A DNA stretch of 64,000 nucleotides, from contig CAWDOD010000011.1 of assembly GCA_963803805.1 (NCBI GenBank), positions 128,001-192,000 of the forward strand, read 5' to 3'. The stretch comes from an uncultured cyanobacterium. GTDB lineage: Bacteria; Cyanobacteriota; Cyanobacteriia; Cyanobacteriales; CAWCAG01. Below, piece by piece: positions 1 through 64,000 of the stretch (positions are counted from its first letter, which is position 1; every line of letters begins with the position of its first letter). Both the position numbers and the translations under genes were made by a program. The notes beneath the pieces are model-generated. The model did not search any database. It worked only from the letters and a program-made list of their open reading frames with translations, and was not told the DNA's origin.

Positions 1-1
1 T

Positions 2-736
2 CCCGTTAATCAAGAGGGGGAAGGGGTGAGAACTATTGCTAGTTGTGGTCAGTTGGTTTGCGAAACTCAAGTAGCTATTGTTAATCCTGATACGAAGAAG
101 CGCTGCGCCCCCGATGAGGTGGGGGAAATTTGGGTATCTGACAAGAGTGTTACCCAAGGTTATTGGGAACGCCCAGAGGCGACAGCAGAAAATTTTAATG
201 CTTACATTGCTGATAGCAACGAAGGGCCCTTTTTAAGGACGGGGGATTTAGGTTTTCTCCAAGAAGGGGAACTTTATATTAACGGTCGTATTAAAGATTT
301 AATTATTATCCACGGCACAAACCATTATCCCCAGGATATTGAGTGGACGGTACAACAACTACATCCCGAACTTCGCCCTGATTATGGTGCAGCCTTTTCT
401 ATCTTGGTGAGGGGGGAAGAAAAATTAGTGGTTGTTCAAGAAATAGAACGTCGTGCCAAAGAAATTGACCCCGAAGCAATGTTACCGGAAATTAAGCAAG
501 CGATCGCCGAAGAACATGAATTGCAAGTTCATGCTTTGGTGTTAGCAAAACCAGGAAACATTCTTAAAACCTCTAGCGGCAAAATCCAACGCCGCGCCTG
601 CAAAGCAAGTTTTTTGGCAGGGGAACTGGGAGTTATTGCTGACTGGAGTGAAAATCCCCAAATTACCGCGAAATTTCGTGACCTCGAAGGAGAAGTAGAA
701 TCTTTAGCCGCTAGCTTGAAAACCACTAAATCCTAG
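2..736 (+). CDS. Fatty acyl-AMP ligase (FAAL), C-terminal part; gene starts before the window
   Basis: Frame is open from the window edge. Motifs GEIWV, RTGDLGF, GRIKDLIIIHGTNHYPQDIE and KTSSGKIQRRAC are typical of FAAL-type adenylation enzymes. Confidence 0.88.
   Translation, partial: PVNQEGEGVRTIASCGQLVCETQVAIVNPDTKKRCAPDEVGEIWVSDKSVTQGYWERPEATAENFNAYIADSNEGPFLRTGDLGFLQEGELYINGRIKDLIIIHGTNHYPQDIEWTVQQLHPELRPDYGAAFSILVRGEEKLVVVQEIERRAKEIDPEAMLPEIKQAIAEEHELQVHALVLAKPGNILKTSSGKIQRRACKASFLAGELGVIADWSENPQITAKFRDLEGEVESLAASLKTTKS
500..507. repeat. HIP1 octamer GCGATCGC (representative; many copies across the window)
   Basis: Also at 1047, 5390, 6920 and many other sites. Highly iterated palindrome typical of cyanobacteria. 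Confidence 0.9.
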
Positions 737-767
737 TAGAAACATTCCGTCGGAACGTCTCTACTAG
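733..767. repeat. REP-like palindromic element between FAAL and ACAD
   Basis: ctagtagaaacattccgtcggaacgtctctactag is an imperfect palindrome of the GTAGAGACGTT...AACGTCTCTAC type. Confidence 0.65.
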
Positions 768-785
768 AAAAAGGAGAATATATTA

Positions 786-2594
786 ATGCATCCCTTAAAA
801 CAATATTGGGTCGCAGAAACCTTAGAAAAAGACTTAGGCGCACCCTCAAACCCTAACAGTAAAGTTTCTTGGCAACGTACTGCTGAGTTGGACGAAAAAG
901 AAGAGTTTCCCCAAGCAGAAATTGACTGGCTTTATAACCAGAAGTTGCAACATTACTACATTCCTAGTGAATGTGGCGGTGAATTCACCAACTTTGAAGA
1001 ATTTGTCGCTTTTGTGCGAGTTCTTTCTCGCCGGGATCAAAACGTAGCGATCGCCTTTACCACCATGTTTTGGTCTTATTTATGCTGGATGGCAGGAACC
1101 CCAGAACAGAAAAAGAAACTGGCTAGTCTCATGAAAGATGAGAACGAAACCATGTGTCTGGCTTATTCAGAAAAGGAACATGGTAGCGACTTAGTAGGGG
1201 GAGAAACCACAGCTACAAAGGTTCCTGGCGGTTACTTACTCAACGGGGAAAAATGGCCCATTAACCGCGCCACCCGTTCCGGTACAACTTTTGTAATTGC
1301 CCAAACCGACCCAGAAGGGGGAAGCAGAAGCCTTTCTCTATTCATGGTGGATAAGCGGGAATTAGACAAGTCTCAATATTACAACCTACCCAAAATTCCC
1401 TGCCACGGTATCAAAGCCGCAGATATGAGTGGTATTGGTTTCACAGATTGTTTCATCCCGGAGAGTACCCTGTTAGGGGAAGAAGGGCAAGGTTTAGAAT
1501 TAGGTCTAAAAGGCTTCCAAATCACCCGTACCCTCTGTGCTGCCTTTTCCCAAGGGGCCGCAGATACCACAGTGCGTACCACCTTGAAACTTGCTTTAAA
1601 TAGAATAGTTTATGGTAAAACAGTCTTTGACCTCCCTTTCCCCCGCCGCATCTTAGTAAACGCTTTCCTCGATATATTAATTTGCGATTGCGAAGTAATT
1701 GCCTCAGCTAGAGGTTTCAGTATCATTCCCCAACAATTTAGTGTTTGGGCTTCGGTGGTTAAATATTTCGTTCCCATTACCTTAGAAAATATGATTAACG
1801 GCCTTTCTTCGGTATTAGGGGCGCGTTTCTATTTTCGGGATGAACACGACTCTGGAGTTTTCCAAAAAATGCTCCGGGATAACTCTATTATTAGCATTTT
1901 TGATGGTAGTGGCTTGGTTAACCTCCATGCCTTAATTTTACAATTTCGTCAAATTGCTAAACACCGTAGCCGCCTTAACGAAAAGAAGAAACAAGCCTTG
2001 GCATCCCGTCTGGAGAAAATCTTCACCCTTAACCAAGAAGTTCCCCACTTTGACGGCAGCAAACTAGAAATTTTTGGTCGTGGTGCAGATGATGCCATGC
2101 AGGGTTTAGAACTATCCCTGGCTAAGTTAAAGGAGTTGAAAAATAATCCTGATGTTAGCCAACAGGTACTTAAGTATATCCTCCAACTGAGCAATAAACT
2201 AAGTGCAGAAGTCAACCAGATGCACGAAAATTTTGCTAACTCAAGCTTTGAATTTGGTCATGATCAAACTCCGGAGTCCTTTGAATTAGCCAAAAAGTAC
2301 TGTGCTTTACACGCTGCTAGTTGTTGCATCCATATGTGGGTTTATAACCGCACCAACTTAGAACCATTCTTTGCCCAAGGAGAATGGTTAGTTTTAGCCC
2401 TTAACAAGCTACTAAAACCCTATCATCCTAACGAAGAGTTGATTTTGCCGGATTATGGAGAAAACTTAGCTCAAGAACTAGTTAAACTTTATAACCAAGA
2501 CAAACTCTTTTCCATTGTTCCTTTCCAATTAGCACAAACCCAATCTCAGGAGAATAAAAAAGATGCAAGTTCAGAACTACAACTCCAAGCCTAG
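786..2594 (+). CDS. Acyl-CoA/acyl-ACP dehydrogenase
   Basis: CLAYSEKEHGSDL, LNGEKWPINRA, GEEGQGLE and SIFDGS motifs of the ACAD family. Lies between FAAL and ACP. AAGGAG RBS upstream. Confidence 0.9.
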   Translation: MHPLKQYWVAETLEKDLGAPSNPNSKVSWQRTAELDEKEEFPQAEIDWLYNQKLQHYYIPSECGGEFTNFEEFVAFVRVLSRRDQNVAIAFTTMFWSYLCWMAGTPEQKKKLASLMKDENETMCLAYSEKEHGSDLVGGETTATKVPGGYLLNGEKWPINRATRSGTTFVIAQTDPEGGSRSLSLFMVDKRELDKSQYYNLPKIPCHGIKAADMSGIGFTDCFIPESTLLGEEGQGLELGLKGFQITRTLCAAFSQGAADTTVRTTLKLALNRIVYGKTVFDLPFPRRILVNAFLDILICDCEVIASARGFSIIPQQFSVWASVVKYFVPITLENMINGLSSVLGARFYFRDEHDSGVFQKMLRDNSIISIFDGSGLVNLHALILQFRQIAKHRSRLNEKKKQALASRLEKIFTLNQEVPHFDGSKLEIFGRGADDAMQGLELSLAKLKELKNNPDVSQQVLKYILQLSNKLSAEVNQMHENFANSSFEFGHDQTPESFELAKKYCALHAASCCIHMWVYNRTNLEPFFAQGEWLVLALNKLLKPYHPNEELILPDYGENLAQELVKLYNQDKLFSIVPFQLAQTQSQENKKDASSELQLQA

Positions 2595-2880
2595 TGAACA
2601 AGCTACAGGGGAGAATTCCCCCACAGAAGCGATTCAAAGCTGGTTAGTGGCGCAATTAGCCGAGGAATTATCCTTAGACCCCAACTCTATTAAAGTTAGC
2701 GAACCCTTGACCCGTTATGGTTTAGACTCAATTGATGCTGTAACTTTGGTGGGTGATTTAGAAGACTGGTTAGATTTAGAGTTACCTTCTACTTTATTCT
2801 GGGATCACCCCACGATCGAAAAATCTGCCCAGTTTCTCGTTTCTGAGTTTGATGTGGCAGAAGCGTTGGAAGAGGCCTAA
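2563..2880 (+). CDS. Acyl carrier protein (stand-alone, pathway-dedicated)
   Basis: YGLDSIDAV phosphopantetheine-Ser motif and LFWDHPTI. Overlaps the ACAD stop region. Confidence 0.92.
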   Translation: MQVQNYNSKPSEQATGENSPTEAIQSWLVAQLAEELSLDPNSIKVSEPLTRYGLDSIDAVTLVGDLEDWLDLELPSTLFWDHPTIEKSAQFLVSEFDVAEALEEA

Positions 2881-2992
2881 GTTATCTCATCTAAGTTATG
2901 CCCTTTTGGGGAGATGGGGAGATGGGGAAACAAGATAATATCTTTTGCCCTTTACCCTTTATCTGTAAAACCCTGTTCCCCCTTCCTTCTAA

Positions 2993-3029
2993 CCACTAGC
3001 CACTAGCCACTAGCCATTAGCAATTAGCA
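2993..3029. repeat. Heptamer tandem repeat (CCACTAG/CCATTAG), STRR-like
   Basis: ccactagccactagccactagccattagcaattagca. Related runs at 5444-5488, 6815-6850 and about 45022-45043. Confidence 0.8.
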
Positions 3030-3039
3030 TCAAAATAAA

Positions 3040-4515
3040 TTGAACTTTTCAGACTTTTCATTTTGGTGGGTGCTGCTACTCTACAGCATTCCGTTTTTAA
3101 TCATTCGCACTATTGGCAAGTCCATTAACCGTTGGTTGCCGGAATTTGACCGCATTGGTTTAATGGTCTTGTCTTTGACGTTGTTTTTAAATGCTTCTTT
3201 TAAAAGCTTCGCTGTCTTCCTGTTTGAGATTATTTTTAATTACTTAATGGTGCGGTTAATGCTGCGCCAAAAAGGAACTTCAGCCAAACTGTTGGCCACT
3301 TTGGTGATTGTTTTTGATATTGCTATTTTGGCTTATTTTAAATATTTAACTTTTTTTGTTGAAGATGTAATCGGTTTAGGCATACCTGGTGGCATCTCAG
3401 AAAATTGGCAAGCAGGCTTTCCTTTACCCGTATTTAATCAAATTCCCCCTGGAGTTTCCTTCTATACCTTCCAAATGGTATCTTTTGTGGTGGAATCCCT
3501 GAAGCAAACCAAAAGGAAACGCCAGCCTAAACCCATTGCTTTTATTGATTACGTTAACTTTGTGGCCTTTTTTCCTCAAATTGTTGCTGGTCCTATTGAA
3601 CGGCGTTCAGATTTATTTCCCCAACTCCAAAAATTTGAATTTCAATTTAAGGCAGATAATATTGAAGCGGGACTGCGTTGGTTTTCCCTAGGACTATTTA
3701 TGAAAATGGTTCTGGCGGATAATCTTTTCCCTTTCATTGATATAGAACAAGCAACCAATCCTTGGTTAGTGTGGTTGTATGCTTTCCTCTTTACCCTGAG
3801 AATTTACTTTGATTTTGCCGGTTATAGTTTCATGGCTTTGGGTATTGCTAGGACTATGGGGGTACAACTAACTATCAACTTTCTCTCTCCCTATACTTCC
3901 ACCAGTATTCAAGAATTTTGGCGACGGTGGCATATCACCTTAAGTACTTGGTTTCGGGATTATGTCTTTATTCCTTTGATGGGGACTAACAAAAAGTGGG
4001 CCACTTCCTATCTTTTCATAACCTTCACCCTGTCTGGTTTCTGGCACGGTGCAGCTTGGAATTTTATTATTTGGGGAGCATACCACGGGGCTTTATTGCT
4101 TCTGTTGCGTTATGCTGGGCGGCCTTTCCAACGCTTGGTGGGGCAACCTGGCGGAGGTTCGCAGTTTTTCTCTTGGGCTTTAACTTTTGGGTCAGTAATT
4201 TTGGGTTGCTTATTCTTTATGGAAACGAATATTAGCCGCTTAGTTACCAAACTACAAACTATTATTAATCCCACAGCTTATTCCTGGGGTAACTTAACTG
4301 GGGCTTTTAGCGATTTTACCGTTAATGAAATAGCTGCTCTTAGTTTAACCTTGGGGCTAAGTTTGGGTTGGTTACTAATTGAACATATTGAAGTTTGGCA
4401 AAAACGCCCCGAATACGAACTACTCCGAAACCCTTGGGTATCCCCTTTGCTGCTAGGTTTAACCTTTTTATTAGCAGCTAATCAACCTTCTGAATTTATT
4501 TACTTTGAATTCTAA
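3040..4515 (+). CDS. MBOAT family O-acyltransferase (AlgI/DltB-like)
   Basis: GVSFYTFQ, FFPQIVAGPIER, IYFDFAGYS, EFWRRWHITLSTWFRDY and catalytic GFWHGA motifs. C-terminal FIYFEF. TTG start. Confidence 0.95.
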   Translation: MNFSDFSFWWVLLLYSIPFLIIRTIGKSINRWLPEFDRIGLMVLSLTLFLNASFKSFAVFLFEIIFNYLMVRLMLRQKGTSAKLLATLVIVFDIAILAYFKYLTFFVEDVIGLGIPGGISENWQAGFPLPVFNQIPPGVSFYTFQMVSFVVESLKQTKRKRQPKPIAFIDYVNFVAFFPQIVAGPIERRSDLFPQLQKFEFQFKADNIEAGLRWFSLGLFMKMVLADNLFPFIDIEQATNPWLVWLYAFLFTLRIYFDFAGYSFMALGIARTMGVQLTINFLSPYTSTSIQEFWRRWHITLSTWFRDYVFIPLMGTNKKWATSYLFITFTLSGFWHGAAWNFIIWGAYHGALLLLLRYAGRPFQRLVGQPGGGSQFFSWALTFGSVILGCLFFMETNISRLVTKLQTIINPTAYSWGNLTGAFSDFTVNEIAALSLTLGLSLGWLLIEHIEVWQKRPEYELLRNPWVSPLLLGLTFLLAANQPSEFIYFEF

Positions 4516-5444
4516 TGTCGAAACCTTTAAACCTACTGAAATGGTTCGCTGCGGCTGGTTTAGCTTGGGGTCTTGGTTGCGTTTATAACGTTTACTATGG
4601 CGGCGAGTTAAGTTGGTTGCGGATTATGTATCAAGAGAAAGTCGCCTTAGCCAAAAAGATCGAAGCCCCAAGAAGATTAATTATTACCGGGGGTTCAGGG
4701 GCCCATTACACAATTAATTCTGAGTTGTTGGAAAAAGAGTTAGGCATACCTGTAATTAACCTGGGTATAGATGGTCCTGTGGGATTAGATGTAATTCTAC
4801 CCAGTGTTCTTAAGCAAGTGCAACCAGGGGATGTCGTCCTATTAATTCCTGAATATTTAGTTCTCCTCGATGAAGATGGTTTAGGGGAACGTTCCGGCCC
4901 TTTTGTTTTGGCTACCGGACAGGTTGGTATAGGAGATATTCCCCCGAAACAGTTGGCCCAGGATATTTGGATGTTAGGCATTCCTAGCTTAAGGGCCTTG
5001 ACAAAATCAACTTTTGACCTCTTCCAAGAAGGTAGATTGACAGGTTACTATTCTGACCCCATTACCGAACGAGGAGATCCCACAGTAATTAAAGAAAGGA
5101 CAGGGGAATGGTGGAAATTAAAAATTCAAGACCCCATCTCACCCCACTCTGTTAAACGCATCAAAAAGTTTCGCGAAGAATTAGAAGCTAAGGAGGCAAA
5201 TTTAGTTATTTCTTTGCCTTGGGTTTATGCGGAAAAAGACAAAAATACTCTCAAAAATGTCAAAAAAACTGCCCAAGAAATGGAGAAAATTGCCCCTCTA
5301 ATTTATGATCCCAAAAATTACAATATCCAAAGCGATTCGGATCTCTTCGCCGACACCCACTACCATCTCAAATTAGATTCCATGAAAATGCGATCGCGCC
5401 AAATTGCTGAAGAAATTGAACCGATTTTGGAAGAATTAGAGTGA
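4515..5444 (+). CDS. Membrane-anchored DltD/SGNH-like protein (MBOAT partner)
   Basis: N-terminal TM, IITGGSGAHY (putative nucleophile Ser), NLG block and C-terminal FADTHYHL. Translationally coupled to the MBOAT (TAATG overlap). Confidence 0.6.
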   Translation: MSKPLNLLKWFAAAGLAWGLGCVYNVYYGGELSWLRIMYQEKVALAKKIEAPRRLIITGGSGAHYTINSELLEKELGIPVINLGIDGPVGLDVILPSVLKQVQPGDVVLLIPEYLVLLDEDGLGERSGPFVLATGQVGIGDIPPKQLAQDIWMLGIPSLRALTKSTFDLFQEGRLTGYYSDPITERGDPTVIKERTGEWWKLKIQDPISPHSVKRIKKFREELEAKEANLVISLPWVYAEKDKNTLKNVKKTAQEMEKIAPLIYDPKNYNIQSDSDLFADTHYHLKLDSMKMRSRQIAEEIEPILEELE

Positions 5445-5571
5445 TTGTTAATTGTTAATTGCTATTGGCTAATGGCTAATGGCTAGTTGCTGGTTGTCAG
5501 AGGGAACAGAGAAGAGAATAGGCAATAGTATTGTTCTTTACTTATTACCCATCACCTTCCTTGAAAAGTAA

Positions 5572-6771
5572 ATGTCAGATCAAACCAATCTTCCTAATAC
5601 AACAACTCCTATCAAAATCTGCATCCTGGGAGGTGGTTTTGGTGGGCTTTATACGGCTTTATATTTGCAGTCTTTTAAAGGGATTAATTCTTCTCGCTAT
5701 CAAGTTACGTTAGTTGATCAAAATGACCATCTTCTCTTTACTCCCTTGCTTTATGAAGTGATTACTGATGAGTTACAAACTTGGGAAATTGCCCCTACTT
5801 ATAAAAAGTTGTTGAATCATACAAAGGTAAGAATTATTCAGGATCGAGTTGTTGCTTTAGATTTAGAAAGTCGTTCAGTAAAACTACAACAAGGACAACT
5901 TACCTATGATTATTTAGTTCTTGCTTTAGGGAATAAGAATCGTTTTGCAGGAGTTCCGGGGGCGAAAGAACATAGTTTAACTTTCCGTAGCTTAAAAGAT
6001 ACTTTACGTTTGAAAGAAAGGCTTGGGGAATTGGCAAAATCGGCAAGGGAAACTATTCATGTAGTAATTATTGGTGGTGGCCCGAGTGGAGTAGAATTAG
6101 GGACAAAAATAGCTGACTTTTTGGGTAGAAGGGGAGAGATACGCTTAATAGAAAGGGGGACTCAAATTCTCAAAGCTTATACCCCAGCAACCCAACGTAG
6201 CGGTAAGGAAGCTTTGGAAAAAAGAGGAGTGAGGATAAGTTTTGAAACTAGTGTTGAGAGGGTTGAACCGGATCAAGTTACTTTAATCCAAAAAGGAGAA
6301 ACTTTTGCTATTCCGGTAGATTTAGTGTTGTGGAGTGCAGGTACAAAAACTCAGGAATTAATTGCTAATTTAACTTGCCAACATAATGAACAAGGACAAG
6401 TAATTACTTTACCTACTCTACAAATCCCCGAATATCCTGAAGTACTTGCTTTAGGAGATTTAGCAGAAGTTAAAAACCCTAATGGTAAATTAGTCCCCGC
6501 AACGGCACAAGCCGCTTATCAACAAGCAAGTCAAGCAGCTAAAAATTTGAGGGCTAGTTTGGCAAATAAACCTTTAAAACGCTTTCGTTATTTGCATTTA
6601 GGAGAAATGATTACTTTAGGGGTTAATGATGCAGCAGTTTCAAGTTTCGGTATCAATTTAAAAGGTTCCCTAGCTGCTTTGGTAAGAAGAATTGTTTATC
6701 TTCAACGCTTACCAACTTTTTCTCATCGTTGGAAAGTTCTTAAGGGCTGGTTGGGGCTAAGTAATAAGTAA
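5572..6771 (+). CDS. Type II NAD(P)H:quinone oxidoreductase, NdbB-like flavoprotein
   Basis: ICILGGGFGGLYTAL, PLLYE...QTWEIAP, second Rossmann GGGPSGVE, ALGD and PATAQAAYQQA motifs. Confidence 0.88.
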   Translation: MSDQTNLPNTTTPIKICILGGGFGGLYTALYLQSFKGINSSRYQVTLVDQNDHLLFTPLLYEVITDELQTWEIAPTYKKLLNHTKVRIIQDRVVALDLESRSVKLQQGQLTYDYLVLALGNKNRFAGVPGAKEHSLTFRSLKDTLRLKERLGELAKSARETIHVVIIGGGPSGVELGTKIADFLGRRGEIRLIERGTQILKAYTPATQRSGKEALEKRGVRISFETSVERVEPDQVTLIQKGETFAIPVDLVLWSAGTKTQELIANLTCQHNEQGQVITLPTLQIPEYPEVLALGDLAEVKNPNGKLVPATAQAAYQQASQAAKNLRASLANKPLKRFRYLHLGEMITLGVNDAAVSSFGINLKGSLAALVRRIVYLQRLPTFSHRWKVLKGWLGLSNK

Positions 6772-6857
6772 TAAGTAAAGGGAATAATGATTTATGTCAG
6801 CAGTTAGATATTAACAACTAGCCATTAGCAACTAGCCATTAGCCATTAGCAAAAACT

Positions 6858-8744
6858 ATGAAAGAAAAACCTAAAAATATCTGGGCATCTAAATTTTCAC
6901 AAGTATTTGGTTTCGACTTGCGATCGCTGGCTGCTTTTCGTGTTGGTTTGGCATTAGTTATTTTAGCAGATTTGTTTACCCGTTTAGGGGATTTAACTGC
7001 CCATTATACCGATTTAGGTGTTTTACCTCGTTCTGCTTTGGAAGGGGGCATTCTTAAGCCTTGGTATTGGTCAATTCATTTGATTAGTGGGCAACCTGTA
7101 GTACAGTTTCTGATATTTTTAACCGCTATTTTAGTTACTTTGTGCCTATTAGTTGGTTATCGTACTAGGTTAGCTACTATTGCTTGTTGGGCTTTAATTG
7201 TTTCTATGCACAACCGCAATCCTGCCTTGATTTTTGCTGCGGATGATGTGTTGCGGGCTATTTTATTTTGGGCGATGTTTCTACCTTTAGGATCAGCCTA
7301 TTCATTAGATAGTGCTTTTAATAATTCCCCGAAACCTTTACCGAAACGAGTGGTTTCTGGGGCAACTATTGCTTTATTGGTACAACAATGTTTTATTTAT
7401 ATTTTTTCTGCTGCTTTTAAAACCCAAAGTCCTACTTGGTTCCCCGATTATACCGCAGTTTATTATGCCTTGAGTTTTGATCAATATGTCACTCATATAG
7501 GACGTTTTTTACTTAATTTTCCTCCCTTGTTATCCATATCTACAGCTATTACTTTAGTTTTAGAGTGGATTGGGCCATTGTTTTTATTAATACCAAATAA
7601 CCTGGTTCGTTTATTCACCGTACTAACTTTTATTGGCTTACACGCTGGCTTTGGTTTAACTTTAAATATTGGCATTTTTCCTTTCCTGAGTATTGCTACT
7701 TGGTTAGTATTTTTGCCTTCTTCTTTTTGGGATGGTTTAGCCAGGAAGTTTGCAACTCAGGAAAGGCAGGGTTTGCGAATTTATTATGATGCTGATTGCG
7801 GTTTTTGTAAGAAAGTAGTTTATATTCTGCGTACCCTCCTTATCTTGCCGGGAACACCCCTTTTATTGGCACAGGATGACCAGTCTATTTATGAAGATAT
7901 GCAGAGAATTAATTCTTGGGTTGTGGTGGATGCTAAGGGAAATCGCTATTATAAATTTGGTGCTATTGCCTATGTAGTTAGTATTTCTCCTATCTTTTTT
8001 CCTTTAGCCAAAATTTTACGCTGGCAACCGATTATGAAGGTAGGAAATAGGTTCTATGAAACCATTGCTAATAATCGCCGCAAAGCAGGATTTTTTACCA
8101 AACCTTTTAAGTTTCGCCCCCTTACAGTTCGTCCTTCTTTACTCCTTAATATTGTTACCTCTCTACTATTGATTTTAACCTTTCTTTGGAATCTACGCAG
8201 CTTTACCAACCATTTTGCTTTCCTCGATAATAAAAGCAAAACTTTTACAGCTTTGCGACGAGTTACTAATAGCAGAACCCTACAAAGAATCGATCCTTTA
8301 AGTCGTATCAGCAGATTAGACCAATCCTGGAGTATTTTTGCTCCTAGTCCCCCGAAAGATGATGGTTGGCACGTCATGCCAGGGAAACTTAAAAATGGGG
8401 AAGAGGTAGATGTTTTTCAAAATGGTGATCCAATAAATTGGAAAAAACCAACCTTAAATAAGCGCAATTCCCTCTATAAAAATATGCAATGGCGTACTTA
8501 TTTTATCAACCTTAATCGTAATATTGGTAAGAAGCTTTACCCTCACTACGGTAAGTATGTTTGTCAAAACTGGAATCAACACCATCAAGGAGAGGAAGTA
8601 TTAGAGAGTTTTGAAGTTTATTTCGTGGCAGAAGAAACAGCCGAACCAGGAAAAAAACAGAATCTAGAACGTAAAAAAGTCGGCGAATATTCTTGTTCGC
8701 AGCAAGATAAGGAAGTAAGGAAAGAAGGGCAAGAATCGGAGTAA
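6858..8744 (+). CDS. HTTM-domain membrane protein with inserted DCC1/DUF393 thiol-disulfide oxidoreductase domain
   Basis: DLRSLAAFR, LLVGYRTR, HNRNP, FLPLG..YSLD and IYIFSAAFK motifs. Internal YYDADCGFC (DxxCxxC). C-terminal DQSWSIFAP. Confidence 0.8.
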   Translation: MKEKPKNIWASKFSQVFGFDLRSLAAFRVGLALVILADLFTRLGDLTAHYTDLGVLPRSALEGGILKPWYWSIHLISGQPVVQFLIFLTAILVTLCLLVGYRTRLATIACWALIVSMHNRNPALIFAADDVLRAILFWAMFLPLGSAYSLDSAFNNSPKPLPKRVVSGATIALLVQQCFIYIFSAAFKTQSPTWFPDYTAVYYALSFDQYVTHIGRFLLNFPPLLSISTAITLVLEWIGPLFLLIPNNLVRLFTVLTFIGLHAGFGLTLNIGIFPFLSIATWLVFLPSSFWDGLARKFATQERQGLRIYYDADCGFCKKVVYILRTLLILPGTPLLLAQDDQSIYEDMQRINSWVVVDAKGNRYYKFGAIAYVVSISPIFFPLAKILRWQPIMKVGNRFYETIANNRRKAGFFTKPFKFRPLTVRPSLLLNIVTSLLLILTFLWNLRSFTNHFAFLDNKSKTFTALRRVTNSRTLQRIDPLSRISRLDQSWSIFAPSPPKDDGWHVMPGKLKNGEEVDVFQNGDPINWKKPTLNKRNSLYKNMQWRTYFINLNRNIGKKLYPHYGKYVCQNWNQHHQGEEVLESFEVYFVAEETAEPGKKQNLERKKVGEYSCSQQDKEVRKEGQESE

Positions 8745-8805
8745 GAGATTAATGGTTTGACAAGCAAAAATCGTTTATTACCTATTACCTATTACCTAAT
8801 CAGCC

Positions 8806-10293
8806 ATGCTTTTCAATTCCTACGTTTTCATCTTCATCTTCCTACCCATAACCTTAATTGGCTTTTTTAGCTTAACAAGGTTTAAATTTACCAAATTAGC
8901 AACAGTTTGGTTAACAGTTAGTTCCTTTATTTTCTACGGTTATTGGAACCCTCTCTACCTACCTTTACTCATTCTTTCTGTTGTCTTTAACCATCAAATG
9001 GGGGCGCAAATTGGTAAACTTATTGCCCAAAATAATCAGAAGCAGGCAAAGGTATTTCTTTGGGTAGGAATCATCATCAACTTATTAAGTATTGGCTATT
9101 ATAAATATGCCAATTTCTTCTTCACTTCCCTTAATGATACTTTTGGTAGCAATTTCACTATTTACCGGATAATTTTACCTTTAGGTATATCCTTCTATAC
9201 TTTTACCCAGATTGCCTATCTTGTTGATGCCTATCGAGGAGAAACCGATAAATTAAACTATGACCTTTTAACCTATAGTTTATTTGTTTCTTTTTTCCCT
9301 CAACTAATTGCAGGACCAATTCTGCGCCACGATGAACTTATTCCCCAATTCCGTAAATTAAAAAACTTCGTTTTTTCTCATAAAAACTTTGCTCTAGGTT
9401 TAGTCTTATTTAGTTTAGGGTTATGTAAAAAAGTTCTCATAGCAGATAGTGTTTCTCCTTGGGTAGCTGATATTTTTGCAAATGCTACTGAGGTTAACTT
9501 TATAGAAGCCTGGGTGGGTGCATTAAGTTATACCTTACAACTTTATTTTGATTTCTCCGGCTACTCTGATATGGCTATTGGTTTAGGATTGATGTTTAAT
9601 ATCAACTTACCAATTAACTTTAATTCTCCTTACAAAGCGACTTCTATTAGTGATTTTTGGCGACGGTGGCATATTACTTTATCTAATTTTTTGAGGGACT
9701 ATCTCTACATTCCTTTAGGAGGAAGTCGCAAAGGGGAAATACGTCGCTACTCTAATTTGATTACCACTATGTTATTAGGAGGATTGTGGCATGGTGCAGG
9801 TTGGCCTTTTGTTATTTGGGGAGGTATTCATGGACTTTATTTATCTATCAACCATGCTTGGCGCAAATATGCCTTTCCTTTACCAAAAATAGTTGCTTGG
9901 TTTATAACTTTTACAAGTGTGGTTTTTAGTTGGGTACTATTTCGTGCTGTCACTTTAAGAGATGGCATAGAGATATTAACAGCGATGGTTGGCTTGAAAG
10001 GTATAGTTGTTCCTGGAGAAGCGACGGGTAAATTAGGTTTTCTAACGAATTTTGGTATTCAACTACAGTCATGGAATAATATTACCTACCTACCAGAAAC
10101 TAACGATAGCAAAATCATCACCTTAGCAGTTCTTTTGGGATTAGTACTAGCGGTTGCTTTATTACCAAATACGCAACAAATTCTCCAAAAGCTAAAACCT
10201 ACTTGGTGGTGGGCTGTTAGCATTGGTTTGTTAACTAGCTATTGTTTACTATCCCTTAACCGTGTTTCTGAGTTCCTTTATTTCCAATTTTAA
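8806..10293 (+). CDS. MBOAT family O-acyltransferase (AlgI-like)
   Basis: MLFNSY start, LPLGISFYTF, FFPQLIAGPI, LYFDFSGYSDMAIG, DFWRRWHITLS and GLWHGA motifs. C-terminal FLYFQF. Confidence 0.95.
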   Translation: MLFNSYVFIFIFLPITLIGFFSLTRFKFTKLATVWLTVSSFIFYGYWNPLYLPLLILSVVFNHQMGAQIGKLIAQNNQKQAKVFLWVGIIINLLSIGYYKYANFFFTSLNDTFGSNFTIYRIILPLGISFYTFTQIAYLVDAYRGETDKLNYDLLTYSLFVSFFPQLIAGPILRHDELIPQFRKLKNFVFSHKNFALGLVLFSLGLCKKVLIADSVSPWVADIFANATEVNFIEAWVGALSYTLQLYFDFSGYSDMAIGLGLMFNINLPINFNSPYKATSISDFWRRWHITLSNFLRDYLYIPLGGSRKGEIRRYSNLITTMLLGGLWHGAGWPFVIWGGIHGLYLSINHAWRKYAFPLPKIVAWFITFTSVVFSWVLFRAVTLRDGIEILTAMVGLKGIVVPGEATGKLGFLTNFGIQLQSWNNITYLPETNDSKIITLAVLLGLVLAVALLPNTQQILQKLKPTWWWAVSIGLLTSYCLLSLNRVSEFLYFQF

Positions 10294-10320
10294 ATCCGTT
10301 GCCTAATGAAGTAATGAATA

Positions 10321-11517
10321 ATGAAAACTTTCCCTGAAAAACCCGAGGTTGCTAAAACCAAAAAGATAAAACAGCGTCGAAAGAAACAGTATCGACATTT
10401 TACTCTTTTCCTTTTAGTTATTATTTTTCTACCAACTCTTACTGTTGGCCTATTTAATTGGCGGATTGATCCCTATGGCATTTTTAATAGTCCAGAAATT
10501 AAAGGTTTTAATCAAGCCAAACCAGAGAAGCTTAAAAATACAAGATTATTTAAAGCTGTGGCAATTACTAATCTCAAACCTATTACTATATTCCTTGGTT
10601 CTTCTCGCACAGACTACGGTTTAGAACCCAACCATCCTGCTTTAAAACAACCAGCTTATAATTTAGGTTTAGGGGCAGCAAGTCCCTACGAACTTCTCGC
10701 TTATTTAAAACACGCTATCTATAACCAAGAAAATATTGAACAAATTGTAATTGGTTTAGATGAGTTTATGTTTAATGCTAACAATGAAGCTAGCCCAGAT
10801 TTTTCCGAAGCCCGTTTAGAAACCAAAAATATTACTCTTCTTGATACTATCAACACCACATTTTCTCTAGATGCAATTGCGGCGAGTCAAGAAACTATTG
10901 AAGCTAGCAAAACTAATCCTAATTATGTTACCCATAGCCCAAAAGGTCAGTTACAGCTAAGATTGATTGATCGTGATAAATCGGCAACAGATTACCGCTT
11001 TAATACGAGTATTGGTTTTTATTTCAAGTCCTTTCCGCAAGATTATCAATTATCTCAAAAGCACTTGGATAACCTGAAAAAGATTGTCAAATTAGCCAAA
11101 GAAAATGATATAGCTATTAAAGCTTTCATTTCTCCTGCCCATGCCACTCGCTATGAAACAATTCGCGTTGCGGGGCATTGGCAAGAATACGAAGAAATGA
11201 AGCGACAATTAGTGAAGATTTTGCCAGTTTGGGATTTTTCTGGTTATAACAGTATCACCATAGAACCGATTAGCGAAGAGATTAAAAATTATATTGATGA
11301 TTCCCATTATCAAGAAGAAGTTGGTAATTTAGTTCTCAATCGTCTATTCAACTATGAAGTAGAAAAAGTACCAGAAGATTTTGGTGTTCTCGTTACATCC
11401 CAAAATATAGAATCCCATTTAGCTAAGATTCGTTCTCAACAAGCAATTTGGGAAGAGAATAATCCTGAAGAAGTAGAAATGGTGAAAGAGATTCAAAATA
11501 ACCTTGCTAATCGCTAA
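10321..11517 (+). CDS. Membrane-anchored SGNH-like protein (MBOAT partner)
   Basis: TM followed by IDPYG, then FLGSSR, YNLG, GLD, FISPAH, WDFSGYN and DDSH (DxxH). Confidence 0.65.
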   Translation: MKTFPEKPEVAKTKKIKQRRKKQYRHFTLFLLVIIFLPTLTVGLFNWRIDPYGIFNSPEIKGFNQAKPEKLKNTRLFKAVAITNLKPITIFLGSSRTDYGLEPNHPALKQPAYNLGLGAASPYELLAYLKHAIYNQENIEQIVIGLDEFMFNANNEASPDFSEARLETKNITLLDTINTTFSLDAIAASQETIEASKTNPNYVTHSPKGQLQLRLIDRDKSATDYRFNTSIGFYFKSFPQDYQLSQKHLDNLKKIVKLAKENDIAIKAFISPAHATRYETIRVAGHWQEYEEMKRQLVKILPVWDFSGYNSITIEPISEEIKNYIDDSHYQEEVGNLVLNRLFNYEVEKVPEDFGVLVTSQNIESHLAKIRSQQAIWEENNPEEVEMVKEIQNNLANR

Positions 11518-11635
11518 TTGCTATATGTAAGGGCTGGTTTGAGTGGAAACTATGATTTCAACATCAAATAAAATAAACTCGCCCCAGTCACCTAGTTGAA
11601 CAAAAATCCCATTTTCTATTTTTAAAAACTCCGGA

Positions 11636-12901
11636 GTGGTTTTTATATTTGTTAGTCAACAGGGATATATAATAACTAATCAACAAACCTCAAACCTTGT
11701 CAACTTGCTTCTACCTTCCCCTTCAGGTTCTTTCCAAATCAATCTTGTCTCTACTTCTAAAAAGAAACTTTCCCTAATTTTACCTACCTATAATGAAAGC
11801 AAAAATCTTCAGTTCGTTATTTCCCAGCTAATTAGTTTATTAGACAGTAAGTTACCAGAAAACTACGAACTCATTGTCGTTGACGATGATAGCCCTGACA
11901 AAACCTGGAAAATTGCTCAATCTTTGCTGCCGAAATATTCTCAACTCAAAGTAATTCGCCGTCAGGGAGAAAAGGGACTTTCTACTGCGGTAATTCGTGG
12001 TTGGCAAGCATCCCAAGGAGACATATTGGGGGTTATAGATGCTGATTTACAACATCCCCCAGAGATCCTGGTTTCGATGGTAAACACTATTGAAGAAGGA
12101 AGAGATTTAGTAATTGCTAGTCGCCATATAGAAGGAGGAGGTGTCAGCGACTGGAGTTTTGGGAGAAGATTTTTGTCTCGCGGCGCACAAACCATTGGCT
12201 TAGTAATTTTACCAGAAGTTGTTGGTAAAGTATCTGATCCCATGAGTGGCTATTTTTTGGTGAAGAGAGAGGCGATCGCTCAGCAAAAATTAAACCCGCG
12301 AGGTTATAAGATTCTCATTGAAGTGTTAGCCCGTTGCCATATTAGTAAAATAGCTGAAGTAGGCTATATTTTTCAAGAACGTCAAGCAGGTGAGAGTAAA
12401 GTAACCTACCAACAATATTTAGACTACCTCGTACATTTAATTGTTTTACGCCTCTATTTATGGCAAGTTAATCGCTTTATACGCTTCGGTTTAGTGGGTT
12501 TAACTGGTGTATTTGTAGATATGAGTATACTTTACCTATTAAGCGATCCTCACACCTTAGCTTGGGGGCTAACTCGTAGCAAAATTATTGCTGGGGAAGT
12601 AGCAATTATCAACAATTTCTTGTGGAATGATGCTTGGACATTTGCAGATATTGCTATCAAACAAATAGGTTGGCAACAACGTTTGAAACGCCTCTTGAAA
12701 TTCAACCTGATTTGCTTGCTAGGCTTATTTCTTAATGTCGTAATCCTCAACCTCTTATTCAACTACTTAGGTTTCAACAACTTCTCGACTGGCAGATATA
12801 TAGCTAACCTCATAGCAATAGCTATCGTTACTGGGTGGAATTTTTGGCTTAATCTTAAATTGAGTTGGCGAGTAACCCAGGTAAATAGCAAGAAAACTTA
12901 G
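11636..12901 (+). CDS. Polyprenol-phosphate glycosyltransferase (DPM1-like GT2) fused to a GtrA domain
   Basis: ILPTYNE, VVDDDSPDKT, IDADLQHPP and DPMSGYF motifs. C-terminal GtrA (RFGLVGLTG...NFLWN...WNFWLN). Start codon uncertain. Confidence 0.9.
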   Translation: MVFIFVSQQGYIITNQQTSNLVNLLLPSPSGSFQINLVSTSKKKLSLILPTYNESKNLQFVISQLISLLDSKLPENYELIVVDDDSPDKTWKIAQSLLPKYSQLKVIRRQGEKGLSTAVIRGWQASQGDILGVIDADLQHPPEILVSMVNTIEEGRDLVIASRHIEGGGVSDWSFGRRFLSRGAQTIGLVILPEVVGKVSDPMSGYFLVKREAIAQQKLNPRGYKILIEVLARCHISKIAEVGYIFQERQAGESKVTYQQYLDYLVHLIVLRLYLWQVNRFIRFGLVGLTGVFVDMSILYLLSDPHTLAWGLTRSKIIAGEVAIINNFLWNDAWTFADIAIKQIGWQQRLKRLLKFNLICLLGLFLNVVILNLLFNYLGFNNFSTGRYIANLIAIAIVTGWNFWLNLKLSWRVTQVNSKKT

Positions 12902-13044
12902 CTAGAGAGGAACTCTAAAAGTAAATCAAACGATCACAATTTCATCATAAAATATGAACTGCCAACCATACACAAATTACGAAAATGACGATAAACAAAA
13001 TTTTGCATTGTATATCTAACTTTCTCTACTTTCAGTTTTAAGCA

Positions 13045-14215
13045 ATGAAAAAAACTTTTCGCCAATATCGTCAATATAGTCTAATTTTTTTCACTAGTGT
13101 TTGCATCCCTCTATTTGGTGTAGGTTTATTTAATATTATTATTAATCCCTACGATGTATTTAGCTCTTCTGATATTCCTGGTATTAATCACGCTAAAGTC
13201 AATCAAGATAATAATGATAGGCTATCAAAAGCCACAGATATTACTCGTATTAAACCCATAACTATATTATTAGGTTCTTCTCGTACTAAACAAGGTTTAA
13301 ATCCGAGATCATCCTCAAATAGCAAAGCAGAAACCGACTTATAACTTGGCAATTAATGGCCCCAATATGTATGAGGTTAAACGCTACTTAGAACACGCTA
13401 TTGCTAATCAAGAAAACTTACAAACAGTCGTCCTTGGTGTGGACTTTTTTATGTTCAACGCCAATCTAGCAAATCAGCCTGGCTTTTCAGAAGCCAGATT
13501 AGGTAAACGCCATCTCATTGTGCAAGATTTTATTAATATTGTCTTTTCTATAGATGCTTTTAATGCTAGCAAAGAAACATTATTAGAAAGTAGAAAAGAA
13601 GCATATAAAAATGACAATTATGGAGAAAATGGCTTTCAACCCAATCGCAAAGCTGATGATGGCGAAACAAAATGGCGATTTGAACAATCTATCAAGCTTT
13701 ATTTTGAGTTACATTCTGATTATGATTTTTCCTCAGCATATTTTGCGAGTTTCCAAGAAGCAGTTAAGCTTTGTCAAGAAAATAACATTGATTTAAAAGT
13801 TTTCATTTCTCCAGCCCATGCTACCCAGTGGGAAGCTATTAGAACAACAGGACATTGGCAAGTATTTGAGGAGTGGAAAAAGAAATTGGTTGCAGTTGCG
13901 CCAGTGTGGGATTTTTCTGGTTATAACTCAATTACGACAGAACATATCAAAGCTAAAATGAATAATTATTCTGATAACTCTCACTATAACAAAGCCATTG
14001 GAGATTTAATATTAAATCGTATTTTGAGCTATCAAGAAACAGAAGTACCTGAAGACTTTGGTGTCTTATTAACCTCCGAAAATATTGATTCTCACTTAGA
14101 AAAAATTCGTACCGATAGGGAAAATTGGGTAAAGAATAATCCAGAAGAATTCAAATTGGTACAAAGAATTAAACACCAACAAGAAGCGGCAGAAAATCCT
14201 CAAAGAGATAAGTAA
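13045..14215 (+). pseudogene. SGNH-like paralog of 10321..11517, split by a 1-nt insertion at about 13306
   Basis: GSSRTKQGLNP (first ORF) continues as DHPQIAKQKPTYNLAING in the next frame, matching paralog GSSRTDYGLEPNHPALKQPAYNLG. FISPAHAT, WDFSGYNSIT and DNSH are retained. Confidence 0.8.
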
Positions 14216-14347
14216 TTAAGTTGAAAATCGACAGAGTGAGCTGTTACATATTTAAAGTAGGTTTTATTAAGTTTACCTAATTTCCCACAAATTATTGACT
14301 ATTGCCTTCCCCTAGTAACCAACTCTTTATATCTAAAAACCTGCTCA

Positions 14348-15031
14348 TTACTTCCTACCATACCAATCCCTTAACTTACTAGGGGAAACTCCCAAAAAGT
14401 AACCTATAATTGCAACTTGATTAATTAAAGTCGTCTTGAAAACTCCCAACTTTAACCAACGTCTTCCTGAAGTAATTACCTTAGCAGGGACAATATTTAC
14501 TTTCCCTAACTTCCTCAACTGACGCATCAATTCAAAATCTTCCATAATTGGTAAATTAGGAAAACCGCCTACTTCTTGAAACACAGAAGCTTTGAGGAAA
14601 ATAGCCTGATCTCCGTAGGGCATACCCAAAAATTGCGATCGCAGGTTAGCCATCTTTTCTACTAACCTAACCCCAAGCTGATCAGCATCAATTCCGAGTT
14701 GAAAAGCCCCGGCAATAGTATATGGTTTTGCCAGGGCAGAATTTACTAAATCTTTGTAACCATAAGGTAAATAACTATCTCCGTGTAGAAATAGCAAAAT
14801 ATCTCCTTTCGCTATTGCTGCACCAACATTCATTTGCACTGCCCTACCAGGGGAAGAAATAATAACCTCAACTCCCATAGCTTGAGCTAGCTTTACCGTA
14901 GCATCTTCACTGCCTCCATCCACTACAATAACCTCAATTCCTGCTGCTTCTTTTACCCTATCAACTGTTCTTTCAATCGCTGCTGCTTCATTTAAAACAG
15001 GAATAATTACTGAGATTTGGGCAACAGTCAT
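14348..15031 (-). CDS. GT2 glycosyltransferase, TIGR04283-like family
   Basis: ISVIIPVLNEA, VVDGGSED, GRAVQMN, LLFLHGD, PYGDQAIF, PIMEDFEL and TSGRRW motifs. Likely start MTVAQ at 15031. Confidence 0.88.
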   Translation of the reverse strand: MTVAQISVIIPVLNEAAAIERTVDRVKEAAGIEVIVVDGGSEDATVKLAQAMGVEVIISSPGRAVQMNVGAAIAKGDILLFLHGDSYLPYGYKDLVNSALAKPYTIAGAFQLGIDADQLGVRLVEKMANLRSQFLGMPYGDQAIFLKASVFQEVGGFPNLPIMEDFELMRQLRKLGKVNIVPAKVITSGRRWLKLGVFKTTLINQVAIIGYFLGVSPSKLRDWYGRK

Positions 15032-15327
15032 AATTAAGTAATAGCTAATAAACAATGGGTAATATGGTAAGCCGTTAGGCATTTAATTGACTTATTAGGT
15101 TTGATGGGGAGATAGGGAGATAGGGAGATGGGGGGAGGGTTTTAGGGCTTATTTCCTAGTTGAGTAATACACAGTTTAAATGCACATCAGCTTAATAGGT
15201 TAATAATATTTTCTCTATTATTATATTATGTAGGTTATAACTTCTTCCTTTTAAAAAACACTTACTGAAACCCTGTAAAGTTTTAACTTACTAGATGCGA
15301 GAAGGCTTACGCCAATAACTTTCAATA

Positions 15328-16212
15328 ATGCCTGATATTAATAAACTTCTCAAACAACTTGCTAGTCAAGAAGAAGCATTACAAAACACTCAATTTCTGG
15401 CCCCTTGTGTAGCTGGTGGTTCTCTACGTACCTCTGTTGCTAAGATAATCTACACCTTTACTCCTCAGCCCCAAAACTTTACTGGCTGGGGAATTTTCCA
15501 GGCTGTTAACCCTCAAATTGCCAAATTACTTGCAGAAGCTAGCTTACCCCAAATAACCTCTTACTTAGAATTACTACCTCCATTACGCCTGCGCCTTGCC
15601 TATCAAATAAAGCAACAAACTTGGCTAGCTTATCCCATTAACGAATCAGATATGCAACAGCGTTTCGCTAAAGCCAAACCCATAGTGGTACATTTGGTAG
15701 ATCAAGGAGGGCAATTTGAAGCCATCACTGCCCGTCTCCAAGGTTCCTATTGTTGGTTTGAAACTATAGATCGTCGTGCCAAGCCGCAACCCACAGAAAC
15801 CTTAGCTACGTATTTACAACAGGAAACCTGCCCTGAAGAAATAAAATTCCCTGGCTTAACCCCAGAAATGCTTACAACTTACCAATTAGCCTGGGGAAAA
15901 ACAAAAAACGCCCTAATCCAAAAACAACACCGCCAGCAAGTGCAGGGAAAGGCACTAAAGCAATCATCACCTCAAAACTCAGAACTTAGGTTGCAACAAG
16001 CCTTACAACAGGGAGGAGGTGAATTGAGAACATACCGCGATCGCACTGATTTTTGGCAAGTAGAATGGATAACCACAGATGGGCAACTCCACACCTCCGC
16101 AATATCTAAAGAGGATCTTACCGTAGTTAGCGCTGGAATTTGCCTGAGTGGACGCGATCACGATTTTGATCTCCAATCCTTAGTTGGGGTTATAGAACAG
16201 GAGTATGATTAA
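15328..16212 (+). CDS. Conserved hypothetical protein
   Basis: 294-aa ORF with conserved-looking FLAPC, GWGIF and SAGICLSGRDHDFDLQSLVGV segments. Function not recognised. Confidence 0.7.
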   Translation: MPDINKLLKQLASQEEALQNTQFLAPCVAGGSLRTSVAKIIYTFTPQPQNFTGWGIFQAVNPQIAKLLAEASLPQITSYLELLPPLRLRLAYQIKQQTWLAYPINESDMQQRFAKAKPIVVHLVDQGGQFEAITARLQGSYCWFETIDRRAKPQPTETLATYLQQETCPEEIKFPGLTPEMLTTYQLAWGKTKNALIQKQHRQQVQGKALKQSSPQNSELRLQQALQQGGGELRTYRDRTDFWQVEWITTDGQLHTSAISKEDLTVVSAGICLSGRDHDFDLQSLVGVIEQEYD

Positions 16213-16325
16213 ATTCAGATGATTCAATGGAAAACTTTGACTTTAATTTACCGAAATAGCCAAGAAGAAAGCGTAGGATTATAAGAACAGGGAGCAGGGA
16301 GCAGGAAAGAGCTACTGATAACTAT

Positions 16326-16356
16326 TCAGCTTGCCGTTGCCGTTAGGCATCATTGA
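16326..16356 (-). repeat. Short dispersed repeat (about 31 bp, TCAATGATGCCTAACGGCAACGGCAAGC-GA)
   Basis: Reverse complement matches 61605-61635 at 30/31 nt. Degenerate copy at 62488-62513. Confidence 0.85.
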
Positions 16357-16417
16357 TAACTGATAACTGATAAGACAGGGCATGAAGTAGATAGTTTAAA
16401 TCTGGTTAAAAGTAATT

Positions 16418-17476
16418 ATGAACAAACCTGTCATTATTTGTATAGATGACGAACCTACCGTACTTGAAAGTCTCAAAATAGAGCTAAAAAAAGCTCTAGG
16501 GGATGCTTATATAATCGAAGCCACAGAAGGGGGAGAAGAAGCTTTAGAACTGTTTAAAGAACTAATGGAAGATGAATATGAAGTAGCCTTAGTTCTATCT
16601 GATTATATTATGCCCGATATCAAAGGAGACGAACTTTTAAAACGTATTCATACCATTTCTCCCCAAACCCTGAAAATCATGCTTACAGGGCAAGCTGACT
16701 TAGAAGCAGTAAGTAATGCTATTAAGTATGCAAAGCTATACCGTTATATTGCTAAACCTTGGCAACCTGAAGATTTAAAAATTACCGTTTTAGAAGCAGT
16801 TCATAGCTATCTTCAAGATAAAAAACTCACTGAACAAAATACTAAGCTGCAACAAATGAACCAGCAGTTAGAAGAACTAAACCTTCATCAAGCAGCTTTA
16901 ATTAGGGAACGTACCTCTGAATTAGAGAAAGCCAATCAAGAATTACATCGCCTCGCTAATCTAGACGGTTTAACCAAAATAGCCAACCGCCGCTGTTTCG
17001 ATCAATATCTTACTCAAGAATGGCAAAGATTAGCTAAAATGCAACAACCTTTATCAATTATTTTTGCTGATATAGATTCTTTTAAAAGCTACAATGATCA
17101 ATACGGGCATCAAGCAGGGGATGACTGTCTGCGGGCTGTTTCCCAAGCCATGAGTTCTACACTCACTAAAGGTTTAGTGGCGCGGTATGGAGGAGAAGAA
17201 TTTGCCTTCGTCTTACCTAATACAGAAACCACAGAAGCTGTGCAAACGGCGATCGCCATTCAATCAGCCATCCAACAACTAAAAATTGCCCATCAACCTT
17301 CAACTGCTGTAAAGGAATATTTAACCCTAAGTTTAGGTATTGCCACAACTATCCCTCAACAGGAATGCTTGCCATCAACCCTAACCACTCAAGCAGATAT
17401 TGCTCTTTACAAAGCAAAAAAACAAGGTCGTAATAGATACTGTATTAACAAAGCAGGATCATCACAGGAAGCATGA
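16418..17476 (+). CDS. Response-regulator diguanylate cyclase (REC-coiled coil-GGEEF)
   Basis: IDDE, SDYIMP and KPW receiver motifs. DGLT..ANRR, DIDSFK.YND.YGH..GD and RYGGEEF. Confidence 0.95.
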   Translation: MNKPVIICIDDEPTVLESLKIELKKALGDAYIIEATEGGEEALELFKELMEDEYEVALVLSDYIMPDIKGDELLKRIHTISPQTLKIMLTGQADLEAVSNAIKYAKLYRYIAKPWQPEDLKITVLEAVHSYLQDKKLTEQNTKLQQMNQQLEELNLHQAALIRERTSELEKANQELHRLANLDGLTKIANRRCFDQYLTQEWQRLAKMQQPLSIIFADIDSFKSYNDQYGHQAGDDCLRAVSQAMSSTLTKGLVARYGGEEFAFVLPNTETTEAVQTAIAIQSAIQQLKIAHQPSTAVKEYLTLSLGIATTIPQQECLPSTLTTQADIALYKAKKQGRNRYCINKAGSSQEA

Positions 17477-17783
17477 CAATGATTTCTGCTCAGAAAAAGG
17501 GAATCTTTTAGACAGTATTACTGGTAACACCATGACTATACCTAGCAAGAATACACTGTAGAAACTTCAAAATACCTAACCAATGCTGCAACCTTAAGCT
17601 ATCTTTCCCAAATTTGCCATAACAAATAGTCAAGTATGATACCTTATTGGATAGTCACAAAACAATAGCCAAATTAAAGTATCAATGATATCTTTAGCCC
17701 ATTACTAAACTTAATTTTGGTTATAAACCTCAGTAGCATTCTACCGATATTCTAACTGCCCTTTCCTTTATTTTTCCCTTGTC

Positions 17784-17972
17784 ATGTCCCAAGCAGCAAC
17801 TTTAGAGATGGAGAATGAAGTGGCGGTACTACACAAGCTAGAAACACTCCTTTCTAGAAAATCCCAGCATAATTATCTCTATGAATTTACTGAAAGTGTA
17901 GTTGAACTCTTGGAGATTATAAAGGAGCTTAAAAAGCTAGTTCACAAACGCCTTGGAATCAAAAGGATTTAA
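17784..17972 (+). CDS. Small hypothetical protein
   Basis: 62-aa ATG ORF ending 31 nt before the second cyclase. No recognised motif. Confidence 0.3.
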   Translation: MSQAATLEMENEVAVLHKLETLLSRKSQHNYLYEFTESVVELLEIIKELKKLVHKRLGIKRI

Positions 17973-18003
17973 TTAAAATTATTAAGTCTGCTGTAGCTGC
18001 CCT

Positions 18004-19062
18004 ATGAATAAACCTGTAATTATCTGTGTTGACGACGAACAAACTATCCTTGACAGCCTAGAAATAGAGCTGTCAAGGGTTTTAGGGAATGATTACCTAA
18101 TTGAAACAGCAGGTGGGGGAAAAGAAGCTTTAGAGCTGTTTTCTGACTTACTCGAAGAAGATTATGAAGTTGCTCTAGTAATGTCCGATTATATTATGCC
18201 GGATATTAAAGGGGACGAACTTTTAAAACGCATCCATACCATGTCGCCCCAAACCTTGAAAATCATGCTTACAGGGCAAGCAGATGTCGAAGCAGTGGGT
18301 AATGCCCTCAGAAATGCTAAATTGTATCGTTATATATCCAAACCTTGGCAATCAGAAGACTTAAAAATAACTACAATTGAAGCCATACATAGCTATCTCC
18401 AAGATAAAAAGTTAGCTGAACAAAACGAAAAGTTGAAACACCTTAATAAACAACTAGAAAACTTAATTAGCGACCAAGCAGAATTGATTTCTCAACGCAC
18501 CTCTGAACTAGAACAAGCCAACCAGAAGTTACATCGCCTTGCTACTTTGGATAGTTTAACCCAGATTGCTAACCGCCGTCAGTTTGACCAATATTTAGCT
18601 AGAGAATGGCAAAGGTTAATCCGAACTCAACAACCCTTATCATTAATTTTAGGGGATGTAGATTTTTTTAAAAAATACAATGATGAGTATGGTCATCAAG
18701 CAGGAGATGAATGTCTCCATACTATTGCTCAAGCCCTAGAAAAGGTTGTTGAGACTAATTCTCCTTCCCCGTATCTCGTAGCCCGTTATGGTGGTGAAGA
18801 GTTTGTCATCGTGTTGCCGGAAACAGAATATGAAGGGGCAGCCAAAATAGCTGTGGAGATTCAGTTTGCCCTACAAGAACTTAAAATTCTGCACCGTACC
18901 TCAGATGTTAGTGATTATGTCACTATTAGTATGGGCATTTCTTTGATTTTTCCCCAGATAAAGAAGTCTCCTTTAATGCTAACTAATCTTGCTGATAATG
19001 CCCTTTACGAGGCTAAAAAACAAGGGCGCGATCGTTACTGTGTTTATGCTGTACCTAGGTGA
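18004..19062 (+). CDS. Response-regulator diguanylate cyclase, tandem paralog
   Basis: Same architecture and length (352 aa) as 16418..17476, with RYGGEEF. Confidence 0.95.
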   Translation: MNKPVIICVDDEQTILDSLEIELSRVLGNDYLIETAGGGKEALELFSDLLEEDYEVALVMSDYIMPDIKGDELLKRIHTMSPQTLKIMLTGQADVEAVGNALRNAKLYRYISKPWQSEDLKITTIEAIHSYLQDKKLAEQNEKLKHLNKQLENLISDQAELISQRTSELEQANQKLHRLATLDSLTQIANRRQFDQYLAREWQRLIRTQQPLSLILGDVDFFKKYNDEYGHQAGDECLHTIAQALEKVVETNSPSPYLVARYGGEEFVIVLPETEYEGAAKIAVEIQFALQELKILHRTSDVSDYVTISMGISLIFPQIKKSPLMLTNLADNALYEAKKQGRDRYCVYAVPR

Positions 19063-19153
19063 TAGGGAAGTAATAAGTAATAAGTGAAGAATTTGCTGTT
19101 GCCTAATTGAAAAGTAGGGTGGGGAAATGGGGAGCTAGGGAGATGGGGAAAGC

Positions 19154-19555
19154 TTACGTTTTTTGATGTTTGACGGTGATGACTGTATGTACGTTGCCTC
19201 TGGGAGTGAAATCTCCTTTCACTATTGCTTCTAGGGGATCACAAGCAGCTACAAAGTCGTCTAAAATTTGGTTAACTGCTTCTTCGTGGGGAATATAGCG
19301 ATCGCGATAACTGTTGATATAAAGTTTAAGAGATTTTAATTCTACCACCTTCCCATCAGGAACGTATTTAAGATAAATAGTAGCAAAGTCAGGATAGCCA
19401 GAAAAGGGACATTTACAAGTAAACTCAGGTAAAGTGATGTCAATGTCGTAACGCCGCCCTAAGCGAGGATTAGGAAAAGTAATTAACTTTCCTTGGGCAA
19501 TTTCCCTTTCACCATATTTAAGATCTTTTTCTTTTTCTTCTTGTTTTTGGCTCAT
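19154..19555 (-). CDS. queF: preQ1 synthase (7-cyano-7-deazaguanine reductase)
   Basis: PEFTCKCPFSGYPDFA, VELKSLKLY and FTPRGN motifs. Confidence 0.97.
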   Translation of the reverse strand: MSQKQEEKEKDLKYGEREIAQGKLITFPNPRLGRRYDIDITLPEFTCKCPFSGYPDFATIYLKYVPDGKVVELKSLKLYINSYRDRYIPHEEAVNQILDDFVAACDPLEAIVKGDFTPRGNVHTVITVKHQKT

Positions 19556-19749
19556 AATTCAAAATTTATTTTTATCAATTTTCATTTAACCTGTGCTGTT
19601 ACCTCAAGGATCATTGATAACAGATGGGCAACCCAGTTTAAAACCTGATTTGTCAATCATACTTGGAAAACAACTCCCCCCCTACAATTGATAACTGTTT
19701 GGCTTGCAGTCGTCGCTAGACATCATTGATAATTGAAAAACTGATTTCT

Positions 19750-20658
19750 ATGGCACATAACCATCACCACGAACATCAACCAGCTAACTATAACCGCGCT
19801 TTTATTATTGGTACTATTCTGAATATTGCTTTTGTAGTTATTGAAGCTTTGTTTGGTATTTTTACTCAATCTTTAGCTTTACTCGCCGATGCCGGTCATA
19901 ACCTTAGTGATGTGTTCGGTTTACTGCTTGCTTGGGGAGCAAGCTGGTTAACTCAACAACAACCCACCCAACGCTACACCTATGGATGGCGACGTTCTTC
20001 AATTTTAGCAGCTTTATTCAATGCAATTATCCTCCTGGTAGCCATGGGAGGGATTACTTGGGAAGCCATCAGCCGTTTTTCCCAACCAAGTCCTGTACCT
20101 GCTTTAACTATTATTATTGTTGCTTTAGTAGGAGTTGCTATTAATACGGCTACCGCCCTTTTATTCTTTTCTGGCCGCAAGGAAGATTTGAATATTCGCG
20201 GTGCATTCTTACACATGGGTGCTGATGCTTTAATATCTTTTGGGGTTGTCTTAGCTGGGTTAGGTATTATGCTTACAGGCTGGTTGTGGTTTGATGCAGT
20301 AACTAGCTTAATTATCGTCGTTGCGGTAGTAGTGGGAACCTGGCAGCTATTGATGGACTCTATTAAACTAGCCCTAGATGCTGTACCTCAAGGTATTGAA
20401 CCGCAAGCTGTACGAACTTATCTATCTGAACTTCCTGGAGTAACTCAAATTCATGACCTTCACATTTGGGCTATGAGTACTACACAAACTGCCTTAACAG
20501 CACATTTAGTAATGCCGAAGGGTTATCCAGGGGATGTTTTTTTAACTCAAACCTGTGGGGAATTAAAAAAACATTTCGGAATTGATCATGCCACTCTGCA
20601 AATAGAAACAGGAGATCCTAATTATCCCTGTAATTTAGCTCCAGATCATAAAATTTGA
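19750..20658 (+). CDS. Cation diffusion facilitator (CzcD/ZitB-like)
   Basis: His-rich N-terminus, ALLADAGHNLSD, NIRGAFLHMGAD, HDLHIW and HATLQIE motifs. Confidence 0.93.
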   Translation: MAHNHHHEHQPANYNRAFIIGTILNIAFVVIEALFGIFTQSLALLADAGHNLSDVFGLLLAWGASWLTQQQPTQRYTYGWRRSSILAALFNAIILLVAMGGITWEAISRFSQPSPVPALTIIIVALVGVAINTATALLFFSGRKEDLNIRGAFLHMGADALISFGVVLAGLGIMLTGWLWFDAVTSLIIVVAVVVGTWQLLMDSIKLALDAVPQGIEPQAVRTYLSELPGVTQIHDLHIWAMSTTQTALTAHLVMPKGYPGDVFLTQTCGELKKHFGIDHATLQIETGDPNYPCNLAPDHKI

Positions 20659-20681
20659 ATATTTGAATTAAGGATATTTTA

Positions 20682-21815
20682 ATGAAACTAAAACTAATTT
20701 TATTTTTAACCGCAGCTATTTATTTACCAGTGCAGTTACTAACTAAAGTACCTGCTTTGGCTGCACAAACTGAAGTCATAAAGCAAGATTCTTCAGAGTT
20801 ACTCCTTGCCCATTATAATCCTGCCATACTTGAGGCCTTAAACCAAGCGATTAAAGAAGATCCTGATAATGCTGACGCTTATAAAAATCGCGGTTTGCTT
20901 CACCTTCATGTGGAAGATTATGAAAAGGCGATCGCTGATTTTAATCAGTTTATTCGTCTTAAACCTCAAGAAGCTGAAGGCTATAACTTACGGGGAACAG
21001 CTCATTTTTGGACTAATGAATTTAAAGGAGCTTTAGAAGATTTCAACCAAGCTCTTGAACTTGATGATCAATTAGCTTTTACCTATTTTAATCGTGGCTA
21101 TGTAGAAAGAAAATTGGGTAACAGAGAAGCTGCGATCGCCGATTTTAAGAGGGGAGCTTCTTTAGCCAAAGAACAAGGGGAAATAGAAGCTTATCAACAG
21201 GCATTACAGATAATTACTGAACTCGAACAAGCGCCACAAATGAGTGCTGAGGAATTTATTGAGCGGGGAATTATCAAAAGTCAAGAAGGAGATTCTTTAG
21301 AAGCGGTTAATGATTTTGATTCAGCCTTAGCCCTAAATCCTGAACTGGTAGAAGCTTACTCTAATCGAGGACTTGCTAAAGTACAATTAGGGGATTATGA
21401 AGGAGCAATGATGGATTTTAATCAAGCTTTAACCCTAGATCCTAATAATGCTAACGCCTACAATCGGCGCGGTAATACTTTTGCTACCTTTGGGGAGCTT
21501 ACTAAAGCAATGGCGGATTTTAATCAAGCTTTAGCCCTAGATCCTAACCATGCCGACGCTTATTACAATCGTGGTTTAATTCGCACCGAATTAGGAGAAT
21601 ATCAAGAGGCGATCGCCGATTATGATCAGGCGATTAAACTTAACTCTTCTTTAGCTGAAGCCTATGGCAACCGGGGGCTTATTTATTATGAAAAAGGAGA
21701 AACCCAAAAAGCTTTAGCTGACTTAAAACAAGCAGCACAACTATTTCAAGAACAAGAAAATATAGTTGCTTACCGTAAGACTATTTATAACATTCAAATG
21801 ATAGAAGAAGAGTGA
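20682..21815 (+). CDS. Secreted tetratricopeptide-repeat protein
   Basis: Signal-peptide-like N-terminus and repeated AY.NRG...A..DFNQAL.LDP TPR units in two blocks. Confidence 0.9.
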   Translation: MKLKLILFLTAAIYLPVQLLTKVPALAAQTEVIKQDSSELLLAHYNPAILEALNQAIKEDPDNADAYKNRGLLHLHVEDYEKAIADFNQFIRLKPQEAEGYNLRGTAHFWTNEFKGALEDFNQALELDDQLAFTYFNRGYVERKLGNREAAIADFKRGASLAKEQGEIEAYQQALQIITELEQAPQMSAEEFIERGIIKSQEGDSLEAVNDFDSALALNPELVEAYSNRGLAKVQLGDYEGAMMDFNQALTLDPNNANAYNRRGNTFATFGELTKAMADFNQALALDPNHADAYYNRGLIRTELGEYQEAIADYDQAIKLNSSLAEAYGNRGLIYYEKGETQKALADLKQAAQLFQEQENIVAYRKTIYNIQMIEEE

Positions 21816-21854
21816 GGGGAAATGGGGAGAATGGTAAAGATCAAAGGATATTCT

Positions 21855-21886
21855 TTACCTATTACCTATTACCTATTACCTATTAC
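21855..21886. repeat. Heptamer tandem repeat (TTACCTA)n
   Basis: ttacctattacctattacctattacctattac. Similar run at 8776-8798. Confidence 0.8.
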
Positions 21887-21890
21887 TTAA

Positions 21891-22643
21891 TTAATAGGGC
21901 AGCCGTTCCCCATTCCAAGAGAAAAATTCACCGCTATCTTTTAGGCTGAGATTCTCGATTACATCGAGTAATTGAGTTACAGTTTGTTCTACTAGAAACA
22001 ACTTTTCTGGGGGAACATTTTTTTGGAATGGTTGAGAAAGCTGGGTATCTGTTGTACCAGGATGCAATACAGCTACTATGGTGTTGGGGCTTTTACGACT
22101 ATATTCAATGGCGGTAGTGCGCATAAACATATTCAAAGCTGCTTTAGAGGCGCGATAGCCATACCAACCACCTAAGCGATTATCACTAATGCTGCCAATT
22201 TTAGCAGAAATGGTTGCTAACACATTGCGATCACCATGACGCAACAAAGGGAGAATCTGCTTTGCTAACAGCACAGCACCAATACTATTAACTTGGAAAT
22301 AACGTAAAAGATACTCCTGGTTAAGCTGCTTTAAGCTTTTTTCTGGTTGTAATTCCCCTTCATGCAGAATTCCTACGCAGTTAACAACTAAATGTAATTT
22401 ATCTACCTCACTGCGGATCTTCTCAACTCCTACAATAATTTGCGACTCATCTGTAACATCCATCCCCAAACAAACTAACTTAGCGGGATACTTATTTTGT
22501 AGTGTAAGTAACTTGGTAGCTGTTTCTTGGCGGCAGTAAGTTGCAAAAATTTTTCCTTGTTCTTTATTTTGAAGTAGTTTTCTGACAAAACCTAGACCAA
22601 TACCTCGACTAGCCCCCACAATAAGTGAAGATGTATATTTCAT
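21891..22643 (-). CDS. Short-chain dehydrogenase (CsgA/C-factor-like)
   Basis: GASRGIG, SAKIGSISDNRLGGWYGYRASKAALN and LHPGTTDT motifs. Confidence 0.92.
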   Translation of the reverse strand: MKYTSSLIVGASRGIGLGFVRKLLQNKEQGKIFATYCRQETATKLLTLQNKYPAKLVCLGMDVTDESQIIVGVEKIRSEVDKLHLVVNCVGILHEGELQPEKSLKQLNQEYLLRYFQVNSIGAVLLAKQILPLLRHGDRNVLATISAKIGSISDNRLGGWYGYRASKAALNMFMRTTAIEYSRKSPNTIVAVLHPGTTDTQLSQPFQKNVPPEKLFLVEQTVTQLLDVIENLSLKDSGEFFSWNGERLPY

Positions 22644-22679
22644 CTCAAATTTGCCAAACTATTTATCAACATAATTGCC

Positions 22680-23138
22680 ATGTCCAAAACTGTAGCCGAT
22701 GTTATGACCCCAGATCCAATTACAGTAAAACCCCAAACTTCTCTAGGGGAGGCCATTAAGATTTTGGCCGAAAAGCGCATTAGTGGTTTATTGGTGGTGG
22801 ATGAAGAGGAAAAAATCTTAGGTATTCTTTCAGAAACTGACTTGATGTGGCAAGAATCAGGAATAGATCCCCCACCATATATCACATTTCTTGATAGTAT
22901 CATTTATCTCAAAAATCCTACTCGTTACGATAAAGATATCCACAAAGCTTTAGGTCAAACGGCGGGGGAAGTAATGAGTGAAAAACCCCTTACCATTGAA
23001 GCCACTCAACCTTTGCGGGAAGCGGCTAAGTTAATGCACAACGAAGAAGTGAGGCGCTTACCCGTGGTTAATGATGCCGGGAAGTTAGTTGGCATCATTA
23101 CCCAAGGGGATATTATTCGCTCTATGGCAGCTAGTTAA
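22680..23138 (+). CDS. CBS-domain protein
   Basis: Two CBS repeats (VADVMT...ISGLLVVD; EVM...RRLPVV..GIITQGDII). Confidence 0.92.
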   Translation: MSKTVADVMTPDPITVKPQTSLGEAIKILAEKRISGLLVVDEEEKILGILSETDLMWQESGIDPPPYITFLDSIIYLKNPTRYDKDIHKALGQTAGEVMSEKPLTIEATQPLREAAKLMHNEEVRRLPVVNDAGKLVGIITQGDIIRSMAAS

Positions 23139-23152
23139 GGTAATTCAAAGCT

Positions 23153-23659
23153 CTAATTCTCTTCAGGGCGAGGGCCTCTGGGGCGATCTTCACTCCTGCG
23201 CTGTTCCTTCAACTGTGTTAGTTGGGAACGTTGTTCGGGGGTTAAAACTTCGTTAACCTTAAGCATAGCTTCAAAACGGCGATCGCTAAGTTGTTGGTGC
23301 AAATTCTGCATTTGTTGATGCTGTTGTCGTAGCTGTTCAGCAGAAGCACCATTAGCCATCAGGGTTTCCATTTCTTCTTTAGCTGCCTTCATTTGCTCTC
23401 GCAAATCTTGGCTACCTTCTTTTGACTCTTGATGAATCGCCTTGATACGTTCTGATTGTTCAGCAGTTAAATTAAGTTCTTGTAACCAAGGGGGTCCATT
23501 TTCCGAACCTCTACCTGATTTTTCACCTCTAGGGCTTTGGGCAACTAGTTGTGAAGATTCAGCCTCAGAACTGTGTAATTCTGGATGAATAGCAGCAAAG
23601 GCAGTCATAGGAACAATTAAGCCACCTAATGCGATGATAGAAAAAGCTCGCCAGTTCAT
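23153..23659 (-). CDS. Spy/CpxP family periplasmic chaperone
   Basis: Signal peptide and two LTxEQ motifs (LNLTAEQ, VLTPEQR). Confidence 0.88.
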   Translation of the reverse strand: MNWRAFSIIALGGLIVPMTAFAAIHPELHSSEAESSQLVAQSPRGEKSGRGSENGPPWLQELNLTAEQSERIKAIHQESKEGSQDLREQMKAAKEEMETLMANGASAEQLRQQHQQMQNLHQQLSDRRFEAMLKVNEVLTPEQRSQLTQLKEQRRSEDRPRGPRPEEN

Positions 23660-23873
23660 AGTTCAGTCTTTCCTAATTTGATTGAATGTGTGTGAGGTAC
23701 GATTAATTCAATTCTAGGAAATAACTTCTCTAACTGACCTGGATCAAACCTCCCAAATTGATTGTAACTAAAGTACTATTTTGACTCTGGTACTTTTGGC
23801 CTAGATGACAAGTTTGCACGAAACAGGCCAACAAACAATACAATAACTGAGGTTCTTCATCACTGCCTGGGGC

Positions 23874-25181
23874 ATGGTTGCTTTGATTTTAGCGATCGCA
23901 TTACTAATTTTTACCTTGATTCTGGTTCTATGGCAACCGAAGGGTTTGGGTATAGGCTGGAGTACTTTACTGGGGGCATTTCTGGCATTAGTAACAGGGA
24001 TTATTAAGTGGGGAGATGTTGTAGTTGCTTGGGAATTATTAGGTAATTCCTTCCTTACCCTCATAGCTGTTAGCATTATTTGTTTAATCCTTGATGAGGC
24101 TGGTTTTTTCAGCTTGCTAGCCCGTCCTATCGCTTTGTTAGGATTGGGCTTAGGTTGGTGGCTATTTTGTCTTATGGCTTTAGTTGCTGCGGTGGCAACA
24201 GCCCTGTTTACCAACTATGGCAGTATTTTAATTTGGACACCAGTTGTCATGGAAACCATGCTGGTATTGGGTTTTCGCCCCAAACCTACCTTAGCCTACG
24301 TTCTTGCTACCGGTTTTATTGCCGATGCTGCAAGTTTAGCTTTGCCTTTCAGTAACTTAGTTAATCTTTTTGCTATCGACTCTTTTCAAGTACCTTTGGT
24401 TCGCTATGCCATAATCATGGTTCCCATCCATTTCGTCGCCTTAACCATTAGTTTTGGGGTGCTGTGGTTCTACTTTAATTTGCTAATTCCCCCTACCTAT
24501 GAACTTGCCCAAACAAACCCCGCTTCAACAGTTATTCGTGATCCTTTAGTTTGTCGTTGGGGTTTGATGATTCTCGGTTGGCTATTACTTGGTTACTTCG
24601 TTCCCCATTTAACCTGGTTAATCGCTTGGTTAGCTGTCTTATTCCTCTTTACCTTAGCAGGACGTTGGTTTTATCCTGGACGTGGGATTTTATCCTCAAA
24701 GAAGTTATTCCAGCAAATACCTTGGCAAGCTATCTTCTTCACCACAGGAATGTATTTCCTGGTTATTGGTTTAGGCAATGCAGGGTTAATTCCTTTACTC
24801 AGCCAACTTTTTTCGCAATTCTCTGGCTGGGGCATCACCTTAGCTAGTATGGGAACAGGATTCACCGCCGCCCTACTTTCAAGCTTAAGTAACAATTTAC
24901 CCGTTGCGATCATTAACAACCTCGCCTTACAACAAGCCACTGCTGATCAAAGTGCGATCGCCGAAGCGATGCTATACGCTAACCTCATCGGCAGTAATTT
25001 GGGGGCAAAGTTAATCCCCTGGGGCAGTCTTTCTACTTTGTTGTGGTTAGATATCTTACGTCGCAAAGGTTTAAACCTTTTCTGGGGACATTATTGCCGC
25101 ATTCATATCGCCTTAACCATACCAGTACTATTGATTTGTTTTTTGATCCTTTCCCTTTGGCTTCCCTGGTTAGTAGTTTGA
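23874..25181 (+). CDS. arsB: ArsB-family arsenite/anion efflux permease
   Basis: LVLWQPKGLGIGWS, LDEAGFF, GFIADAASL..SNLVN, NNLP and GSLSTLLWL motifs. Confidence 0.8.
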   Translation: MVALILAIALLIFTLILVLWQPKGLGIGWSTLLGAFLALVTGIIKWGDVVVAWELLGNSFLTLIAVSIICLILDEAGFFSLLARPIALLGLGLGWWLFCLMALVAAVATALFTNYGSILIWTPVVMETMLVLGFRPKPTLAYVLATGFIADAASLALPFSNLVNLFAIDSFQVPLVRYAIIMVPIHFVALTISFGVLWFYFNLLIPPTYELAQTNPASTVIRDPLVCRWGLMILGWLLLGYFVPHLTWLIAWLAVLFLFTLAGRWFYPGRGILSSKKLFQQIPWQAIFFTTGMYFLVIGLGNAGLIPLLSQLFSQFSGWGITLASMGTGFTAALLSSLSNNLPVAIINNLALQQATADQSAIAEAMLYANLIGSNLGAKLIPWGSLSTLLWLDILRRKGLNLFWGHYCRIHIALTIPVLLICFLILSLWLPWLVV

Positions 25182-25234
25182 TACCATTTATCATTGAACA
25201 CTATATTCTTTATTTATTACTTTCCCTCTAATTT

Positions 25235-28200
25235 TCAAGCCTGAGTCATGCTTTCCATTAATATCTCCCCAGCCAACAATTTTTTAGCCGCATTGAGTAA
25301 AGTTGCTTCTACATAGGGTTTAGTGAAATAGCCCTTTGCACCTCGTTCTGCGGCTATTTTACGATGCTTTTGCGCCCCGCGAGAAGTTAGCATCGCCACA
25401 GGGAGTTTACTTAATTCCTCATCTTGTTGAAGATGAGCAAGTAAATCTAAACCATTCATCCTGGGCATTTCAATATCGCAAAAAGCCAGGTCGCACATTA
25501 ACCCATCTTGCAGTTTTTCCCAAGCTTCTTGACCATCCCTAGCTTGTTCAACACTATAACCAGCTTTAAGGAAAGTTTCTGAAAGTAGTTCCCGCACCAC
25601 AATAGAGTCATCAATAATTAATACCAAAGGTTCTTCTTGGCTAATTGTTTCTATGGATGCTGGTTTTTCTGGTTGTATTATGGCTTCTTCTACAGCTTGG
25701 GGTTCCTCAACACGGCTAACGCGAGTACTACCTTCAAGTAAGACTTCTCCTTGCATCATCCTCTGGGCCCCATCAAGGAGATTCTCTTCTAAATAGGGTT
25801 TGGTAAAGTAACCATTTGCCCCTAACTCAGCCGCCGCCTCTTTGTGTCTTGCTGCACCACGGGAGGTAAGCATGGCGATGGGTAAGTTTTTGAGTTGTTC
25901 ATCTTTTTGTAAGCGACCCAATAACTCTAAGCCATTCATTCTGGGCATTTCAATATCACAGAAAACAATATTGCAAGGCAGTCCGGAACGCAGTTTTTCC
26001 CAAGCTTCTTGCCCATCCCTAGCTTGTTCAACGCGATAGCCAGCTTTATTAAAAGTAATGGAAAGAAGTTCTCTTACGGTAATGGAGTCGTCTACTATCA
26101 ATACCATGGGTTCGCTTTGAGCCATTTCTAGGCTTGATTTCGCCGGAATACTGTTTTCTTGCCAAGTACCACCAGAGTTGCTGCGACCATGGAATAGATC
26201 CATTAATTCCAATACGTCGGCGATGGGCATGACTATACCATCTCCTAATACTGTAGCCCCAGCAATACCTAATGGTTTGGGTACAGGGCCTGCTAGTTGT
26301 TTGATTACAATTTCTTGTTCTTCCAAAACTTGGTCTACTTCAATAGCAATGAAGTTACCTGCACTACGTAAGACAAGAATAGAAATCAATTTATCTTGTC
26401 TCTTACCGCGATACATTTTCCTTCTTCCCAAGTAGCGATTATAGGTTAACAACTCGGTGATGGGCTTGAAAAGTAGTAGGCTATCTCGCCAATGAATAAA
26501 GGTTTCTCCTTGGGCATTGGTTTGTACTTGGTTAGCTGAGACATCAACTACATCTTCAACTCCATCCATAGGGAAGGCAATACTGGTATTCTCAACTCGA
26601 CAACAAAGTGCTGGGGAAATGCTTAGGTTCAAAGGTAGGCGAATGGTGAAGGTGGTTCCTTTGCCTAAATCTGAGTCGATAGCAACAGTACCGCGAATTT
26701 CCATAATACTGTTACGTACCACATCCATACCAACACCCCGCCCTGCAAAGTCGTCAGCTTTTTCGTTAGTGCTGAAACCGGGTTGGAATAGTAGGCTATA
26801 AACTTCTTGGTCGGAGAACTGTTGCGCTTCTACTGAAGAGATTAAACCTTTTTCTACGGCTTTGCGTCTGACCACATCTACAGGAATCCCCCCCCCATCA
26901 TCAGCAACGGTGATAATAGTTTGGTTGCCTTGGTGAAAAGCGGAAACTGTTATTTTTCCTTTCGGGGGCTTCCCTGCTTTCAGGCGCACTTCAGCAGGCT
27001 CAATGCCGTGGTAGAGAGCATTATTAACTAGGTGAGTGAGGGGGTCAGAAAGATGTTCTAAAATCATCTTATCAATGAGAGTTTCTCGCCCTTCTAGCTG
27101 GATTTCGGCTTGTTTGTTTAACTCTTGGGAAACTCGCTTAACAGCAATAGGTAAGCGGCTGGCAGTTCTGTCAAAGGGAACCATGCGGGCTTTGGTTAAA
27201 CCTTCTTGCATTTGACCTGTGACATGACGCAGATTTCTGGCTACTTGGTCAACTTCTTCTACAATTATGCCAATATCAGAAGCTGATTCTCTGACCCTAA
27301 CCACTAGTTCGATCATTTCTTGGGAAAGTAAGTGGAAGCCAGAGAAGCGGTCCATTTCTAGGGGATCATAACTTTGATCTCCAGATTCACCATTTCTACT
27401 AGGCCCTACGTCTATACCTACTGTGCCTCGGTTATGTCTTTGACGGCTGGCTAAGAGGGAGCTTTCTAGGAGTGATCGCTCGTATAAGTCCTGCATTCTC
27501 GACCCGACATCGCTTAAGTTACCTGCCTGTTGCAAAAGGTTATCTAAAGACTGACGCAGCATTTCTTGGTCTTTTTCTAAGCCGTTACGGTTAACGACTA
27601 GTTCCCCCATGAGGTTAATGAGGTTGTCGAGTTGTTTGACTGGAACTTTGAGGGTTTGCTCGAAAATACTGACTTTCTTTTGGGAATTTCCAGGGCTAGG
27701 ACGCTGCTGTCCTGAACGAGGTACGACACTGGGTGTTCCTCCCACCTGGCTTTCAATATCCTTAAGCAAGTCCTCTAGGTCGCCAAATTCGTCTTCTGAG
27801 TTGTTGCTATTGGGTTGAGGAGGGTTAGGTGAACTGGAGAGTTGAATATTTTGCTCTTGAGGTAAATCAGTGCCAACTGAGTTATGGAGGAAATTCTCTA
27901 ACTGCTCAAAAGTCCTAACCCCATTTAATTCAGCTAAGACTTTGGCTGTTGAGTCTTCTTGGATTAAGGCTTCTAATTCTTGAAAGGATGGGTAGTATTC
28001 TAAGGTTTCTTCTGTTGCTGACTCAAAAGAAGTTTCTGCTGTTTCAGGGACAGAATCCTCTTCATCCCAGTCAAAAAGAGATTCCAAGGATGCAGATTCT
28101 TCTATTTCTGTATCTATTTCTAGGTCTTGAGAATCATCTAATAGGGCATCTAAGTCATCTAAAGATACTTCTTCAGAAGATTGTAGATTGTTACTAGGGC

Positions 28201-28321
28201 TATCTTCTTCTAGGAAACTAAAATCAAGACTTAAATCATCGTCTTCCAGGTTTTCCAAAGATGTATCTAGCTCAAGGTTAAACTCTTCTTCCGCATTTTC
28301 TTTTGAATCATTAGAGATCAA
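25235..28321 (-). CDS. cheA: CheA/PilL-type hybrid histidine kinase, C-terminal part (dimerisation, HATPase, CheW, two REC domains)
   Basis: LDNLINLMGELVVNR, HLVNNALYHGIE, DDGGGI, GFST...GRGVGMDVV, GATVLGDG and two DDSxxVR...CDIEMPRMNG receivers. Confidence 0.9.
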   Translation of the reverse strand: MISNDSKENAEEEFNLELDTSLENLEDDDLSLDFSFLEEDSPSNNLQSSEEVSLDDLDALLDDSQDLEIDTEIEESASLESLFDWDEEDSVPETAETSFESATEETLEYYPSFQELEALIQEDSTAKVLAELNGVRTFEQLENFLHNSVGTDLPQEQNIQLSSSPNPPQPNSNNSEDEFGDLEDLLKDIESQVGGTPSVVPRSGQQRPSPGNSQKKVSIFEQTLKVPVKQLDNLINLMGELVVNRNGLEKDQEMLRQSLDNLLQQAGNLSDVGSRMQDLYERSLLESSLLASRQRHNRGTVGIDVGPSRNGESGDQSYDPLEMDRFSGFHLLSQEMIELVVRVRESASDIGIIVEEVDQVARNLRHVTGQMQEGLTKARMVPFDRTASRLPIAVKRVSQELNKQAEIQLEGRETLIDKMILEHLSDPLTHLVNNALYHGIEPAEVRLKAGKPPKGKITVSAFHQGNQTIITVADDGGGIPVDVVRRKAVEKGLISSVEAQQFSDQEVYSLLFQPGFSTNEKADDFAGRGVGMDVVRNSIMEIRGTVAIDSDLGKGTTFTIRLPLNLSISPALCCRVENTSIAFPMDGVEDVVDVSANQVQTNAQGETFIHWRDSLLLFKPITELLTYNRYLGRRKMYRGKRQDKLISILVLRSAGNFIAIEVDQVLEEQEIVIKQLAGPVPKPLGIAGATVLGDGIVMPIADVLELMDLFHGRSNSGGTWQENSIPAKSSLEMAQSEPMVLIVDDSITVRELLSITFNKAGYRVEQARDGQEAWEKLRSGLPCNIVFCDIEMPRMNGLELLGRLQKDEQLKNLPIAMLTSRGAARHKEAAAELGANGYFTKPYLEENLLDGAQRMMQGEVLLEGSTRVSRVEEPQAVEEAIIQPEKPASIETISQEEPLVLIIDDSIVVRELLSETFLKAGYSVEQARDGQEAWEKLQDGLMCDLAFCDIEMPRMNGLDLLAHLQQDEELSKLPVAMLTSRGAQKHRKIAAERGAKGYFTKPYVEATLLNAAKKLLAGEILMESMTQA

Positions 28322-30671
28322 GGCTCAATTCTTCTAAGGAACTATTGGTATCAAAACTAAAATCATCTTCTGAAGTACTATTCAACTCAGAAGATTGGTC
28401 GCTCAAATCCAAAGTATCTACGGTGAAATCTTCTTCAAAAACTTCCGTACTATTAATCTCCGCTAACTCCTCCCCATCTATATCTTGCTCTGGGGCATCG
28501 AGATTAAAAGAGAAATTATGATCTTCTCTAGGCTCTGAAAATGTATTATCCAGTTCAGAAGACTCGCGAGCTATTTCTTCTTCAAATAAATCATTTAGCT
28601 CTGTAAAATCAGAATCTTCTTGGGAATCAGCAAAAGCATCTAGATCAAAGGATTCTATGGCTGATATAGAAGATAAGTTGGTTTCGACTTCTGAAGAAGT
28701 TGCTGTTTGGGTATTTTCTGAGTCTAACAACTCACCAAAACCTAAAGCCCCAGTAGGTATATCATCGTTTCCCCAATCTGACCACTCTTGGGAATCATCT
28801 GAGCCAATAGCGAGGAGATCATCGAAGTTTTCTAATTCTCCCGATGAAGGCAACTCATCATCTAGAGACAGTTCTACTGAAGAGTCGGAACTAATGTCTA
28901 AAAGGTCATCAAAATCTTCTGCTTCATCAGTACTTGTCAATGGGGAGTTTGTTTCCTCGCCTAGTTCAGGTTCTACAAACTCATTTAAACTATCTGAATC
29001 TTGCTCTGGTTGTATACCAAAATCTTCATTTTCTGCATCGAAAGAAGATATTTCAGGCTCTAAGAAATCATCAAAGTTATTGGCATTTTCTTCTTCGCTA
29101 TCTAGAGCAAATAAGTCACCGAAGGCGGCTGTTTCTTCTAAAGCTAAAGAGTCACTATCTTCTTCGTTAGTGAAAGCCGTATCTATATCTAATACTTCCT
29201 CGTTGGCGTTGCTAATTTGTGTTTCACTTTCATCTAATTCAAATAAAGTATCTAAGTTGTCGAAAGTATCTGTTTGTTCTTCTTCATTTAACTCTTGTTC
29301 AACCGTACCTGAGATACCTTCTTCTTCGATATCTGCAAACAAAGCATTCAAATCATCTCCAGGATCTTCTTCCTCAGTTTCAGTAAAAGAGAATGCTGAT
29401 TCATCTAAACTTGTTGTTGCCGTTTCTTCAGTTGCAAAAGAAAAATCTTCAGTGTCTGAGTCTGAAGCAAAACTGCTACTAGAATTGAGATCAGCAACTT
29501 CGTCTAATCTTTCTGAAGGATCTACTTTACCGTTAGTTGTGGTTAAAGAGCTAGAAGTTGAGATTTCTTCAAAATCATCTTCAAAAAGATTAACTAAATT
29601 TTCAGCGCTGGAAATATCATCTTCTTCATCCAGATCGAGGAAAAGCTCATCAAAATCTCTTTCTTGTTCCTCCTCTTCTTCAAAGGAAGTCTCTTGAGAA
29701 CCAAATTCCCCACCAGAAGTTTCTCTTTCTATCACTTCTTCTACTTGCCAAGTATTTTCTAAATCAGGGGCTTCTTTTTCTTCAAATAAGTCGGCGAGGC
29801 TATTAATGGCTGCCATACCTACTTCTGGAGCGCGATTAGGGGTTTTGGATTGTTCTACTGGCAATAATACTTGTAGTTGCTCAGTGATAGTAATTTCTTG
29901 GCTCGAACCCGCTACAATCTTTTCCCTTGCTTGCTTAATTTCTTTGATAATTACACCAGCACAACTACGGTAGGAATTTTCGGCATTCGCGATCGCCTTT
30001 TTGCTTGCTTCTAGCAAGAGAACCCAAGGGGCAAGATCTCTTTCCTGACCTAAATCTGCCAAATCTTGACAATATTCTTGCCATTTTTGACGATTCTCCG
30101 CAGAGTCTGGCTGTTTATAGAGTCTCAGCATCTCTTTTAAGCACAGGAGGACTTGCTTATGAAAGTGCTGATCTACGGTTTGTTGATTTTGCTGGTGTCT
30201 AGAGGCCATAGGGGCTATTTCTCCATCTTCGGCTACTGTAGCTTTTGGAGCGGCGATTAGATTATTGAGATGATCTTCTAGCTGCTTAAATACTGGCTCA
30301 ACTTTAGACAAGGCATTTTGAGCAACTTCTGGAGTTAAGCCCTTTTGACTAGATAGTTCTTCGATGAGTTCTTGTAGAGTGATGAATAAACTCAGAAAAT
30401 AGGCTTCTAGTTTTTGATCTGGTGTGAAGGAAGAGTCCTGAAAGATTTTGAAGTAGTCTTCTAGACGATGGGAAATAGTCTGAATACTAGTCAATCCTAA
30501 CATTGCTGCTCCTCCCTTAATTGAATGAGCAGCCCTGAATAACTCGTCTACTATTTCTGTGTTTTGCAAAGTTGCAGCTAAATTCAGCAAACCACTTTCT
30601 ATGGTTTGGAGATGCTCTTGGGACTCCAATATGAAGTAATGTGTTATTTTCTTATGTTGTTCAGGCTGCAT
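28311..30671 (-). CDS. cheA: CheA/PilL N-terminal part (Hpt domain plus long acidic linker), probably the same gene as 25235..28321
   Basis: YFILESQEHL...LFRAAHSIKGGAAMLG Hpt motif followed by a D/E/S-rich linker. Ends at an out-of-frame junction with the kinase ORF. Likely start MQPEQ at 30671. Confidence 0.85.
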   Translation of the reverse strand: MQPEQHKKITHYFILESQEHLQTIESGLLNLAATLQNTEIVDELFRAAHSIKGGAAMLGLTSIQTISHRLEDYFKIFQDSSFTPDQKLEAYFLSLFITLQELIEELSSQKGLTPEVAQNALSKVEPVFKQLEDHLNNLIAAPKATVAEDGEIAPMASRHQQNQQTVDQHFHKQVLLCLKEMLRLYKQPDSAENRQKWQEYCQDLADLGQERDLAPWVLLLEASKKAIANAENSYRSCAGVIIKEIKQAREKIVAGSSQEITITEQLQVLLPVEQSKTPNRAPEVGMAAINSLADLFEEKEAPDLENTWQVEEVIERETSGGEFGSQETSFEEEEEQERDFDELFLDLDEEDDISSAENLVNLFEDDFEEISTSSSLTTTNGKVDPSERLDEVADLNSSSSFASDSDTEDFSFATEETATTSLDESAFSFTETEEEDPGDDLNALFADIEEEGISGTVEQELNEEEQTDTFDNLDTLFELDESETQISNANEEVLDIDTAFTNEEDSDSLALEETAAFGDLFALDSEEENANNFDDFLEPEISSFDAENEDFGIQPEQDSDSLNEFVEPELGEETNSPLTSTDEAEDFDDLLDISSDSSVELSLDDELPSSGELENFDDLLAIGSDDSQEWSDWGNDDIPTGALGFGELLDSENTQTATSSEVETNLSSISAIESFDLDAFADSQEDSDFTELNDLFEEEIARESSELDNTFSEPREDHNFSFNLDAPEQDIDGEELAEINSTEVFEEDFTVDTLDLSDQSSELNSTSEDDFSFDTNSSLEELSLDL

Positions 30672-31054
30672 AACCGCCCCTTCTCCCTTTAAGAGCAAAT
30701 AGTTTGCTGAATATCGAGTTTTTTTAGTGACCGTAGTAAAACGATAAGATGATTTACGTTCTTTAGTTGACCTTAAGCCTAACTATTTATCAGCTTAGAT
30801 TCAATTACTCATGGCAGAAATTTCTCATAACTGACCATTTTAAATTATTATTTCGCCCAGAAGTAATTATGGTAGTATTGATGGGATTATTCACTCTCAA
30901 GTATAAATTACCTGCAATCTGGGGTTAGCTTAAATCTCCTGACCACCGAAGTAATTCAAGAGACTTTGATAACAATAAGGTTATTGAAACTTCTAAGTAA
31001 CAGCTTTACCCCATCTCAGGTGTTGCTAATACTCAAGGTTCGAGTTTAAGAAAA

Positions 31055-31324
31055 ATGAAGCTAAAACTTAATTCATTTCCCCATCTGATTCCTGGTGCAG
31101 TTTCGGATCTGTTTGCCCAGGCTAGTGGCTCTAAGCGTATCACCAAAGCTGACCGCTATGGCTTAATGGCAGCTATTTTAGCTGATTCTTTGAGTGAAGA
31201 AGAAAGAGCTTCTATCGATAGGCTAATCCGTTCTACTCGTCGAGGTAGAGTTAAGGTTGTTAATGATGTTTCTGCCATAGGGAACTCTGCTTCAGCAAGA
31301 GTAGGACGCAGGGAGATGGAGTGA
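31055..31324 (+). CDS. Small cyanobacterial hypothetical protein
   Basis: ITKADRYGLMAAIL...LSEEER..IDRL..RRGRVKVV resembles a recurrent cyanobacterial small-protein family. Confidence 0.7.
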   Translation: MKLKLNSFPHLIPGAVSDLFAQASGSKRITKADRYGLMAAILADSLSEEERASIDRLIRSTRRGRVKVVNDVSAIGNSASARVGRREME

Positions 31325-31328
31325 GAAT

Positions 31329-32270
31329 TTAGTTTTCTACTCGATAACCAAACTCAGTTAAACGCATCCTTGATTGTCGCCATTTGGGTTGGATTTTAAC
31401 AAACAATTCTAAATAAACTTTGCCAGTAATCAGCTTTTGGATTTGCTGTCTGGCTGCTGAACCAATTTGTTTAAGCATACTTCCTTGCTTACCAATTAAA
31501 ATCCCTTTTTGGGAACTGCGTTCGACATGAATGATGGCAAAAACACGGGTTAATTGAGGTTGTTCTTCTACTTTCTCAATAACTATAGCTACAGAGTGAG
31601 GAATTTCTTGGCGAGTTAGCAATAGGATTTGTTCGCGAATTAATTCCCCCATAATAAATCTTTCTGGTTGGTCGGTAACTAAGTCAGGAGGATAATAATA
31701 AGGCCCAGGTTCTAAATAATCAACCAATAGTTTTTGTAGTTCTTTTAATCCTGCTCCTGTTAAGGCAGAAAATTTAGTTAAGGGAATATTTTTTTCTTTA
31801 GCTAACTGGCTATAACTACCATCAAGTAGTTGGCTGTCATGAGATTGGAGGTCTGTTTTATTTAAACCTAAAATAACCGGAGTTTCGGTTTTTTCTAACA
31901 GTTCAAAAATGAAGCGATCGCCCCCTCCTGCTTCTACAGAACTATCAACTAAAAATAGAATTAAATCTACTGAATTTATGGCTACTTGAGCATTTTTTAC
32001 TAATACCTTACCTAATTCGTGATGGGGTTTATGAATGCCGGGAGTATCAACAAAAATTATTTGAGCTTCTGAGGTTGTCAAGATTCCTCGCAAGCGGTTA
32101 CGAGTTGTTTGGGATACTGGGGAAGTAATGGCTATTTTTTGCCCTACCAGGTAATTCATTAAGGTAGATTTCCCGACATTAGGTCTACCAATAATAGCCA
32201 CAAATCCTGATTTAAAGCCTTCTGGTGCTTGGGGAATTATGTTAATGTTGGATGGTTGTTCATTGGACAT
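31329..32270 (-). CDS. era: GTPase Era
   Basis: GRPNVGKST, QTTR, DTPG, NKTD and KH-domain SQKGILIGK motifs. Confidence 0.98.
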   Translation of the reverse strand: MSNEQPSNINIIPQAPEGFKSGFVAIIGRPNVGKSTLMNYLVGQKIAITSPVSQTTRNRLRGILTTSEAQIIFVDTPGIHKPHHELGKVLVKNAQVAINSVDLILFLVDSSVEAGGGDRFIFELLEKTETPVILGLNKTDLQSHDSQLLDGSYSQLAKEKNIPLTKFSALTGAGLKELQKLLVDYLEPGPYYYPPDLVTDQPERFIMGELIREQILLLTRQEIPHSVAIVIEKVEEQPQLTRVFAIIHVERSSQKGILIGKQGSMLKQIGSAARQQIQKLITGKVYLELFVKIQPKWRQSRMRLTEFGYRVEN

Positions 32271-32280
32271 ATTATTTTAG

Positions 32281-32327
32281 GTAATGAGTAATAAGTAATG
32301 AGTAATAAGTAATAAGTAATAAGTAAT
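32281..32327. repeat. Heptamer tandem repeat (GTAATRA)n
   Basis: gtaatgagtaataagtaatgagtaataagtaataagtaataagtaat, upstream of era. Confidence 0.8.
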
Positions 32328-32613
32328 TAGGTAAAAAACAGTTTCCTAAAGCCAAACTTAGTGCGTAGGCTAAGCATACCACTTTTACTTAGATATCAAC
32401 GTTAGCTGGAGGCTCTTTACTATATTCTAATAGCAACTTCTCAATTAAAGAGAAGAGACGTTCTGGATCTATTTTGTCTAAAACTAATTGATAATTGAGA
32501 TAATACTATGCGATCGCTTAATCTGGTTTTACCATTTATTTAAGGAGAATTTTAAACATGATTGCCCTCAAAGATAATCAACCCTTACCCCCAGAAAAAT
32601 ACCTTCAATATGA

Positions 32614-33546
32614 TTAAATCATCGAAATAATCTTCTCAGAAATAAAAGGTAAAAGTTCTCGATTTTGACTGTATTCTTGGCTTTCTGTGAACACCACAAA
32701 AATATAAGGTTGCTTGTTGGGTATCTCGACATAAACGGCATCATGCCTCACTCGACTTGTCCACCCAGCCTTAGACCATTGCTGACTGCCTAATGGTAAA
32801 GCTTCTCCCAAAAAACCAGTAACTTGATTCTCATCATCACCCCCAGCTAAGGGACGAGGATTAGCTAAATCTCGTTTGAGTAAATCCATCATTATTTGCG
32901 ATCGCTTAGCAGAAACCGCTACTCCTCCAATAATGCTATGGAATAATCTAGCTACAGCATTGGTAGAGAGCATATTGCGGTTTTCCATCAACTCACCCAC
33001 AAAAGCCCTTTCCCTACCATAGGAGCCATCACACCAAGTTTTTTGATTAACATTAATATTATTTAATTCTGGCCAACCTAAAGATTGATAGTAGCGGTTA
33101 ACGATGTTGCGTTGGAATTTCCAAGTTTCAAAAGGTGCTGAAGACAATTCTGGACCACTAGTAGTACCGCTTAAAACATCTACAACTAAGCTAGTGGCAT
33201 CATTGCTAGAATCAACAATCATATCCTTAATAGCCCTTTCTAGCTCTGGAGAACTGGCAACCATGGCATTTTCTAACCACTGTTGAATAGCTACTAAATA
33301 GAATAGCTTAACCACACTAGCAGGATAAATTCTCTCCACTCCCCGATAGTTAAAGCTGCGTACCGGATGTTGCCAAAATTCCTCCGGAGAAAGAGCGCCA
33401 CCCGTATTGACAAATATTGGCTCATCATAAACCATCAAAGTTAAAGCTAGTCTATCTCTGGCTAAACTAGGGAAGTGTACCCAAATAGTATCTAAGATAT
33501 TTGCACCTAATTTTTCTAGTTGTTCATCTTTATGAAAAAAATCCAT
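32614..33546 (-). CDS. Serine hydrolase, class A beta-lactamase-like
   Basis: YPASVVK (SxxK), DSSNDAT (SxN) and SKAGW (KxG) motifs. Confidence 0.88.
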   Translation of the reverse strand: MDFFHKDEQLEKLGANILDTIWVHFPSLARDRLALTLMVYDEPIFVNTGGALSPEEFWQHPVRSFNYRGVERIYPASVVKLFYLVAIQQWLENAMVASSPELERAIKDMIVDSSNDATSLVVDVLSGTTSGPELSSAPFETWKFQRNIVNRYYQSLGWPELNNINVNQKTWCDGSYGRERAFVGELMENRNMLSTNAVARLFHSIIGGVAVSAKRSQIMMDLLKRDLANPRPLAGGDDENQVTGFLGEALPLGSQQWSKAGWTSRVRHDAVYVEIPNKQPYIFVVFTESQEYSQNRELLPFISEKIISMI

Positions 33547-33613
33547 GGCAATTCCGGACTAATTATTTAAGTATGTGTAAAATGCTACTGGTCTTTGCTG
33601 TTGTTATTTGCTT

Positions 33614-34303
33614 ATGAACATTCTGGAAAAATCTCGACCCTCTCCTAGTGGTGAATATTACTCTGATGTAAATCTTAATCTCTATGATTCTCCTCAATGC
33701 AAGAATTTGGCAAGTCAAATAGCCGCAGGCAGACATTTAAAAGTGCTATCTTCTGTTGTTGAGGGAGCGGTGGAAGTAAGTTCTTGTGAAGACAATTATC
33801 CTGGCTGGTTAACCCTCAAGGATCTAGAACAACTCCAAAGTGCTAGTAAAGCATACCAAGGGATCGCTCTTTCCCGTAGTGAAATTGAGCGATGTATTCC
33901 CGAAATTATTGCTTTTACCCAAGCAGCAATGGCTCAACCAAACCATTATCTTTGGGGAGGTACTGTAGCCCCTAATTATGATTGTTCGGGATTGATGCAA
34001 GCGGCTTTTTCTTCTCAGGGTATTTGGTTGCCTAGAGACTCTTATCAACAAGAAGCCTTTACCCAAACTATTACCCTTGACGATTTGCTTCCCGGAGATT
34101 TAATCTTTTTTAGTAAGAATGAAAGAGTCAATCACGTTGCCCTTTATCTAGGAGATGAAACTTATATCCATAGTTCCGGGGCTGAAGATGGTCGCAACGG
34201 TATTGATATTGACTCTTTGATGATTCAAAAAGATGAAATTGGTGCGTTATATCGTCGGCGCATAACCGGGGCAGGAAGGGTTATTTGTAGTTATCAACCT
34301 TGA
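33614..34303 (+). CDS. NlpC/P60 (C40) peptidase
   Basis: YLWGG, YDCSGL, LPRDSYQQ, GDLIFF, HVALY and IHSSG motifs. Confidence 0.92.
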   Translation: MNILEKSRPSPSGEYYSDVNLNLYDSPQCKNLASQIAAGRHLKVLSSVVEGAVEVSSCEDNYPGWLTLKDLEQLQSASKAYQGIALSRSEIERCIPEIIAFTQAAMAQPNHYLWGGTVAPNYDCSGLMQAAFSSQGIWLPRDSYQQEAFTQTITLDDLLPGDLIFFSKNERVNHVALYLGDETYIHSSGAEDGRNGIDIDSLMIQKDEIGALYRRRITGAGRVICSYQP

Positions 34304-34402
34304 CTGAGTGATGAGTTACAAGGAGGCGATCTAAAAAGTGATAGCTTGAAAGAGCAAACATACTAACCTTTACCCTTCAATTTTCAATTGACAAACCACT
34401 AG

Positions 34403-36283
34403 TTAACTTGGATGAAGATAATCATAAATCTCTTGGGCTAAGCGGGGGCCAATGCCTGATACTTCTTGTAACTTTTTTGGAGTTGCGAGGCGAATATAAT
34501 CTAGGGAATGGAAGTGGGCTAAAAGTTGTTTTTGACGCTCGAAACCTAAGCCAGGAATATCATCTAAACGCGATCGCTTGAGTTTGCTACTTCTTTGTTG
34601 GCGGTGGAAACTAACCGCAAAACGGTGTGCTTCATCCCGTAGTCGCCGCAATAATTGTACTCCCGGTTGTTCTTTTTGGGTGGGTAAAGATAAGGATTCA
34701 CCAGGCAGAAAGATTTCTTCTTTTTGTTTGGCTAAACTGATTACCCGCACAACTTCAAAAAGGTTCATTTCCTGCAAGACGGCTACAACCGCAGAAAGTT
34801 GACCTTTTCCCCCATCAATCATAATCAAGTCAGGAAAATCTGCATCCTGTAGGAGATTGTCTGTTTTTAACTCTGCATACTTGCGAAAGCGGCGACGAAT
34901 CACCTCTGCCATACTTGCAAAGTCATCGGAGTGACCGATTTTGACTTCGGGGTTTTTGATTTTATAGTGGCGATAATGTTGTTTAGCCGGTACACCGTCA
35001 ATAAAGACTACTTGAGAGGCGACGGCATTAGAACCTTGGATATGGGAGATATCATAACCTTCAATACGTTTCGGTAATTCTGGTAAGTCAAGAATTTCTG
35101 CTAAGTCTGCCATTGCTTGGCTATTGCGGCTAGCCAAGCGTTGAATACTGGCTAATTCATATTTGGCATTGCGTTCCACCATTTCAATTAATTCTGCTTT
35201 GGTTTGGCGTTGGGGAACACTGAAGTCAACTTTTTTACCCTTGCGATTACCTAACCATTGAGCAAGCATTTCCGGATGGGGTAATTCGTGTTGTATCAAA
35301 ATGTCGGTGGGAATTTCCACATCTTCGACGTTGTTGTAATGTTCTTCTAAAACCCGTTGTAAAATGGCTCCAGGGCTTCCCGATTGCGCTTCAGCGAAAA
35401 AGCCCAAACGCCCCACTAATCGACCGGCACGAACCTGGAAAAGCTGAATGCAAGCCCGTTCTTCATCTGCTGCTAAGGCAATGGCATCACGGGAAACTGT
35501 ATCATCGGGGAGGGAAACTTTTTGTCCGGCATGGAGGCTATGAAGGGCTTGAATGCGATCCCGTATTAGTGCCGCTTGTTCAAAGTTTAATTCTTGGGCA
35601 GCCTTTTCCATTTGAGAGTTGAGAATATCTAGCAATTCTCCGGTACGCCCTTGAAATACCATGGCTACTTTTTGGACAATTTTATGATACTCTTCAGGAG
35701 TAATTAAGGCCTGACAAACTCCTGGACATTTGCCTAAGTCGTAGTTAAGGCAGGGGCGATCTTTAAATAAAGGGCGGCGACGTTGCCGTAAGGGGAAGGT
35801 TTTTTTGACGATATGAAGGGTATAGCGTAGCAGCCTTGTATCGACGTAAGGGCCATAATAACGATCCTTTTCCTGCCCCTTCCTCCGCTTGCGAGTGATG
35901 AAGATGCGAGGATAATCTTCTGACCAAGTAATGCAAACATAGGGATATTTTTTGTCATCTTTGAGCAACACGTTGAAGTGAGGTTGGTGTTGCTTAACTA
36001 AGTTGGCTTCTAAGGCTAAGGCTTCGGCTTCTGTATCTGTGACAATAAATTCAATATCGGCTACCTGATGTACCATCATGGCAATGCGATCACTTAAAGT
36101 TTGGGAAGCACGAAAATAGGAACGAACCCGTGAGCGCAATTTTTTCGATTTACCAATATAAAGAATATTCCCCGTTTGATCTCGCATTAAATAAACTCCC
36201 GCTTCTCCAGGAATTTCTTTAAGACGAATTTCTAAGCGTTCAGGATCTTTAATTAAGGGAGTAGGTTTTGTTGATGCAGTCAC
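34403..36283 (-). CDS. uvrC: Excinuclease ABC subunit C
   Basis: GIY-YIG (GVYLM..LYIGKSK), [31 protein letters not shown] and HhH motifs. Confidence 0.98.
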
Positions 36284-36448
36284 GGCAATTTAAGCAAGTT
36301 CTTCTCTGTATTTAAGATCCTAACTAAATTATCTTCCTTTGATTAATTCATACAGCACATACAAAATTGGGCAAGCTGGTTTCCTTGCCTGCCCTACATC
36401 TGGGTTTTTGATGACGCGGCTCTATAAAAGAACTGCGTAGATATTTTA

Positions 36449-36763
36449 TTAGTTCATAGGAGGAGTACCATCATTCATTTCTTCTTCCATCATTTCTGGG
36501 CTAAACATTTCTGGGGAGGAAGTGCCTGTTGGTCTAGGTGATTCTAGATTGTTATCATCAAGTAGGTCAGTTTCTTTTTGGAGTATGCAACCTTGATACC
36601 TAGCAGGATCTGAAGGCCAATACATATCCGTACAATCATCGATTATTTCTTCTACTACATCATCAGTAAGAATGTCATCTTGGGCAAAAGATGCCTGGGC
36701 TAAGGCAATTGACATTGAACTGGTGGCTAAAGCTGTTACTAAAAAAAGATTTGAGATTTTCAT
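36449..36763 (-). CDS. Small secreted acidic hypothetical protein
   Basis: Signal peptide ending AQASFA and two Cys residues. Confidence 0.6.
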   Translation of the reverse strand: MKISNLFLVTALATSSMSIALAQASFAQDDILTDDVVEEIIDDCTDMYWPSDPARYQGCILQKETDLLDDNNLESPRPTGTSSPEMFSPEMMEEEMNDGTPPMN

Positions 36764-36911
36764 TTTTTCCTACACACAAAAAACGTTTAAAGTCAACTTA
36801 TAAAGTATAGGTTAGCAAGCAAGCAGATTACCACTATTGTTTTATTTTCTTCAGAGGTTTTATGTCTCTTGTTTTTTACTTGCCAATTATAATACTATAC
36901 CCAATTTCAAT

Positions 36912-37622
36912 ATGAAAATTACTGCCCATAGAGGTAATTCTGACTCTACCCCAGAGAATACTATTAGTGCCATCAAATCTGCTATCCGAGAGGGTGCAGA
37001 TTGGGCTGAAATTGATGTCCAAGAAACTAAAGATGGAGAATTAGTAGTTTTCCATGATAGTAATTTACGAAGGGTTACTGGGGTTGATAAACATATCTGG
37101 GAAATTTCTGGTCATGATTTAGAAAAATTAGATGCAGGGTGCTGGTTTTCTGCCCAGTTTCTGGGGGAGAAAGTACCTAAACTAAAGGAGATAATTGAAG
37201 TTGCCAGAGGTAAAATCAAATTAAATATTGAACTGAAACTTAATGGACACCAACAAGAACTTGCTTTTAGAGTTGTGAAAATTCTCCAAGCTAGCAGCTT
37301 CATTAAACAATGTGTGGTAACATCTTTTGACTTGGCAACAATAGAGAAAGTTAAAGATTTGGATGAGACAATTTCTACTGGGATAATTATTAAAGAACTA
37401 GAGAATTATCTTTTTAAATTGCCAGTAGAAATTTACGCTATTGATTACTCTGTTGTTTCCCGCAACTTTGTACAGAAAGCTCATGATCTCAATAAAGAAG
37501 TTCATGTTTGGACTGTTGATACCGAAGCAGATATGCACAAAATGATTCAATTTGGTGTTGATAATATTATTACAAACAAGCCTAAAACACTAAAGAAAAT
37601 GCTCATAAATTCTAAACTTTAA
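36912..37622 (+). CDS. Glycerophosphodiester phosphodiesterase
   Basis: AHRG, PENT, EIDVQETKDG..VVFHD, NIELK, VWTVD and IITN motifs. Confidence 0.93.
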   Translation: MKITAHRGNSDSTPENTISAIKSAIREGADWAEIDVQETKDGELVVFHDSNLRRVTGVDKHIWEISGHDLEKLDAGCWFSAQFLGEKVPKLKEIIEVARGKIKLNIELKLNGHQQELAFRVVKILQASSFIKQCVVTSFDLATIEKVKDLDETISTGIIIKELENYLFKLPVEIYAIDYSVVSRNFVQKAHDLNKEVHVWTVDTEADMHKMIQFGVDNIITNKPKTLKKMLINSKL

Positions 37623-38201
37623 ATGATCAACTCTCCTTGGCGATCGCAACTTTCCCTTGCCCTCAATCGCAACCGCTCTCTAGCTAATTCTCGTTACTTC
37701 CAGTTAGCCACAGTAGGTAAAAACGGTCGCCCAACTAATCGTACTGTAGTTTTTCGGGGATTTTTAAATCAAACTAATCAGCTTCAAATTGTGACTGATT
37801 CTCGTAGCGAAAAAATTGAGCATATCCAACATCAACCTTGGGGAGAAATTTGTTGGTATTTCCCTAAAAGTAGAGAACAATTTCGTCTAGCTGGTAATTT
37901 AATTGTGGTAGATCAGCATCACCCAACTTTACAAAATGCTCGTCAAGCTGCTTGGCAAAACCTTTCTCAAGGAGCAAAATTACAATTTTTTTGGCCTAGC
38001 CCTAAAAAAGAAAGATGCCAAGAAAAAGAAGCTTTTTTTGCCAATCTACCTAATGAAAATCAACCCGTAGATAACTTTTACTTAATTCTTTTAGAGCCAT
38101 ATTTGGTAGATATTTTACAATTAAAAGGAGAACCACAAAACCGTTACTTATACACTCTCCAAGAAAACGGCAATTGGTTAACTAAAGAAGTTAATCCTTA
38201 A
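37623..38201 (+). CDS. Pyridoxamine 5'-phosphate oxidase-like FMN-binding protein
   Basis: YFQLATV, PTNRTVVFRGF, TDSRSEK and CWYF..REQFR motifs. Confidence 0.88.
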   Translation: MINSPWRSQLSLALNRNRSLANSRYFQLATVGKNGRPTNRTVVFRGFLNQTNQLQIVTDSRSEKIEHIQHQPWGEICWYFPKSREQFRLAGNLIVVDQHHPTLQNARQAAWQNLSQGAKLQFFWPSPKKERCQEKEAFFANLPNENQPVDNFYLILLEPYLVDILQLKGEPQNRYLYTLQENGNWLTKEVNP

Positions 38202-39264
38202 ATTTATTCAACTTTTCTAAAGCAAAGTTGCGTACATTTTCATCAACATCTTTTTCTGAGCGATCCTGAAAGATTTCTAGAGTTCGAGGGTGAAAACGAT
38301 AATACTTAAAAAGGGCTTCAAGGGCAGCTTGTCGAGGATTTTTAACGAACATCCCTGCTATAGAATTTGCTAAAAGCTGAGCAAAAGCATCTTCTTGTTC
38401 CCTAGTTTCATCACCTCTACTTTCCTGTGTTATGCCATGGTGGGGCAGAATAGCACATTTGGAGAAAAATTCTTGCATTCCCTCTTCTTTTCCCCAACCT
38501 TCAGCCAAAATTTGGATAATAATTACTAGAGTATCTGGTTCTGTTTCAGCCCAAAAACAGTTTTTTAATAGAGGTAAAATTTCTGGCAAATCGCTATAGT
38601 ATTCAGCAATAGCCATGATCCCATACTTCCTAATTTCAGGGCTTTGATGAGGCAATACCTTATTTCTCAGCCAAGCTAAAGTAGCAGCATCTTCTTGATA
38701 ATTAATTACCAAAGAAAAAATAGCAGCTTCATTAACACCCCAAAAAGCATCAGCAGCAACACAAGATTTTAACCAAGGTAAAGTTTCTAAGTGATCTCGA
38801 TAATTGTCAGCAATACTACTGATAGCCGCTTGTCGCACCAACATTCCCTCGTCTTCTTCAACTTTGGCACAGGCTTTTAACCAAGACAAAGTATCTGGTT
38901 CATTTTTATAGTAAGTAGCAATGGTACAAATAGCTTTTGCTTGCAAATGAGGATTGATATTTTCCCCCTTCCAAATCAGCAAAGATTTGAGCCAAGGCAA
39001 AGTATCTGGTTCATCTTGATAGTAAGCGGCGATCGCCTCAACCGCAGCCTCTGGGATATCCTCATAACCTTGAGAATGAGTGAGAGATTTCAACCAAGGC
39101 AAAGTTTGCGGCTCATTTTGATAATGTTGAGCAATCTTCTTAATTGCAGAACGCCTTACCTCCGAGTTAGGATCTTCCTGGGCATAGGATTGAAGTACAG
39201 ATAAAGACTCTGGCTTATATTGACCATTTGCAATTCCATTTACTATTTTATTATTCTCCATCAC
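38191..39264 (-). CDS. Stand-alone HEAT-repeat protein
   Basis: About 38-aa repeats (AI..IA..Y..EP.TLPWLK) and terminal NPRQAALEAL...D.DENVRNFA. Confidence 0.8.
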   Translation of the reverse strand: MMENNKIVNGIANGQYKPESLSVLQSYAQEDPNSEVRRSAIKKIAQHYQNEPQTLPWLKSLTHSQGYEDIPEAAVEAIAAYYQDEPDTLPWLKSLLIWKGENINPHLQAKAICTIATYYKNEPDTLSWLKACAKVEEDEGMLVRQAAISSIADNYRDHLETLPWLKSCVAADAFWGVNEAAIFSLVINYQEDAATLAWLRNKVLPHQSPEIRKYGIMAIAEYYSDLPEILPLLKNCFWAETEPDTLVIIIQILAEGWGKEEGMQEFFSKCAILPHHGITQESRGDETREQEDAFAQLLANSIAGMFVKNPRQAALEALFKYYRFHPRTLEIFQDRSEKDVDENVRNFALEKLNKFKD

Positions 39265-39573
39265 ACAAAGAAAAGAAAAATTAGCTTAAGCTACTTATTT
39301 TCAGTTGCTAAGTCGTGTTTCCGGAAAGCTTTTGTCATTTATCATTAGAGAACAAGACCATAATTTAATTTTAGATAGGGTTTCTTCTACTGTAGAATTG
39401 CCTTCTTTATTTAAGGCACATTTTTCTCAACCAAAATATTAGCTAAATCTTCAAGAAAATTCTCATCCTGCTTTTACATAATTGCTCACTTGCTATATAT
39501 TTTCCTTAGAGTACTCCCCACTCTCTACCCTCACTGGATTACCTGGGCAACTAAACCAGATTTAGTATAATCA

Positions 39574-39984
39574 ATGAAAACTTCAGAAGCGAATGAATCT
39601 GATTCCCGCAAAAACATTTCAGAAAGACTCAAACAAGCTTTAACGATATTAAGAGAAATAGAAGAAGAAATAAGTTCTCAACCAGATTTGGCAGCGGCAT
39701 GGGAAAGGGTTGATGATTATTTAGATATTTGTCAAGTCAATCTTGTTAATGCTCTTTCAGTAATAGAATTGCAACAGCAACCAACCATGATTGATCCTAC
39801 TCCCATAGAAGAAGCAGTTGCTGAATTAAAAGAGCAGATTCTTAAGGCAATGCAAGAAAAAAAATTAGATAAACCGACAGAAGAAAAGCTAGTAGAAATC
39901 ACCGTTGCCCAAATTCGCTGGTTAATAGAATATCTCTCAAACAACCCCGATATCCTCCAAGCAAATATCTCTTCATCAGAATAA
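39574..39984 (+). CDS. Hypothetical protein (helical)
   Basis: 136-aa ATG ORF with no recognised motif. Confidence 0.55.
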   Translation: MKTSEANESDSRKNISERLKQALTILREIEEEISSQPDLAAAWERVDDYLDICQVNLVNALSVIELQQQPTMIDPTPIEEAVAELKEQILKAMQEKKLDKPTEEKLVEITVAQIRWLIEYLSNNPDILQANISSSE

Positions 39985-40028
39985 GGTTAATTCAACCATA
40001 AACATACCTATTACCTATTACTTATCCC

Positions 40029-40844
40029 CTAACGCCGGCTAAACTCAATAACTCCAGTCTTAATATTAATATCGTAACCAGCATAAAAATCTTGCCCCAA
40101 CAAACCAATAGGCATATTAGAGGCCATAGACACCCTAACATTAGTTTTAACCCGCCCGTCAGTTGCCATAGATTTTAGTTGCATAACAGGCATAGAAACT
40201 ACTGAACCGTCAGCAATAACAATATTAGCAGTGCTAACAGGTTTTAACTCCAAAGCCTGGGCAATAGAGCTAGTAATTAGGGTATTAGTAGCTCCTGTAT
40301 CAAAAAGCATATCAAAGGTTTTGCTACCATTAAAAGTCACTGCCACAATTGGTATACCTTTATATTTTGCTTTAATTGGTACTGAGAAAAACTTAGGATT
40401 AGCATCGCTAGTAGTTTTTGTTGTATCGTCGCGGGGAGTTGCTCTTTGTTTTGCTTTTGCTAAATAGCCTTTGTATTCTGATAACTTCTCTTGGGCTATC
40501 TTATGGTTAGGGCTAGAAGTTGGCACTGTTTCTAATAACTTAATAACCTTTTCCCAACGTTGAGCAATCAATACCCAATCTTCCCTAGCTAGGGCTGACT
40601 TGCCCATCGCAGTGGCTCCTGTAGCCATATCAAAAGCTTTCTGGAAAGAATCTTCTTGAGGAGAAGGAGATACTTGGGGTGTAGGGGAAGGGGAGGCTTG
40701 AGGTGCAGGAGATACTGCTGCCTCAGCAGGAGAAACTTCAGCCGTGGAAGCAGTCTCAGAATCTTGACTACAAGCTACAGCACCTAGAGTCAAAATACTT
40801 CCTAAAAGGATTGTGGTAGTAGTTCGTAGTGAAGGTAGCTCCAT
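40029..40844 (-). CDS. Lipoprotein with retropepsin-like aspartic protease domain
   Basis: Lipobox-like GAVAC, P/S-rich linker, FDTGA and GLLGQDF. Confidence 0.88.
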   Translation of the reverse strand: MELPSLRTTTTILLGSILTLGAVACSQDSETASTAEVSPAEAAVSPAPQASPSPTPQVSPSPQEDSFQKAFDMATGATAMGKSALAREDWVLIAQRWEKVIKLLETVPTSSPNHKIAQEKLSEYKGYLAKAKQRATPRDDTTKTTSDANPKFFSVPIKAKYKGIPIVAVTFNGSKTFDMLFDTGATNTLITSSIAQALELKPVSTANIVIADGSVVSMPVMQLKSMATDGRVKTNVRVSMASNMPIGLLGQDFYAGYDINIKTGVIEFSRR

Positions 40845-40938
40845 GGGTAATATTTAACCTATCAATATTTATAAATATATGCTACCCAGTCGAGAGTTTT
40901 TCTGGGCCTTGATTAAGCTAATTAGTAACTAAAATTTA

Positions 40939-40964
40939 AGGGACACAACCTAAATTGTGTCCCT
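40939..40964 (-). terminator. Hairpin downstream of tkt
   Basis: agggacacaa-cctaaa-ttgtgtccct 10-bp stem, followed on the minus strand by a T-rich run. Confidence 0.65.
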
Positions 40965-40999
40965 AGTTAAATAAAATTCGTCTCAGCCTAAGCTTGATT

Positions 41000-43000
41000 T
41001 TAGAGAGCTTTAGCTTTAGCCACTACATTATCAACCGTAAAGCCAAACTTCTCCATAGCTAAACCACCAGGAGAAGAAACGCCGAAGGTATCAACAGTAA
41101 TAGTATCGCCTTCAAAACCAACGTAGCGTTCCCAACCAAACTTAATACCAGCTTCTACTGCTAAACGCTTAGTAACTGCTTTGGGTAATACAGATTCTTT
41201 GTAAGAGTCATCTTGCTCTTCAAATAGTTCCCAACTAGGCATAGAAACTACCCGAACTTTCTTACCTTCATCAGCAAGTTTCTTAGCAGCATCAACACAG
41301 AGGTGTACTTCACTACCAGTACCAATGAGAATAATCTCAGGGGCATCACAATCAACTAAAGTATAAGCCCCCTTAGCGACATTCTCAATAGAGCTACCAG
41401 CTAAGTTGGGTACGCCCTGGCGGGTAAAAGCCATCAAAGTAGGACGAGTCCGATTTTCTACGGCGATTTTGTAAGCACCAGAGGTTTCGTTACCATCAGC
41501 CGGACGAATTACCACTAAATCAGGAATTGCCCGTAAAGAAGCGATGGTTTCTACGGGTTGGTGAGTTGGGCCATCTTCTCCTAAAGCGATGGAGTCGTGG
41601 GTCATAACCCAAATAACTCCAGTTTGAGAAAGGGAAGATAAACGAATCGCAGCCCGCATATAATCGGTGAAGATTAAGAAAGTAGCACCGTAGGCAATTA
41701 AACCAGAGTCATGGAGGGCAAGGCCATTACAAATTGCCCCCATACCATGTTCTCTGACCCCAAAGCGCACATTGCGATTTTCGTACTGCCCTTTTTGGAA
41801 ATCTCCCGATACGTCCATTAAGGTGAGGTTAGAGGGGGCCAAATCAGCAGATCCCCCAATGAGGTTAGTCAAAACTGGAGCTAAAGCGTTAATGCAAGCG
41901 TTGGAATGCTTACGGGTAGCTACGGCTTTATCTTCAGGAGTAAAGGTAGGTAAAGCATCAGCCCAACCATCAGGTAATTCCCCATTGAGGACAATTTTCT
42001 CAAACTCTTTAGCTTCTTCAGCATACTTTTTCTTGTATTCTGCCCAAGTTTGATTCCATTCAGCTTCAGCAGATTCACCCCGCTCTACAGCTTTGCGGAA
42101 GTGATTGAGAGCATCATCAGGGACAACAAAAGGCTCGTGATCCCAACCTAAGTGTTTCCGTGTCGCTGCTACTTCGTCTCCCCCTAAAGCAGCACCGTGT
42201 ACGCCGTGGGTGTTAGCTTTGTTAGGAGAGCCAAAACCAATAGTGGTGGTTACTTTAATTAAAGAAGGCTTATCAGTAACCGCTTTAGCTGCTTCAATAG
42301 CCTCAGCAATGGCTTCTAAATCTGAATTACCATCTTCAACGTGTTGTACGTGCCAACCATAGGCTTCATAACGCTTGCTGACATCTTCAGTGAAGGCTAA
42401 ATCTGTAGAGCCATCAATAGAAATATGGTTATCATCATAAAAAGCGATTAACTTGCCTAAGCCCCAATGCCCAGCTAAGGAACAAGCTTCTCCTGATACT
42501 CCTTCCATATTACAACCATCACCCATAATTACATAGGTGTAGTGGTCTACAATCTTACTATCAGGCTTGTTGTACTTTGCAGCTAAATGAGCTTCTGCTA
42601 CAGCTAAACCTACAGCATTGGCTACACCTTGCCCCAAAGGACCAGTAGTAATTTCCACTCCTTCGGTCATAAAGTTTTCTGGATGTCCAGGAGTCTTCGA
42701 TTCAAATTGCCGGAATTGCTTGATGTCTTCAATGCTTACGCCATCATAACCAGTAAGATACAATAAAGCGTATTGCAACATACAACCGTGACCCGCAGAA
42801 AGAACGAAGCGATCGCGGTTAAACCAGGCATCATTTTTGGGATTAAATTTCATGAAGCGGTCCCAAAGCACAAAAGCCATAGGAGCAGCGCCCATAGGTA
42901 GCCCTGGATGACCAGAGTTGGCCTTTTCTACAGCATCAATTGCCAGAAAACGGATTGAGTTGATGCAAAGTTCTTCGAGTGATTGGCTAGCAACGACCAT
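41000..43000 (-). CDS. tkt: Transketolase
   Basis: [35 protein letters not shown] and [16 protein letters not shown] motifs. Confidence 0.99.
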
Positions 43001-43145
43001 ATTGATTCTATTAAGGTGAACTAGGGTTTAAAAAAATTTGTGAGAGTTTAACTTGATGGCTAAAAATTGCCCCAAGGCTATTACCCATCATCCCATTGAT
43101 AGGGATCGATGAGCAAGGGAGATATCAACGATTAATAATTAGGGT

Positions 43146-44396
43146 TTAAAGATATTTTTTGAAAGCCAAAGTTACGTTATGACCACCAAAACCGAAGGAG
43201 TTAGAAAGAGCTACTAGCACTTTTTGTTCTCGGCTGATGTGAGGTACGTAATCTAAATCGCAGTCAGGATCAGGGCTATCAAGATTAACAGTTGGTGGGA
43301 TTTTGTCGTTAGCTACTGCCATAGCCGTAGCTACCGCTTCTATACCTCCGGACCCCCCTAAAAGATGTCCCGTCATAGATTTTGTCGAACTAATCGCTAC
43401 TTTGTAAGCACTTTCTCCTAATGCTTGCTTAATAGCCTTTGTTTCGGTGGGATCATTGGCGGGAGTGCTTGTACCATGAGCATTAATGTAACTTACTTGT
43501 TCTGGACTAATGCCCCCATCTTTAAGGGCTAACTGTATAGCCCTAGTTGCTCCCTCACCTCCAGGCACTGGCGCCGTCATGTGGTAAGCATCACAGGTCA
43601 TACCGTAGCCAACAATTTCGCCATAGATTTTGGCTCCCCTACTCAAAGCGTGTTCCAGTTCTTCTAAAAGTAGTATGCCTGCACCTTCTCCCATTACAAA
43701 ACCATCGCGGTCTTTATCAAAGGGGCGACTAGCATGGATAGGATCATCATTGCGGCTAGAAAGGGCCCGAGCAGAAGCAAAACCTGCTACCGCTAAGGGG
43801 GTAACAGCAGCTTCTGTACCACCACAAATCATAGCTTGGGCGTAACCCCTCTGAACTAAGCGAAAGGCATCTCCTACAGCGTGGGAACCTGCAGCACAAG
43901 CAGTCACCGTACAGGAGTTAGGGCCTTTCGCCCCTGTATGAATAGCAGCTAACCCCGCAGCCATATTAGCGATCATCATGGGAACCATAAAAGGGCTACA
44001 GCGAGAAGGTCCTTTATTAAGGTAAATTTCCTGCTGGTCTTCGAGAACTTTAATACCTCCGACACCAGTACCAATGATGATACCTATTTGTTCAGCGTTG
44101 AGGTCATTAATCTCAAATTTGGCATCTTCTAAAGTCTGTTTACTAGCGGCGATCGCGAATTGAGCGAAGCGATCCATACGCTTAGCCTCTTTACGGCTAA
44201 CATAATCATGGGGATCGAAACCTTTAACCTCTCCAGCAATCTGACAGGCATGGCGAGAAGCATCAAATAGACTAATAGGAGCAATGCCACTACGTCCATT
44301 TAATAAACCTTGCCAATATTCATTGAGGCTATTTCCCAAGGGAGTAACGGCTCCGAGGCCAGTTACAACAACCCGTTTTAGTTGTAAATTTGTCAT
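43146..44396 (-). CDS. fabF: Beta-ketoacyl-ACP synthase II
   Basis: RVVVTGLG, TACAAG, NAHGTST, KSMTGHLLG and SNSFGFGGHN motifs. Confidence 0.98.
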   Translation of the reverse strand: MTNLQLKRVVVTGLGAVTPLGNSLNEYWQGLLNGRSGIAPISLFDASRHACQIAGEVKGFDPHDYVSRKEAKRMDRFAQFAIAASKQTLEDAKFEINDLNAEQIGIIIGTGVGGIKVLEDQQEIYLNKGPSRCSPFMVPMMIANMAAGLAAIHTGAKGPNSCTVTACAAGSHAVGDAFRLVQRGYAQAMICGGTEAAVTPLAVAGFASARALSSRNDDPIHASRPFDKDRDGFVMGEGAGILLLEELEHALSRGAKIYGEIVGYGMTCDAYHMTAPVPGGEGATRAIQLALKDGGISPEQVSYINAHGTSTPANDPTETKAIKQALGESAYKVAISSTKSMTGHLLGGSGGIEAVATAMAVANDKIPPTVNLDSPDPDCDLDYVPHISREQKVLVALSNSFGFGGHNVTLAFKKYL

Positions 44397-44546
44397 GATG
44401 CTAGAGATGATAAAGACTTTTTCGCTCCAAAACTGAAGCTATGTTGAATTTCTCAATAATGCCGGGGTTTAGATGGCAAATCAGAGAATTTTATGCTTGT
44501 TAATGTTAAACCCAAAAGGATTTCTAAACCCAAATTCTTGTTGTAG

Positions 44547-44574
44547 AGGACGGGTATTAAATTAAACCCGTCCT
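44547..44574. terminator. Hairpin between acpP and fabF
   Basis: aggacgggt-attaaattaa-acccgtcct 9-bp perfect stem. Confidence 0.5.
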
Positions 44575-44647
44575 AACAGAACATCTATAAAAATAGTTTT
44601 GTTTGACCAACAAAGTGAAGTCAGATATTTCCGATATTTGAGTATCT

Positions 44648-44896
44648 TTAAGCTGAGGTAGCTACCTTCTCACTAATATAATCCACAGCATTTTTGACTG
44701 TAGCAATTTGTTCTGCGGCTTCGTCGGGGATTTCAATATCAAATTCTTCCTCTAAAGCCATGACTAGCTCTACGGTATCTAAGGAGTCTGCTCCTAAATC
44801 GTTAGCAAAGCTAGCTTCAGGAGTTACTTTATCAGCTTCAACTTCTAATTGTTCTGTAACAATTGTTTGGACTTGAGAGAAAATTTCTTGATTCAT
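44648..44896 (-). CDS. acpP: Acyl carrier protein (housekeeping FAS)
   Basis: [20 protein letters not shown] motif, upstream of fabF. Confidence 0.99.
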
Positions 44897-45112
44897 AAGT
44901 TTTGTTCAACCTACTTGCCGGAATTGACTTGAGTGAATAGAGATTTTGTAAGTATTTTTCATCTTATCGGAAAGCGGTACTCCCTAAGCTTTTTTGTAGC
45001 CGCACAGATAATTGGCATACTTGGCTAATGGCTAATGGCTAATTGTTTTCTCCTCATCTCCTCACCGATATAGCATAATAGCTAGTTAGAGTTTAAAGAG
45101 AATACAAGAGCC

Positions 45113-46027
45113 ATGACGACTGTGACCCAAAAAGCTTTGCGCTATGCTTATTTTCCGGGCTGTGTGGCTCAAGGGGCTTGTAAGGAGCTTTATTTATCTA
45201 CTTCAGCCTTAGCAAAAGCTTTAGATATTGAACTCATTGAATTAAAAAAGGGCGCTTGTTGTGGATCGGGAACCTACAAAGAAGATTCCCAACTACTTGA
45301 AGATACCGTTAATGCTCGTAATATTGCCCTGGCTGAAGCAGAAAATCTGCCCCTTTTAACCCATTGCAGTACTTGTCAAGGAGTTATTGGTCATGTGGAT
45401 GAACGTTTAAAAGAAGCCCAAGCCAATAATCCTGCTTACTTAGAACAGGTTAATAGTTTATTAAAAAAAGAAGGCTGTTCACCTTATCAAGGTTCTACAG
45501 AAGTAAAACATCTTCTTTGGGCAATAGTAGCTGATTACGGGCTTGATACTTTGAAAGCTAAGGTCAAACGCTCCCTTTCTGGCTTAAAATGTGCGGCTTT
45601 TTATGGCTGCTATTTACTCCGCGCTCAAAAATCTCTACCCTACGACGATCCTCTTCAGCCAGAATCTTTAGAAAATGTTTTCCGTACAGTAGGAGCTACT
45701 CCTGTCTACTATTCAGGTCGTACTCAATGCTGTGGTTGGCCTATTTCTAGCTATGCCCCAGAACAATCTTTCCAAATGGCTGGCAAACATATCCAAGAGG
45801 CTATTGATGGTGGGGCTGACTGCTTAGTAACTCCTTGCCCTCTTTGTCATCTTAATCTCGATTCTCGCCAACCAGAGGTAGAAAAAGTCATAGGACGCTC
45901 TTTAGGCCTACCAGTCCTTCATTTACCTCAGTTAATTGGTTTAGCTTTAGGACTTGAACCCCAACAATTAGGTTTAGAGAAACACATTGTCTCGACAAAA
46001 GTAGTTCTAGATAAATTAACTATTTAA
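45113..46027 (+). CDS. Heterodisulfide reductase subunit B-like CCG-domain protein
   Basis: YFPGC, CCG, CSTC, YGC, CCG and CPLC (two CCG domains). Confidence 0.9.
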   Translation: MTTVTQKALRYAYFPGCVAQGACKELYLSTSALAKALDIELIELKKGACCGSGTYKEDSQLLEDTVNARNIALAEAENLPLLTHCSTCQGVIGHVDERLKEAQANNPAYLEQVNSLLKKEGCSPYQGSTEVKHLLWAIVADYGLDTLKAKVKRSLSGLKCAAFYGCYLLRAQKSLPYDDPLQPESLENVFRTVGATPVYYSGRTQCCGWPISSYAPEQSFQMAGKHIQEAIDGGADCLVTPCPLCHLNLDSRQPEVEKVIGRSLGLPVLHLPQLIGLALGLEPQQLGLEKHIVSTKVVLDKLTI

Positions 46028-46430
46028 AGGTAATTAATAAGTAAAAGTAATTAATCTTTTGTCTAAAAATTCCTTTTTACAATACCTAATAATGAATATT
46101 GAGGTAATACTAGAAAGTAGCGCTTAGTCATAGCTTAGTTGCTAAAGCTTTCTGCCTGAAGCCCTTAAAGAAATAAATTTGCTAATAGTTATACCTCTAG
46201 ACAGATTTATTTAAGGAATATTCAGGTTTGTATCAGGCTAGTTTTTGCCAAATGTAGTTGCTTATACTGGGCATTTTATTGAGGCTAGGATAACCTGATG
46301 CGCAGTAGACAATTAATTATTTTCTTAAGCTTGATTATTTTCAATAATGGAGTTTAACACTAGGGGAAAAAAGAAAAGCCTTAAGAAAGTATTAAAATGT
46401 CTAAACATATCTTTTGGTTGGAGGAAAAAA

Positions 46431-46799
46431 GTGTTTTTACGACTTGCACAACAACATCGTCTTTTTGTCAAAGATTTGGTAATGAATCTCCAAGCTATGG
46501 CTATTGTTCTAGAAAACCGTGGCTATCTTGCTTCTTGCTACACCTGCGGTAGTCAAATGAATAGTGCTTCTTTTATGGTTAGCTTAGGACAAAATCATCT
46601 CATCCGTTTTTTAGTATCAGATTATGGCATCACTTGGACGGAAATGCGTGATGACAGAGAGTTGATGAAATTAGAAGGGGCTGAGGCTATTTGCCAGTTA
46701 CAAGACTTAGCTGACTTAGTTAAATACCACATTGCTCCTGCTGATTCTAATTGGGAAGGACATCACAAAGGAAACGATTCTCTAGCGATTTCTCGTTAA
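46431..46799 (+). CDS. DUF1815 family protein
   Basis: GTG start after GGAGG. FLRLAQQHR.FVKDLVMNLQA...ASCYTCG...IRFLVSDYGITWTE. Confidence 0.8.
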   Translation: MFLRLAQQHRLFVKDLVMNLQAMAIVLENRGYLASCYTCGSQMNSASFMVSLGQNHLIRFLVSDYGITWTEMRDDRELMKLEGAEAICQLQDLADLVKYHIAPADSNWEGHHKGNDSLAISR

Positions 46800-46954
46800 A
46801 GAGCTTCATGCTTAAAGGCTCAGACAAATGCCTTATCTCATAGAAATTGCTGACACTATAGCATCAGGGCGTTAGCTTAACTCAACAGAGAATCAAACCT
46901 TAAGGGTTTAATCCCCATACTCTTCACAAAATATGCCGATACATAAAAATTGAA

Positions 46955-46976
46955 GCCTCTACTGTGCAGTAGAGGC
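46955..46976. terminator. Hairpin downstream of pdhA
   Basis: gcctctact-gtgc-agtagaggc perfect stem between convergent genes. Confidence 0.6.
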
Positions 46977-47001
46977 CTTGAGTTAAATTTCCCTCACCAA
47001 A

Positions 47002-48036
47002 CTATTGATTCTCAGCGAAAATAAACCGTCTTAATTCGCTAGGATCTGGCTCTGGGCTATCCTGAGCAAATTCAACGGCTTCTTCAATTCGGGTTTGAAT
47101 TTTTTTCTCAATAGCTTTAAGCTCTCCTGCTTCTGCTAAATTCTGCTCAACCAAATAAGCATTAAACTTTTTAATTGGATCTCGCGCTAACCAAGTTTGC
47201 TTTTCTTCTTGGGGACGTAGTTCGTCAGGATCGGCCAAAGAGTGACCCCGAAAACGATAGGTTAAAGCTTCAATCAAGGTAGGCCCTTCACCTGCTCTAG
47301 CCCTTGCCACCGCTTCTTTAGCTACAGTATGAACTGCTAATACATCCATACCATCTACTTCAACCCCGTGCATATTGAAGCCTTCAGCCTTGCGATAAAT
47401 TTCGGGTTGAGAAGTCGCTCTCTCATGAGCCATGCCAATAGCCCACTTGTTGTTCTCTACCACAAAAAGAATGGGGAGTTTCCAAAGGGCTGCCATATTA
47501 AGACATTCAAAAAATTGACCATTATTTGCTGCTCCATCCCCAAAAAAGCAAGCTGTTACCTGGTCAGCATTTTCATCTCCTAAGGCCTCCCGGCGATATT
47601 TAGATTGCAAGGCAGCCCCAGTAGCCACAGGAATACCTTCAGCTACAAAAGCAAATCCTCCTAAAAGGCGGTGTTCCTCAGAAAACATATGCATTGAACC
47701 ACCGCGCCCTTTACTACAGCCTGTGGCCTTACCAAATAACTCGGCCATAACCTCCTTGGCAGGAACTCCACAACTAAGGGCGTGGACGTGATCACGATAA
47801 GTACTACAGACATAATCTTCTCCAGGGCGCATAGCTTGAATAACCCCAGTGGATACCGCCTCTTGACCATTGTAAAGATGGACAAAACCGAACATTTTGC
47901 CTCGATAGTACATTTCAGCACATTTGTCTTCAAATAGACGGCCGAGTACCATATCTTCATAGAGAAGCAATCCGTCTTCTCTGGTGATTTGAGCAGAGGT
48001 AGCATGAAATTCAGGTAAAGTACGTTCTAAGACCAT
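47002..48036 (-). CDS. pdhA: Pyruvate dehydrogenase E1 alpha subunit
   Basis: [29 protein letters not shown] and [10 protein letters not shown] motifs. Likely start MVLERTLP at 48036. Confidence 0.98.
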
Positions 48037-48367
48037 AAAGTTTGTTGTATCCTTACAGCAGTTGCAAGAGGAGTTGTTTAAAAGGAGTCTAGTTGAGCAA
48101 TCTTGTACCCAACTCGAATCCAAAGCAAGCTGTGGTTGTAATTTAAACCTAAGTAACACAGCATTGACATTTTAAGATTAAACTGAAAATCTAAAGAAAA
48201 ATGCTAAATTTTTCAATTACCTTTATTGAATTTCCAGCAAATATTTATCTTAAATAGCTTGCTCTTAAGTTAGAATCGTGCAAAAGAAGCAATAACCAAA
48301 TAACTAAAGGCAAAATTGGGGTTTTATCAAGGTCAATTCAGTAGCTAGCGTCCTGGGGAAGCAAAAC

Positions 48368-50620
48368 GTGCGAATACCGCTCGATTACTATAGAATACTG
48401 GGCGTGCCAATTCAGGCCACAGCCGAACAATTAAGTCAGGCATACCAAGACCGGACTTTACAACTGCCGCGTCGAGAATATAGTGATGCGGCGATTACAG
48501 CACGTAAACAATTACTTGACGAAGCTTATGGAGTTTTATCTAATCTAGAGCAGCGTTCTGAGTATGACGCTAGTTTTTTAGCTAAGACTTACGAGTTAGA
48601 GTCTGAGGGGCAAATAGATTTACCTTTAGAACAGAAAGGTCAGGCAGAAAATAGCGAACTAGACCCCCATACCCCTTGGATTGAAATTGATTCAGAGCAG
48701 TTTATTGGCTCTTTGTTAATACTGCAAGAATTGGGAGAATACGAATTAGTCCTTAAGTTAGGCCATCCCTATTTAACTAAAAAAGATGGCATTAGTCTTG
48801 ATAAAGGACGTTTAGGAGATCCCAAATTAGTTAGGGCTGACCTGGTATTGACCTTAGCTTTAGCCTGCTTGGAGTTAGGTAGAGAACACTGGCAGCAAAA
48901 GGAATATGAAAATGCTTCAATTTCTGGACAAACAGGACAAGATTTGCTCTTGCGAGAAGGGCTATTTCCTGGGGTTAGGGGAGAAATTCAAGCGGATCTT
49001 TACAAGCTTAGACCCTATCGCGTTTTAGAATTGTTGGCCTTGCCTCTGAAAAATACTCAAGAAAGACAGCAAGGGTTAATACTGCTGCGAGAAATGTTAG
49101 CTGAGCGGGGAGGGATAGATGGCACAGCGAACGATCAATCGGGTTTGAGTATAGATGACTTCCTGCGCTTTATTCAACAGCTTAGAGGCTATTTAACTGT
49201 AGCAGAGCAGCAAGAATTATTTGAAGCAGAAGCGAAAAGACCTTCTGCTGTGGCTACTTATTTGGCGGTGTATGCTTTATTAGCGAGGGGATTTGCTCAA
49301 CGCCGCCCTGCCTTAGTCGCTAGGGCCAAAGTAATGCTAATTCGCTTAGGAAGACGACAGGACGTTCATTTAGAACAAGCTGTCTGCGCTCTGTTACTCG
49401 GTCAAACAGAGGAGGCTAGCCGCGCCCTAGAATTAAGCCAGGAATATGAACCTTTAGCTTTTATCCGTGAACATTCCCAAGGTTCGCCAGATCTCTTACC
49501 AGGATTGTGTCTTTATGGAGAAAACTGGTTACACTCAGAAGTATTCCCCCACTTTCGAGATTTAGCTCAGCAAAGGGTCGCTTTAAAAGATTACTTTGCT
49601 GATGACCAAGTACAAAGTTACTTAGAAAAACTTCCGGCGGAAACTGAAGATCCCAATCAATGGTCGGTGGTAGATTCTCAAACTACTCGTACCTCCTCAG
49701 TTGCTAGTAGTGCTTTCGCTACTCAGCACAGTAGTGGAGTACGAAGTCAAGGAGGGGAAAGTAGTTCTAAGTCTAGGGGCAGCACTTCGACAATTACAGT
49801 AGAGCGAAACTCCGAAGCAACTAAAAATACTCCTGGTATTGGGGTATCAACCTTAAACAGTAGAGATGAATATACATCTCCTGAAGAGGGGCGATCGCGA
49901 CGTAAAAGACTTGCTCGTGAACAACCAGCTAGTTCTTTTCTTAATTCTGGTAATGGTTCTGTTAAAGTAGCTAGTAACAATACTTTAGGAAATAAATCGA
50001 CTTCCCCGAAGCTAAGTCGTTTAATTTTCCTGGCTATAGTTGGTCTTTTAGGGCTAGGGATTGCTATATTCCTTTTGTTAGGAACTTATAAATGGCTGCG
50101 AACGACTTTAAATAGCCTTTTTGGTACAAATCAACCAGCCGAAGAAAGTTTGGCTATTGAATTGAATAAACCCCCTGTAGAAATTCCTTCTCCTGGCACT
50201 CAGCTAGATGTATCTACAGAAGGAGCTTTATCCCAAGAAGCTGCTCGTCAGCTTATTAGTAACTGGCTAGCTACTAAATCCCAAGCTACGGGATCGGAAT
50301 ATTTAGGGGAAAAATTAACTAATGTTTTGGCTGAACCTCTTTTATCTCAATGGCGTGGTACTGTCCAAAATCTTAAAAACAATAATGCCTACTGGAAGTA
50401 TAAGCACGAGAAGATAGAAGTACAATCAGCCACAGAAAGCGAAACTGATCCTAATCAAACTAGTGTTGAAGCTATAGTTACTGAAGCAGCAGATTTTTAC
50501 CAACAAGGGCAGCGTAACGAAGCAAAATCCTACGAAAAAGACTTTCGGGTTCGCTACAATTTTCTCCGACAGGAAGATGGGTGGAGAATCAAAGCCATGA
50601 CAGTTAATGATTCAAATTAG
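48368..50620 (+). CDS. ftn2: Cell division protein Ftn2/ZipN (ARC6 homolog)
   Basis: MRIPLDYYRILG J-like domain, conserved ARC6 region, TM and C-terminal IMS/DUF4101-like domain. Confidence 0.93.
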   Translation: MRIPLDYYRILGVPIQATAEQLSQAYQDRTLQLPRREYSDAAITARKQLLDEAYGVLSNLEQRSEYDASFLAKTYELESEGQIDLPLEQKGQAENSELDPHTPWIEIDSEQFIGSLLILQELGEYELVLKLGHPYLTKKDGISLDKGRLGDPKLVRADLVLTLALACLELGREHWQQKEYENASISGQTGQDLLLREGLFPGVRGEIQADLYKLRPYRVLELLALPLKNTQERQQGLILLREMLAERGGIDGTANDQSGLSIDDFLRFIQQLRGYLTVAEQQELFEAEAKRPSAVATYLAVYALLARGFAQRRPALVARAKVMLIRLGRRQDVHLEQAVCALLLGQTEEASRALELSQEYEPLAFIREHSQGSPDLLPGLCLYGENWLHSEVFPHFRDLAQQRVALKDYFADDQVQSYLEKLPAETEDPNQWSVVDSQTTRTSSVASSAFATQHSSGVRSQGGESSSKSRGSTSTITVERNSEATKNTPGIGVSTLNSRDEYTSPEEGRSRRKRLAREQPASSFLNSGNGSVKVASNNTLGNKSTSPKLSRLIFLAIVGLLGLGIAIFLLLGTYKWLRTTLNSLFGTNQPAEESLAIELNKPPVEIPSPGTQLDVSTEGALSQEAARQLISNWLATKSQATGSEYLGEKLTNVLAEPLLSQWRGTVQNLKNNNAYWKYKHEKIEVQSATESETDPNQTSVEAIVTEAADFYQQGQRNEAKSYEKDFRVRYNFLRQEDGWRIKAMTVNDSN

Positions 50621-51104
50621 TTTATTGATAGTTTAAGCTTATATTTAAACTGTGGAAATAGGTATAATTTGAGTCAAAGAAATTGTCTTTTTAAGTACAC
50701 TACTACCTTGGGATAGATAAAGTACAAAAATAAACTTTTCTTGCCCCACAACTAAAGTACTACCCAAGACTTATTTTTATGGCCTTAAAAAGTAGTAAAG
50801 CTAACAACAGTGATTTTGAAAAATAGCCAAACTCACTTTCTTAATTACTAACAAAAACTTCCCAAAGTCTCTACTCAGCTTTATGTACGCAAAAAACTAA
50901 GCTCCTCCAGAAACTCTTAACTTATTACTTGTTACTTATTCCCCTCATCCCTAAGCAATAGTCTTTAAGTAAGAGATAGGTAGCCCCTTTTTCTAGGGAA
51001 TTTATAACCTCAAATATATTCGTTGAGTCCAACTAACCTTCCAAGAGAAAGGGAAGAGAATTTATAATGCTTAGTAATGCAATGGAGCTAAAAAGTGGAA
51101 AATC

Positions 51105-51830
51105 ATGAATGCAATTCGCGTAGCATTGGTAGAAGATCATCATCTTACTAGAGTCGGCTTGAGAGCTGCTCTAGAACAATATGAAGATATTCAAGTAGTA
51201 GGAGAAGCTGCCGATGGGAAAAAAGGCTTGGAGGTTCTTAAAGCTACCTCTCCAGATGTAGCCGTTGTAGATATTGGCTTGCCAATCATGGATGGTATTG
51301 AACTAACTCAACAGCTTAGGCAATATCAAGTGCAAGCACCCGAAATAGAAACAGAAACAAAAATTCTGGTTCTGACCATGAATAATAAAGAAAATGAGGT
51401 GTTAGCTGCTTTTGCTGCTGGTGCAGACTCCTACAGCGTTAAGGATATCTATTTTGAAAACTTAGTTGAAGCCATTAGAGTTACTAATGGGGGTGACTCC
51501 TGGATTGATCCGGCGATCGCTAAAGTAGTGCTGAAACAGGCACAGCAAAAGCTACCTCGTACATATGCTCCTTCCGGTAATAAAACCACTATTATTGCCT
51601 CCGTTGAAGCAGATCGCGAGAGAATTTTGGAGACTTACCCTCTAACTAAACGAGAGCTTGATGTCTTAGAACTGATTGTAGCTGGCCACAGTAATGATGA
51701 AATTTCTAAAAAGCTCTATATTACCGTAGGTACAGTTAAAACCCATGTCCGCAACCTACTTAACAAACTCTGTGCAGATGATCGTACTCAAGCGGCTGTA
51801 TTAGCTTTGCGTTCTGGCTTAGTATTCTAA
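51105..51830 (+). CDS. NarL/LuxR-family response regulator
   Basis: VEDH...VDIGLPIMDG receiver and LTKRELDVL...TVKTHVRN HTH. Confidence 0.95.
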   Translation: MNAIRVALVEDHHLTRVGLRAALEQYEDIQVVGEAADGKKGLEVLKATSPDVAVVDIGLPIMDGIELTQQLRQYQVQAPEIETETKILVLTMNNKENEVLAAFAAGADSYSVKDIYFENLVEAIRVTNGGDSWIDPAIAKVVLKQAQQKLPRTYAPSGNKTTIIASVEADRERILETYPLTKRELDVLELIVAGHSNDEISKKLYITVGTVKTHVRNLLNKLCADDRTQAAVLALRSGLVF

Positions 51831-51977
51831 GGCTTGGTAAATGGCAGGTCAACACCGTTAACGGAAACCCAGAGGAAAAAGCTTAGACCTTGATAGGCTT
51901 ATCGATAGCGGTCTAAATCTACTTAAGCTTCTGTGCAAAAATAGATTCCATTTATATCTGTTGAAGAATCAAAAAAA

Positions 51978-53042
51978 TTGGTATTAGAAAAGCTCAAAAT
52001 TCTCTTAACTCAGACTACTCCACAAACCCCTGAGTCAGAATTATCTTTACAGGAACTTCCCCCCCAGGCTAAGGCAAGGCTAAGTCGTAATTTAGCTGAT
52101 TTAAGCCCCCCTCAAGCCTATGTAAAGGCATTACAAGAAGCCTTAGATGGCGCGCTCTCTCGTTGGCAAGAGGAGCCTAATGCTCCTAATAGTTTAGTTA
52201 TTTTAGTTAGTGCAGGGGAACCTCTGGAGAGTATTTTGGCAACAGTGTTATCAAGTGGGCAAAATTCCTCTTCTTTAGCTCAGAGATGGTTATTGAGTTC
52301 TCCTTCTTGCGAAGCACAAAAGAGAATACAACAACTGAAAGCAGAACTTAAAGAAGTTCCGGAACAACAACTAGTGGTCTTGCCTCGCTTATCTCAAGGT
52401 TTTTTACGCTGTATTGGTTCTTTAGAGATTATTAATAAGTTAGGAGAGGCAGTTTTTAACCATCCAGATAGCTTTTGGCTGATTGGTTGCCATTCCTGGG
52501 CTTGGCAATATTTGGTCCAGGCAAAGGGAATTCAAGGGACATTTTGCCAAACCTTTTCTTTGCCGAAGTTGAGTGGTGAGGAGATTCAAGCTTGGTTAAA
52601 ACCTGTTAGAGCTAATATGGAGATTACCAAAGATGAGGAAGAGGAATATTTTGAGAATTTAGCAAAAATTTCTTTAGGATTAAGCCAAGTTGCTGGAAAA
52701 TTATGGTTGCGTTCTTTAGGTCACGAACAAGAGTTAGAGAAAGGGAGTGATCCTTTATCCTTGATGCCTTTAAGACAACAAAAAGCACTATTGCCAAAAC
52801 TACCAAGGTTAGAAATGAGCGATCGCTACCTTCTCTATTCCTTGGCTTTACATGAACAACTTACTATCCCTGACCTGGCTACTAGTTTGGGGGAAAATAG
52901 TTCAGATATTTTAATCTCGATACAACGCTTGCAACAAGAAGGATTGCTTCGACGCTACCAAGAATATCTGTTGATTGAACCTATTTATTATTCTCAATTA
53001 CGGCGAGATTTAGAGCAAAATAATTTTCTAGTTGAGGAATAA
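51978..53042 (+). CDS. Hypothetical protein with possible C-terminal winged-HTH
   Basis: 354-aa ORF. C-terminal LLYSLALHEQLTIPDLATSLG...LQQEGLL. Start uncertain. Confidence 0.6.
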   Translation: MVLEKLKILLTQTTPQTPESELSLQELPPQAKARLSRNLADLSPPQAYVKALQEALDGALSRWQEEPNAPNSLVILVSAGEPLESILATVLSSGQNSSSLAQRWLLSSPSCEAQKRIQQLKAELKEVPEQQLVVLPRLSQGFLRCIGSLEIINKLGEAVFNHPDSFWLIGCHSWAWQYLVQAKGIQGTFCQTFSLPKLSGEEIQAWLKPVRANMEITKDEEEEYFENLAKISLGLSQVAGKLWLRSLGHEQELEKGSDPLSLMPLRQQKALLPKLPRLEMSDRYLLYSLALHEQLTIPDLATSLGENSSDILISIQRLQQEGLLRRYQEYLLIEPIYYSQLRRDLEQNNFLVEE

Positions 53043-53095
53043 TACCAGAGCGGCGTTTAGTAGCACAGGTTATTTGTGAGGGGGTTCTCTCTAAT

Positions 53096-53692
53096 TTAAG
53101 AGGATTTCATTTCTCTTTGATGCCTCGGCTTACAAGGAGAACCCCAAGCCACTTGTTGCTGGGGAATGTCGCTGAAAACACTACTACGAGCGCCAATCAC
53201 AGCATTTGCACCAATAGTTACCCCCGGAGCTACAAAACAATCTGCGGCTACCCATGCACCATTACCGATAGCAATAGGAGAAACCTGGAGACTAAAATTA
53301 GGGTCTTGTATATCGTGGGAGCCAGTACAAAGGTAAGATTCTTGGGAGATAATGCAATGCTGACCGATGTGGATATCATCTAAACTATACAAAACTACAT
53401 CATCACCAATCCAACTATAATCTCCAATTTTTAATTTCCAGGGATAGGTTATGCGAGCAGTAGGGCGAATTACTACTCCTTTACCAATTTTGGCTCCAAA
53501 TAGGCTTAATAACCAGCAGCGAATGCCATGGGCAGAATGGAGAGTTAAAGGGAAAATAATCCCTTGTAGGAACCACCACAGCAGAATAAACCAACCAGGA
53601 CGACCGCGATCATACCAAGATTGGTCATATTTGCGTAGATCAATTAAAGCTGGCTCATCTAATCGGGGTTTTTGTTCAAACTTTTGATTCAT
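53096..53692 (-). CDS. hpsU: WcaF-family hexapeptide acetyltransferase (HpsU-like, polysaccharide)
   Basis: DLRKYDQSWYDRGRP, FGAKIGKGVVIRP, YPWKL.IGDYSWIGD and LCTGSHD motifs. Confidence 0.8.
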   Translation of the reverse strand: MNQKFEQKPRLDEPALIDLRKYDQSWYDRGRPGWFILLWWFLQGIIFPLTLHSAHGIRCWLLSLFGAKIGKGVVIRPTARITYPWKLKIGDYSWIGDDVVLYSLDDIHIGQHCIISQESYLCTGSHDIQDPNFSLQVSPIAIGNGAWVAADCFVAPGVTIGANAVIGARSSVFSDIPQQQVAWGSPCKPRHQREMKSS

Positions 53693-54638
53693 CTTTCACC
53701 AGTTGGTTAGCCTGGGAAACAGCAGGTGCTGATTTTTTGGCTTTAATTTCTTTAGGGTTAAGGGAACCACCAAACTTCATTAATTCGTACAGTTTGACCC
53801 CAATTTGGTATTCGTACTGTGCCAAAAGACGACCATAAATATACCCCGGTTTACCATCCAAAAATCCCAAGAAGACAAAGTAGAAGAGAATAAATCTAAT
53901 TAAAGGTTTGAAAGGAACGTAGCGTACCCAAATTCTTTTGAAAAAGCGTTTTCTCTCTGGTCCTTTACCGAAAGCTTTAGCTTCGATGCTGTCGCTATCT
54001 TGGCCGTTGAGAATATTAAAATAGACCCTTGCTTCCCAATTAGAATAGCGGTTGTGTCGGGCTAGCCATTGATAAATATCTCGGAAATCTTCATGGAGCA
54101 TATCTTCTTTGAGATAGCCTGTTTTTTCCATAATCACGTGTTCGTGAACTTCATTATCTCCAGTGTTACGGATATCTTCAGTTTTGAGATTTTCGTAGCG
54201 CCCTTTAGCGTGTTTGAATAAACGTAGATTCCAGTCAGGATATTTTCCTCCCCAACGAATCCACTTACCTAAAAAAAAGACCCTACGGTTAAGATAATAA
54301 CCATCGAAGTCAGGGTTTTGAATCGCTACAGCAATTTCATCCCAAAGTTCTGGCGTGATTCTTTCATCACAATCAACAATTAAGACCCATTCATTGTGAA
54401 AAGGCAAATTTTCTAATGACCAATTCTTTTTTTTCGGCCAGCTACCATTGAAATAGAATTGTACAACTTTAGCGCCGTAAGTTTCAGAAATTTCGATAGA
54501 ACGATCCTCACTTTGAGAATCCACAACAAAAATTTCATCCGCCCTAGCAACGCTTTCTAGACAAGCGGGAAGATTAAGTTCTTCGTTTTTGGCAGGAATT
54601 AAAACTGAGACTGGGACTGGTGCAGACTTAGAGGTCAT
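53676..54638 (-). CDS. GT2 glycosyltransferase
   Basis: VLIPAKNEE, VVDSQSED, IVDCDE, YPDWNLRLF, EVHEH and GFLDGKPG motifs. Overlaps the acetyltransferase start. Confidence 0.92.
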   Translation of the reverse strand: MTSKSAPVPVSVLIPAKNEELNLPACLESVARADEIFVVDSQSEDRSIEISETYGAKVVQFYFNGSWPKKKNWSLENLPFHNEWVLIVDCDERITPELWDEIAVAIQNPDFDGYYLNRRVFFLGKWIRWGGKYPDWNLRLFKHAKGRYENLKTEDIRNTGDNEVHEHVIMEKTGYLKEDMLHEDFRDIYQWLARHNRYSNWEARVYFNILNGQDSDSIEAKAFGKGPERKRFFKRIWVRYVPFKPLIRFILFYFVFLGFLDGKPGYIYGRLLAQYEYQIGVKLYELMKFGGSLNPKEIKAKKSAPAVSQANQLVKDESKV

Positions 54639-54692
54639 AGTTTTCAGATAAGAAGCATAGAAGAGTGCAAGGGAAAAATCTCTAATCTTTTT

Positions 54693-55358
54693 TTACTCGC
54701 TTAATTTACTGTGCATGATCACAAGGGTTTCTGATAAATTACCGAGGCGAGTTTCTAGCTCCTTTTTACGACTTAATAACAGCCGGAGTTTTTGGTAACG
54801 GGCGATCGCTACACTAACATTAGGAACTTCAGCCGGAGGACAAAGTTTTGACCATAATTGGCCACTTTCGTCTAAACCACAGAGTCGATATCCGGGACGA
54901 GGGGTTTCATAGGTGATATTGGCATCTAATAGTTCTTCGACATAATCCATCAATCTATCTGTTTGGGCTTTCCTAACCTCAGAGGAGCCTTCTTCAGGAC
55001 GACGATTATGGGATTCTAGCCAACCATCAACAATCGGTCCTTCTAAATAAATATCTTGGATTTGCCTAACAACTTTCTGAAGTTCTTTTTGCCAACGTTC
55101 CACAATAGCTTCAATATCTTTTAGCAAATTCATTGCTAAGGCAGGATTGGTGCTGTGATTGTGGCTGCTAATCTTGGGAGGCTTAAGTTTGGGTAAAGCA
55201 GGCATTTTTAAATCTTGCCTACTTTTGGGATCGCTAAGATCATCTACTGTGATCGTAAAAGATGGTGCTTTAGATACAGCAGAGCTTCCTTTAGTAGCAA
55301 TATTGTCTTGCTCTAATTGGTCGAGGGTTGTTTCTATTTGTTTCAATTCTGGTTTCAT
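54693..55358 (-). CDS. Conserved hypothetical protein (coiled-coil)
   Basis: YLEGPIVDGWLES, GYRLCGLD and SVAIARYQKL segments. Function unknown. Confidence 0.7.
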   Translation of the reverse strand: MKPELKQIETTLDQLEQDNIATKGSSAVSKAPSFTITVDDLSDPKSRQDLKMPALPKLKPPKISSHNHSTNPALAMNLLKDIEAIVERWQKELQKVVRQIQDIYLEGPIVDGWLESHNRRPEEGSSEVRKAQTDRLMDYVEELLDANITYETPRPGYRLCGLDESGQLWSKLCPPAEVPNVSVAIARYQKLRLLLSRKKELETRLGNLSETLVIMHSKLSE

Positions 55359-55455
55359 AAACTCTTCTATGCCAAGAGTGTTCAGTTGACAACTGGTGTT
55401 TTTCTACTTTACTAAATATATTTGTTATTGATAAAACTAATCACTGTTCTAACTT

Positions 55456-56016
55456 GTGAGCCTCAAAGAAGCAACAGCAAAAGAAATAATTTTGATTACT
55501 GGCCCAGCAAGTTCTGGCAAAAGTGAGTGGGCAGAAAAGCTTGCCCACCGAAAGAAGCAACCTGTCATCTATATTGCCACAGGCAACATAGATTCTAACG
55601 ATGAAGAATGGCGATCTCGCATTGCCAAACACGCTTCCCGTCGTCCTCCAGAGTGGGAAACGGCATTGGTTCCGGTGGAATTAGCTGCTAAGATTAGCTC
55701 TACATCAATTTCTCAGTGCTTATTGATAGATTCATTAGGTACTTGGCTAGCTAATATAATTTCTCAAGAAGAAAAGGTTTGGCAAGAAACAAAAGAAGAT
55801 TTGCTTAAAAGTTTGCAACAAACTCCTAGTAACCTAATTTTGGTTGGTGAAGAGACAGGCTGGGGCGTTGTTCCGGCTTATCCTTTGGGCAGAACTTTTC
55901 GTGATCGCTTAGGTAATTTAATTAGAGAAATTGGTGCAAGCGCTGATTTGGTTTATCTGGTAACAGGGGGTCATGCTTTGAATTTAACGGCTTTAGGTAA
56001 TCCTCTAGAAAAGTAA
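55456..56016 (+). CDS. cobU: Adenosylcobinamide kinase / cobinamide-phosphate guanylyltransferase
   Basis: LITGPASSGKSEWAE, YIAT, RI..H..RR, LIDSLGTW and EETGWGVVP...GRTFRD motifs. Confidence 0.95.
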   Translation: MSLKEATAKEIILITGPASSGKSEWAEKLAHRKKQPVIYIATGNIDSNDEEWRSRIAKHASRRPPEWETALVPVELAAKISSTSISQCLLIDSLGTWLANIISQEEKVWQETKEDLLKSLQQTPSNLILVGEETGWGVVPAYPLGRTFRDRLGNLIREIGASADLVYLVTGGHALNLTALGNPLEK

Positions 56017-56121
56017 CAACTTGGTAATTATCTTTAGGAATTCGGGCTAAATCAGCAGAATTAAGACAAAATGTAAATTAAGTAAAACAGTTAGTTACAA
56101 GACGCTCTTTCTTTATAATTT

Positions 56122-56532
56122 ATGGCATCAGAAGTAGAAGTTAAACAATATCTGGCTCATTGGTTTCAATTAGGCAAGAAAGTAATCTTAAATAATGCCA
56201 AAGAGAAGCTTTTACCAAATTCTGTCATCGCTGGCGATCACTACTCCCAGGCTTTTGAAGATTGTTGGCGCAAAATTTTGGCTGCGAATCAAGGGGATTC
56301 TTACCTAGAAGGTACAGAAGAAACCATCGCCGATTTGCTCTCTCCTAGTTGGGAGATTTCTTCTTGCGCTAATTGTGAAATGCCTGTCCCCACCAAAAGT
56401 TTAGGGGTTTCATCTCTACCCTGCCCTTGTCAAGATATCCCTAATTGGCCCAATACAGAAATTCCCCAACCAAGACTACCAGTCAGTAGTCAACAAAGTT
56501 TAAGCAGCATTCGTAAACGTTTAAGTCGCTAG
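56122..56532 (+). CDS. Conserved cyanobacterial hypothetical protein
   Basis: YLAHWFQLGK, YLEGT, CANC.MP and CPC..WPN segments (Cys cluster). Confidence 0.7.
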   Translation: MASEVEVKQYLAHWFQLGKKVILNNAKEKLLPNSVIAGDHYSQAFEDCWRKILAANQGDSYLEGTEETIADLLSPSWEISSCANCEMPVPTKSLGVSSLPCPCQDIPNWPNTEIPQPRLPVSSQQSLSSIRKRLSR

Positions 56533-56587
56533 TTGCTAATGGCTATTGGCTAGTGACAATAGTATTTTTCTTCCTACTCCCCACTCC

Positions 56588-57523
56588 CTAGTCCCTTCTT
56601 CTCGGAACTTCATAAGAAAAGAAATCATAAGCTAATTTGGTTTTAGGGAAAATTGCTTGGGCTTCTTGACGTAGATCGTTTAATCCAATAGCGTTTCCTG
56701 GGGCATAGCGGGGGCTAAAATGGGTCATGAGGAGTTGTTTTACCCCAGCCGTTAAAGCCACCTGAGCTGCCATTGTCGAGGTTGAGTGCATTCTTTCAAA
56801 AGCTAAGGGCGCGTCTTGGTGAGCGAAAGTTGCTTCGTGGATTAAAACATCGGCATCCTGGGCTAATTCTACAGCAGCTTCGCAAAAAACAGTGTCGGTA
56901 CAATAAACTACTTTACGGCCAGTTTCTGGGGGATCGCATAACTGGCTTCCTTTAATTTTGCGTCCATCTTCTAAAGTTACCGTTTGACCTTTTTTCAGTT
57001 GACCATAAATTGGGCCAGGGGGAATTCCTAATTCGGTGGCTTTTACTAGATTGAATCTCCCCGGTCGATCTTTTTCTACTAATCGATAGCCATAGGCGGG
57101 AACTCGATGTTTAAGTTTAAGACAACTTATGGTAAATTCTTGATCTTCAAAAACTATTCCAGGTTGGACTTGATGAACCTTTACCCGCCTGGAGAAGTCT
57201 GTATAAGAGTATTTGGAACAATCCAAAATATATTCTTTCAAGCCAGCAGGGCCATAAACATCCATCGGTTGAGCATTTCCGGCTAAACCACAACTAGCAA
57301 TTAACCCCATCAAACCAAAAATATGATCCCCGTGCATATGAGTTACAAAAATGCGTCGAATTTGAGATATCTTGAGGTCACTTTTAAGGAGTTGGTGTTG
57401 GGTTCCTTCCCCGCAGTCAAATAACCAAACTTCTGCTCTTTGGGGAAGGCGCACTGCCACACTAGAAACATTGCGTGATCGCGTCGGTACTCCTGAGCTA
57501 GTTCCCAAGAAGGTGATTTCCAC
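56588..57523 (-). CDS. rnz: Ribonuclease Z
   Basis: FLGTSSGVP, FDCGEGTQ, THMHGDH, DT, HEATF, HST and THFSPRY motifs. Confidence 0.97.
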   Translation of the reverse strand: MEITFLGTSSGVPTRSRNVSSVAVRLPQRAEVWLFDCGEGTQHQLLKSDLKISQIRRIFVTHMHGDHIFGLMGLIASCGLAGNAQPMDVYGPAGLKEYILDCSKYSYTDFSRRVKVHQVQPGIVFEDQEFTISCLKLKHRVPAYGYRLVEKDRPGRFNLVKATELGIPPGPIYGQLKKGQTVTLEDGRKIKGSQLCDPPETGRKVVYCTDTVFCEAAVELAQDADVLIHEATFAHQDAPLAFERMHSTSTMAAQVALTAGVKQLLMTHFSPRYAPGNAIGLNDLRQEAQAIFPKTKLAYDFFSYEVPRRRD

Positions 57524-57854
57524 AGTATTATCAAAAACTTAATTGAATCTTTAATTTAATTCTATTATGTTTAAAAAGCTAACTTAATGGCTGCAAGATA
57601 CCCTTGACTTTTCTGTTGGGATTGGGGAACACTATCTTTCCGGTAGCCATCTACATCATTTAGCATCCGTGAAATCCATAGCATCATTCGACAAATTCAA
57701 GAAAATTCTGACTTAAGATACATGACTAATCTAAGATTAATTTGGAATATTCACTTCACAAAGAAAAAATTCTCGTTGAGATAACTTTTTCACACTAAGG
57801 CATTAACGTCGCGAAATTAGACCTCAAATCCTCTCAAGGAGATATTTAAAGATT

Positions 57855-59005
57855 ATGACATCCCAAGGTTTTTCTGTTTCTTTTACTTCATTACTCAAGC
57901 AACTGCTCCTTCTCGGCAGCCGTCATTGGTGGCTATCATTTTTAATTTGGATTGTTTTGGTGGGACCGCCCAAGCTGCTTTTGAATTGCGCGTAGCTATT
58001 AAGGATGGGGTTAGTCAGTTAGATGTCGGTAGTTCTACCCCAGCAGTAATTAAAAACGAAGCTGGACAAAAAATTGGTGAGATTAGGCCAATGAACTCGG
58101 TTACGGCTGTTTCTGAGGGTAATGGGATTAGTTTAGAGGGATATCAAGGTGGTCAAATTTGGATTGAACCAACCGGAGATGGCACTGTTTGGATCGGTGA
58201 TCGTTGGTATCGCGGTGATACTCAATTAGTTCCTAATGGTCAAGGAATTACTGCTATTAATCATGTTGATATTGAAGATTATCTTTATAGTGTGGTTGGG
58301 GCAGAAATGTATGCAAGTTGGCCACAAGAAGCTTTAAAATCCCAAGCTGTATCTGCCCGTACCTATGCCCTTTACCAAAGTGCTAAATCTAATAGCAGTC
58401 TTTATGATTTGGACACTACCACAGCAACTCAAGTTTATAAGGGTTTGAACAGCGAAACTAACACCACTGTACAAGCGGTTGATGCCACCAGAAATGAAGT
58501 TTTAACTTACAACGGAGAACCAATTTTAGCAGTTTTCCATGCTTCTTCTGGAGGTCATACGGAGAATGTAGAAGATATTTGGTCAAATCCTTTGCCTTAT
58601 CTCCGGGGGGTAGTTGATTATGATAATGATGCTCCGGTTTACCAATGGACAAAAAGTTTTAGCAAAGGGCAAATGAGTCAACTGATTGGTGGGGTAGGAA
58701 CAATTAGCTCTATTACTCCTGTTCAAGTTACTCCCCAAGGACGCATTGTCACCATGAAAGCAGTAGGTAGCAATGGTACAAAAGAAGTTAGCGGGGCGCA
58801 ATTACGCAAGGTCTTAGATTTACGCAGTACCCTATTTAGCATCTCTGCTACTGGGGATGGTTTCCAAGTTTCTGGGCGAGGTTTTGGCCATGGTGTCGGG
58901 CTTAGCCAATGGGGGGCAAGAAATTTAGCCCAACAAGGAGTTCAATACAATCAAATTTTAGGTCATTATTATCAAGGTACAAGTATTTCTTTACTGGAAG
59001 AGTAA
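57855..59005 (+). CDS. SpoIID/LytB-domain protein; 5' signal-peptide segment out of frame (1 nt missing at about 57966)
   Basis: YRG, YLYSVVGAEM, EALKSQAVSARTYA, QVY, FHASSGG.TE, PYLRGV, LRST and GHGVGLSQWGA motifs. ATG 57855 encodes ...RHWWLSFLIWIVLVG, which joins PAQAAFELRVAI only after a frameshift. Confidence 0.88.
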
Positions 59006-59046
59006 GAATTGATTCGTCAAGGACTTAGGGGAGCAAAATAATCATG

Positions 59047-59096
59047 AGGTTAAGTAGTTTAAGCTCATCTTGAGGTGAGCTTAAACTACTTAACCT
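59047..59096. repeat. Perfect 21-bp inverted repeat (8-nt loop)
   Basis: aggttaagtagtttaagctca-tcttgagg-tgagcttaaactacttaacct. Confidence 0.9.
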
Positions 59097-59151
59097 TGCC
59101 CATCCTGCAAAAAAATTAGCACTTCGCGCAAGCCCAAGGGCAAGAGGACAA

Positions 59152-59215
59152 AAAGGTAAAGGGCTAGGAAGTCCTGGGGGAAGAAAGGTAAAGGGCTAGG
59201 AAGTCCTGGGGGAAG
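59152..59215. repeat. Exact 32-bp tandem duplication
   Basis: (aaaggtaaagggctaggaagtcctgggggaag)x2, covering the stop codon of the FGE-like fragment. Confidence 0.9.
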
Positions 59216-59374
59216 AACGGGCAAGGCGAAACCGACATAGTTGAAACGGCTACCGGGAACGTTGAAGAAGCAACAAGCAGAACGACAAATCCAAGGATCG
59301 TTGAGCCAAGAACCACCGCGTCTAATACGGGAACGATTATCATTATCATTATTGTCAATTAACCAAGCACTTCC
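59196..59374 (-). pseudogene. Orphan C-terminal fragment of an FGE-sulfatase/CLec-fold gene (DGR variable-region-like)
   Basis: GSAWLIDNNDNDNRSRIRRGGSWLNDPWICRSACCFFNVPGSRFNYVG, then GFRLARSSPRTS* if one T is restored at 59229-59231. No upstream FGE domain. Confidence 0.8.
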
Positions 59375-59887
59375 AGCAGAAGTAAAGTTTAACAAGCAAA
59401 GTGAGTTATGGCTAAAACCTTGCAACTGTGCTTCACAAAAATTGTATTTTGTCAAATAAACTTTTTCCCTGTTACATAACTTAATACGACTGCATGACCC
59501 TATTAAGCTGTTTGGAGAAGCGAAAGAATTTGATAACAACGCTAAATCAAGCTTTGGGGAGAAAAAACTTGATTTTAGTTATAAGAAACCAAAAATAGCA
59601 TGAGGTAATAATAGCTCAAAAGGCGCAATTGTGTAAATAAGGGTCTTGACAAAGGCAAATAATTTATTTTCGTGACATTTGTTTTTTCAATTTGTAAACA
59701 CCAAAAAGCTTAACAAAACTAATCCTTTTGGTTGTAGCAGAAAAACAAAAACAAAAGTACTTTTATAAAAAATATCGCACAGTCAATTAAAGGAATTTCC
59801 GATAAAGACTGCACGACTAATTTAGATAATTTTAACCACTACATTATCGACAAAGGGTATTTGTTTCTCAACCTGATCACCCCATAA

Positions 59888-61024
59888 TCACCTTTCTCCC
59901 ATACCCAAATAAGGAGCATCATGAACTCCGGTATAAACTTGAGTGGGGCGGAAGATACGGTTAACAGCGAGCTGTTCTTTCCAATGTGCTAACCAACCAG
60001 CTACCCTAGCGATCGCAAATATCGGGGTAAATAAATCTGTAGGAATGCCCAACTTACGATAAACCAAGCCAGAGTAGAAGTCTACGTTAGCATAAATCCC
60101 TCTGTGGCCTAGCTTTTCCTCCACTACAGATTCCAATTCCAAAGCCATTTCGTAATATTTATCCTCCCCAGTTTCAGTAAATAGCTTTTCCACCAAACTT
60201 TGCAGAATAATAGCCCTAGGATCTTTGACCTTATATACTCTGTGGCCAAAGCCCATAATCTTTTGCTTGTGTACCAAACAATTTTCTATATAGGGGCGAA
60301 CATTTGCCACAGAACCAATTTCTTCTAACATCTCAATAACTTCTTCATTAGCACCGCCGTGTAAAGGTCCAGCTAATGTACCTACCGCCGAAGCAATTAC
60401 TCCGTAGGGATCTGTCAAAGTAGAAGCTGTTACCATTGCCGAGAATGTCGAAGCGTTAATGGTATGTTCGGCATGGAGAATCAGACAAACTTCAAAGATT
60501 TTTGCGGCAATAGGATCTGGTTCTTGTTCTGTAAGCATATACAGAAAGTTCCCTGCATAACCAAGGTCGTCTTTTGGTTGTACCGGATCATGACCTTTAC
60601 GCATCAGCTTAAAAGCTGCTACCATCGTCGGCATCTTCGCTAGTAGCCTCACCACTGCTTCTCGAATATATTCTGGGTTATCCAAAGCACGGCGGGAATA
60701 GAACAAGCCTAAAGCTGCTGCTGAGGTTTGTAGGGCATCCATGGGGTGACTAGTCTCTGGGAAACATTTCATCATATCCCGAATGCGATATTTAATGCGC
60801 CGATGATGATTGACATCATATTTGAAAGCAGTAAATTCTTCTTCTGTGGGTAACTTGCCCCAAATTAGTAAGAAAGCTGTTTCTAGAAATGTTGACTTTT
60901 CTGCTAATTCTTCAATACGAATGCCGCGATACTCAAGAATACCCTGTTTGCCATCCACATAGCTAATATCAGACCGGGCTGCGGGAATACCTTCTAAACC
61001 TGGTTTATATTCACAAACTGTCAT
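59888..61024 (-). CDS. gltA: Citrate synthase
   Basis: GLEG, LEYRG, HPM, LHAEHTINAST, GPLHGGANE, MGFGHRVYK.KDPR and NVDFYSG motifs. Likely start MTVCEY. Confidence 0.98.
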   Translation of the reverse strand: MTVCEYKPGLEGIPAARSDISYVDGKQGILEYRGIRIEELAEKSTFLETAFLLIWGKLPTEEEFTAFKYDVNHHRRIKYRIRDMMKCFPETSHPMDALQTSAAALGLFYSRRALDNPEYIREAVVRLLAKMPTMVAAFKLMRKGHDPVQPKDDLGYAGNFLYMLTEQEPDPIAAKIFEVCLILHAEHTINASTFSAMVTASTLTDPYGVIASAVGTLAGPLHGGANEEVIEMLEEIGSVANVRPYIENCLVHKQKIMGFGHRVYKVKDPRAIILQSLVEKLFTETGEDKYYEMALELESVVEEKLGHRGIYANVDFYSGLVYRKLGIPTDLFTPIFAIARVAGWLAHWKEQLAVNRIFRPTQVYTGVHDAPYLGMGER

Positions 61025-61117
61025 ACTTCTACCAATAAGCGACAAAATACTTTTGAGATTATCTTGCTTTGATAAGGTGAATAGTGATTTTTACTACAAC
61101 TAGCACCTAGACAAACA

Positions 61118-61600
61118 TCAAATAATCCACTTAGGAGGGGTGAGTAGAAACAACTCACTATTGCCTACAGCAGGAGCAAGAGCAGGAAGTTTTAAACCAA
61201 TGACACCAGCTTTCTTGACAATTAGTTTTTCGGAATACTCACCCCAAACTAAAATCTCTGCCCAGTTACCTAAGTTAGGTTGATGACCTACCAAAGCAAG
61301 ATAGTTAACTTTATTATTATCATGCCAGGTAAGCCAATCTTGAATATTTCCCTCTGGTGCTAGGGGCGGAAATACTTCTGTCTTTGAGCTTAAACCCTCT
61401 TTTTGTAAGATTTTTGCTGTTTGCTTGGCCCTAATCAGAGGGCTGGTTAAAATTAAATCAAACTTTAGACCTTTTGCCAAAAGGTGTTGAGCCACTTGAC
61501 AAGTTTTTTTTTCTCCTTTCTTAACTAAGGGCCTCTCCTCATCATGAAGATAAGTCCCCCGTTCAGCAGCAATACCATGACGAATCAAGTACAATTCCAT
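61118..61600 (-). CDS. sixA: Phosphohistidine phosphatase SixA
   Basis: LYLIRHG, DEERPL, TSPLIRAKQTA and LVGHQP motifs. Confidence 0.93.
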   Translation of the reverse strand: MELYLIRHGIAAERGTYLHDEERPLVKKGEKKTCQVAQHLLAKGLKFDLILTSPLIRAKQTAKILQKEGLSSKTEVFPPLAPEGNIQDWLTWHDNNKVNYLALVGHQPNLGNWAEILVWGEYSEKLIVKKAGVIGLKLPALAPAVGNSELFLLTPPKWII

Positions 61601-61666
61601 TTATTCAATGATGCCTAACGGCAACGGCAAGCCGAACAATGATCAGTTATCAGTTATCAGTTATCA

Positions 61667-62431
61667 ATGACACATACTATTGCTAGTTTTTATTATTTTA
61701 AAGAACTTTCTAACTGTGAGGAAATACGCTTAGACTTAGAATCTTTGTGCGCTCAACAAAACCTAAAAGGAACTATTATTCTTGCTTCTGAAGGAATCAA
61801 TGGCACTATGGCAGGTAATCGAGAAGAAATTGATACTTTACTAAGCTATTTGCACCAGGAATCTTATTTTCCCAACTTAGAAGTTAAAGAATCTTTCGCA
61901 GAAAAAAATCCTTTCCAACGGCTAAAAGTCAAGGTGAAAAAAGAAATCGTTACTTTTGGGGATTTAGTGAGCGATCGCACTATTAAAAGAGGAATTCCTG
62001 TTCAACCTCAAGAGTGGAACCAATTAATCAGTGATCCTGAAGTAACATTAATTGATACCCGCAATGACTATGAAGTTAGTATTGGCACTTTTCAAGGGGC
62101 AAAAGATCCTCAACTCAAATCATTTCAGGAATTTCCCCATTATGTCCAAGAAAAACTCCATCCCCAGAAGCAAAAGAAAATTGCTATGTTCTGTACTGGA
62201 GGGATACGGTGTGAAAAAGCTAGTGCTTATTTATTAGAGCAAGGTTTTGAAGAAGTTTACCAACTTCAAGGTGGTATTCTCAAGTACATCGAACAAGTCT
62301 CTCCCCAAGAAAGTAAGTGGCAAGGGGAATGTTTTGTGTTTGACGAGCGCGTCAGCCTAGACGAAAATTTACAACCAGGCACTTATAAACTTTGTCCAGA
62401 AACTGGTGAGCCGGTTTTGGGTAATAGCTAA
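61667..62431 (+). CDS. trhO: Rhodanese-domain tRNA hydroxylase-like protein (UPF0176)
   Basis: EGINGT, IDTRNDYE..IGTF, MFCTGGIRCEKAS, GGILKY and WQGECFVFDER motifs. Confidence 0.85.
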   Translation: MTHTIASFYYFKELSNCEEIRLDLESLCAQQNLKGTIILASEGINGTMAGNREEIDTLLSYLHQESYFPNLEVKESFAEKNPFQRLKVKVKKEIVTFGDLVSDRTIKRGIPVQPQEWNQLISDPEVTLIDTRNDYEVSIGTFQGAKDPQLKSFQEFPHYVQEKLHPQKQKKIAMFCTGGIRCEKASAYLLEQGFEEVYQLQGGILKYIEQVSPQESKWQGECFVFDERVSLDENLQPGTYKLCPETGEPVLGNS

Positions 62432-62564
62432 TAGTTAATGGCTAGTGACTAATAGCAATGATTACTGCTGCCTACTCCCTGTTTAACTGATGCCCAACAG
62501 CAACGACAAGCCGTACATTGATAACCGATAACCGATAACCGATCATTGATCATTGATAACTGAA

Positions 62565-64000
62565 ATGTCCAACCCTGACAATAATACTAATAGATTCAAC
62601 CAACTACAGCCATTGGATCGAGTAGCTTTGGGTACTATTTTCGTCATTTTAGTACTAATTAGTATTTTACTTCTGGTTGGCGATCGCACTTCTGTTCAAG
62701 TCGAAGATTTTAGCTGGCAAGATAAGCAAGTAGGAGTTGGGGATCGCTCTTTTTCCTTGACTTTTAACCACCCGGTGAAACCCGAAAGTGTCAAAGGAAA
62801 GGATTTGTCTATCAAACCTGATTTGGCAGGAAAAATTAGTTGGGTGGGTAGGCGAATGTTTTACACCCTCACCGAGATTCCTAGCTATGAAACTAAATAT
62901 ACTGTTGCTTTGCAAGATACTCAGGAGGGTTGGCAACCTTTTAAAAGTGACTTTACAACCCGCGATCGCTATTTAGCTTATATAGGAGTTAAAGGGGAAG
63001 AAAAAGGGCGATTAATTCTTTATAATTTAACAGCCAAAAGTAAAGTTTTACTTACACCTCCAACCTTAGTAGTGACTGACTTTGTACCTTATCAAGAAGG
63101 GGACATAATACTATTTTCTGCTTGGAGGCTTGGTAGTAAAACCCAAACATTTTCTCAACAAAAACTTTATACAGTTACCACCGGGTTGAATTTTGCTTCT
63201 GCTGCCCAATCCAAACCTTCAGGGCAACTGAAACTAATTTTAGATGCTCAAGACTATCAAAATCTGCAATTTTCCTTCTCCCCAGCAACTCAAAAAGTTA
63301 TTGTCCAGAGAGTTAGTCGCACCAAACCAGAGGAATTTGGTTTGTGGTCAATATCCGGAAAAGCAGTAAAATCTTTAGGAATCAAAGGAGGCGAATTTCA
63401 GATTGCTCCCCAAGGAGACACTTTAGCTATTGCCCAAACTAAAGGTATCAAAACGATCCCCCTTACTCAGGAAGCCCCTTCAGAAAAGATTTTTGCTGAT
63501 TATGGGCGCATACTTGACTTTTCTCGTCAGGGTAGCAAGGTGATGATAAAATTCAATTCTGATGCTACTGAGTCCTTATTTTTAGTTAATCAAACAGGGC
63601 AAGAAAAAGAACTACTCAAAACTCAAGCCGCCATTTTCAACTGTCAGTTTGAACCACATCAAGAAGAAGCCCTTTATTGTTTAATTACTCAAACTACAGA
63701 AGAAACGGCTTTAGAAAAACCTATTTTGACACTTATTGATTCTCAAAACCCTCAAAGCAACTCCTCTAATTGCTTTACCCAATCAACAAGCAGTTCAAAT
63801 GAGTATAGCTCCTGATGGTAGTAATTTAGTTTTTGAGCAATTATTAGCTCCTATTCCTGGCTCTTCTTCTCAATTGCAAGGAAATGATGGACAGCAAATC
63901 TCATCAGGAAATATTTGGTTACTAAATCTACCAAATATTCCTTCTACAGATAATTTAACCGAAGCAAGACCTCAACAATTAGTACCTGGTTTTAAACCAA
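62565..64000 (+). CDS. Membrane-anchored Ig-like/TolB-like beta-propeller protein; frameshifted at about 63741, runs off the window end
   Basis: TM, FSWQ, LTFNHP, GKISW.GRRM.YT and GRLILYN segments. Removing one T in gattctc gives LKTLKATPLIALPNQQAVQMSIAPDGSNLVFEQ...PGFKP, open to the window end. Confidence 0.72.

Follow-up and report, generated by a model that had tools for sequence, protein, structure and literature searches.

Does a cyanobacterial gene block that pairs a fatty acid activation module with an MBOAT and its partner encode a route by which a fatty-type acyl group leaves the cytoplasm? The question is raised by the start of a 64,000-nt stretch of DNA (the window), for which a first-pass annotation had claimed five co-oriented genes: a FAAL, an acyl dehydrogenase, a dedicated ACP, an MBOAT (MBOAT1) and a partner protein (PART1). 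All five were recovered on the plus strand in the claimed places (Table 1). We give a probability of roughly 55% to the reading in which the conserved block, comprising these genes, the HTTM/DCC1-like gene and usually the NDH-2-like gene, encodes an acyl relay that crosses the membrane and is fed by a carrier protein.

Table 1. Genes of the conserved block and the neighbouring second MBOAT pair in the 64,000-nt window
Feature	Position	Strand	Evidence
FAAL C-terminus, 244 aa	2..736	+	AMP-binding and AMP-dom_DIP2-like domains; NCBIfam FAAL models
ACAD-fold flavoenzyme, 602 aa	786..2594	+	three ACAD domains (Pfam)
ACP, 105 aa, PP-binding carrier with GLDS	2563..2880	+	PP-binding 59.4 bits
MBOAT1, 491 aa, with GFWHGA	3040..4515	+	Pfam MBOAT 103.9 bits
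PART1, 309 aa, with GGS and DTHYH	4515..5444	+	start/stop overlap with MBOAT1; family conservation
NDH-2-like flavoprotein	5572..6771	+	Pyr_redox_2; two GxGxxG motifs
HTTM/DCC1-like polytopic membrane protein, 628 aa	6858..8744	+	DCC1-like 37.5 bits; HTTM 26.5 bits
Second pair, MBOAT2 and PART2 (398-aa, DUF1574-like)	8806..11517	+	domain scan

The FAAL gene is truncated by the window edge, and its 5′ part lies beyond the window. The ACP reading frame starts 32 nt before the ACAD stop and overlaps it, and the ATG of PART1 overlaps the MBOAT1 stop as TAATG. The block had earlier been taken to end at position 5444; its conserved part runs on through the NDH-2-like and HTTM/DCC1-like genes, whose products belong, in our assessment, to the same system as the relay genes.

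Linkage was surveyed in 80 loci with PART1 orthologues (55–66% identity). MBOAT1 lies directly upstream of PART1 in 57 of 75 assessable loci, and the ACP, ACAD and FAAL genes stand alongside PART1 in 52/73, 50/70 and 49/69 loci, respectively. Once MBOAT1 is present, the association is closer still, with the ACP gene found in 51 of 54 loci, ACAD in 51 of 53 and FAAL in 49 of 52; the ACP gene sits immediately upstream of MBOAT1 in 51/54 loci, spanning at least 10 families. The arrangement is beyond chance: orthologous loci from at least 10 named families of cyanobacteria share the block, and the gene 5′ of FAAL, which served as a control, varies (21 families across 36 loci, the commonest being an Sfp-type phosphopantetheinyl transferase with 6 loci). 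The proposed linkage of the MBOAT pair to the FAAL triad was thus borne out by synteny. Downstream of PART1, the NDH-2-like gene is found in 50/77 loci and the HTTM/DCC1-like gene in 63/68, including loci without MBOAT1. The latter is the closest-linked neighbour of PART1, tighter than MBOAT1, which the relay model leaves unexplained. MBOAT2 (21/59 loci) and PART2 (19/59) are frequent companions without being core members. The earlier observation that no PKS/NRPS follows downstream also stood: no such domains were detected among the ORFs scanned in the 64-kb window, nor by a Pfam scan 5′ of FAAL in 9 orthologous loci. The conserved block contains no other acyltransferase, ketosynthase, condensation domain or thioesterase able to consume an acyl-ACP.

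The cytoplasmic components point to a fatty-type substrate. The top NCBIfam models for the FAAL C-terminus are PRK12476 (180 bits), PRK05850 (177 bits) and FadD32 (169 bits), and full-length orthologues, which are standalone proteins of 604–631 aa, score 458/448 bits with PRK05850 (fatty-acid--AMP ligase) versus 302/296 with the best fatty-acid--CoA ligase model. To our knowledge, FAALs make no CoA esters. The ACP carries its phosphopantetheine serine, Ser56 (2728–2730), in the motif GLDS within the segment LTRYGLDSID, invariant in 29/29 sequences; in NCBIfam it is matched best by the model for the N-terminal ACP of Pks13 (E 5e-12), a domain that is loaded by a FAAL. The ACAD domains occupy residues 31–378 of the flavoenzyme, which extends about 220 aa beyond them at its C-terminus. 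Its 693 homologues at E<=1e-30 carry cyanobacterial names among the matches listed. In the alignment with its best PDB match, Bcd 5ol2 (E 2.4e-25), IFDGS of the enzyme faces IYEGT of Bcd, and Asp373 (1902–1904) stands at the position of the catalytic Glu of ACADs, as does Asp in 54/54 cases. Because Asp replaces the catalytic Glu, dehydrogenase activity of this enzyme is not assured. It also falls short of an MbtN equivalog, scoring 18.8 bits where the cut-off is 700, and the first-pass statement that the locus desaturates its substrate has to be toned down to a suggestion.

In MBOAT1, the catalytic His336 of GFWHGA (4045–4047) aligns with that of DltB (6bug, E 1.9e-25), and the acyl-shuttle hexapeptide FIYFEF (4495–4512) ends the protein; FIYF[ED]F, a fused FXYXXF motif, is the extreme C-terminus in 58/58 MBOAT1 orthologues, and FLYFQF is the tail of MBOAT2 in 23/23. 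A role of FXYXXF in acyl shuttling is known for PatA and DltX, as far as the accessible text of PMC12148441 goes. The catalytic His together with the shuttle Tyr motif supports the reading of extracytoplasmic transfer. The label ‘Dlt-like’, taken strictly, did not hold for this MBOAT. Identity with DltB was rejected on score (182.6 bits versus a cut-off of 375 for the DltB model), true dltB genes rank last among its 184 plasmid matches, and the fused motif replaces the DltX microprotein. In the tree, MBOAT1 forms its own subfamily, distant from DltB and apart from MBOAT2 and other MBOATs, and MBOAT2 clusters with generic non-Dlt MBOATs.

PART1 consists of a conserved N-terminal hydrophobic helix and a domain of about 280 aa. 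Its earlier designation as membrane-anchored needs qualifying, since the hydrophobicity of the N-terminal segment is only moderate (best 19-residue Kyte–Doolittle mean 1.33); this segment is nevertheless strongly conserved (W18, G21, N25). Among 241 family members, Ser61 (4695–4697 in the window) and Asp106 are present in 241, His284 (5364–5366) in 240 and Asp280 (5352–5354) in 228, with Asp280 and His284 spaced as DxxxH versus the classical DxxH. Sequence searches of Pfam, NCBIfam and PDB gave no match for PART1, and none of the DltD, AlgJ and SGNH models scored above threshold. Profile comparison with hhalign gave 20% probability for DltD and 47–66% for a DUF1574-like family, the latter below the level proving homology; the weak link to DUF1574/LB_356 appeared in both profile and language-model comparison. 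The family is large (2266 representatives at E<=1e-3) and follows MBOATs in other phyla too, one member (E 6e-48) lying 3′ of an MBOAT gene within a plasmid-borne glycan cluster of Pseudomonas. PART1 is a candidate SGNH-like acyl-transferase.

The relay that we propose would begin with the adenylation of a fatty-type acid by FAAL and its loading onto the dedicated ACP, as family membership suggests. The ACP-bound chain would be modified by the ACAD-like flavoenzyme, most simply by alpha,beta-dehydrogenation. The acyl-phosphopantetheine arm would enter MBOAT1 from the cytoplasmic side, and the acyl group would then move from the catalytic His to the tail Tyr within FIYFEF at the outer face; the residues for this step are present in MBOAT1, and its mechanism is borrowed from PatA and DltB/DltX. 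Finally, PART1, held by its N-terminal helix, may take the acyl group on Ser61 and deliver it to an acceptor outside the cytoplasm, probably a glycan or glycolipid of the envelope. The earlier Dlt-like fatty-acylation reading thus survives in its conserved five-gene unit and in the lack of a competing acyl-ACP consumer in the block, but not in strict Dlt identity or in the certainty of desaturation.

The alternative that survives best, though we hold it to be rather unlikely, splits the block into two modules. MBOAT1 and PART1 would be an ordinary pair, comparable to PatA/PatB or AlgI/AlgJ, that O-acylates an envelope glycan from acyl-CoA (e.g., acetyl-CoA), and the triad would make a separate lipid or metabolite for an enzyme encoded elsewhere, the genes being kept together since they serve the same envelope structure. 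Several findings weigh in its favour and against the relay. The fused tail of MBOAT1 is of the type found in MBOATs thought to be acyl-CoA-dependent; non-Dlt MBOAT/SGNH pathways are described, in the available part of PMC12148441, as acyl-CoA users without a carrier protein. All 8 non-Dlt plasmid neighbourhoods inspected hold an MBOAT with an F[IL]YFxF end followed by a partner gene, with no ACP or adenylase nearby, and a generic MBOAT2–PART2 pair lies in the window itself. MBOAT1 is not beside PART1 in 18/75 loci, and two loci (L007 and L054) hold MBOAT1–PART1 without the triad within 8.5 kb. In Crocosphaera, Rippkaea and Hydrococcus, PART1 stands apart from the triad. On the side of the relay, the MBOAT1 of L007 and L054 nests inside the MBOAT1 subfamily, and the named organisms with a split block still carry an ACAD orthologue (at least 63% identity), which in three of them is on a contig differing in length from that of PART1. 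Against two modules stand the position of the ACP gene immediately 5′ of MBOAT1 amid changing flanks, the distinctness of the MBOAT1 subfamily from MBOAT2 and generic MBOATs, and the lack in the block of another enzyme to remove the acyl group from the ACP. A standalone FAAL–ACP pair without a nearby consumer would be unusual among FAAL pathways.

It is improbable, in our estimate, that MBOAT1 instead works inside the membrane, acylating a lipid or a polyprenyl-linked acceptor from acyl-ACP like eukaryotic lipid MBOATs, with PART1 editing or releasing the product as an esterase or lipase and not serving as the final transferase. FAAL-type activation suggests a long chain, and we know of long-chain MBOAT substrates only from lipid- or protein-acylating MBOATs. 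GT2–GtrA genes nearby, and LA_3751/LA_3752-family putative glycosyltransferases in other loci, point to polyprenyl-phosphate-sugar chemistry, and the triad spacing of PART1 is atypical for SGNH transferases. Nevertheless, the Tyr motif invariant at the C-terminus of MBOAT1 has to date been associated with passing the acyl group on to a partner outside the cytoplasm (PMC12148441, in the portion available), and both the MBOAT1/PART1 start/stop overlap and the conserved partner helix fit the relay.

The tight linkage of the HTTM/DCC1-like gene to PART1, also without MBOAT1, and the NDH-2-like gene between them in 50/77 loci could be read as signs of a different centre of the system. The DCC1-like domain, with its CxxC (Cys314/Cys317), is found in 30/30 orthologues; the protein of the window also has a conserved domain of some 200 aa at its C-terminus. 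The acyl group from MBOAT1/PART1 would then be the substrate of a quinol-dependent carboxylase or oxygenase like the vitamin-K-dependent carboxylases, the NDH-2-like protein regenerating the quinol and the DCC1 CxxC regenerating the quinone from the epoxide; precedents are bacterial HTTM+DCC1-like proteins whose likeness to human GGCX shows in predicted complexes, and MloH, named as a vitamin-K-dependent carboxylase of bacteria whose substrate is a biosynthetic intermediate (available text of bioRxiv 10.64898/2026.08.19.745780). We consider this quite unlikely: the HTTM score is just under the Pfam cut-off of 27.7 bits, HTTM was detected in 6/30 orthologues (E<=1e-3), no PDB chain was matched by sequence or profile, the solved GGCX included, catalytic residues could not be mapped, and gene order is the sole tie between this enzyme and the acyl group.

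Comparison with known systems places the proposed relay between several of them. The bacterial HTTM+DCC1-like proteins share the domain order HTTM to DCC1-like with the block protein, whose HTTM score is below the cut-off; the partner of the bacterial proteins is DUF5819, not an MBOAT partner, in the portion of bioRxiv 10.64898/2026.08.19.745780 available. The DUF1574/LB_356 partners of Leptospira-type MBOATs are, like PART1, encoded directly 3′ of the MBOAT and have an N-terminal helix, a hydrophobic strand and then G-[GST]-S, but their similarity to PART1 stops short of proving homology. MbtM/MbtN/MbtL of mycobactin synthesis, a precedent for dehydrogenating an ACP-bound fatty acyl chain, unite the same three enzyme types (FAAL, acyl-ACP dehydrogenase and ACP) in one cluster. 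They are not orthologues: besides the MbtN score, a full-length FAAL orthologue reaches 202 bits with MbtM against a cut-off of 621, the ACAD of the block is a 602-aa protein with Asp at the base position, and its product is proposed to go to an MBOAT, not to a siderophore-line acyltransferase. The O-acetylation pairs PatA/PatB, AlgI/AlgJ(X) and WssH/WssI resemble MBOAT1–PART1 in an MBOAT with extra C-terminal helices and an F[IL]YFxF end, followed by a partner of 300–400 aa. These pairs are reported to use acyl-CoA and no carrier protein (PMC12148441, as far as its accessible text goes), whereas FAAL–ACAD–ACP is fixed 5′ of MBOAT1 in 49–51 of 52–54 loci and the PART1 family is without a Pfam model. 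The Dlt system of teichoic acid D-alanylation (DltA, DltC, DltB, DltX, DltD) likewise has an adenylase and a dedicated carrier whose gene neighbours those of an MBOAT and a membrane-anchored partner, with the same expected acyl path from His to Tyr (FXYXXF) to Ser to acceptor. Unlike Dlt, the block has a FAAL in place of DltA, an additional ACAD-like enzyme, a non-DltB MBOAT with the Tyr motif fused to it in place of DltX, a partner without a DltD-model match and a Gram-negative-type cyanobacterial host. No published description of such a system was found in the literature. By analogy, its donor side, with an adenylase and a carrier protein, would be Dlt-like, and its membrane side, with a fused shuttle motif and no DltX, PatA/PatB- or AlgI/AlgJ-like; the conserved block suggests an undescribed route for a fatty-type acyl group to the cell exterior.

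The five genes named in the first-pass annotation, encoding a FAAL, an ACAD-like flavoenzyme and an ACP (the triad), an MBOAT (MBOAT1) and its partner protein (PART1), were all found in the window, in the same orientation and closely spaced. The accompanying statement that no PKS/NRPS lies downstream was upheld, with zero PKS/NRPS domains among the ORFs scanned across the 64-kb window. Predicted terminators and promoters within the block were fewer than in shuffled sequences, and none was located in an intergenic gap where it would divide the operon. Rfam and tRNA scans gave no matches, and the remainder of the window resembles an ordinary cyanobacterial chromosome.

Features of the gene block and its surroundings (window positions)
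Feature	Position	Strand	Remarks
FAAL, C-terminus (last 244 residues)	2-736		best NCBIfam matches: PRK12476 180 bits, PRK05850 177 bits, FadD32 169 bits
ACAD-like, 602 aa	786-2594		three ACAD domains in residues 31-378, then C-terminal extension
ACP, 105 aa	2563-2880		PP-binding, GLDS; ATG 32 nt ahead of ACAD stop
MBOAT1, 491 aa	3040-4515		GFWHGA
PART1, 309 aa	4515-5444		ATG and MBOAT1 stop share one base (TAATG)
NDH-2-like	5572-6771	+	
HTTM/DCC1-like, 628 aa	6858-8744	+	
MBOAT2 and PART2	8806-11517	+	second, generic MBOAT with DUF1574-like 398-aa partner
GT2 glycosyltransferase fused to GtrA-like transmembrane domain	11636-12901		PgfS 89 bits and ArnC-type 71 bits, neither reaching its cut-off
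Apparent remnant of a third pair of MBOAT and partner	12990-14215		
Two tandem paralogous response-regulator/GGDEF diguanylate cyclases	16418-17476, 18004-19062		immediately follow the envelope gene cluster
CheA-like hybrid kinase, 1028 aa, preceded by 795-aa Hpt-domain protein	25235-30698	-	kinase domains: H-kinase_dim, HATPase_c, CheW, two receiver domains
ORF, 346 aa	28657-29697	opposite to the kinase genes	no family match, probably spurious

A word-indexed search with PART1 gave 421 homologues (E<=0.001), and all named organisms among the 120 matches listed, which are 57–100% identical, are cyanobacterial. The exhaustive search against 50%-identity representatives returned 2266 sequences at E<=1e-3, 211 at E<=1e-10 and 31 at E<=1e-30. 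Genome contigs with 10-kb flanks were scanned with an alignment of 30 cyanobacterial PART1 orthologues (A2; every fourth of the first 120, n=29, plus one representative), as the alignment A1, comprising 61 of 270 proteins, was too diverse for that purpose. The locus set consists of the best 80 of 133 relatives, with PART1 identities of 55–66%, and does not include the window's own genome. Neighbours were counted by tblastn with the window proteins, and each denominator is the number of loci whose sequence extends far enough on the side in question.

MBOAT1 lies directly upstream of PART1 in 57 of 75 loci; ACP (52/73), ACAD (50/70) and FAAL (49/69) also occur upstream. On the downstream side the HTTM/DCC1-like gene is present in 63 of 68 loci and the NDH-2-like gene in 50 of 77, and the second pair was detected as MBOAT2 in 21/59 and PART2 in 19/59. 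Where MBOAT1 is present (57 loci, with the inverted L059 set aside), the upstream ACP was found in 51 of 54 loci, ACAD in 51 of 53 and FAAL in 49 of 52, so the linkage of the MBOAT pair to the FAAL triad, for which the first-pass annotation had called for a synteny search, is conserved. Among the misses, L019 was scored as lacking the ACP because the ACP there is split in two pieces, FAAL is missing from L064, and L007 and L054 are real exceptions with unrelated genes upstream of MBOAT1-PART1. The FAAL-bearing block occurs in Coleofasciculaceae, Xenococcaceae, Geitlerinemataceae, Microcoleaceae, Aerosakkonemataceae, Oscillatoriaceae, Nostocaceae, Leptolyngbyaceae and Cymatolegaceae, and is inverted in a Cyanothecaceae locus.

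Two further observations concern the integrity of the block. Around 1.8–2.8 kb of extra DNA separates ACP and MBOAT1 in L008, L064 and L076, which is the sole repeated interruption of the core block. In a locus from a Chloroflexaceae MAG (L078), PART1 is 59% identical to that of the window and MBOAT1 appears as two shorter ORFs, which suggests misbinning or, alternatively, recent acquisition from a cyanobacterium, the MBOAT being broken.

To control for inherited gene order, the closest upstream neighbour of FAAL (ORFs of 100 aa or more) was sought in 39 loci and found in all but three. These 36 neighbours represent 21 families (sizes 6, 4, 3, 3, 3 and 2, plus 15 singletons). The largest family (6/36; L018, L023, L045, L053, L070, L072) is an Sfp-type 4'-phosphopantetheinyl transferase, an enzyme also detected by Pfam in L017, and its position beside FAAL fits a dedicated carrier protein. 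The second-largest is the LA_3751/LA_3752-family putative glycosyltransferase, and one of the three-member families is a second FAAL. The first-pass annotation had considered a PKS/NRPS upstream as a possible consumer of the acyl-ACP; no ketosynthase, condensation or other PKS/NRPS domain was found in the nine loci in which the FAAL-upstream region was covered by the Pfam scan (95 ORFs from 19 of the 80 loci).

Of the 18 loci in which MBOAT1 does not adjoin PART1, most are of the Crocosphaera/Cyanothece type and some are Coleofasciculus MAGs; the HTTM/DCC1 gene still follows PART1 in them. The four that were scanned (L012, L037, L046, L051) have a divergent set of upstream genes, encoding a ten-helix protein of 607 aa, a DegT aminotransferase and a small WbuC-like cupin, with a GT2 additionally upstream in L012 and L051. 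The 607-aa protein of L012 (8124-9947, minus strand), encoded beside PART1, is a putative glycosyltransferase of the LA_3751/LA_3752 family (431 bits against a cut-off of 200), as is a polytopic protein at L014:2230-3864(+) (311 bits against the same cut-off). Members of this family are encoded directly upstream of FAAL in four Leptolyngbya-group loci; tblastn with the L012 and L014 proteins found no copy in the 64-kb window. A 600-aa ACAD of at least 63% identity is present in Crocosphaera sp. XPORK-15E, Crocosphaera sp. UHCC 0190, C. chwakensis, Rippkaea orientalis PCC 8801 and Hydrococcus rivularis NIES-593, and in XPORK-15E, UHCC 0190 and H. rivularis it is located on a contig whose length differs from that of the PART1 contig. 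Since the ACAD persists in these genomes, the block is split there rather than lost.

The catalytic His336 of MBOAT1 is invariant (33/33 sequences), and the Pfam MBOAT model scores 103.9 bits. In the PDB, MBOAT1 has relatives among DltB structures alone (E 1.9e-25), and its WHG aligns with their catalytic His region. Nevertheless, the description "Dlt-like MBOAT" in the first-pass annotation does not hold in the strict sense. MBOAT1 reaches 182.6 bits on the DltB equivalog model TIGR04091, below its cut-off of 375. Among the 184 plasmid records matched by MBOAT1, the annotated dltB genes are the weakest (E 1e-19 to 1e-28) and generic MBOATs give E 1e-45 to 1e-57. The C-terminus FIYFEF corresponds to the FXYXXF acyl-shuttle motif, and this motif stands at the extreme C-terminus as FIYF[ED]F in 58/58 MBOAT1 orthologues and as FLYFQF in 23/23 MBOAT2 orthologues. 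According to the available text of PMC12148441, the FXYXXF site resides in the microprotein DltX in Dlt and in two extra C-terminal MBOAT helices in other bacterial pathways, and in PatA the Tyr of this motif is auto-acetylated. The annotated plasmid records agree with that division: all eight non-Dlt MBOATs end in F[IL]YFxF, whereas in the two dlt operons DltB is without the motif (2/2) and DltX ends in FIYNEF (2/2).

In a quick maximum-likelihood tree of 93 sequences (59 MBOAT1, 24 MBOAT2, 8 other MBOATs and 2 DltB), DltB forms a very long separate branch (100% SH-aLRT) and all eight generic MBOATs cluster with MBOAT2 (99%). A single branch (support 73) separates the MBOAT1 rows, with L007 and L054 nested among them, from the rest, the deep order being unsure because of long branches. 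MBOAT1 and MBOAT2 share 35% identity. Judged by its sequence, MBOAT1 is a PatA/AlgI-type MBOAT with a fused shuttle, forming a subfamily of its own, and not DltB.

Full-length FAAL orthologues are standalone proteins of 604–631 aa. Two of them gave 458 and 448 bits on the FAAL model against 302 and 296 on fatty-acid--CoA ligase models and about 95–101 bits on DltA models. The ACAD-like enzyme matches Pfam Acyl-CoA_dh_N, _M and _1 above cut-off and 72 ACADs in the PDB (best E 2.4e-25); its catalytic core aligns throughout with butyryl-, medium-chain and short-chain acyl-CoA dehydrogenases, and its closest homologue, at 95% identity, comes from a Spirulinaceae MAG. The sequence IFDGS is placed opposite IYEGT of Bcd, MCAD and others, and the position equivalent to MCAD Glu376 holds Asp instead of the catalytic Glu in 54/54 sequences. 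An Asp serves at the ACAD catalytic-base position in nitroalkane oxidase, and in IVD and LCAD the catalytic base is located elsewhere. Desaturation by the ACAD-like enzyme would be the simplest interpretation. The comparison with the MbtM/N/L-type module made in the first-pass annotation stands in part: FAAL, ACAD and ACP are all present, but neither enzyme is the equivalog. Two full-length FAAL orthologues score 202 and 190 bits on the MbtM model NF004510 (cut-off 621) and the ACAD-like enzyme 18.8 bits on the MbtN model NF037942 (cut-off 700), and because these cut-offs are missed the comparison is an analogy only.

The ACP core LTRYGLDSID is invariant in 29/29 sequences (28 of 47 ORFs aligned), and in NCBIfam the ACP most closely matches the N-terminal ACP of Pks13 (E 5e-12). 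A C-terminal extension of about 30–45 residues, usually ending in G-W-G-G-[LF]-[WF]-like residues, is present in 17 of the 28 aligned ACP orthologues (alignment A4; L001, L002, L005 and 14 other loci) and absent from the window's ACP and from Leptolyngbya/Phormidesmis-type ACPs. It could be a membrane-seeking tail.

PART1 matched no Pfam or NCBIfam model and had no meaningful PDB relative in sequence and profile searches. The family motifs GGSGxH, NxGLxxGLG, GDxVxxxPEY and FxD[TS]xYH recur both in A1 and in a set of all 241 members of 285–360 aa. Within the latter, Ser61 and Asp106 are conserved in 241 sequences, Gly60 and His284 in 240, Glu113 and Asn82 in 239, Lys42 in 234 and Asp280 in 228. 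Conservation is also unusually high along the N-terminal helix (W18, G21, N25), which fits a specific contact in the membrane.

Several weak signals converge on an SGNH-like nature of PART1. Sub-threshold Pfam matches in the family were ALGX (3 of 95 distant members), Lipase_GDSL_2 (2/95 and 1/61) and Lipase_GDSL_3 (1/61), and three orthologues among the matches listed bear the UniRef label SGNH. Among the language-model neighbours of two homologues are clusters with DUF1574 or LB_356 in 11–18% of their members. Comparison of PART1 with the DUF1574-like PART2 family by hhalign gave probabilities of 20% with A1, 47% with the 241 sequences and 66% with an enlarged target; where the N-terminal block aligned, GGS stood opposite GSS. 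Additionally, the PART2 HMM matched two PART1-family members in the 270-sequence set (E 7.6e-6 and 1.6e-5).

As regards DltD, no match to PF04914 occurred among the 61 and 95 PART1-family members scanned. Against a 122-sequence DltD alignment hhalign gave a probability of 20% over the C-terminal 77 columns in local mode, the global mode being uninformative, and paired FxDTxYHL with FMxDTIHLGW. In a search of a 10-sequence set the PART1-family HMM matched B. cereus DltD (E 1.8e-5), and by eye only, four blocks of the two proteins look collinear. The Asp280-x-x-x-His284 spacing differs from the classical DxxH. Independent support for the family as an MBOAT partner comes from plasmids: in Pseudomonas asturiensis the protein encoded right after an MBOAT matches the PART1-family HMM (E 6e-48), its gene lying in a cluster that also encodes an ABC transporter, glycosyltransferases and a GT39 enzyme, and a Caballeronia plasmid has the same pairing. 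No ACP or adenylase was found near the MBOAT pairs of these two plasmids or in the other six non-Dlt neighbourhoods inspected.

The gene most tightly linked to PART1 encodes the 628-aa membrane protein, which the first-pass annotation had left out. It is DCC1-like in 30/30 orthologues, with an invariant CxxC (29 of 67 orthologues aligned); its HTTM domain scores 26.5 bits (cut-off 27.7) and is seen in 6/30 orthologues at E<=1e-3. Neither sequence nor profile searches gave a PDB match. The NDH-2-like flavoprotein usually sits between PART1 and this gene. Predicted complexes of bacterial HTTM+DCC1-like proteins resemble human gamma-glutamyl carboxylase, and MloH is cited as a bacterial vitamin-K-dependent carboxylase, in the available part of 10.64898/2026.08.19.745780. 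By analogy, a quinol-dependent modification step by the HTTM/DCC1-like protein is conceivable. Alternatively, the NDH-2-like protein could re-oxidize the ACAD-like flavoenzyme; ETF is not generally known from cyanobacteria. Two other ideas were dropped: that PART1 might be an HTTM-enzyme subunit resembling DUF5819, for which there was no Pfam match, and that HTTM might be placed in the AT3/TmAT acyltransferase clan, since HTTM is not listed in the accessible text of PMC12423673.

Further downstream, the GT2-GtrA protein resembles polyprenyl-phosphate sugar synthases, a hint of glycosylation chemistry in the periplasm alongside the proposed acyl relay. In the apparent relic of a third pair, a short frame ending ...SNFLYFQF just before 13040 is an MBOAT tail without its gene, and a PART2 paralogue from about 13042 matches the intact 403-aa protein of L030 in two frames, with a shift near 13290-13305 that reflects either a pseudogene or a sequencing error. 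The PART2 partner is sometimes tandemly duplicated (L001, L004, L011, L052).

The product of a FAAL has to pass to a carrier, and relatives of MBOAT1 take an acyl-phosphopantetheine thioester from CoA or DltC. The presence of a FAAL, a dedicated carrier and, in MBOAT1, one plausible thioester consumer in the block favours a carrier-protein-fed acyl relay, to which we give a probability of about 0.55. The FAAL product would be transferred to the dedicated ACP and from there to MBOAT1, and the gene order argues for the ACP as the likely MBOAT1 donor. The candidate acceptor suggested by several neighbouring genes is a glycan or glycolipid of the envelope; these genes are GT2-GtrA, the second MBOAT pair and two GGDEF regulators in the window, and DegT and LA_3751-family genes at other loci. 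The main alternative is that MBOAT1-PART1 works as an ordinary O-acylation pair fed by acyl-CoA and has only the neighbourhood and the target in common with the triad. The split loci, the relatives without an ACP and the generic motif of the tail speak for it; set against the FAAL, its dedicated carrier and the single plausible thioester consumer, we hold this to be unlikely. A pathway centred on the HTTM protein, despite its tight linkage to PART1, has a low probability, and acylation of a lipid within the membrane appears just as improbable.

The carrier-protein-fed relay may be extended to a complete undescribed extracytoplasmic machine, in which the FAAL/ACP-fed MBOAT would pass a modified, enoyl-type fatty acyl group via acyl-Tyr to a new Ser-His transferase family, and an HTTM/DCC1 enzyme related to vitamin-K-dependent carboxylases and driven by a dedicated NDH-2 quinone reductase would act on the acyl group or the acceptor. 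We regard this extended scheme as quite doubtful; if true, it would amount to a quinol-dependent cycle in bacteria with the cell envelope as its target.

MBOAT lipidation is so far known from the eukaryotic acylation of Wnt, Hedgehog and ghrelin. The FAAL points to a fatty group rather than acetyl or D-alanyl, and if the relay were confirmed, bacteria would be able to lipidate extracytoplasmic targets via an MBOAT. A function would be gained for a partner family of more than 2000 representative clusters without a Pfam model, and the roles of the ACAD-like enzyme and the HTTM/DCC1 proteins would become testable in cyanobacteria. Given its wide distribution (Nostocaceae, Leptolyngbyaceae, Coleofasciculaceae, Xenococcaceae, Microcoleaceae and further groups), the block could influence the properties of the sheath, EPS or outer membrane in cyanobacteria of ecological importance. 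A full-text literature search, with most subscription journals and supplements outside its coverage, found no publication describing this gene set; a lipocone paper from the Aravind lab (PMC12419801) mentions, in its available part, an MBOAT + SGNH operon in another context only.

The available text of PMC12148441 divides envelope acylation into the carrier-protein-fed Dlt pathway and the acyl-CoA-fed MBOAT-SGNH or AT3-SGNH pathways, and describes the non-Dlt MBOAT/SGNH pathways as operating without a carrier protein, to which the block would be an exception. Like Dlt, it encodes an adenylase and a carrier, although these are of the FAAL and PKS types and are functional analogues only. In Dlt the shuttle Tyr is carried by the separate DltX and DltB is without the motif, whereas here MBOAT1 itself carries FIYFEF; the Dlt partner is DltD (PF04914), whereas PART1 has no match to the DltD model. 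The PatA/PatB type combines the MBOAT catalytic His with the C-terminal FXYXXF hexapeptide, both found in MBOAT1, and has an adjoining partner with an SGNH fold and a Ser-His-Asp triad; PART1, a candidate SGNH-like protein, is encoded next to MBOAT1, overlaps its stop and keeps Ser61 (241/241) and His284 (240/241). The block would represent a third arrangement, in which a Dlt-like carrier donor is joined to a PatA-like fused Tyr shuttle and a FAAL.

Follow-up and report, generated by a model that had tools for sequence, protein, structure and literature searches.

A probable pseudogene stub from the 3′ end of a DGR-type FGE-sulfatase gene in an uncultured cyanobacterium

The diversity-generating retroelements (DGRs) of cyanobacteria include 76 remote targets at the 3′ ends of CLec/FGE genes, and 3′ cis-elements have been suggested to be activating (Vallota-Eastman et al. 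2020, PMC7517822). Decayed variable regions (VRs) of cyanobacteria are already in print. The gene all3226 of Nostoc PCC 7120 has remnant homology between template repeat (TR) and VR and no proximal RT (PMC7517822), and decayed VRs of Trichodesmium erythraeum were judged to be no longer targets (PMC4143802). In BPP-1 mtd, the sequence upstream of the VR is dispensable and the 3′ hairpin is required (Guo et al. 2011, PMC3240598). The phage-type hairpin/cruciform described there has a GC stem of 7–10 bp and a 4-nt GRNA loop, and lies 4–34 bp from the VR. A non-exhaustive search of the literature found no description of a VR stub without its gene.

We analysed a stretch of 64,000 nucleotides (64 kb) from an uncultured cyanobacterium, hereafter the window. 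A stub of an FGE-sulfatase/CLec gene lies near its end, with the following features.

59201–59386, minus strand: FGE-sulfatase/CLec domain remnant, recognised by a custom HMM, Pfam PF03781 and protein identities.
59322–59386, minus strand: target-gene coding sequence 5′ of the TR-covered segment, (A)GSAWLIDNNDNDNRSRIR, matching the non-TR part GSAWL.DN.DN.. of relatives.
59208–59330, minus strand: VR-equivalent segment, from (I)RRGGSW to just before the AGGACT box and including GGTTTCGCC, with boundaries taken from the L012/L013, L034 and L037 pairs.
59234–59305, minus strand: the 24 codons between GGSW and GF, of which 23 have C/T in the third position, one has G and none has A; A accounts for 10 of 72 bases.
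59226–59233, minus strand: GF(R) motif, GGTTTCGC, with a probable 1-nt deletion, after which the conserved R-T-x-stop is no longer in phase with the VR frame.
59196–59207, minus strand: first copy of the post-VR box, AGGACTTCCTAG, present in 4/4 verified VRs and 0/4 TRs, with the conserved stop TAG at 59198–59196.
59152–59215, minus strand: perfect tandem duplication of a 32-nt unit (59152–59183 and 59184–59215; 100% identity, spacing 32).
59130–59201, minus strand: pyrimidine-rich tract with CCCTT-type repeats, 80% C/T over the 60 nt after the first box.
59109–59129, minus strand: mini-hairpin gcgc-GAA-gtgc (59129–59119; three Watson–Crick pairs and one G-T), taa, and a run of seven T (59115–59109).
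59090–59539, minus strand: accidental open frame of 149 codons with a TTG start, containing the remnant; probably not a gene.

The stub encodes the last ~61 of the ~270 positions of the FGE-sulfatase/CLec domain at 59386–59201. Read on the minus strand from 59374 to 59228, it gives ...SAGSAWLIDNNDNDNRSRIRRGGSW, the 24 codons (LNDPWICRSACCFFNVPGSRFNYV) and GF.... A custom HMM, made from nine cyanobacterial FGE C-terminal domains, matches at model positions 210–270 (51.3 bits, E 1.9e-17). Pfam PF03781 matches at positions 207–251 of 255 (E 0.0041), with 17.2 bits against a gathering cut-off of 23.3; the stub is a fragment of the family and not a whole domain. The C-termini of all ten full-length FGE proteins listed in a search for longer proteins (156–1485 aa) align with it at 46–58% identity, and some of these homologs carry an N-terminal caspase, NACHT, kinase or TIR domain.

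Two tblastn results raised the question of decayed FGE sequence further upstream. P0008 gave one long gapped alignment to the window that extends to 59767 (26.6% over 207 columns, E 6.5e-8), and five proteins gave recurrent weak matches at 59484–59398 (E 0.24–5.7, among the matches listed). Neither is supported by comparison of the HMM with shuffled sequence. In six frames, the 510 nt at 59380–59890 reach −1.8 bits with the custom HMM, which is within the range of 200 shuffles (mean −2.25, 95th percentile −0.66 bits) and carries no domain signal. Therefore, ~80% of the FGE domain and any N-terminal domain are absent, not merely frameshifted, in agreement with an earlier reading of the sequence alone, which held that the rest of the gene was missing. 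The stub is not the 3′ end of an intact coding gene, as it covers positions 210–270 only and its frame is off the conserved stop.

The stub lies downstream of citrate synthase (59888–61045, minus strand) and is convergent with spoIID (57926–59005, plus strand). It forms a compositional island, with a GC content of 48–57% against ~27–38% in the flanks and a minus strand poor in A. Between the stub and the end of spoIID, at 59047–59096, is an inverted repeat with 24-nt arms, 96% complementary, and a 2-nt gap. It has no second copy in the window and is the dominant element of the local fold (z −4.9); a terminator scan made no call for it or for the mini-hairpin. An Rfam search returned no match at the gathering score, and the matches reflect the long hairpin. 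Elsewhere in the window, two adjacent genes for response-regulator/GGDEF proteins of 352 aa with the same domain layout (16418–17476 and 18004–19062) are probably a tandem duplication. A plus-strand cluster at 26–12901 has the appearance of a locus for the O-acylation of lipids or polysaccharides. Its products are AMP-binding, acyl-CoA dehydrogenase and ACP proteins, two MBOAT acyltransferases, a GT2-GtrA glycosyltransferase, a pyridine-nucleotide oxidoreductase and an HTTM/DCC1 protein.

A genome scan with the pattern GGTGGTTCTTGG-N18-TGTCGTTCTGC, which fixes 23 scaffold bases, returned 58 loci, mostly cyanobacterial. The window's own locus, a near copy of it and a cognate TR are not among these 58. 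The best DNA matches to the stub are 72% over 138 nt (L049), 69% over 189 nt (L050) and 79% over 80 nt (Fischerella). The pattern matches include four distinct TRs, which are Asn-rich and have non-coding 5′ flanks. Those in L012, L034 and L037 adjoin RVT_1 and bAvd genes, together with FGE-sulfatase targets, and the neighbouring target genes in L037 and L048 are of the caspase-FGE and kinase-FGE types.

In four TR/VR pairs, every mismatch within the region of homology is at a TR adenine. The homology starts 9–14 nt 5′ of GGTGGT, at (L)LR, and breaks off at the AGGAC of VRs, in place of which TRs have AGCGC, AGCAC or AGTAC. The VRs of relatives continue into a flank of their own, which consists of an AGGACT-N3-TAG-CCCTTT box, a pyrimidine tract of 40–70 nt, a short GC hairpin (CGCGC-GAA-GCGCG, TCGCC-GTCA-GGCGA and similar) and a T-run. 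The box followed by a tract of at least 70% pyrimidine occurs in 12 locus segments, including all four VRs with a verified TR partner. No such tract follows the four TRs. At the tract of the stub, the composition profile has a strong strand asymmetry. A conserved group of FGE orthologs (L003, L010, L011, L033 and L057) is also without box and tract.

This post-VR architecture is kept across several cyanobacterial orders (L012–L014, L016, L023, L034, L037, L049, L050, L055 and L056), in the order AGGAYT box with stop, CCCTTT-type pyrimidine tract, short GC hairpin and (ATCAAA)T-run. The hairpin stems vary in sequence while their pairing is kept. Neither TRs nor conserved non-variable FGE orthologs have this architecture, which may serve this DGR lineage as a target signal or may simply be a terminator that the loci share.

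The reference loci show several further features. Two otherwise intact VRs on the minus strand have in-frame stops (..GGSWS-stop-VPGF.. in L016 and ..NRGD-stop-IGFR.. in L049), which could be produced by adenine mutagenesis. The cassette of Fischerella PCC 9431 (L012–L014) runs VR2 gene, VR1 gene, avd, RT and TR, with the TR downstream of the RT, and that of L037 runs target with VR, TR, avd and RT. L050 has three tandem FGE genes ~1 kb apart at 1–2130, each with its own VR-type end and box; two are complete (290 and 274 aa) and the third is cut by the end of the locus. In a Bacteroidetes MAG (L045/L046), the 23-base scaffold occurs twice, 1705 nt apart, one copy being A-rich and TR-like and the other VR-like. 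This is therefore a DGR outside cyanobacteria that shares the same scaffold at the DNA level.

The boundaries of the stub are those of a VR. Its 5′ breakpoint is at ~59383–59390, and DNA-level matches to the loci begin at 59375–59382. On this side the stub overshoots the TR start by ~45–55 nt, with target-gene coding sequence GSAWLIDNNDNDN.... On the 3′ side it ends in CCAGGACTTCCTAGCCCTTTACC, with the AGGACT box where TRs have AGCGCT, AGCACT or AGTACT. The box, the tract and GCGCGAAGYG are VR-specific 3′ elements, common to the TR-verified VRs and absent from TRs.

The differences between the stub and TRs are concentrated at adenines. Compared with the four TRs, none of which is its cognate, the stub differs at 13 of the 22 positions that are A in all of them and at 6 of 42 invariant non-A positions. 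Four of these six fall after the phase shift; before the shift, the count is 2 of 38. Taken TR by TR, mismatches occur at 19–22 of 28–32 A positions and at 19–23 of 69–73 non-A positions (Fisher P 2e-4 to 2e-3 for the four). Measured against non-cognate TRs, this enrichment is only suggestive of a VR written by a DGR. The stub itself has A at 10 of 72 bases, against 28–32 of 72 in TRs, and has neither the A-rich AAY composition nor the TR-type ends of a TR or cDNA. Its VR-type character at both ends, taken with the adenine pattern, supports the view that the stub is a remnant of a DGR-type target gene, of VR type and once written from an AAY-rich template, rather than an inserted cDNA. Of the origins proposed in the sequence-only reading, a remote DGR target remnant accords with the FGE/CLec C-terminal scaffold, the flanks shared with 4/4 verified VRs and the differences at TR adenines.

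The box motif AGGACTNNNTAGCCCTTT is also found in L023, L034/L035, L050 (three times) and L056. The stop codon reported earlier at the end of the stub exists as the TAG at 59198–59196, but it is 1 nt out of the VR frame, and the open frame continues to 59090. The 32-nt duplication, which the earlier reading overlooked, spans the end of the VR-equivalent segment and the box. It thereby doubles the box, and since 32 is not a multiple of three it shifts the frame again. A homing scar was considered as its origin and rejected; both copies are identical and have the VR-type box, so that simple replication slippage suffices. The identity of the two copies also indicates that the duplication is recent.

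The hairpin motif GCGCGAAG is written GCGCGAAGTG in the stub. GCGCGAAGYG occurs once in 64 kb (0.02 expected), and in relatives the motif reads GCGCGAAGCG (L016, L024 and L034) and is always downstream of a VR. The mini-hairpin noted earlier is indeed present as gcgc-GAA-gtgc at 59129–59119, but one of its pairs is G-T, and it forms in neither the minimum-energy nor the centroid DNA fold. Its significance comes from homology to motifs downstream of VRs. The proposal that it is a hairpin with a GNA loop is not borne out: the stem has 4 bp, the loop is a 3-nt GAA, and the hairpin lies ~40 or 72 nt after the two box copies, compared with the published stem of 7–10 bp, 4-nt GRNA loop and spacing of 4–34 bp.

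The phase shift in the GF(R) motif can be read in two ways. The distance from GF to the box is 27 in the stub, and 25, 28, 31 or 34 in 13 of 17 segments that carry GGA[CT]T[CT], with the overlapping loci L038/L039 taken as one. Addition of one base in GGTTT(T)CGC yields GFRLARSSPRTS followed by the stop, like the ends SARTS-stop, APRTL-stop and SSRTQ-stop. The unshifted reading GFALPVLPPGLPS, however, has a spacing equal to that of the natural ends GFRVCCLPPGLPS in P0004, P0008 and P0010, and the apparent 1-nt deletion may therefore be the native frame instead. Taken together, the lesions in the sequence (loss of the domain, phase shift, 32-nt duplication and the G-T in the stem) make it most likely that the stub is dead. 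It is not old, since it has kept all 23 scaffold bases of the search pattern and, before the shift, differs at just 2 of 38 invariant non-A positions.

Upstream sequence of at least 971 nt is available for 56 pattern segments, of which 50 belong to a near-full FGE domain, five rows are TRs (four distinct) and one is a stub. This one, L024 (Egbenema sp. chromosome, 1769–2170), is a comparable VR stub without its gene, with FGE model positions 223–267 only. A kinase-like N-terminus of ~60 aa (weak Pfam match, E 0.04) runs out of frame into its VR. The VR carries the box and GCGCGAAGCG, and is the sole pattern match from that genome among the 58 loci.

We consider it probable that the locus is a pseudogene stub that represents the 3′ end of a DGR-targeted type of cyanobacterial FGE-sulfatase/CLec gene, whose 5′ part was lost by deletion or rearrangement. 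An ancestral FGE gene would have stood on the minus strand between citrate synthase and spoIID, and its C-terminal VR would have been written by adenine-specific mutagenic retrohoming from an AAY-rich TR. That ~80% of the FGE domain is missing, together with all that lay 5′ of the domain, is observed; a deletion or rearrangement presumably removed these parts and left the VR, followed by its VR-side box, pyrimidine tract and hairpin with T-run. The 1-nt phase shift in GFR, the 32-nt tandem duplication and the stem mismatch would be later lesions. Because it has acquired these, the stub is most likely no longer rewritten and functionless. We see in it a commonplace relic of a gene rather than a novel system. 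Annotations should mark the locus as a pseudogene fragment of a DGR-type FGE-sulfatase target and make no gene call for the 149-codon frame.

It is unlikely, in our judgement, that the stub is instead a live orphan homing site, where a remote DGR still rewrites a non-coding VR that serves as a silent diversifying cassette or cDNA sink. Truncation alone does not stop homing, because upstream VR sequences are dispensable in BPP-1, where a 5′-truncated VR still homes (PMC3240598). The stub retains the VR scaffold together with the box, the tract and the hairpin motif, and cyanobacteria very commonly encode RTs of this family (E ≤ 1e-20 for all 8000 scored candidates). On the other hand, the phase shift sits within the segment that every homing event would overwrite, and the hairpin stem is weakened. 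RT, Avd and FGE domains are absent from all 54 ORFs of 90 aa or more in the window, where blastn and tblastn found no TR or sister copy. A search of the 64 kb with the 23-mer tail, allowing three mismatches, recovered the two tandem copies only, and blastn against a plasmid collection recovered two distant FGE genes only. A cognate TR is lacking among the 58 loci, and none of the 120 RT profile matches listed, out of 8000, is on the window's contig, which is weak evidence. The stub had been taken to imply a DGR elsewhere in the genome and possibly a reservoir of silent VR cassettes. The first is not shown, given the absence of RT, Avd and TR from the window, the lack of a cognate TR among the 58 loci and the printed examples of VR remnants that lack an active DGR (PMC7517822, PMC4143802); the second has no support, as there is a single copy in the window. 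The stub alone says nothing on an active DGR in this organism.

A gene-less site could stay live because upstream sequence is dispensable for DGR homing, and it could then act as a non-coding sink or archive that recombines into intact paralogs, with the doubled box providing two 3′ entry points. We regard this idea as improbable.

It is also unlikely that the stub is a remnant of an FGE-sulfatase paralog that was never targeted by a DGR and that looks like a VR as a family trait. The codon endings bear on this question. The counts given in the sequence-only reading, 23 of 24 codons ending in C/T and none in A, are correct, and they are unusual for the genome: across the 12516 codons of 28 window genes, a fraction of 0.553 ends in C/T and 0.304 in A. 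The resulting binomial P is 1.4e-5, and a count of 23 is reached by only 3 of 11872 sliding windows of 24 codons. Nevertheless, the matching segment has 18–23 of 24 such codons in the 12 box-bearing VR-type relatives, 18–22 in the four TRs and 15–23 in 43 other pattern matches, including conserved non-variable orthologs, and 3 of the 24 codons are fixed by the search pattern. The bias is therefore a family trait, and we rejected it as proof of mutagenesis. Pfam support taken alone is likewise weak (E 0.004). What argues against an untargeted paralog is the box with the tract, found in 4/4 verified VRs and 0/4 TRs and lacking in the conserved ortholog group, together with the concentration at adenines of the differences from TRs.

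The 149-codon frame at 59090–59539 is very unlikely to be a real gene for a small protein. The frame is open, and five promoter-like hexamers lie upstream against 2.1 ± 1.5 expected. However, none of 21 candidates is a homolog or ortholog of similar length, the first 55 residues match nothing, and the frame exists only by virtue of the phase shift and the 32-nt duplication. An ectopically integrated DGR cDNA or a displaced TR copy, as might be supposed from a stub that stands alone without its host gene, is ruled out on both boundaries and is the least credible origin, given the 5′ overshoot of ~45–55 nt with GSAWLIDNNDNDN..., the VR-type AGGACT box, tract and hairpin that TRs lack, and the low A content.

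The pseudogene stub that we favour can be compared with the systems described at the outset. It shares with the remote CLec/FGE targets of cyanobacteria the C-terminal RGGSW...CRSA...GFR scaffold, the position at a gene 3′ end and the distance from an RT (PMC7517822). Those targets are whole genes with an N-terminal kinase, caspase or similar domain, whereas the stub retains the last ~61 domain positions only, and no cognate TR for it is among the 58 loci. The Trichodesmium VRs and all3226 have kept TR-like homology, with changes at non-adenine positions or in the conserved 3′ stretch, or with no proximal RT (PMC4143802, PMC7517822). Their host genes are intact and probably functional, whereas that of the stub is gone.

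As in BPP-1 mtd, the VR is followed by an element that is specific to VRs and lies past the TR homology, and by a GC hairpin with a G..A loop (PMC3240598). Unlike that of BPP-1, the hairpin of the stub has a 4-bp stem with one G-T and a 3-nt loop, and is separated from the boxes by ~40 or 72 nt and a pyrimidine tract. The conserved post-VR architecture of box, tract, short GC hairpin and T-run is a candidate target-recognition signal in cyanobacterial FGE-type targets.

A further counterpart is L024 of Egbenema. Both consist of a VR with box and motif, and both retain only C-terminal positions of the FGE domain. In L024, unlike the stub, the breakpoint is at the 5′ edge of the VR, and a piece of an N-terminal domain survives (weak Pfam kinase match, E 0.04). 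Beside L024, the stub provides a second example of a target gene that decays from the 5′ side while its VR and 3′ elements survive.
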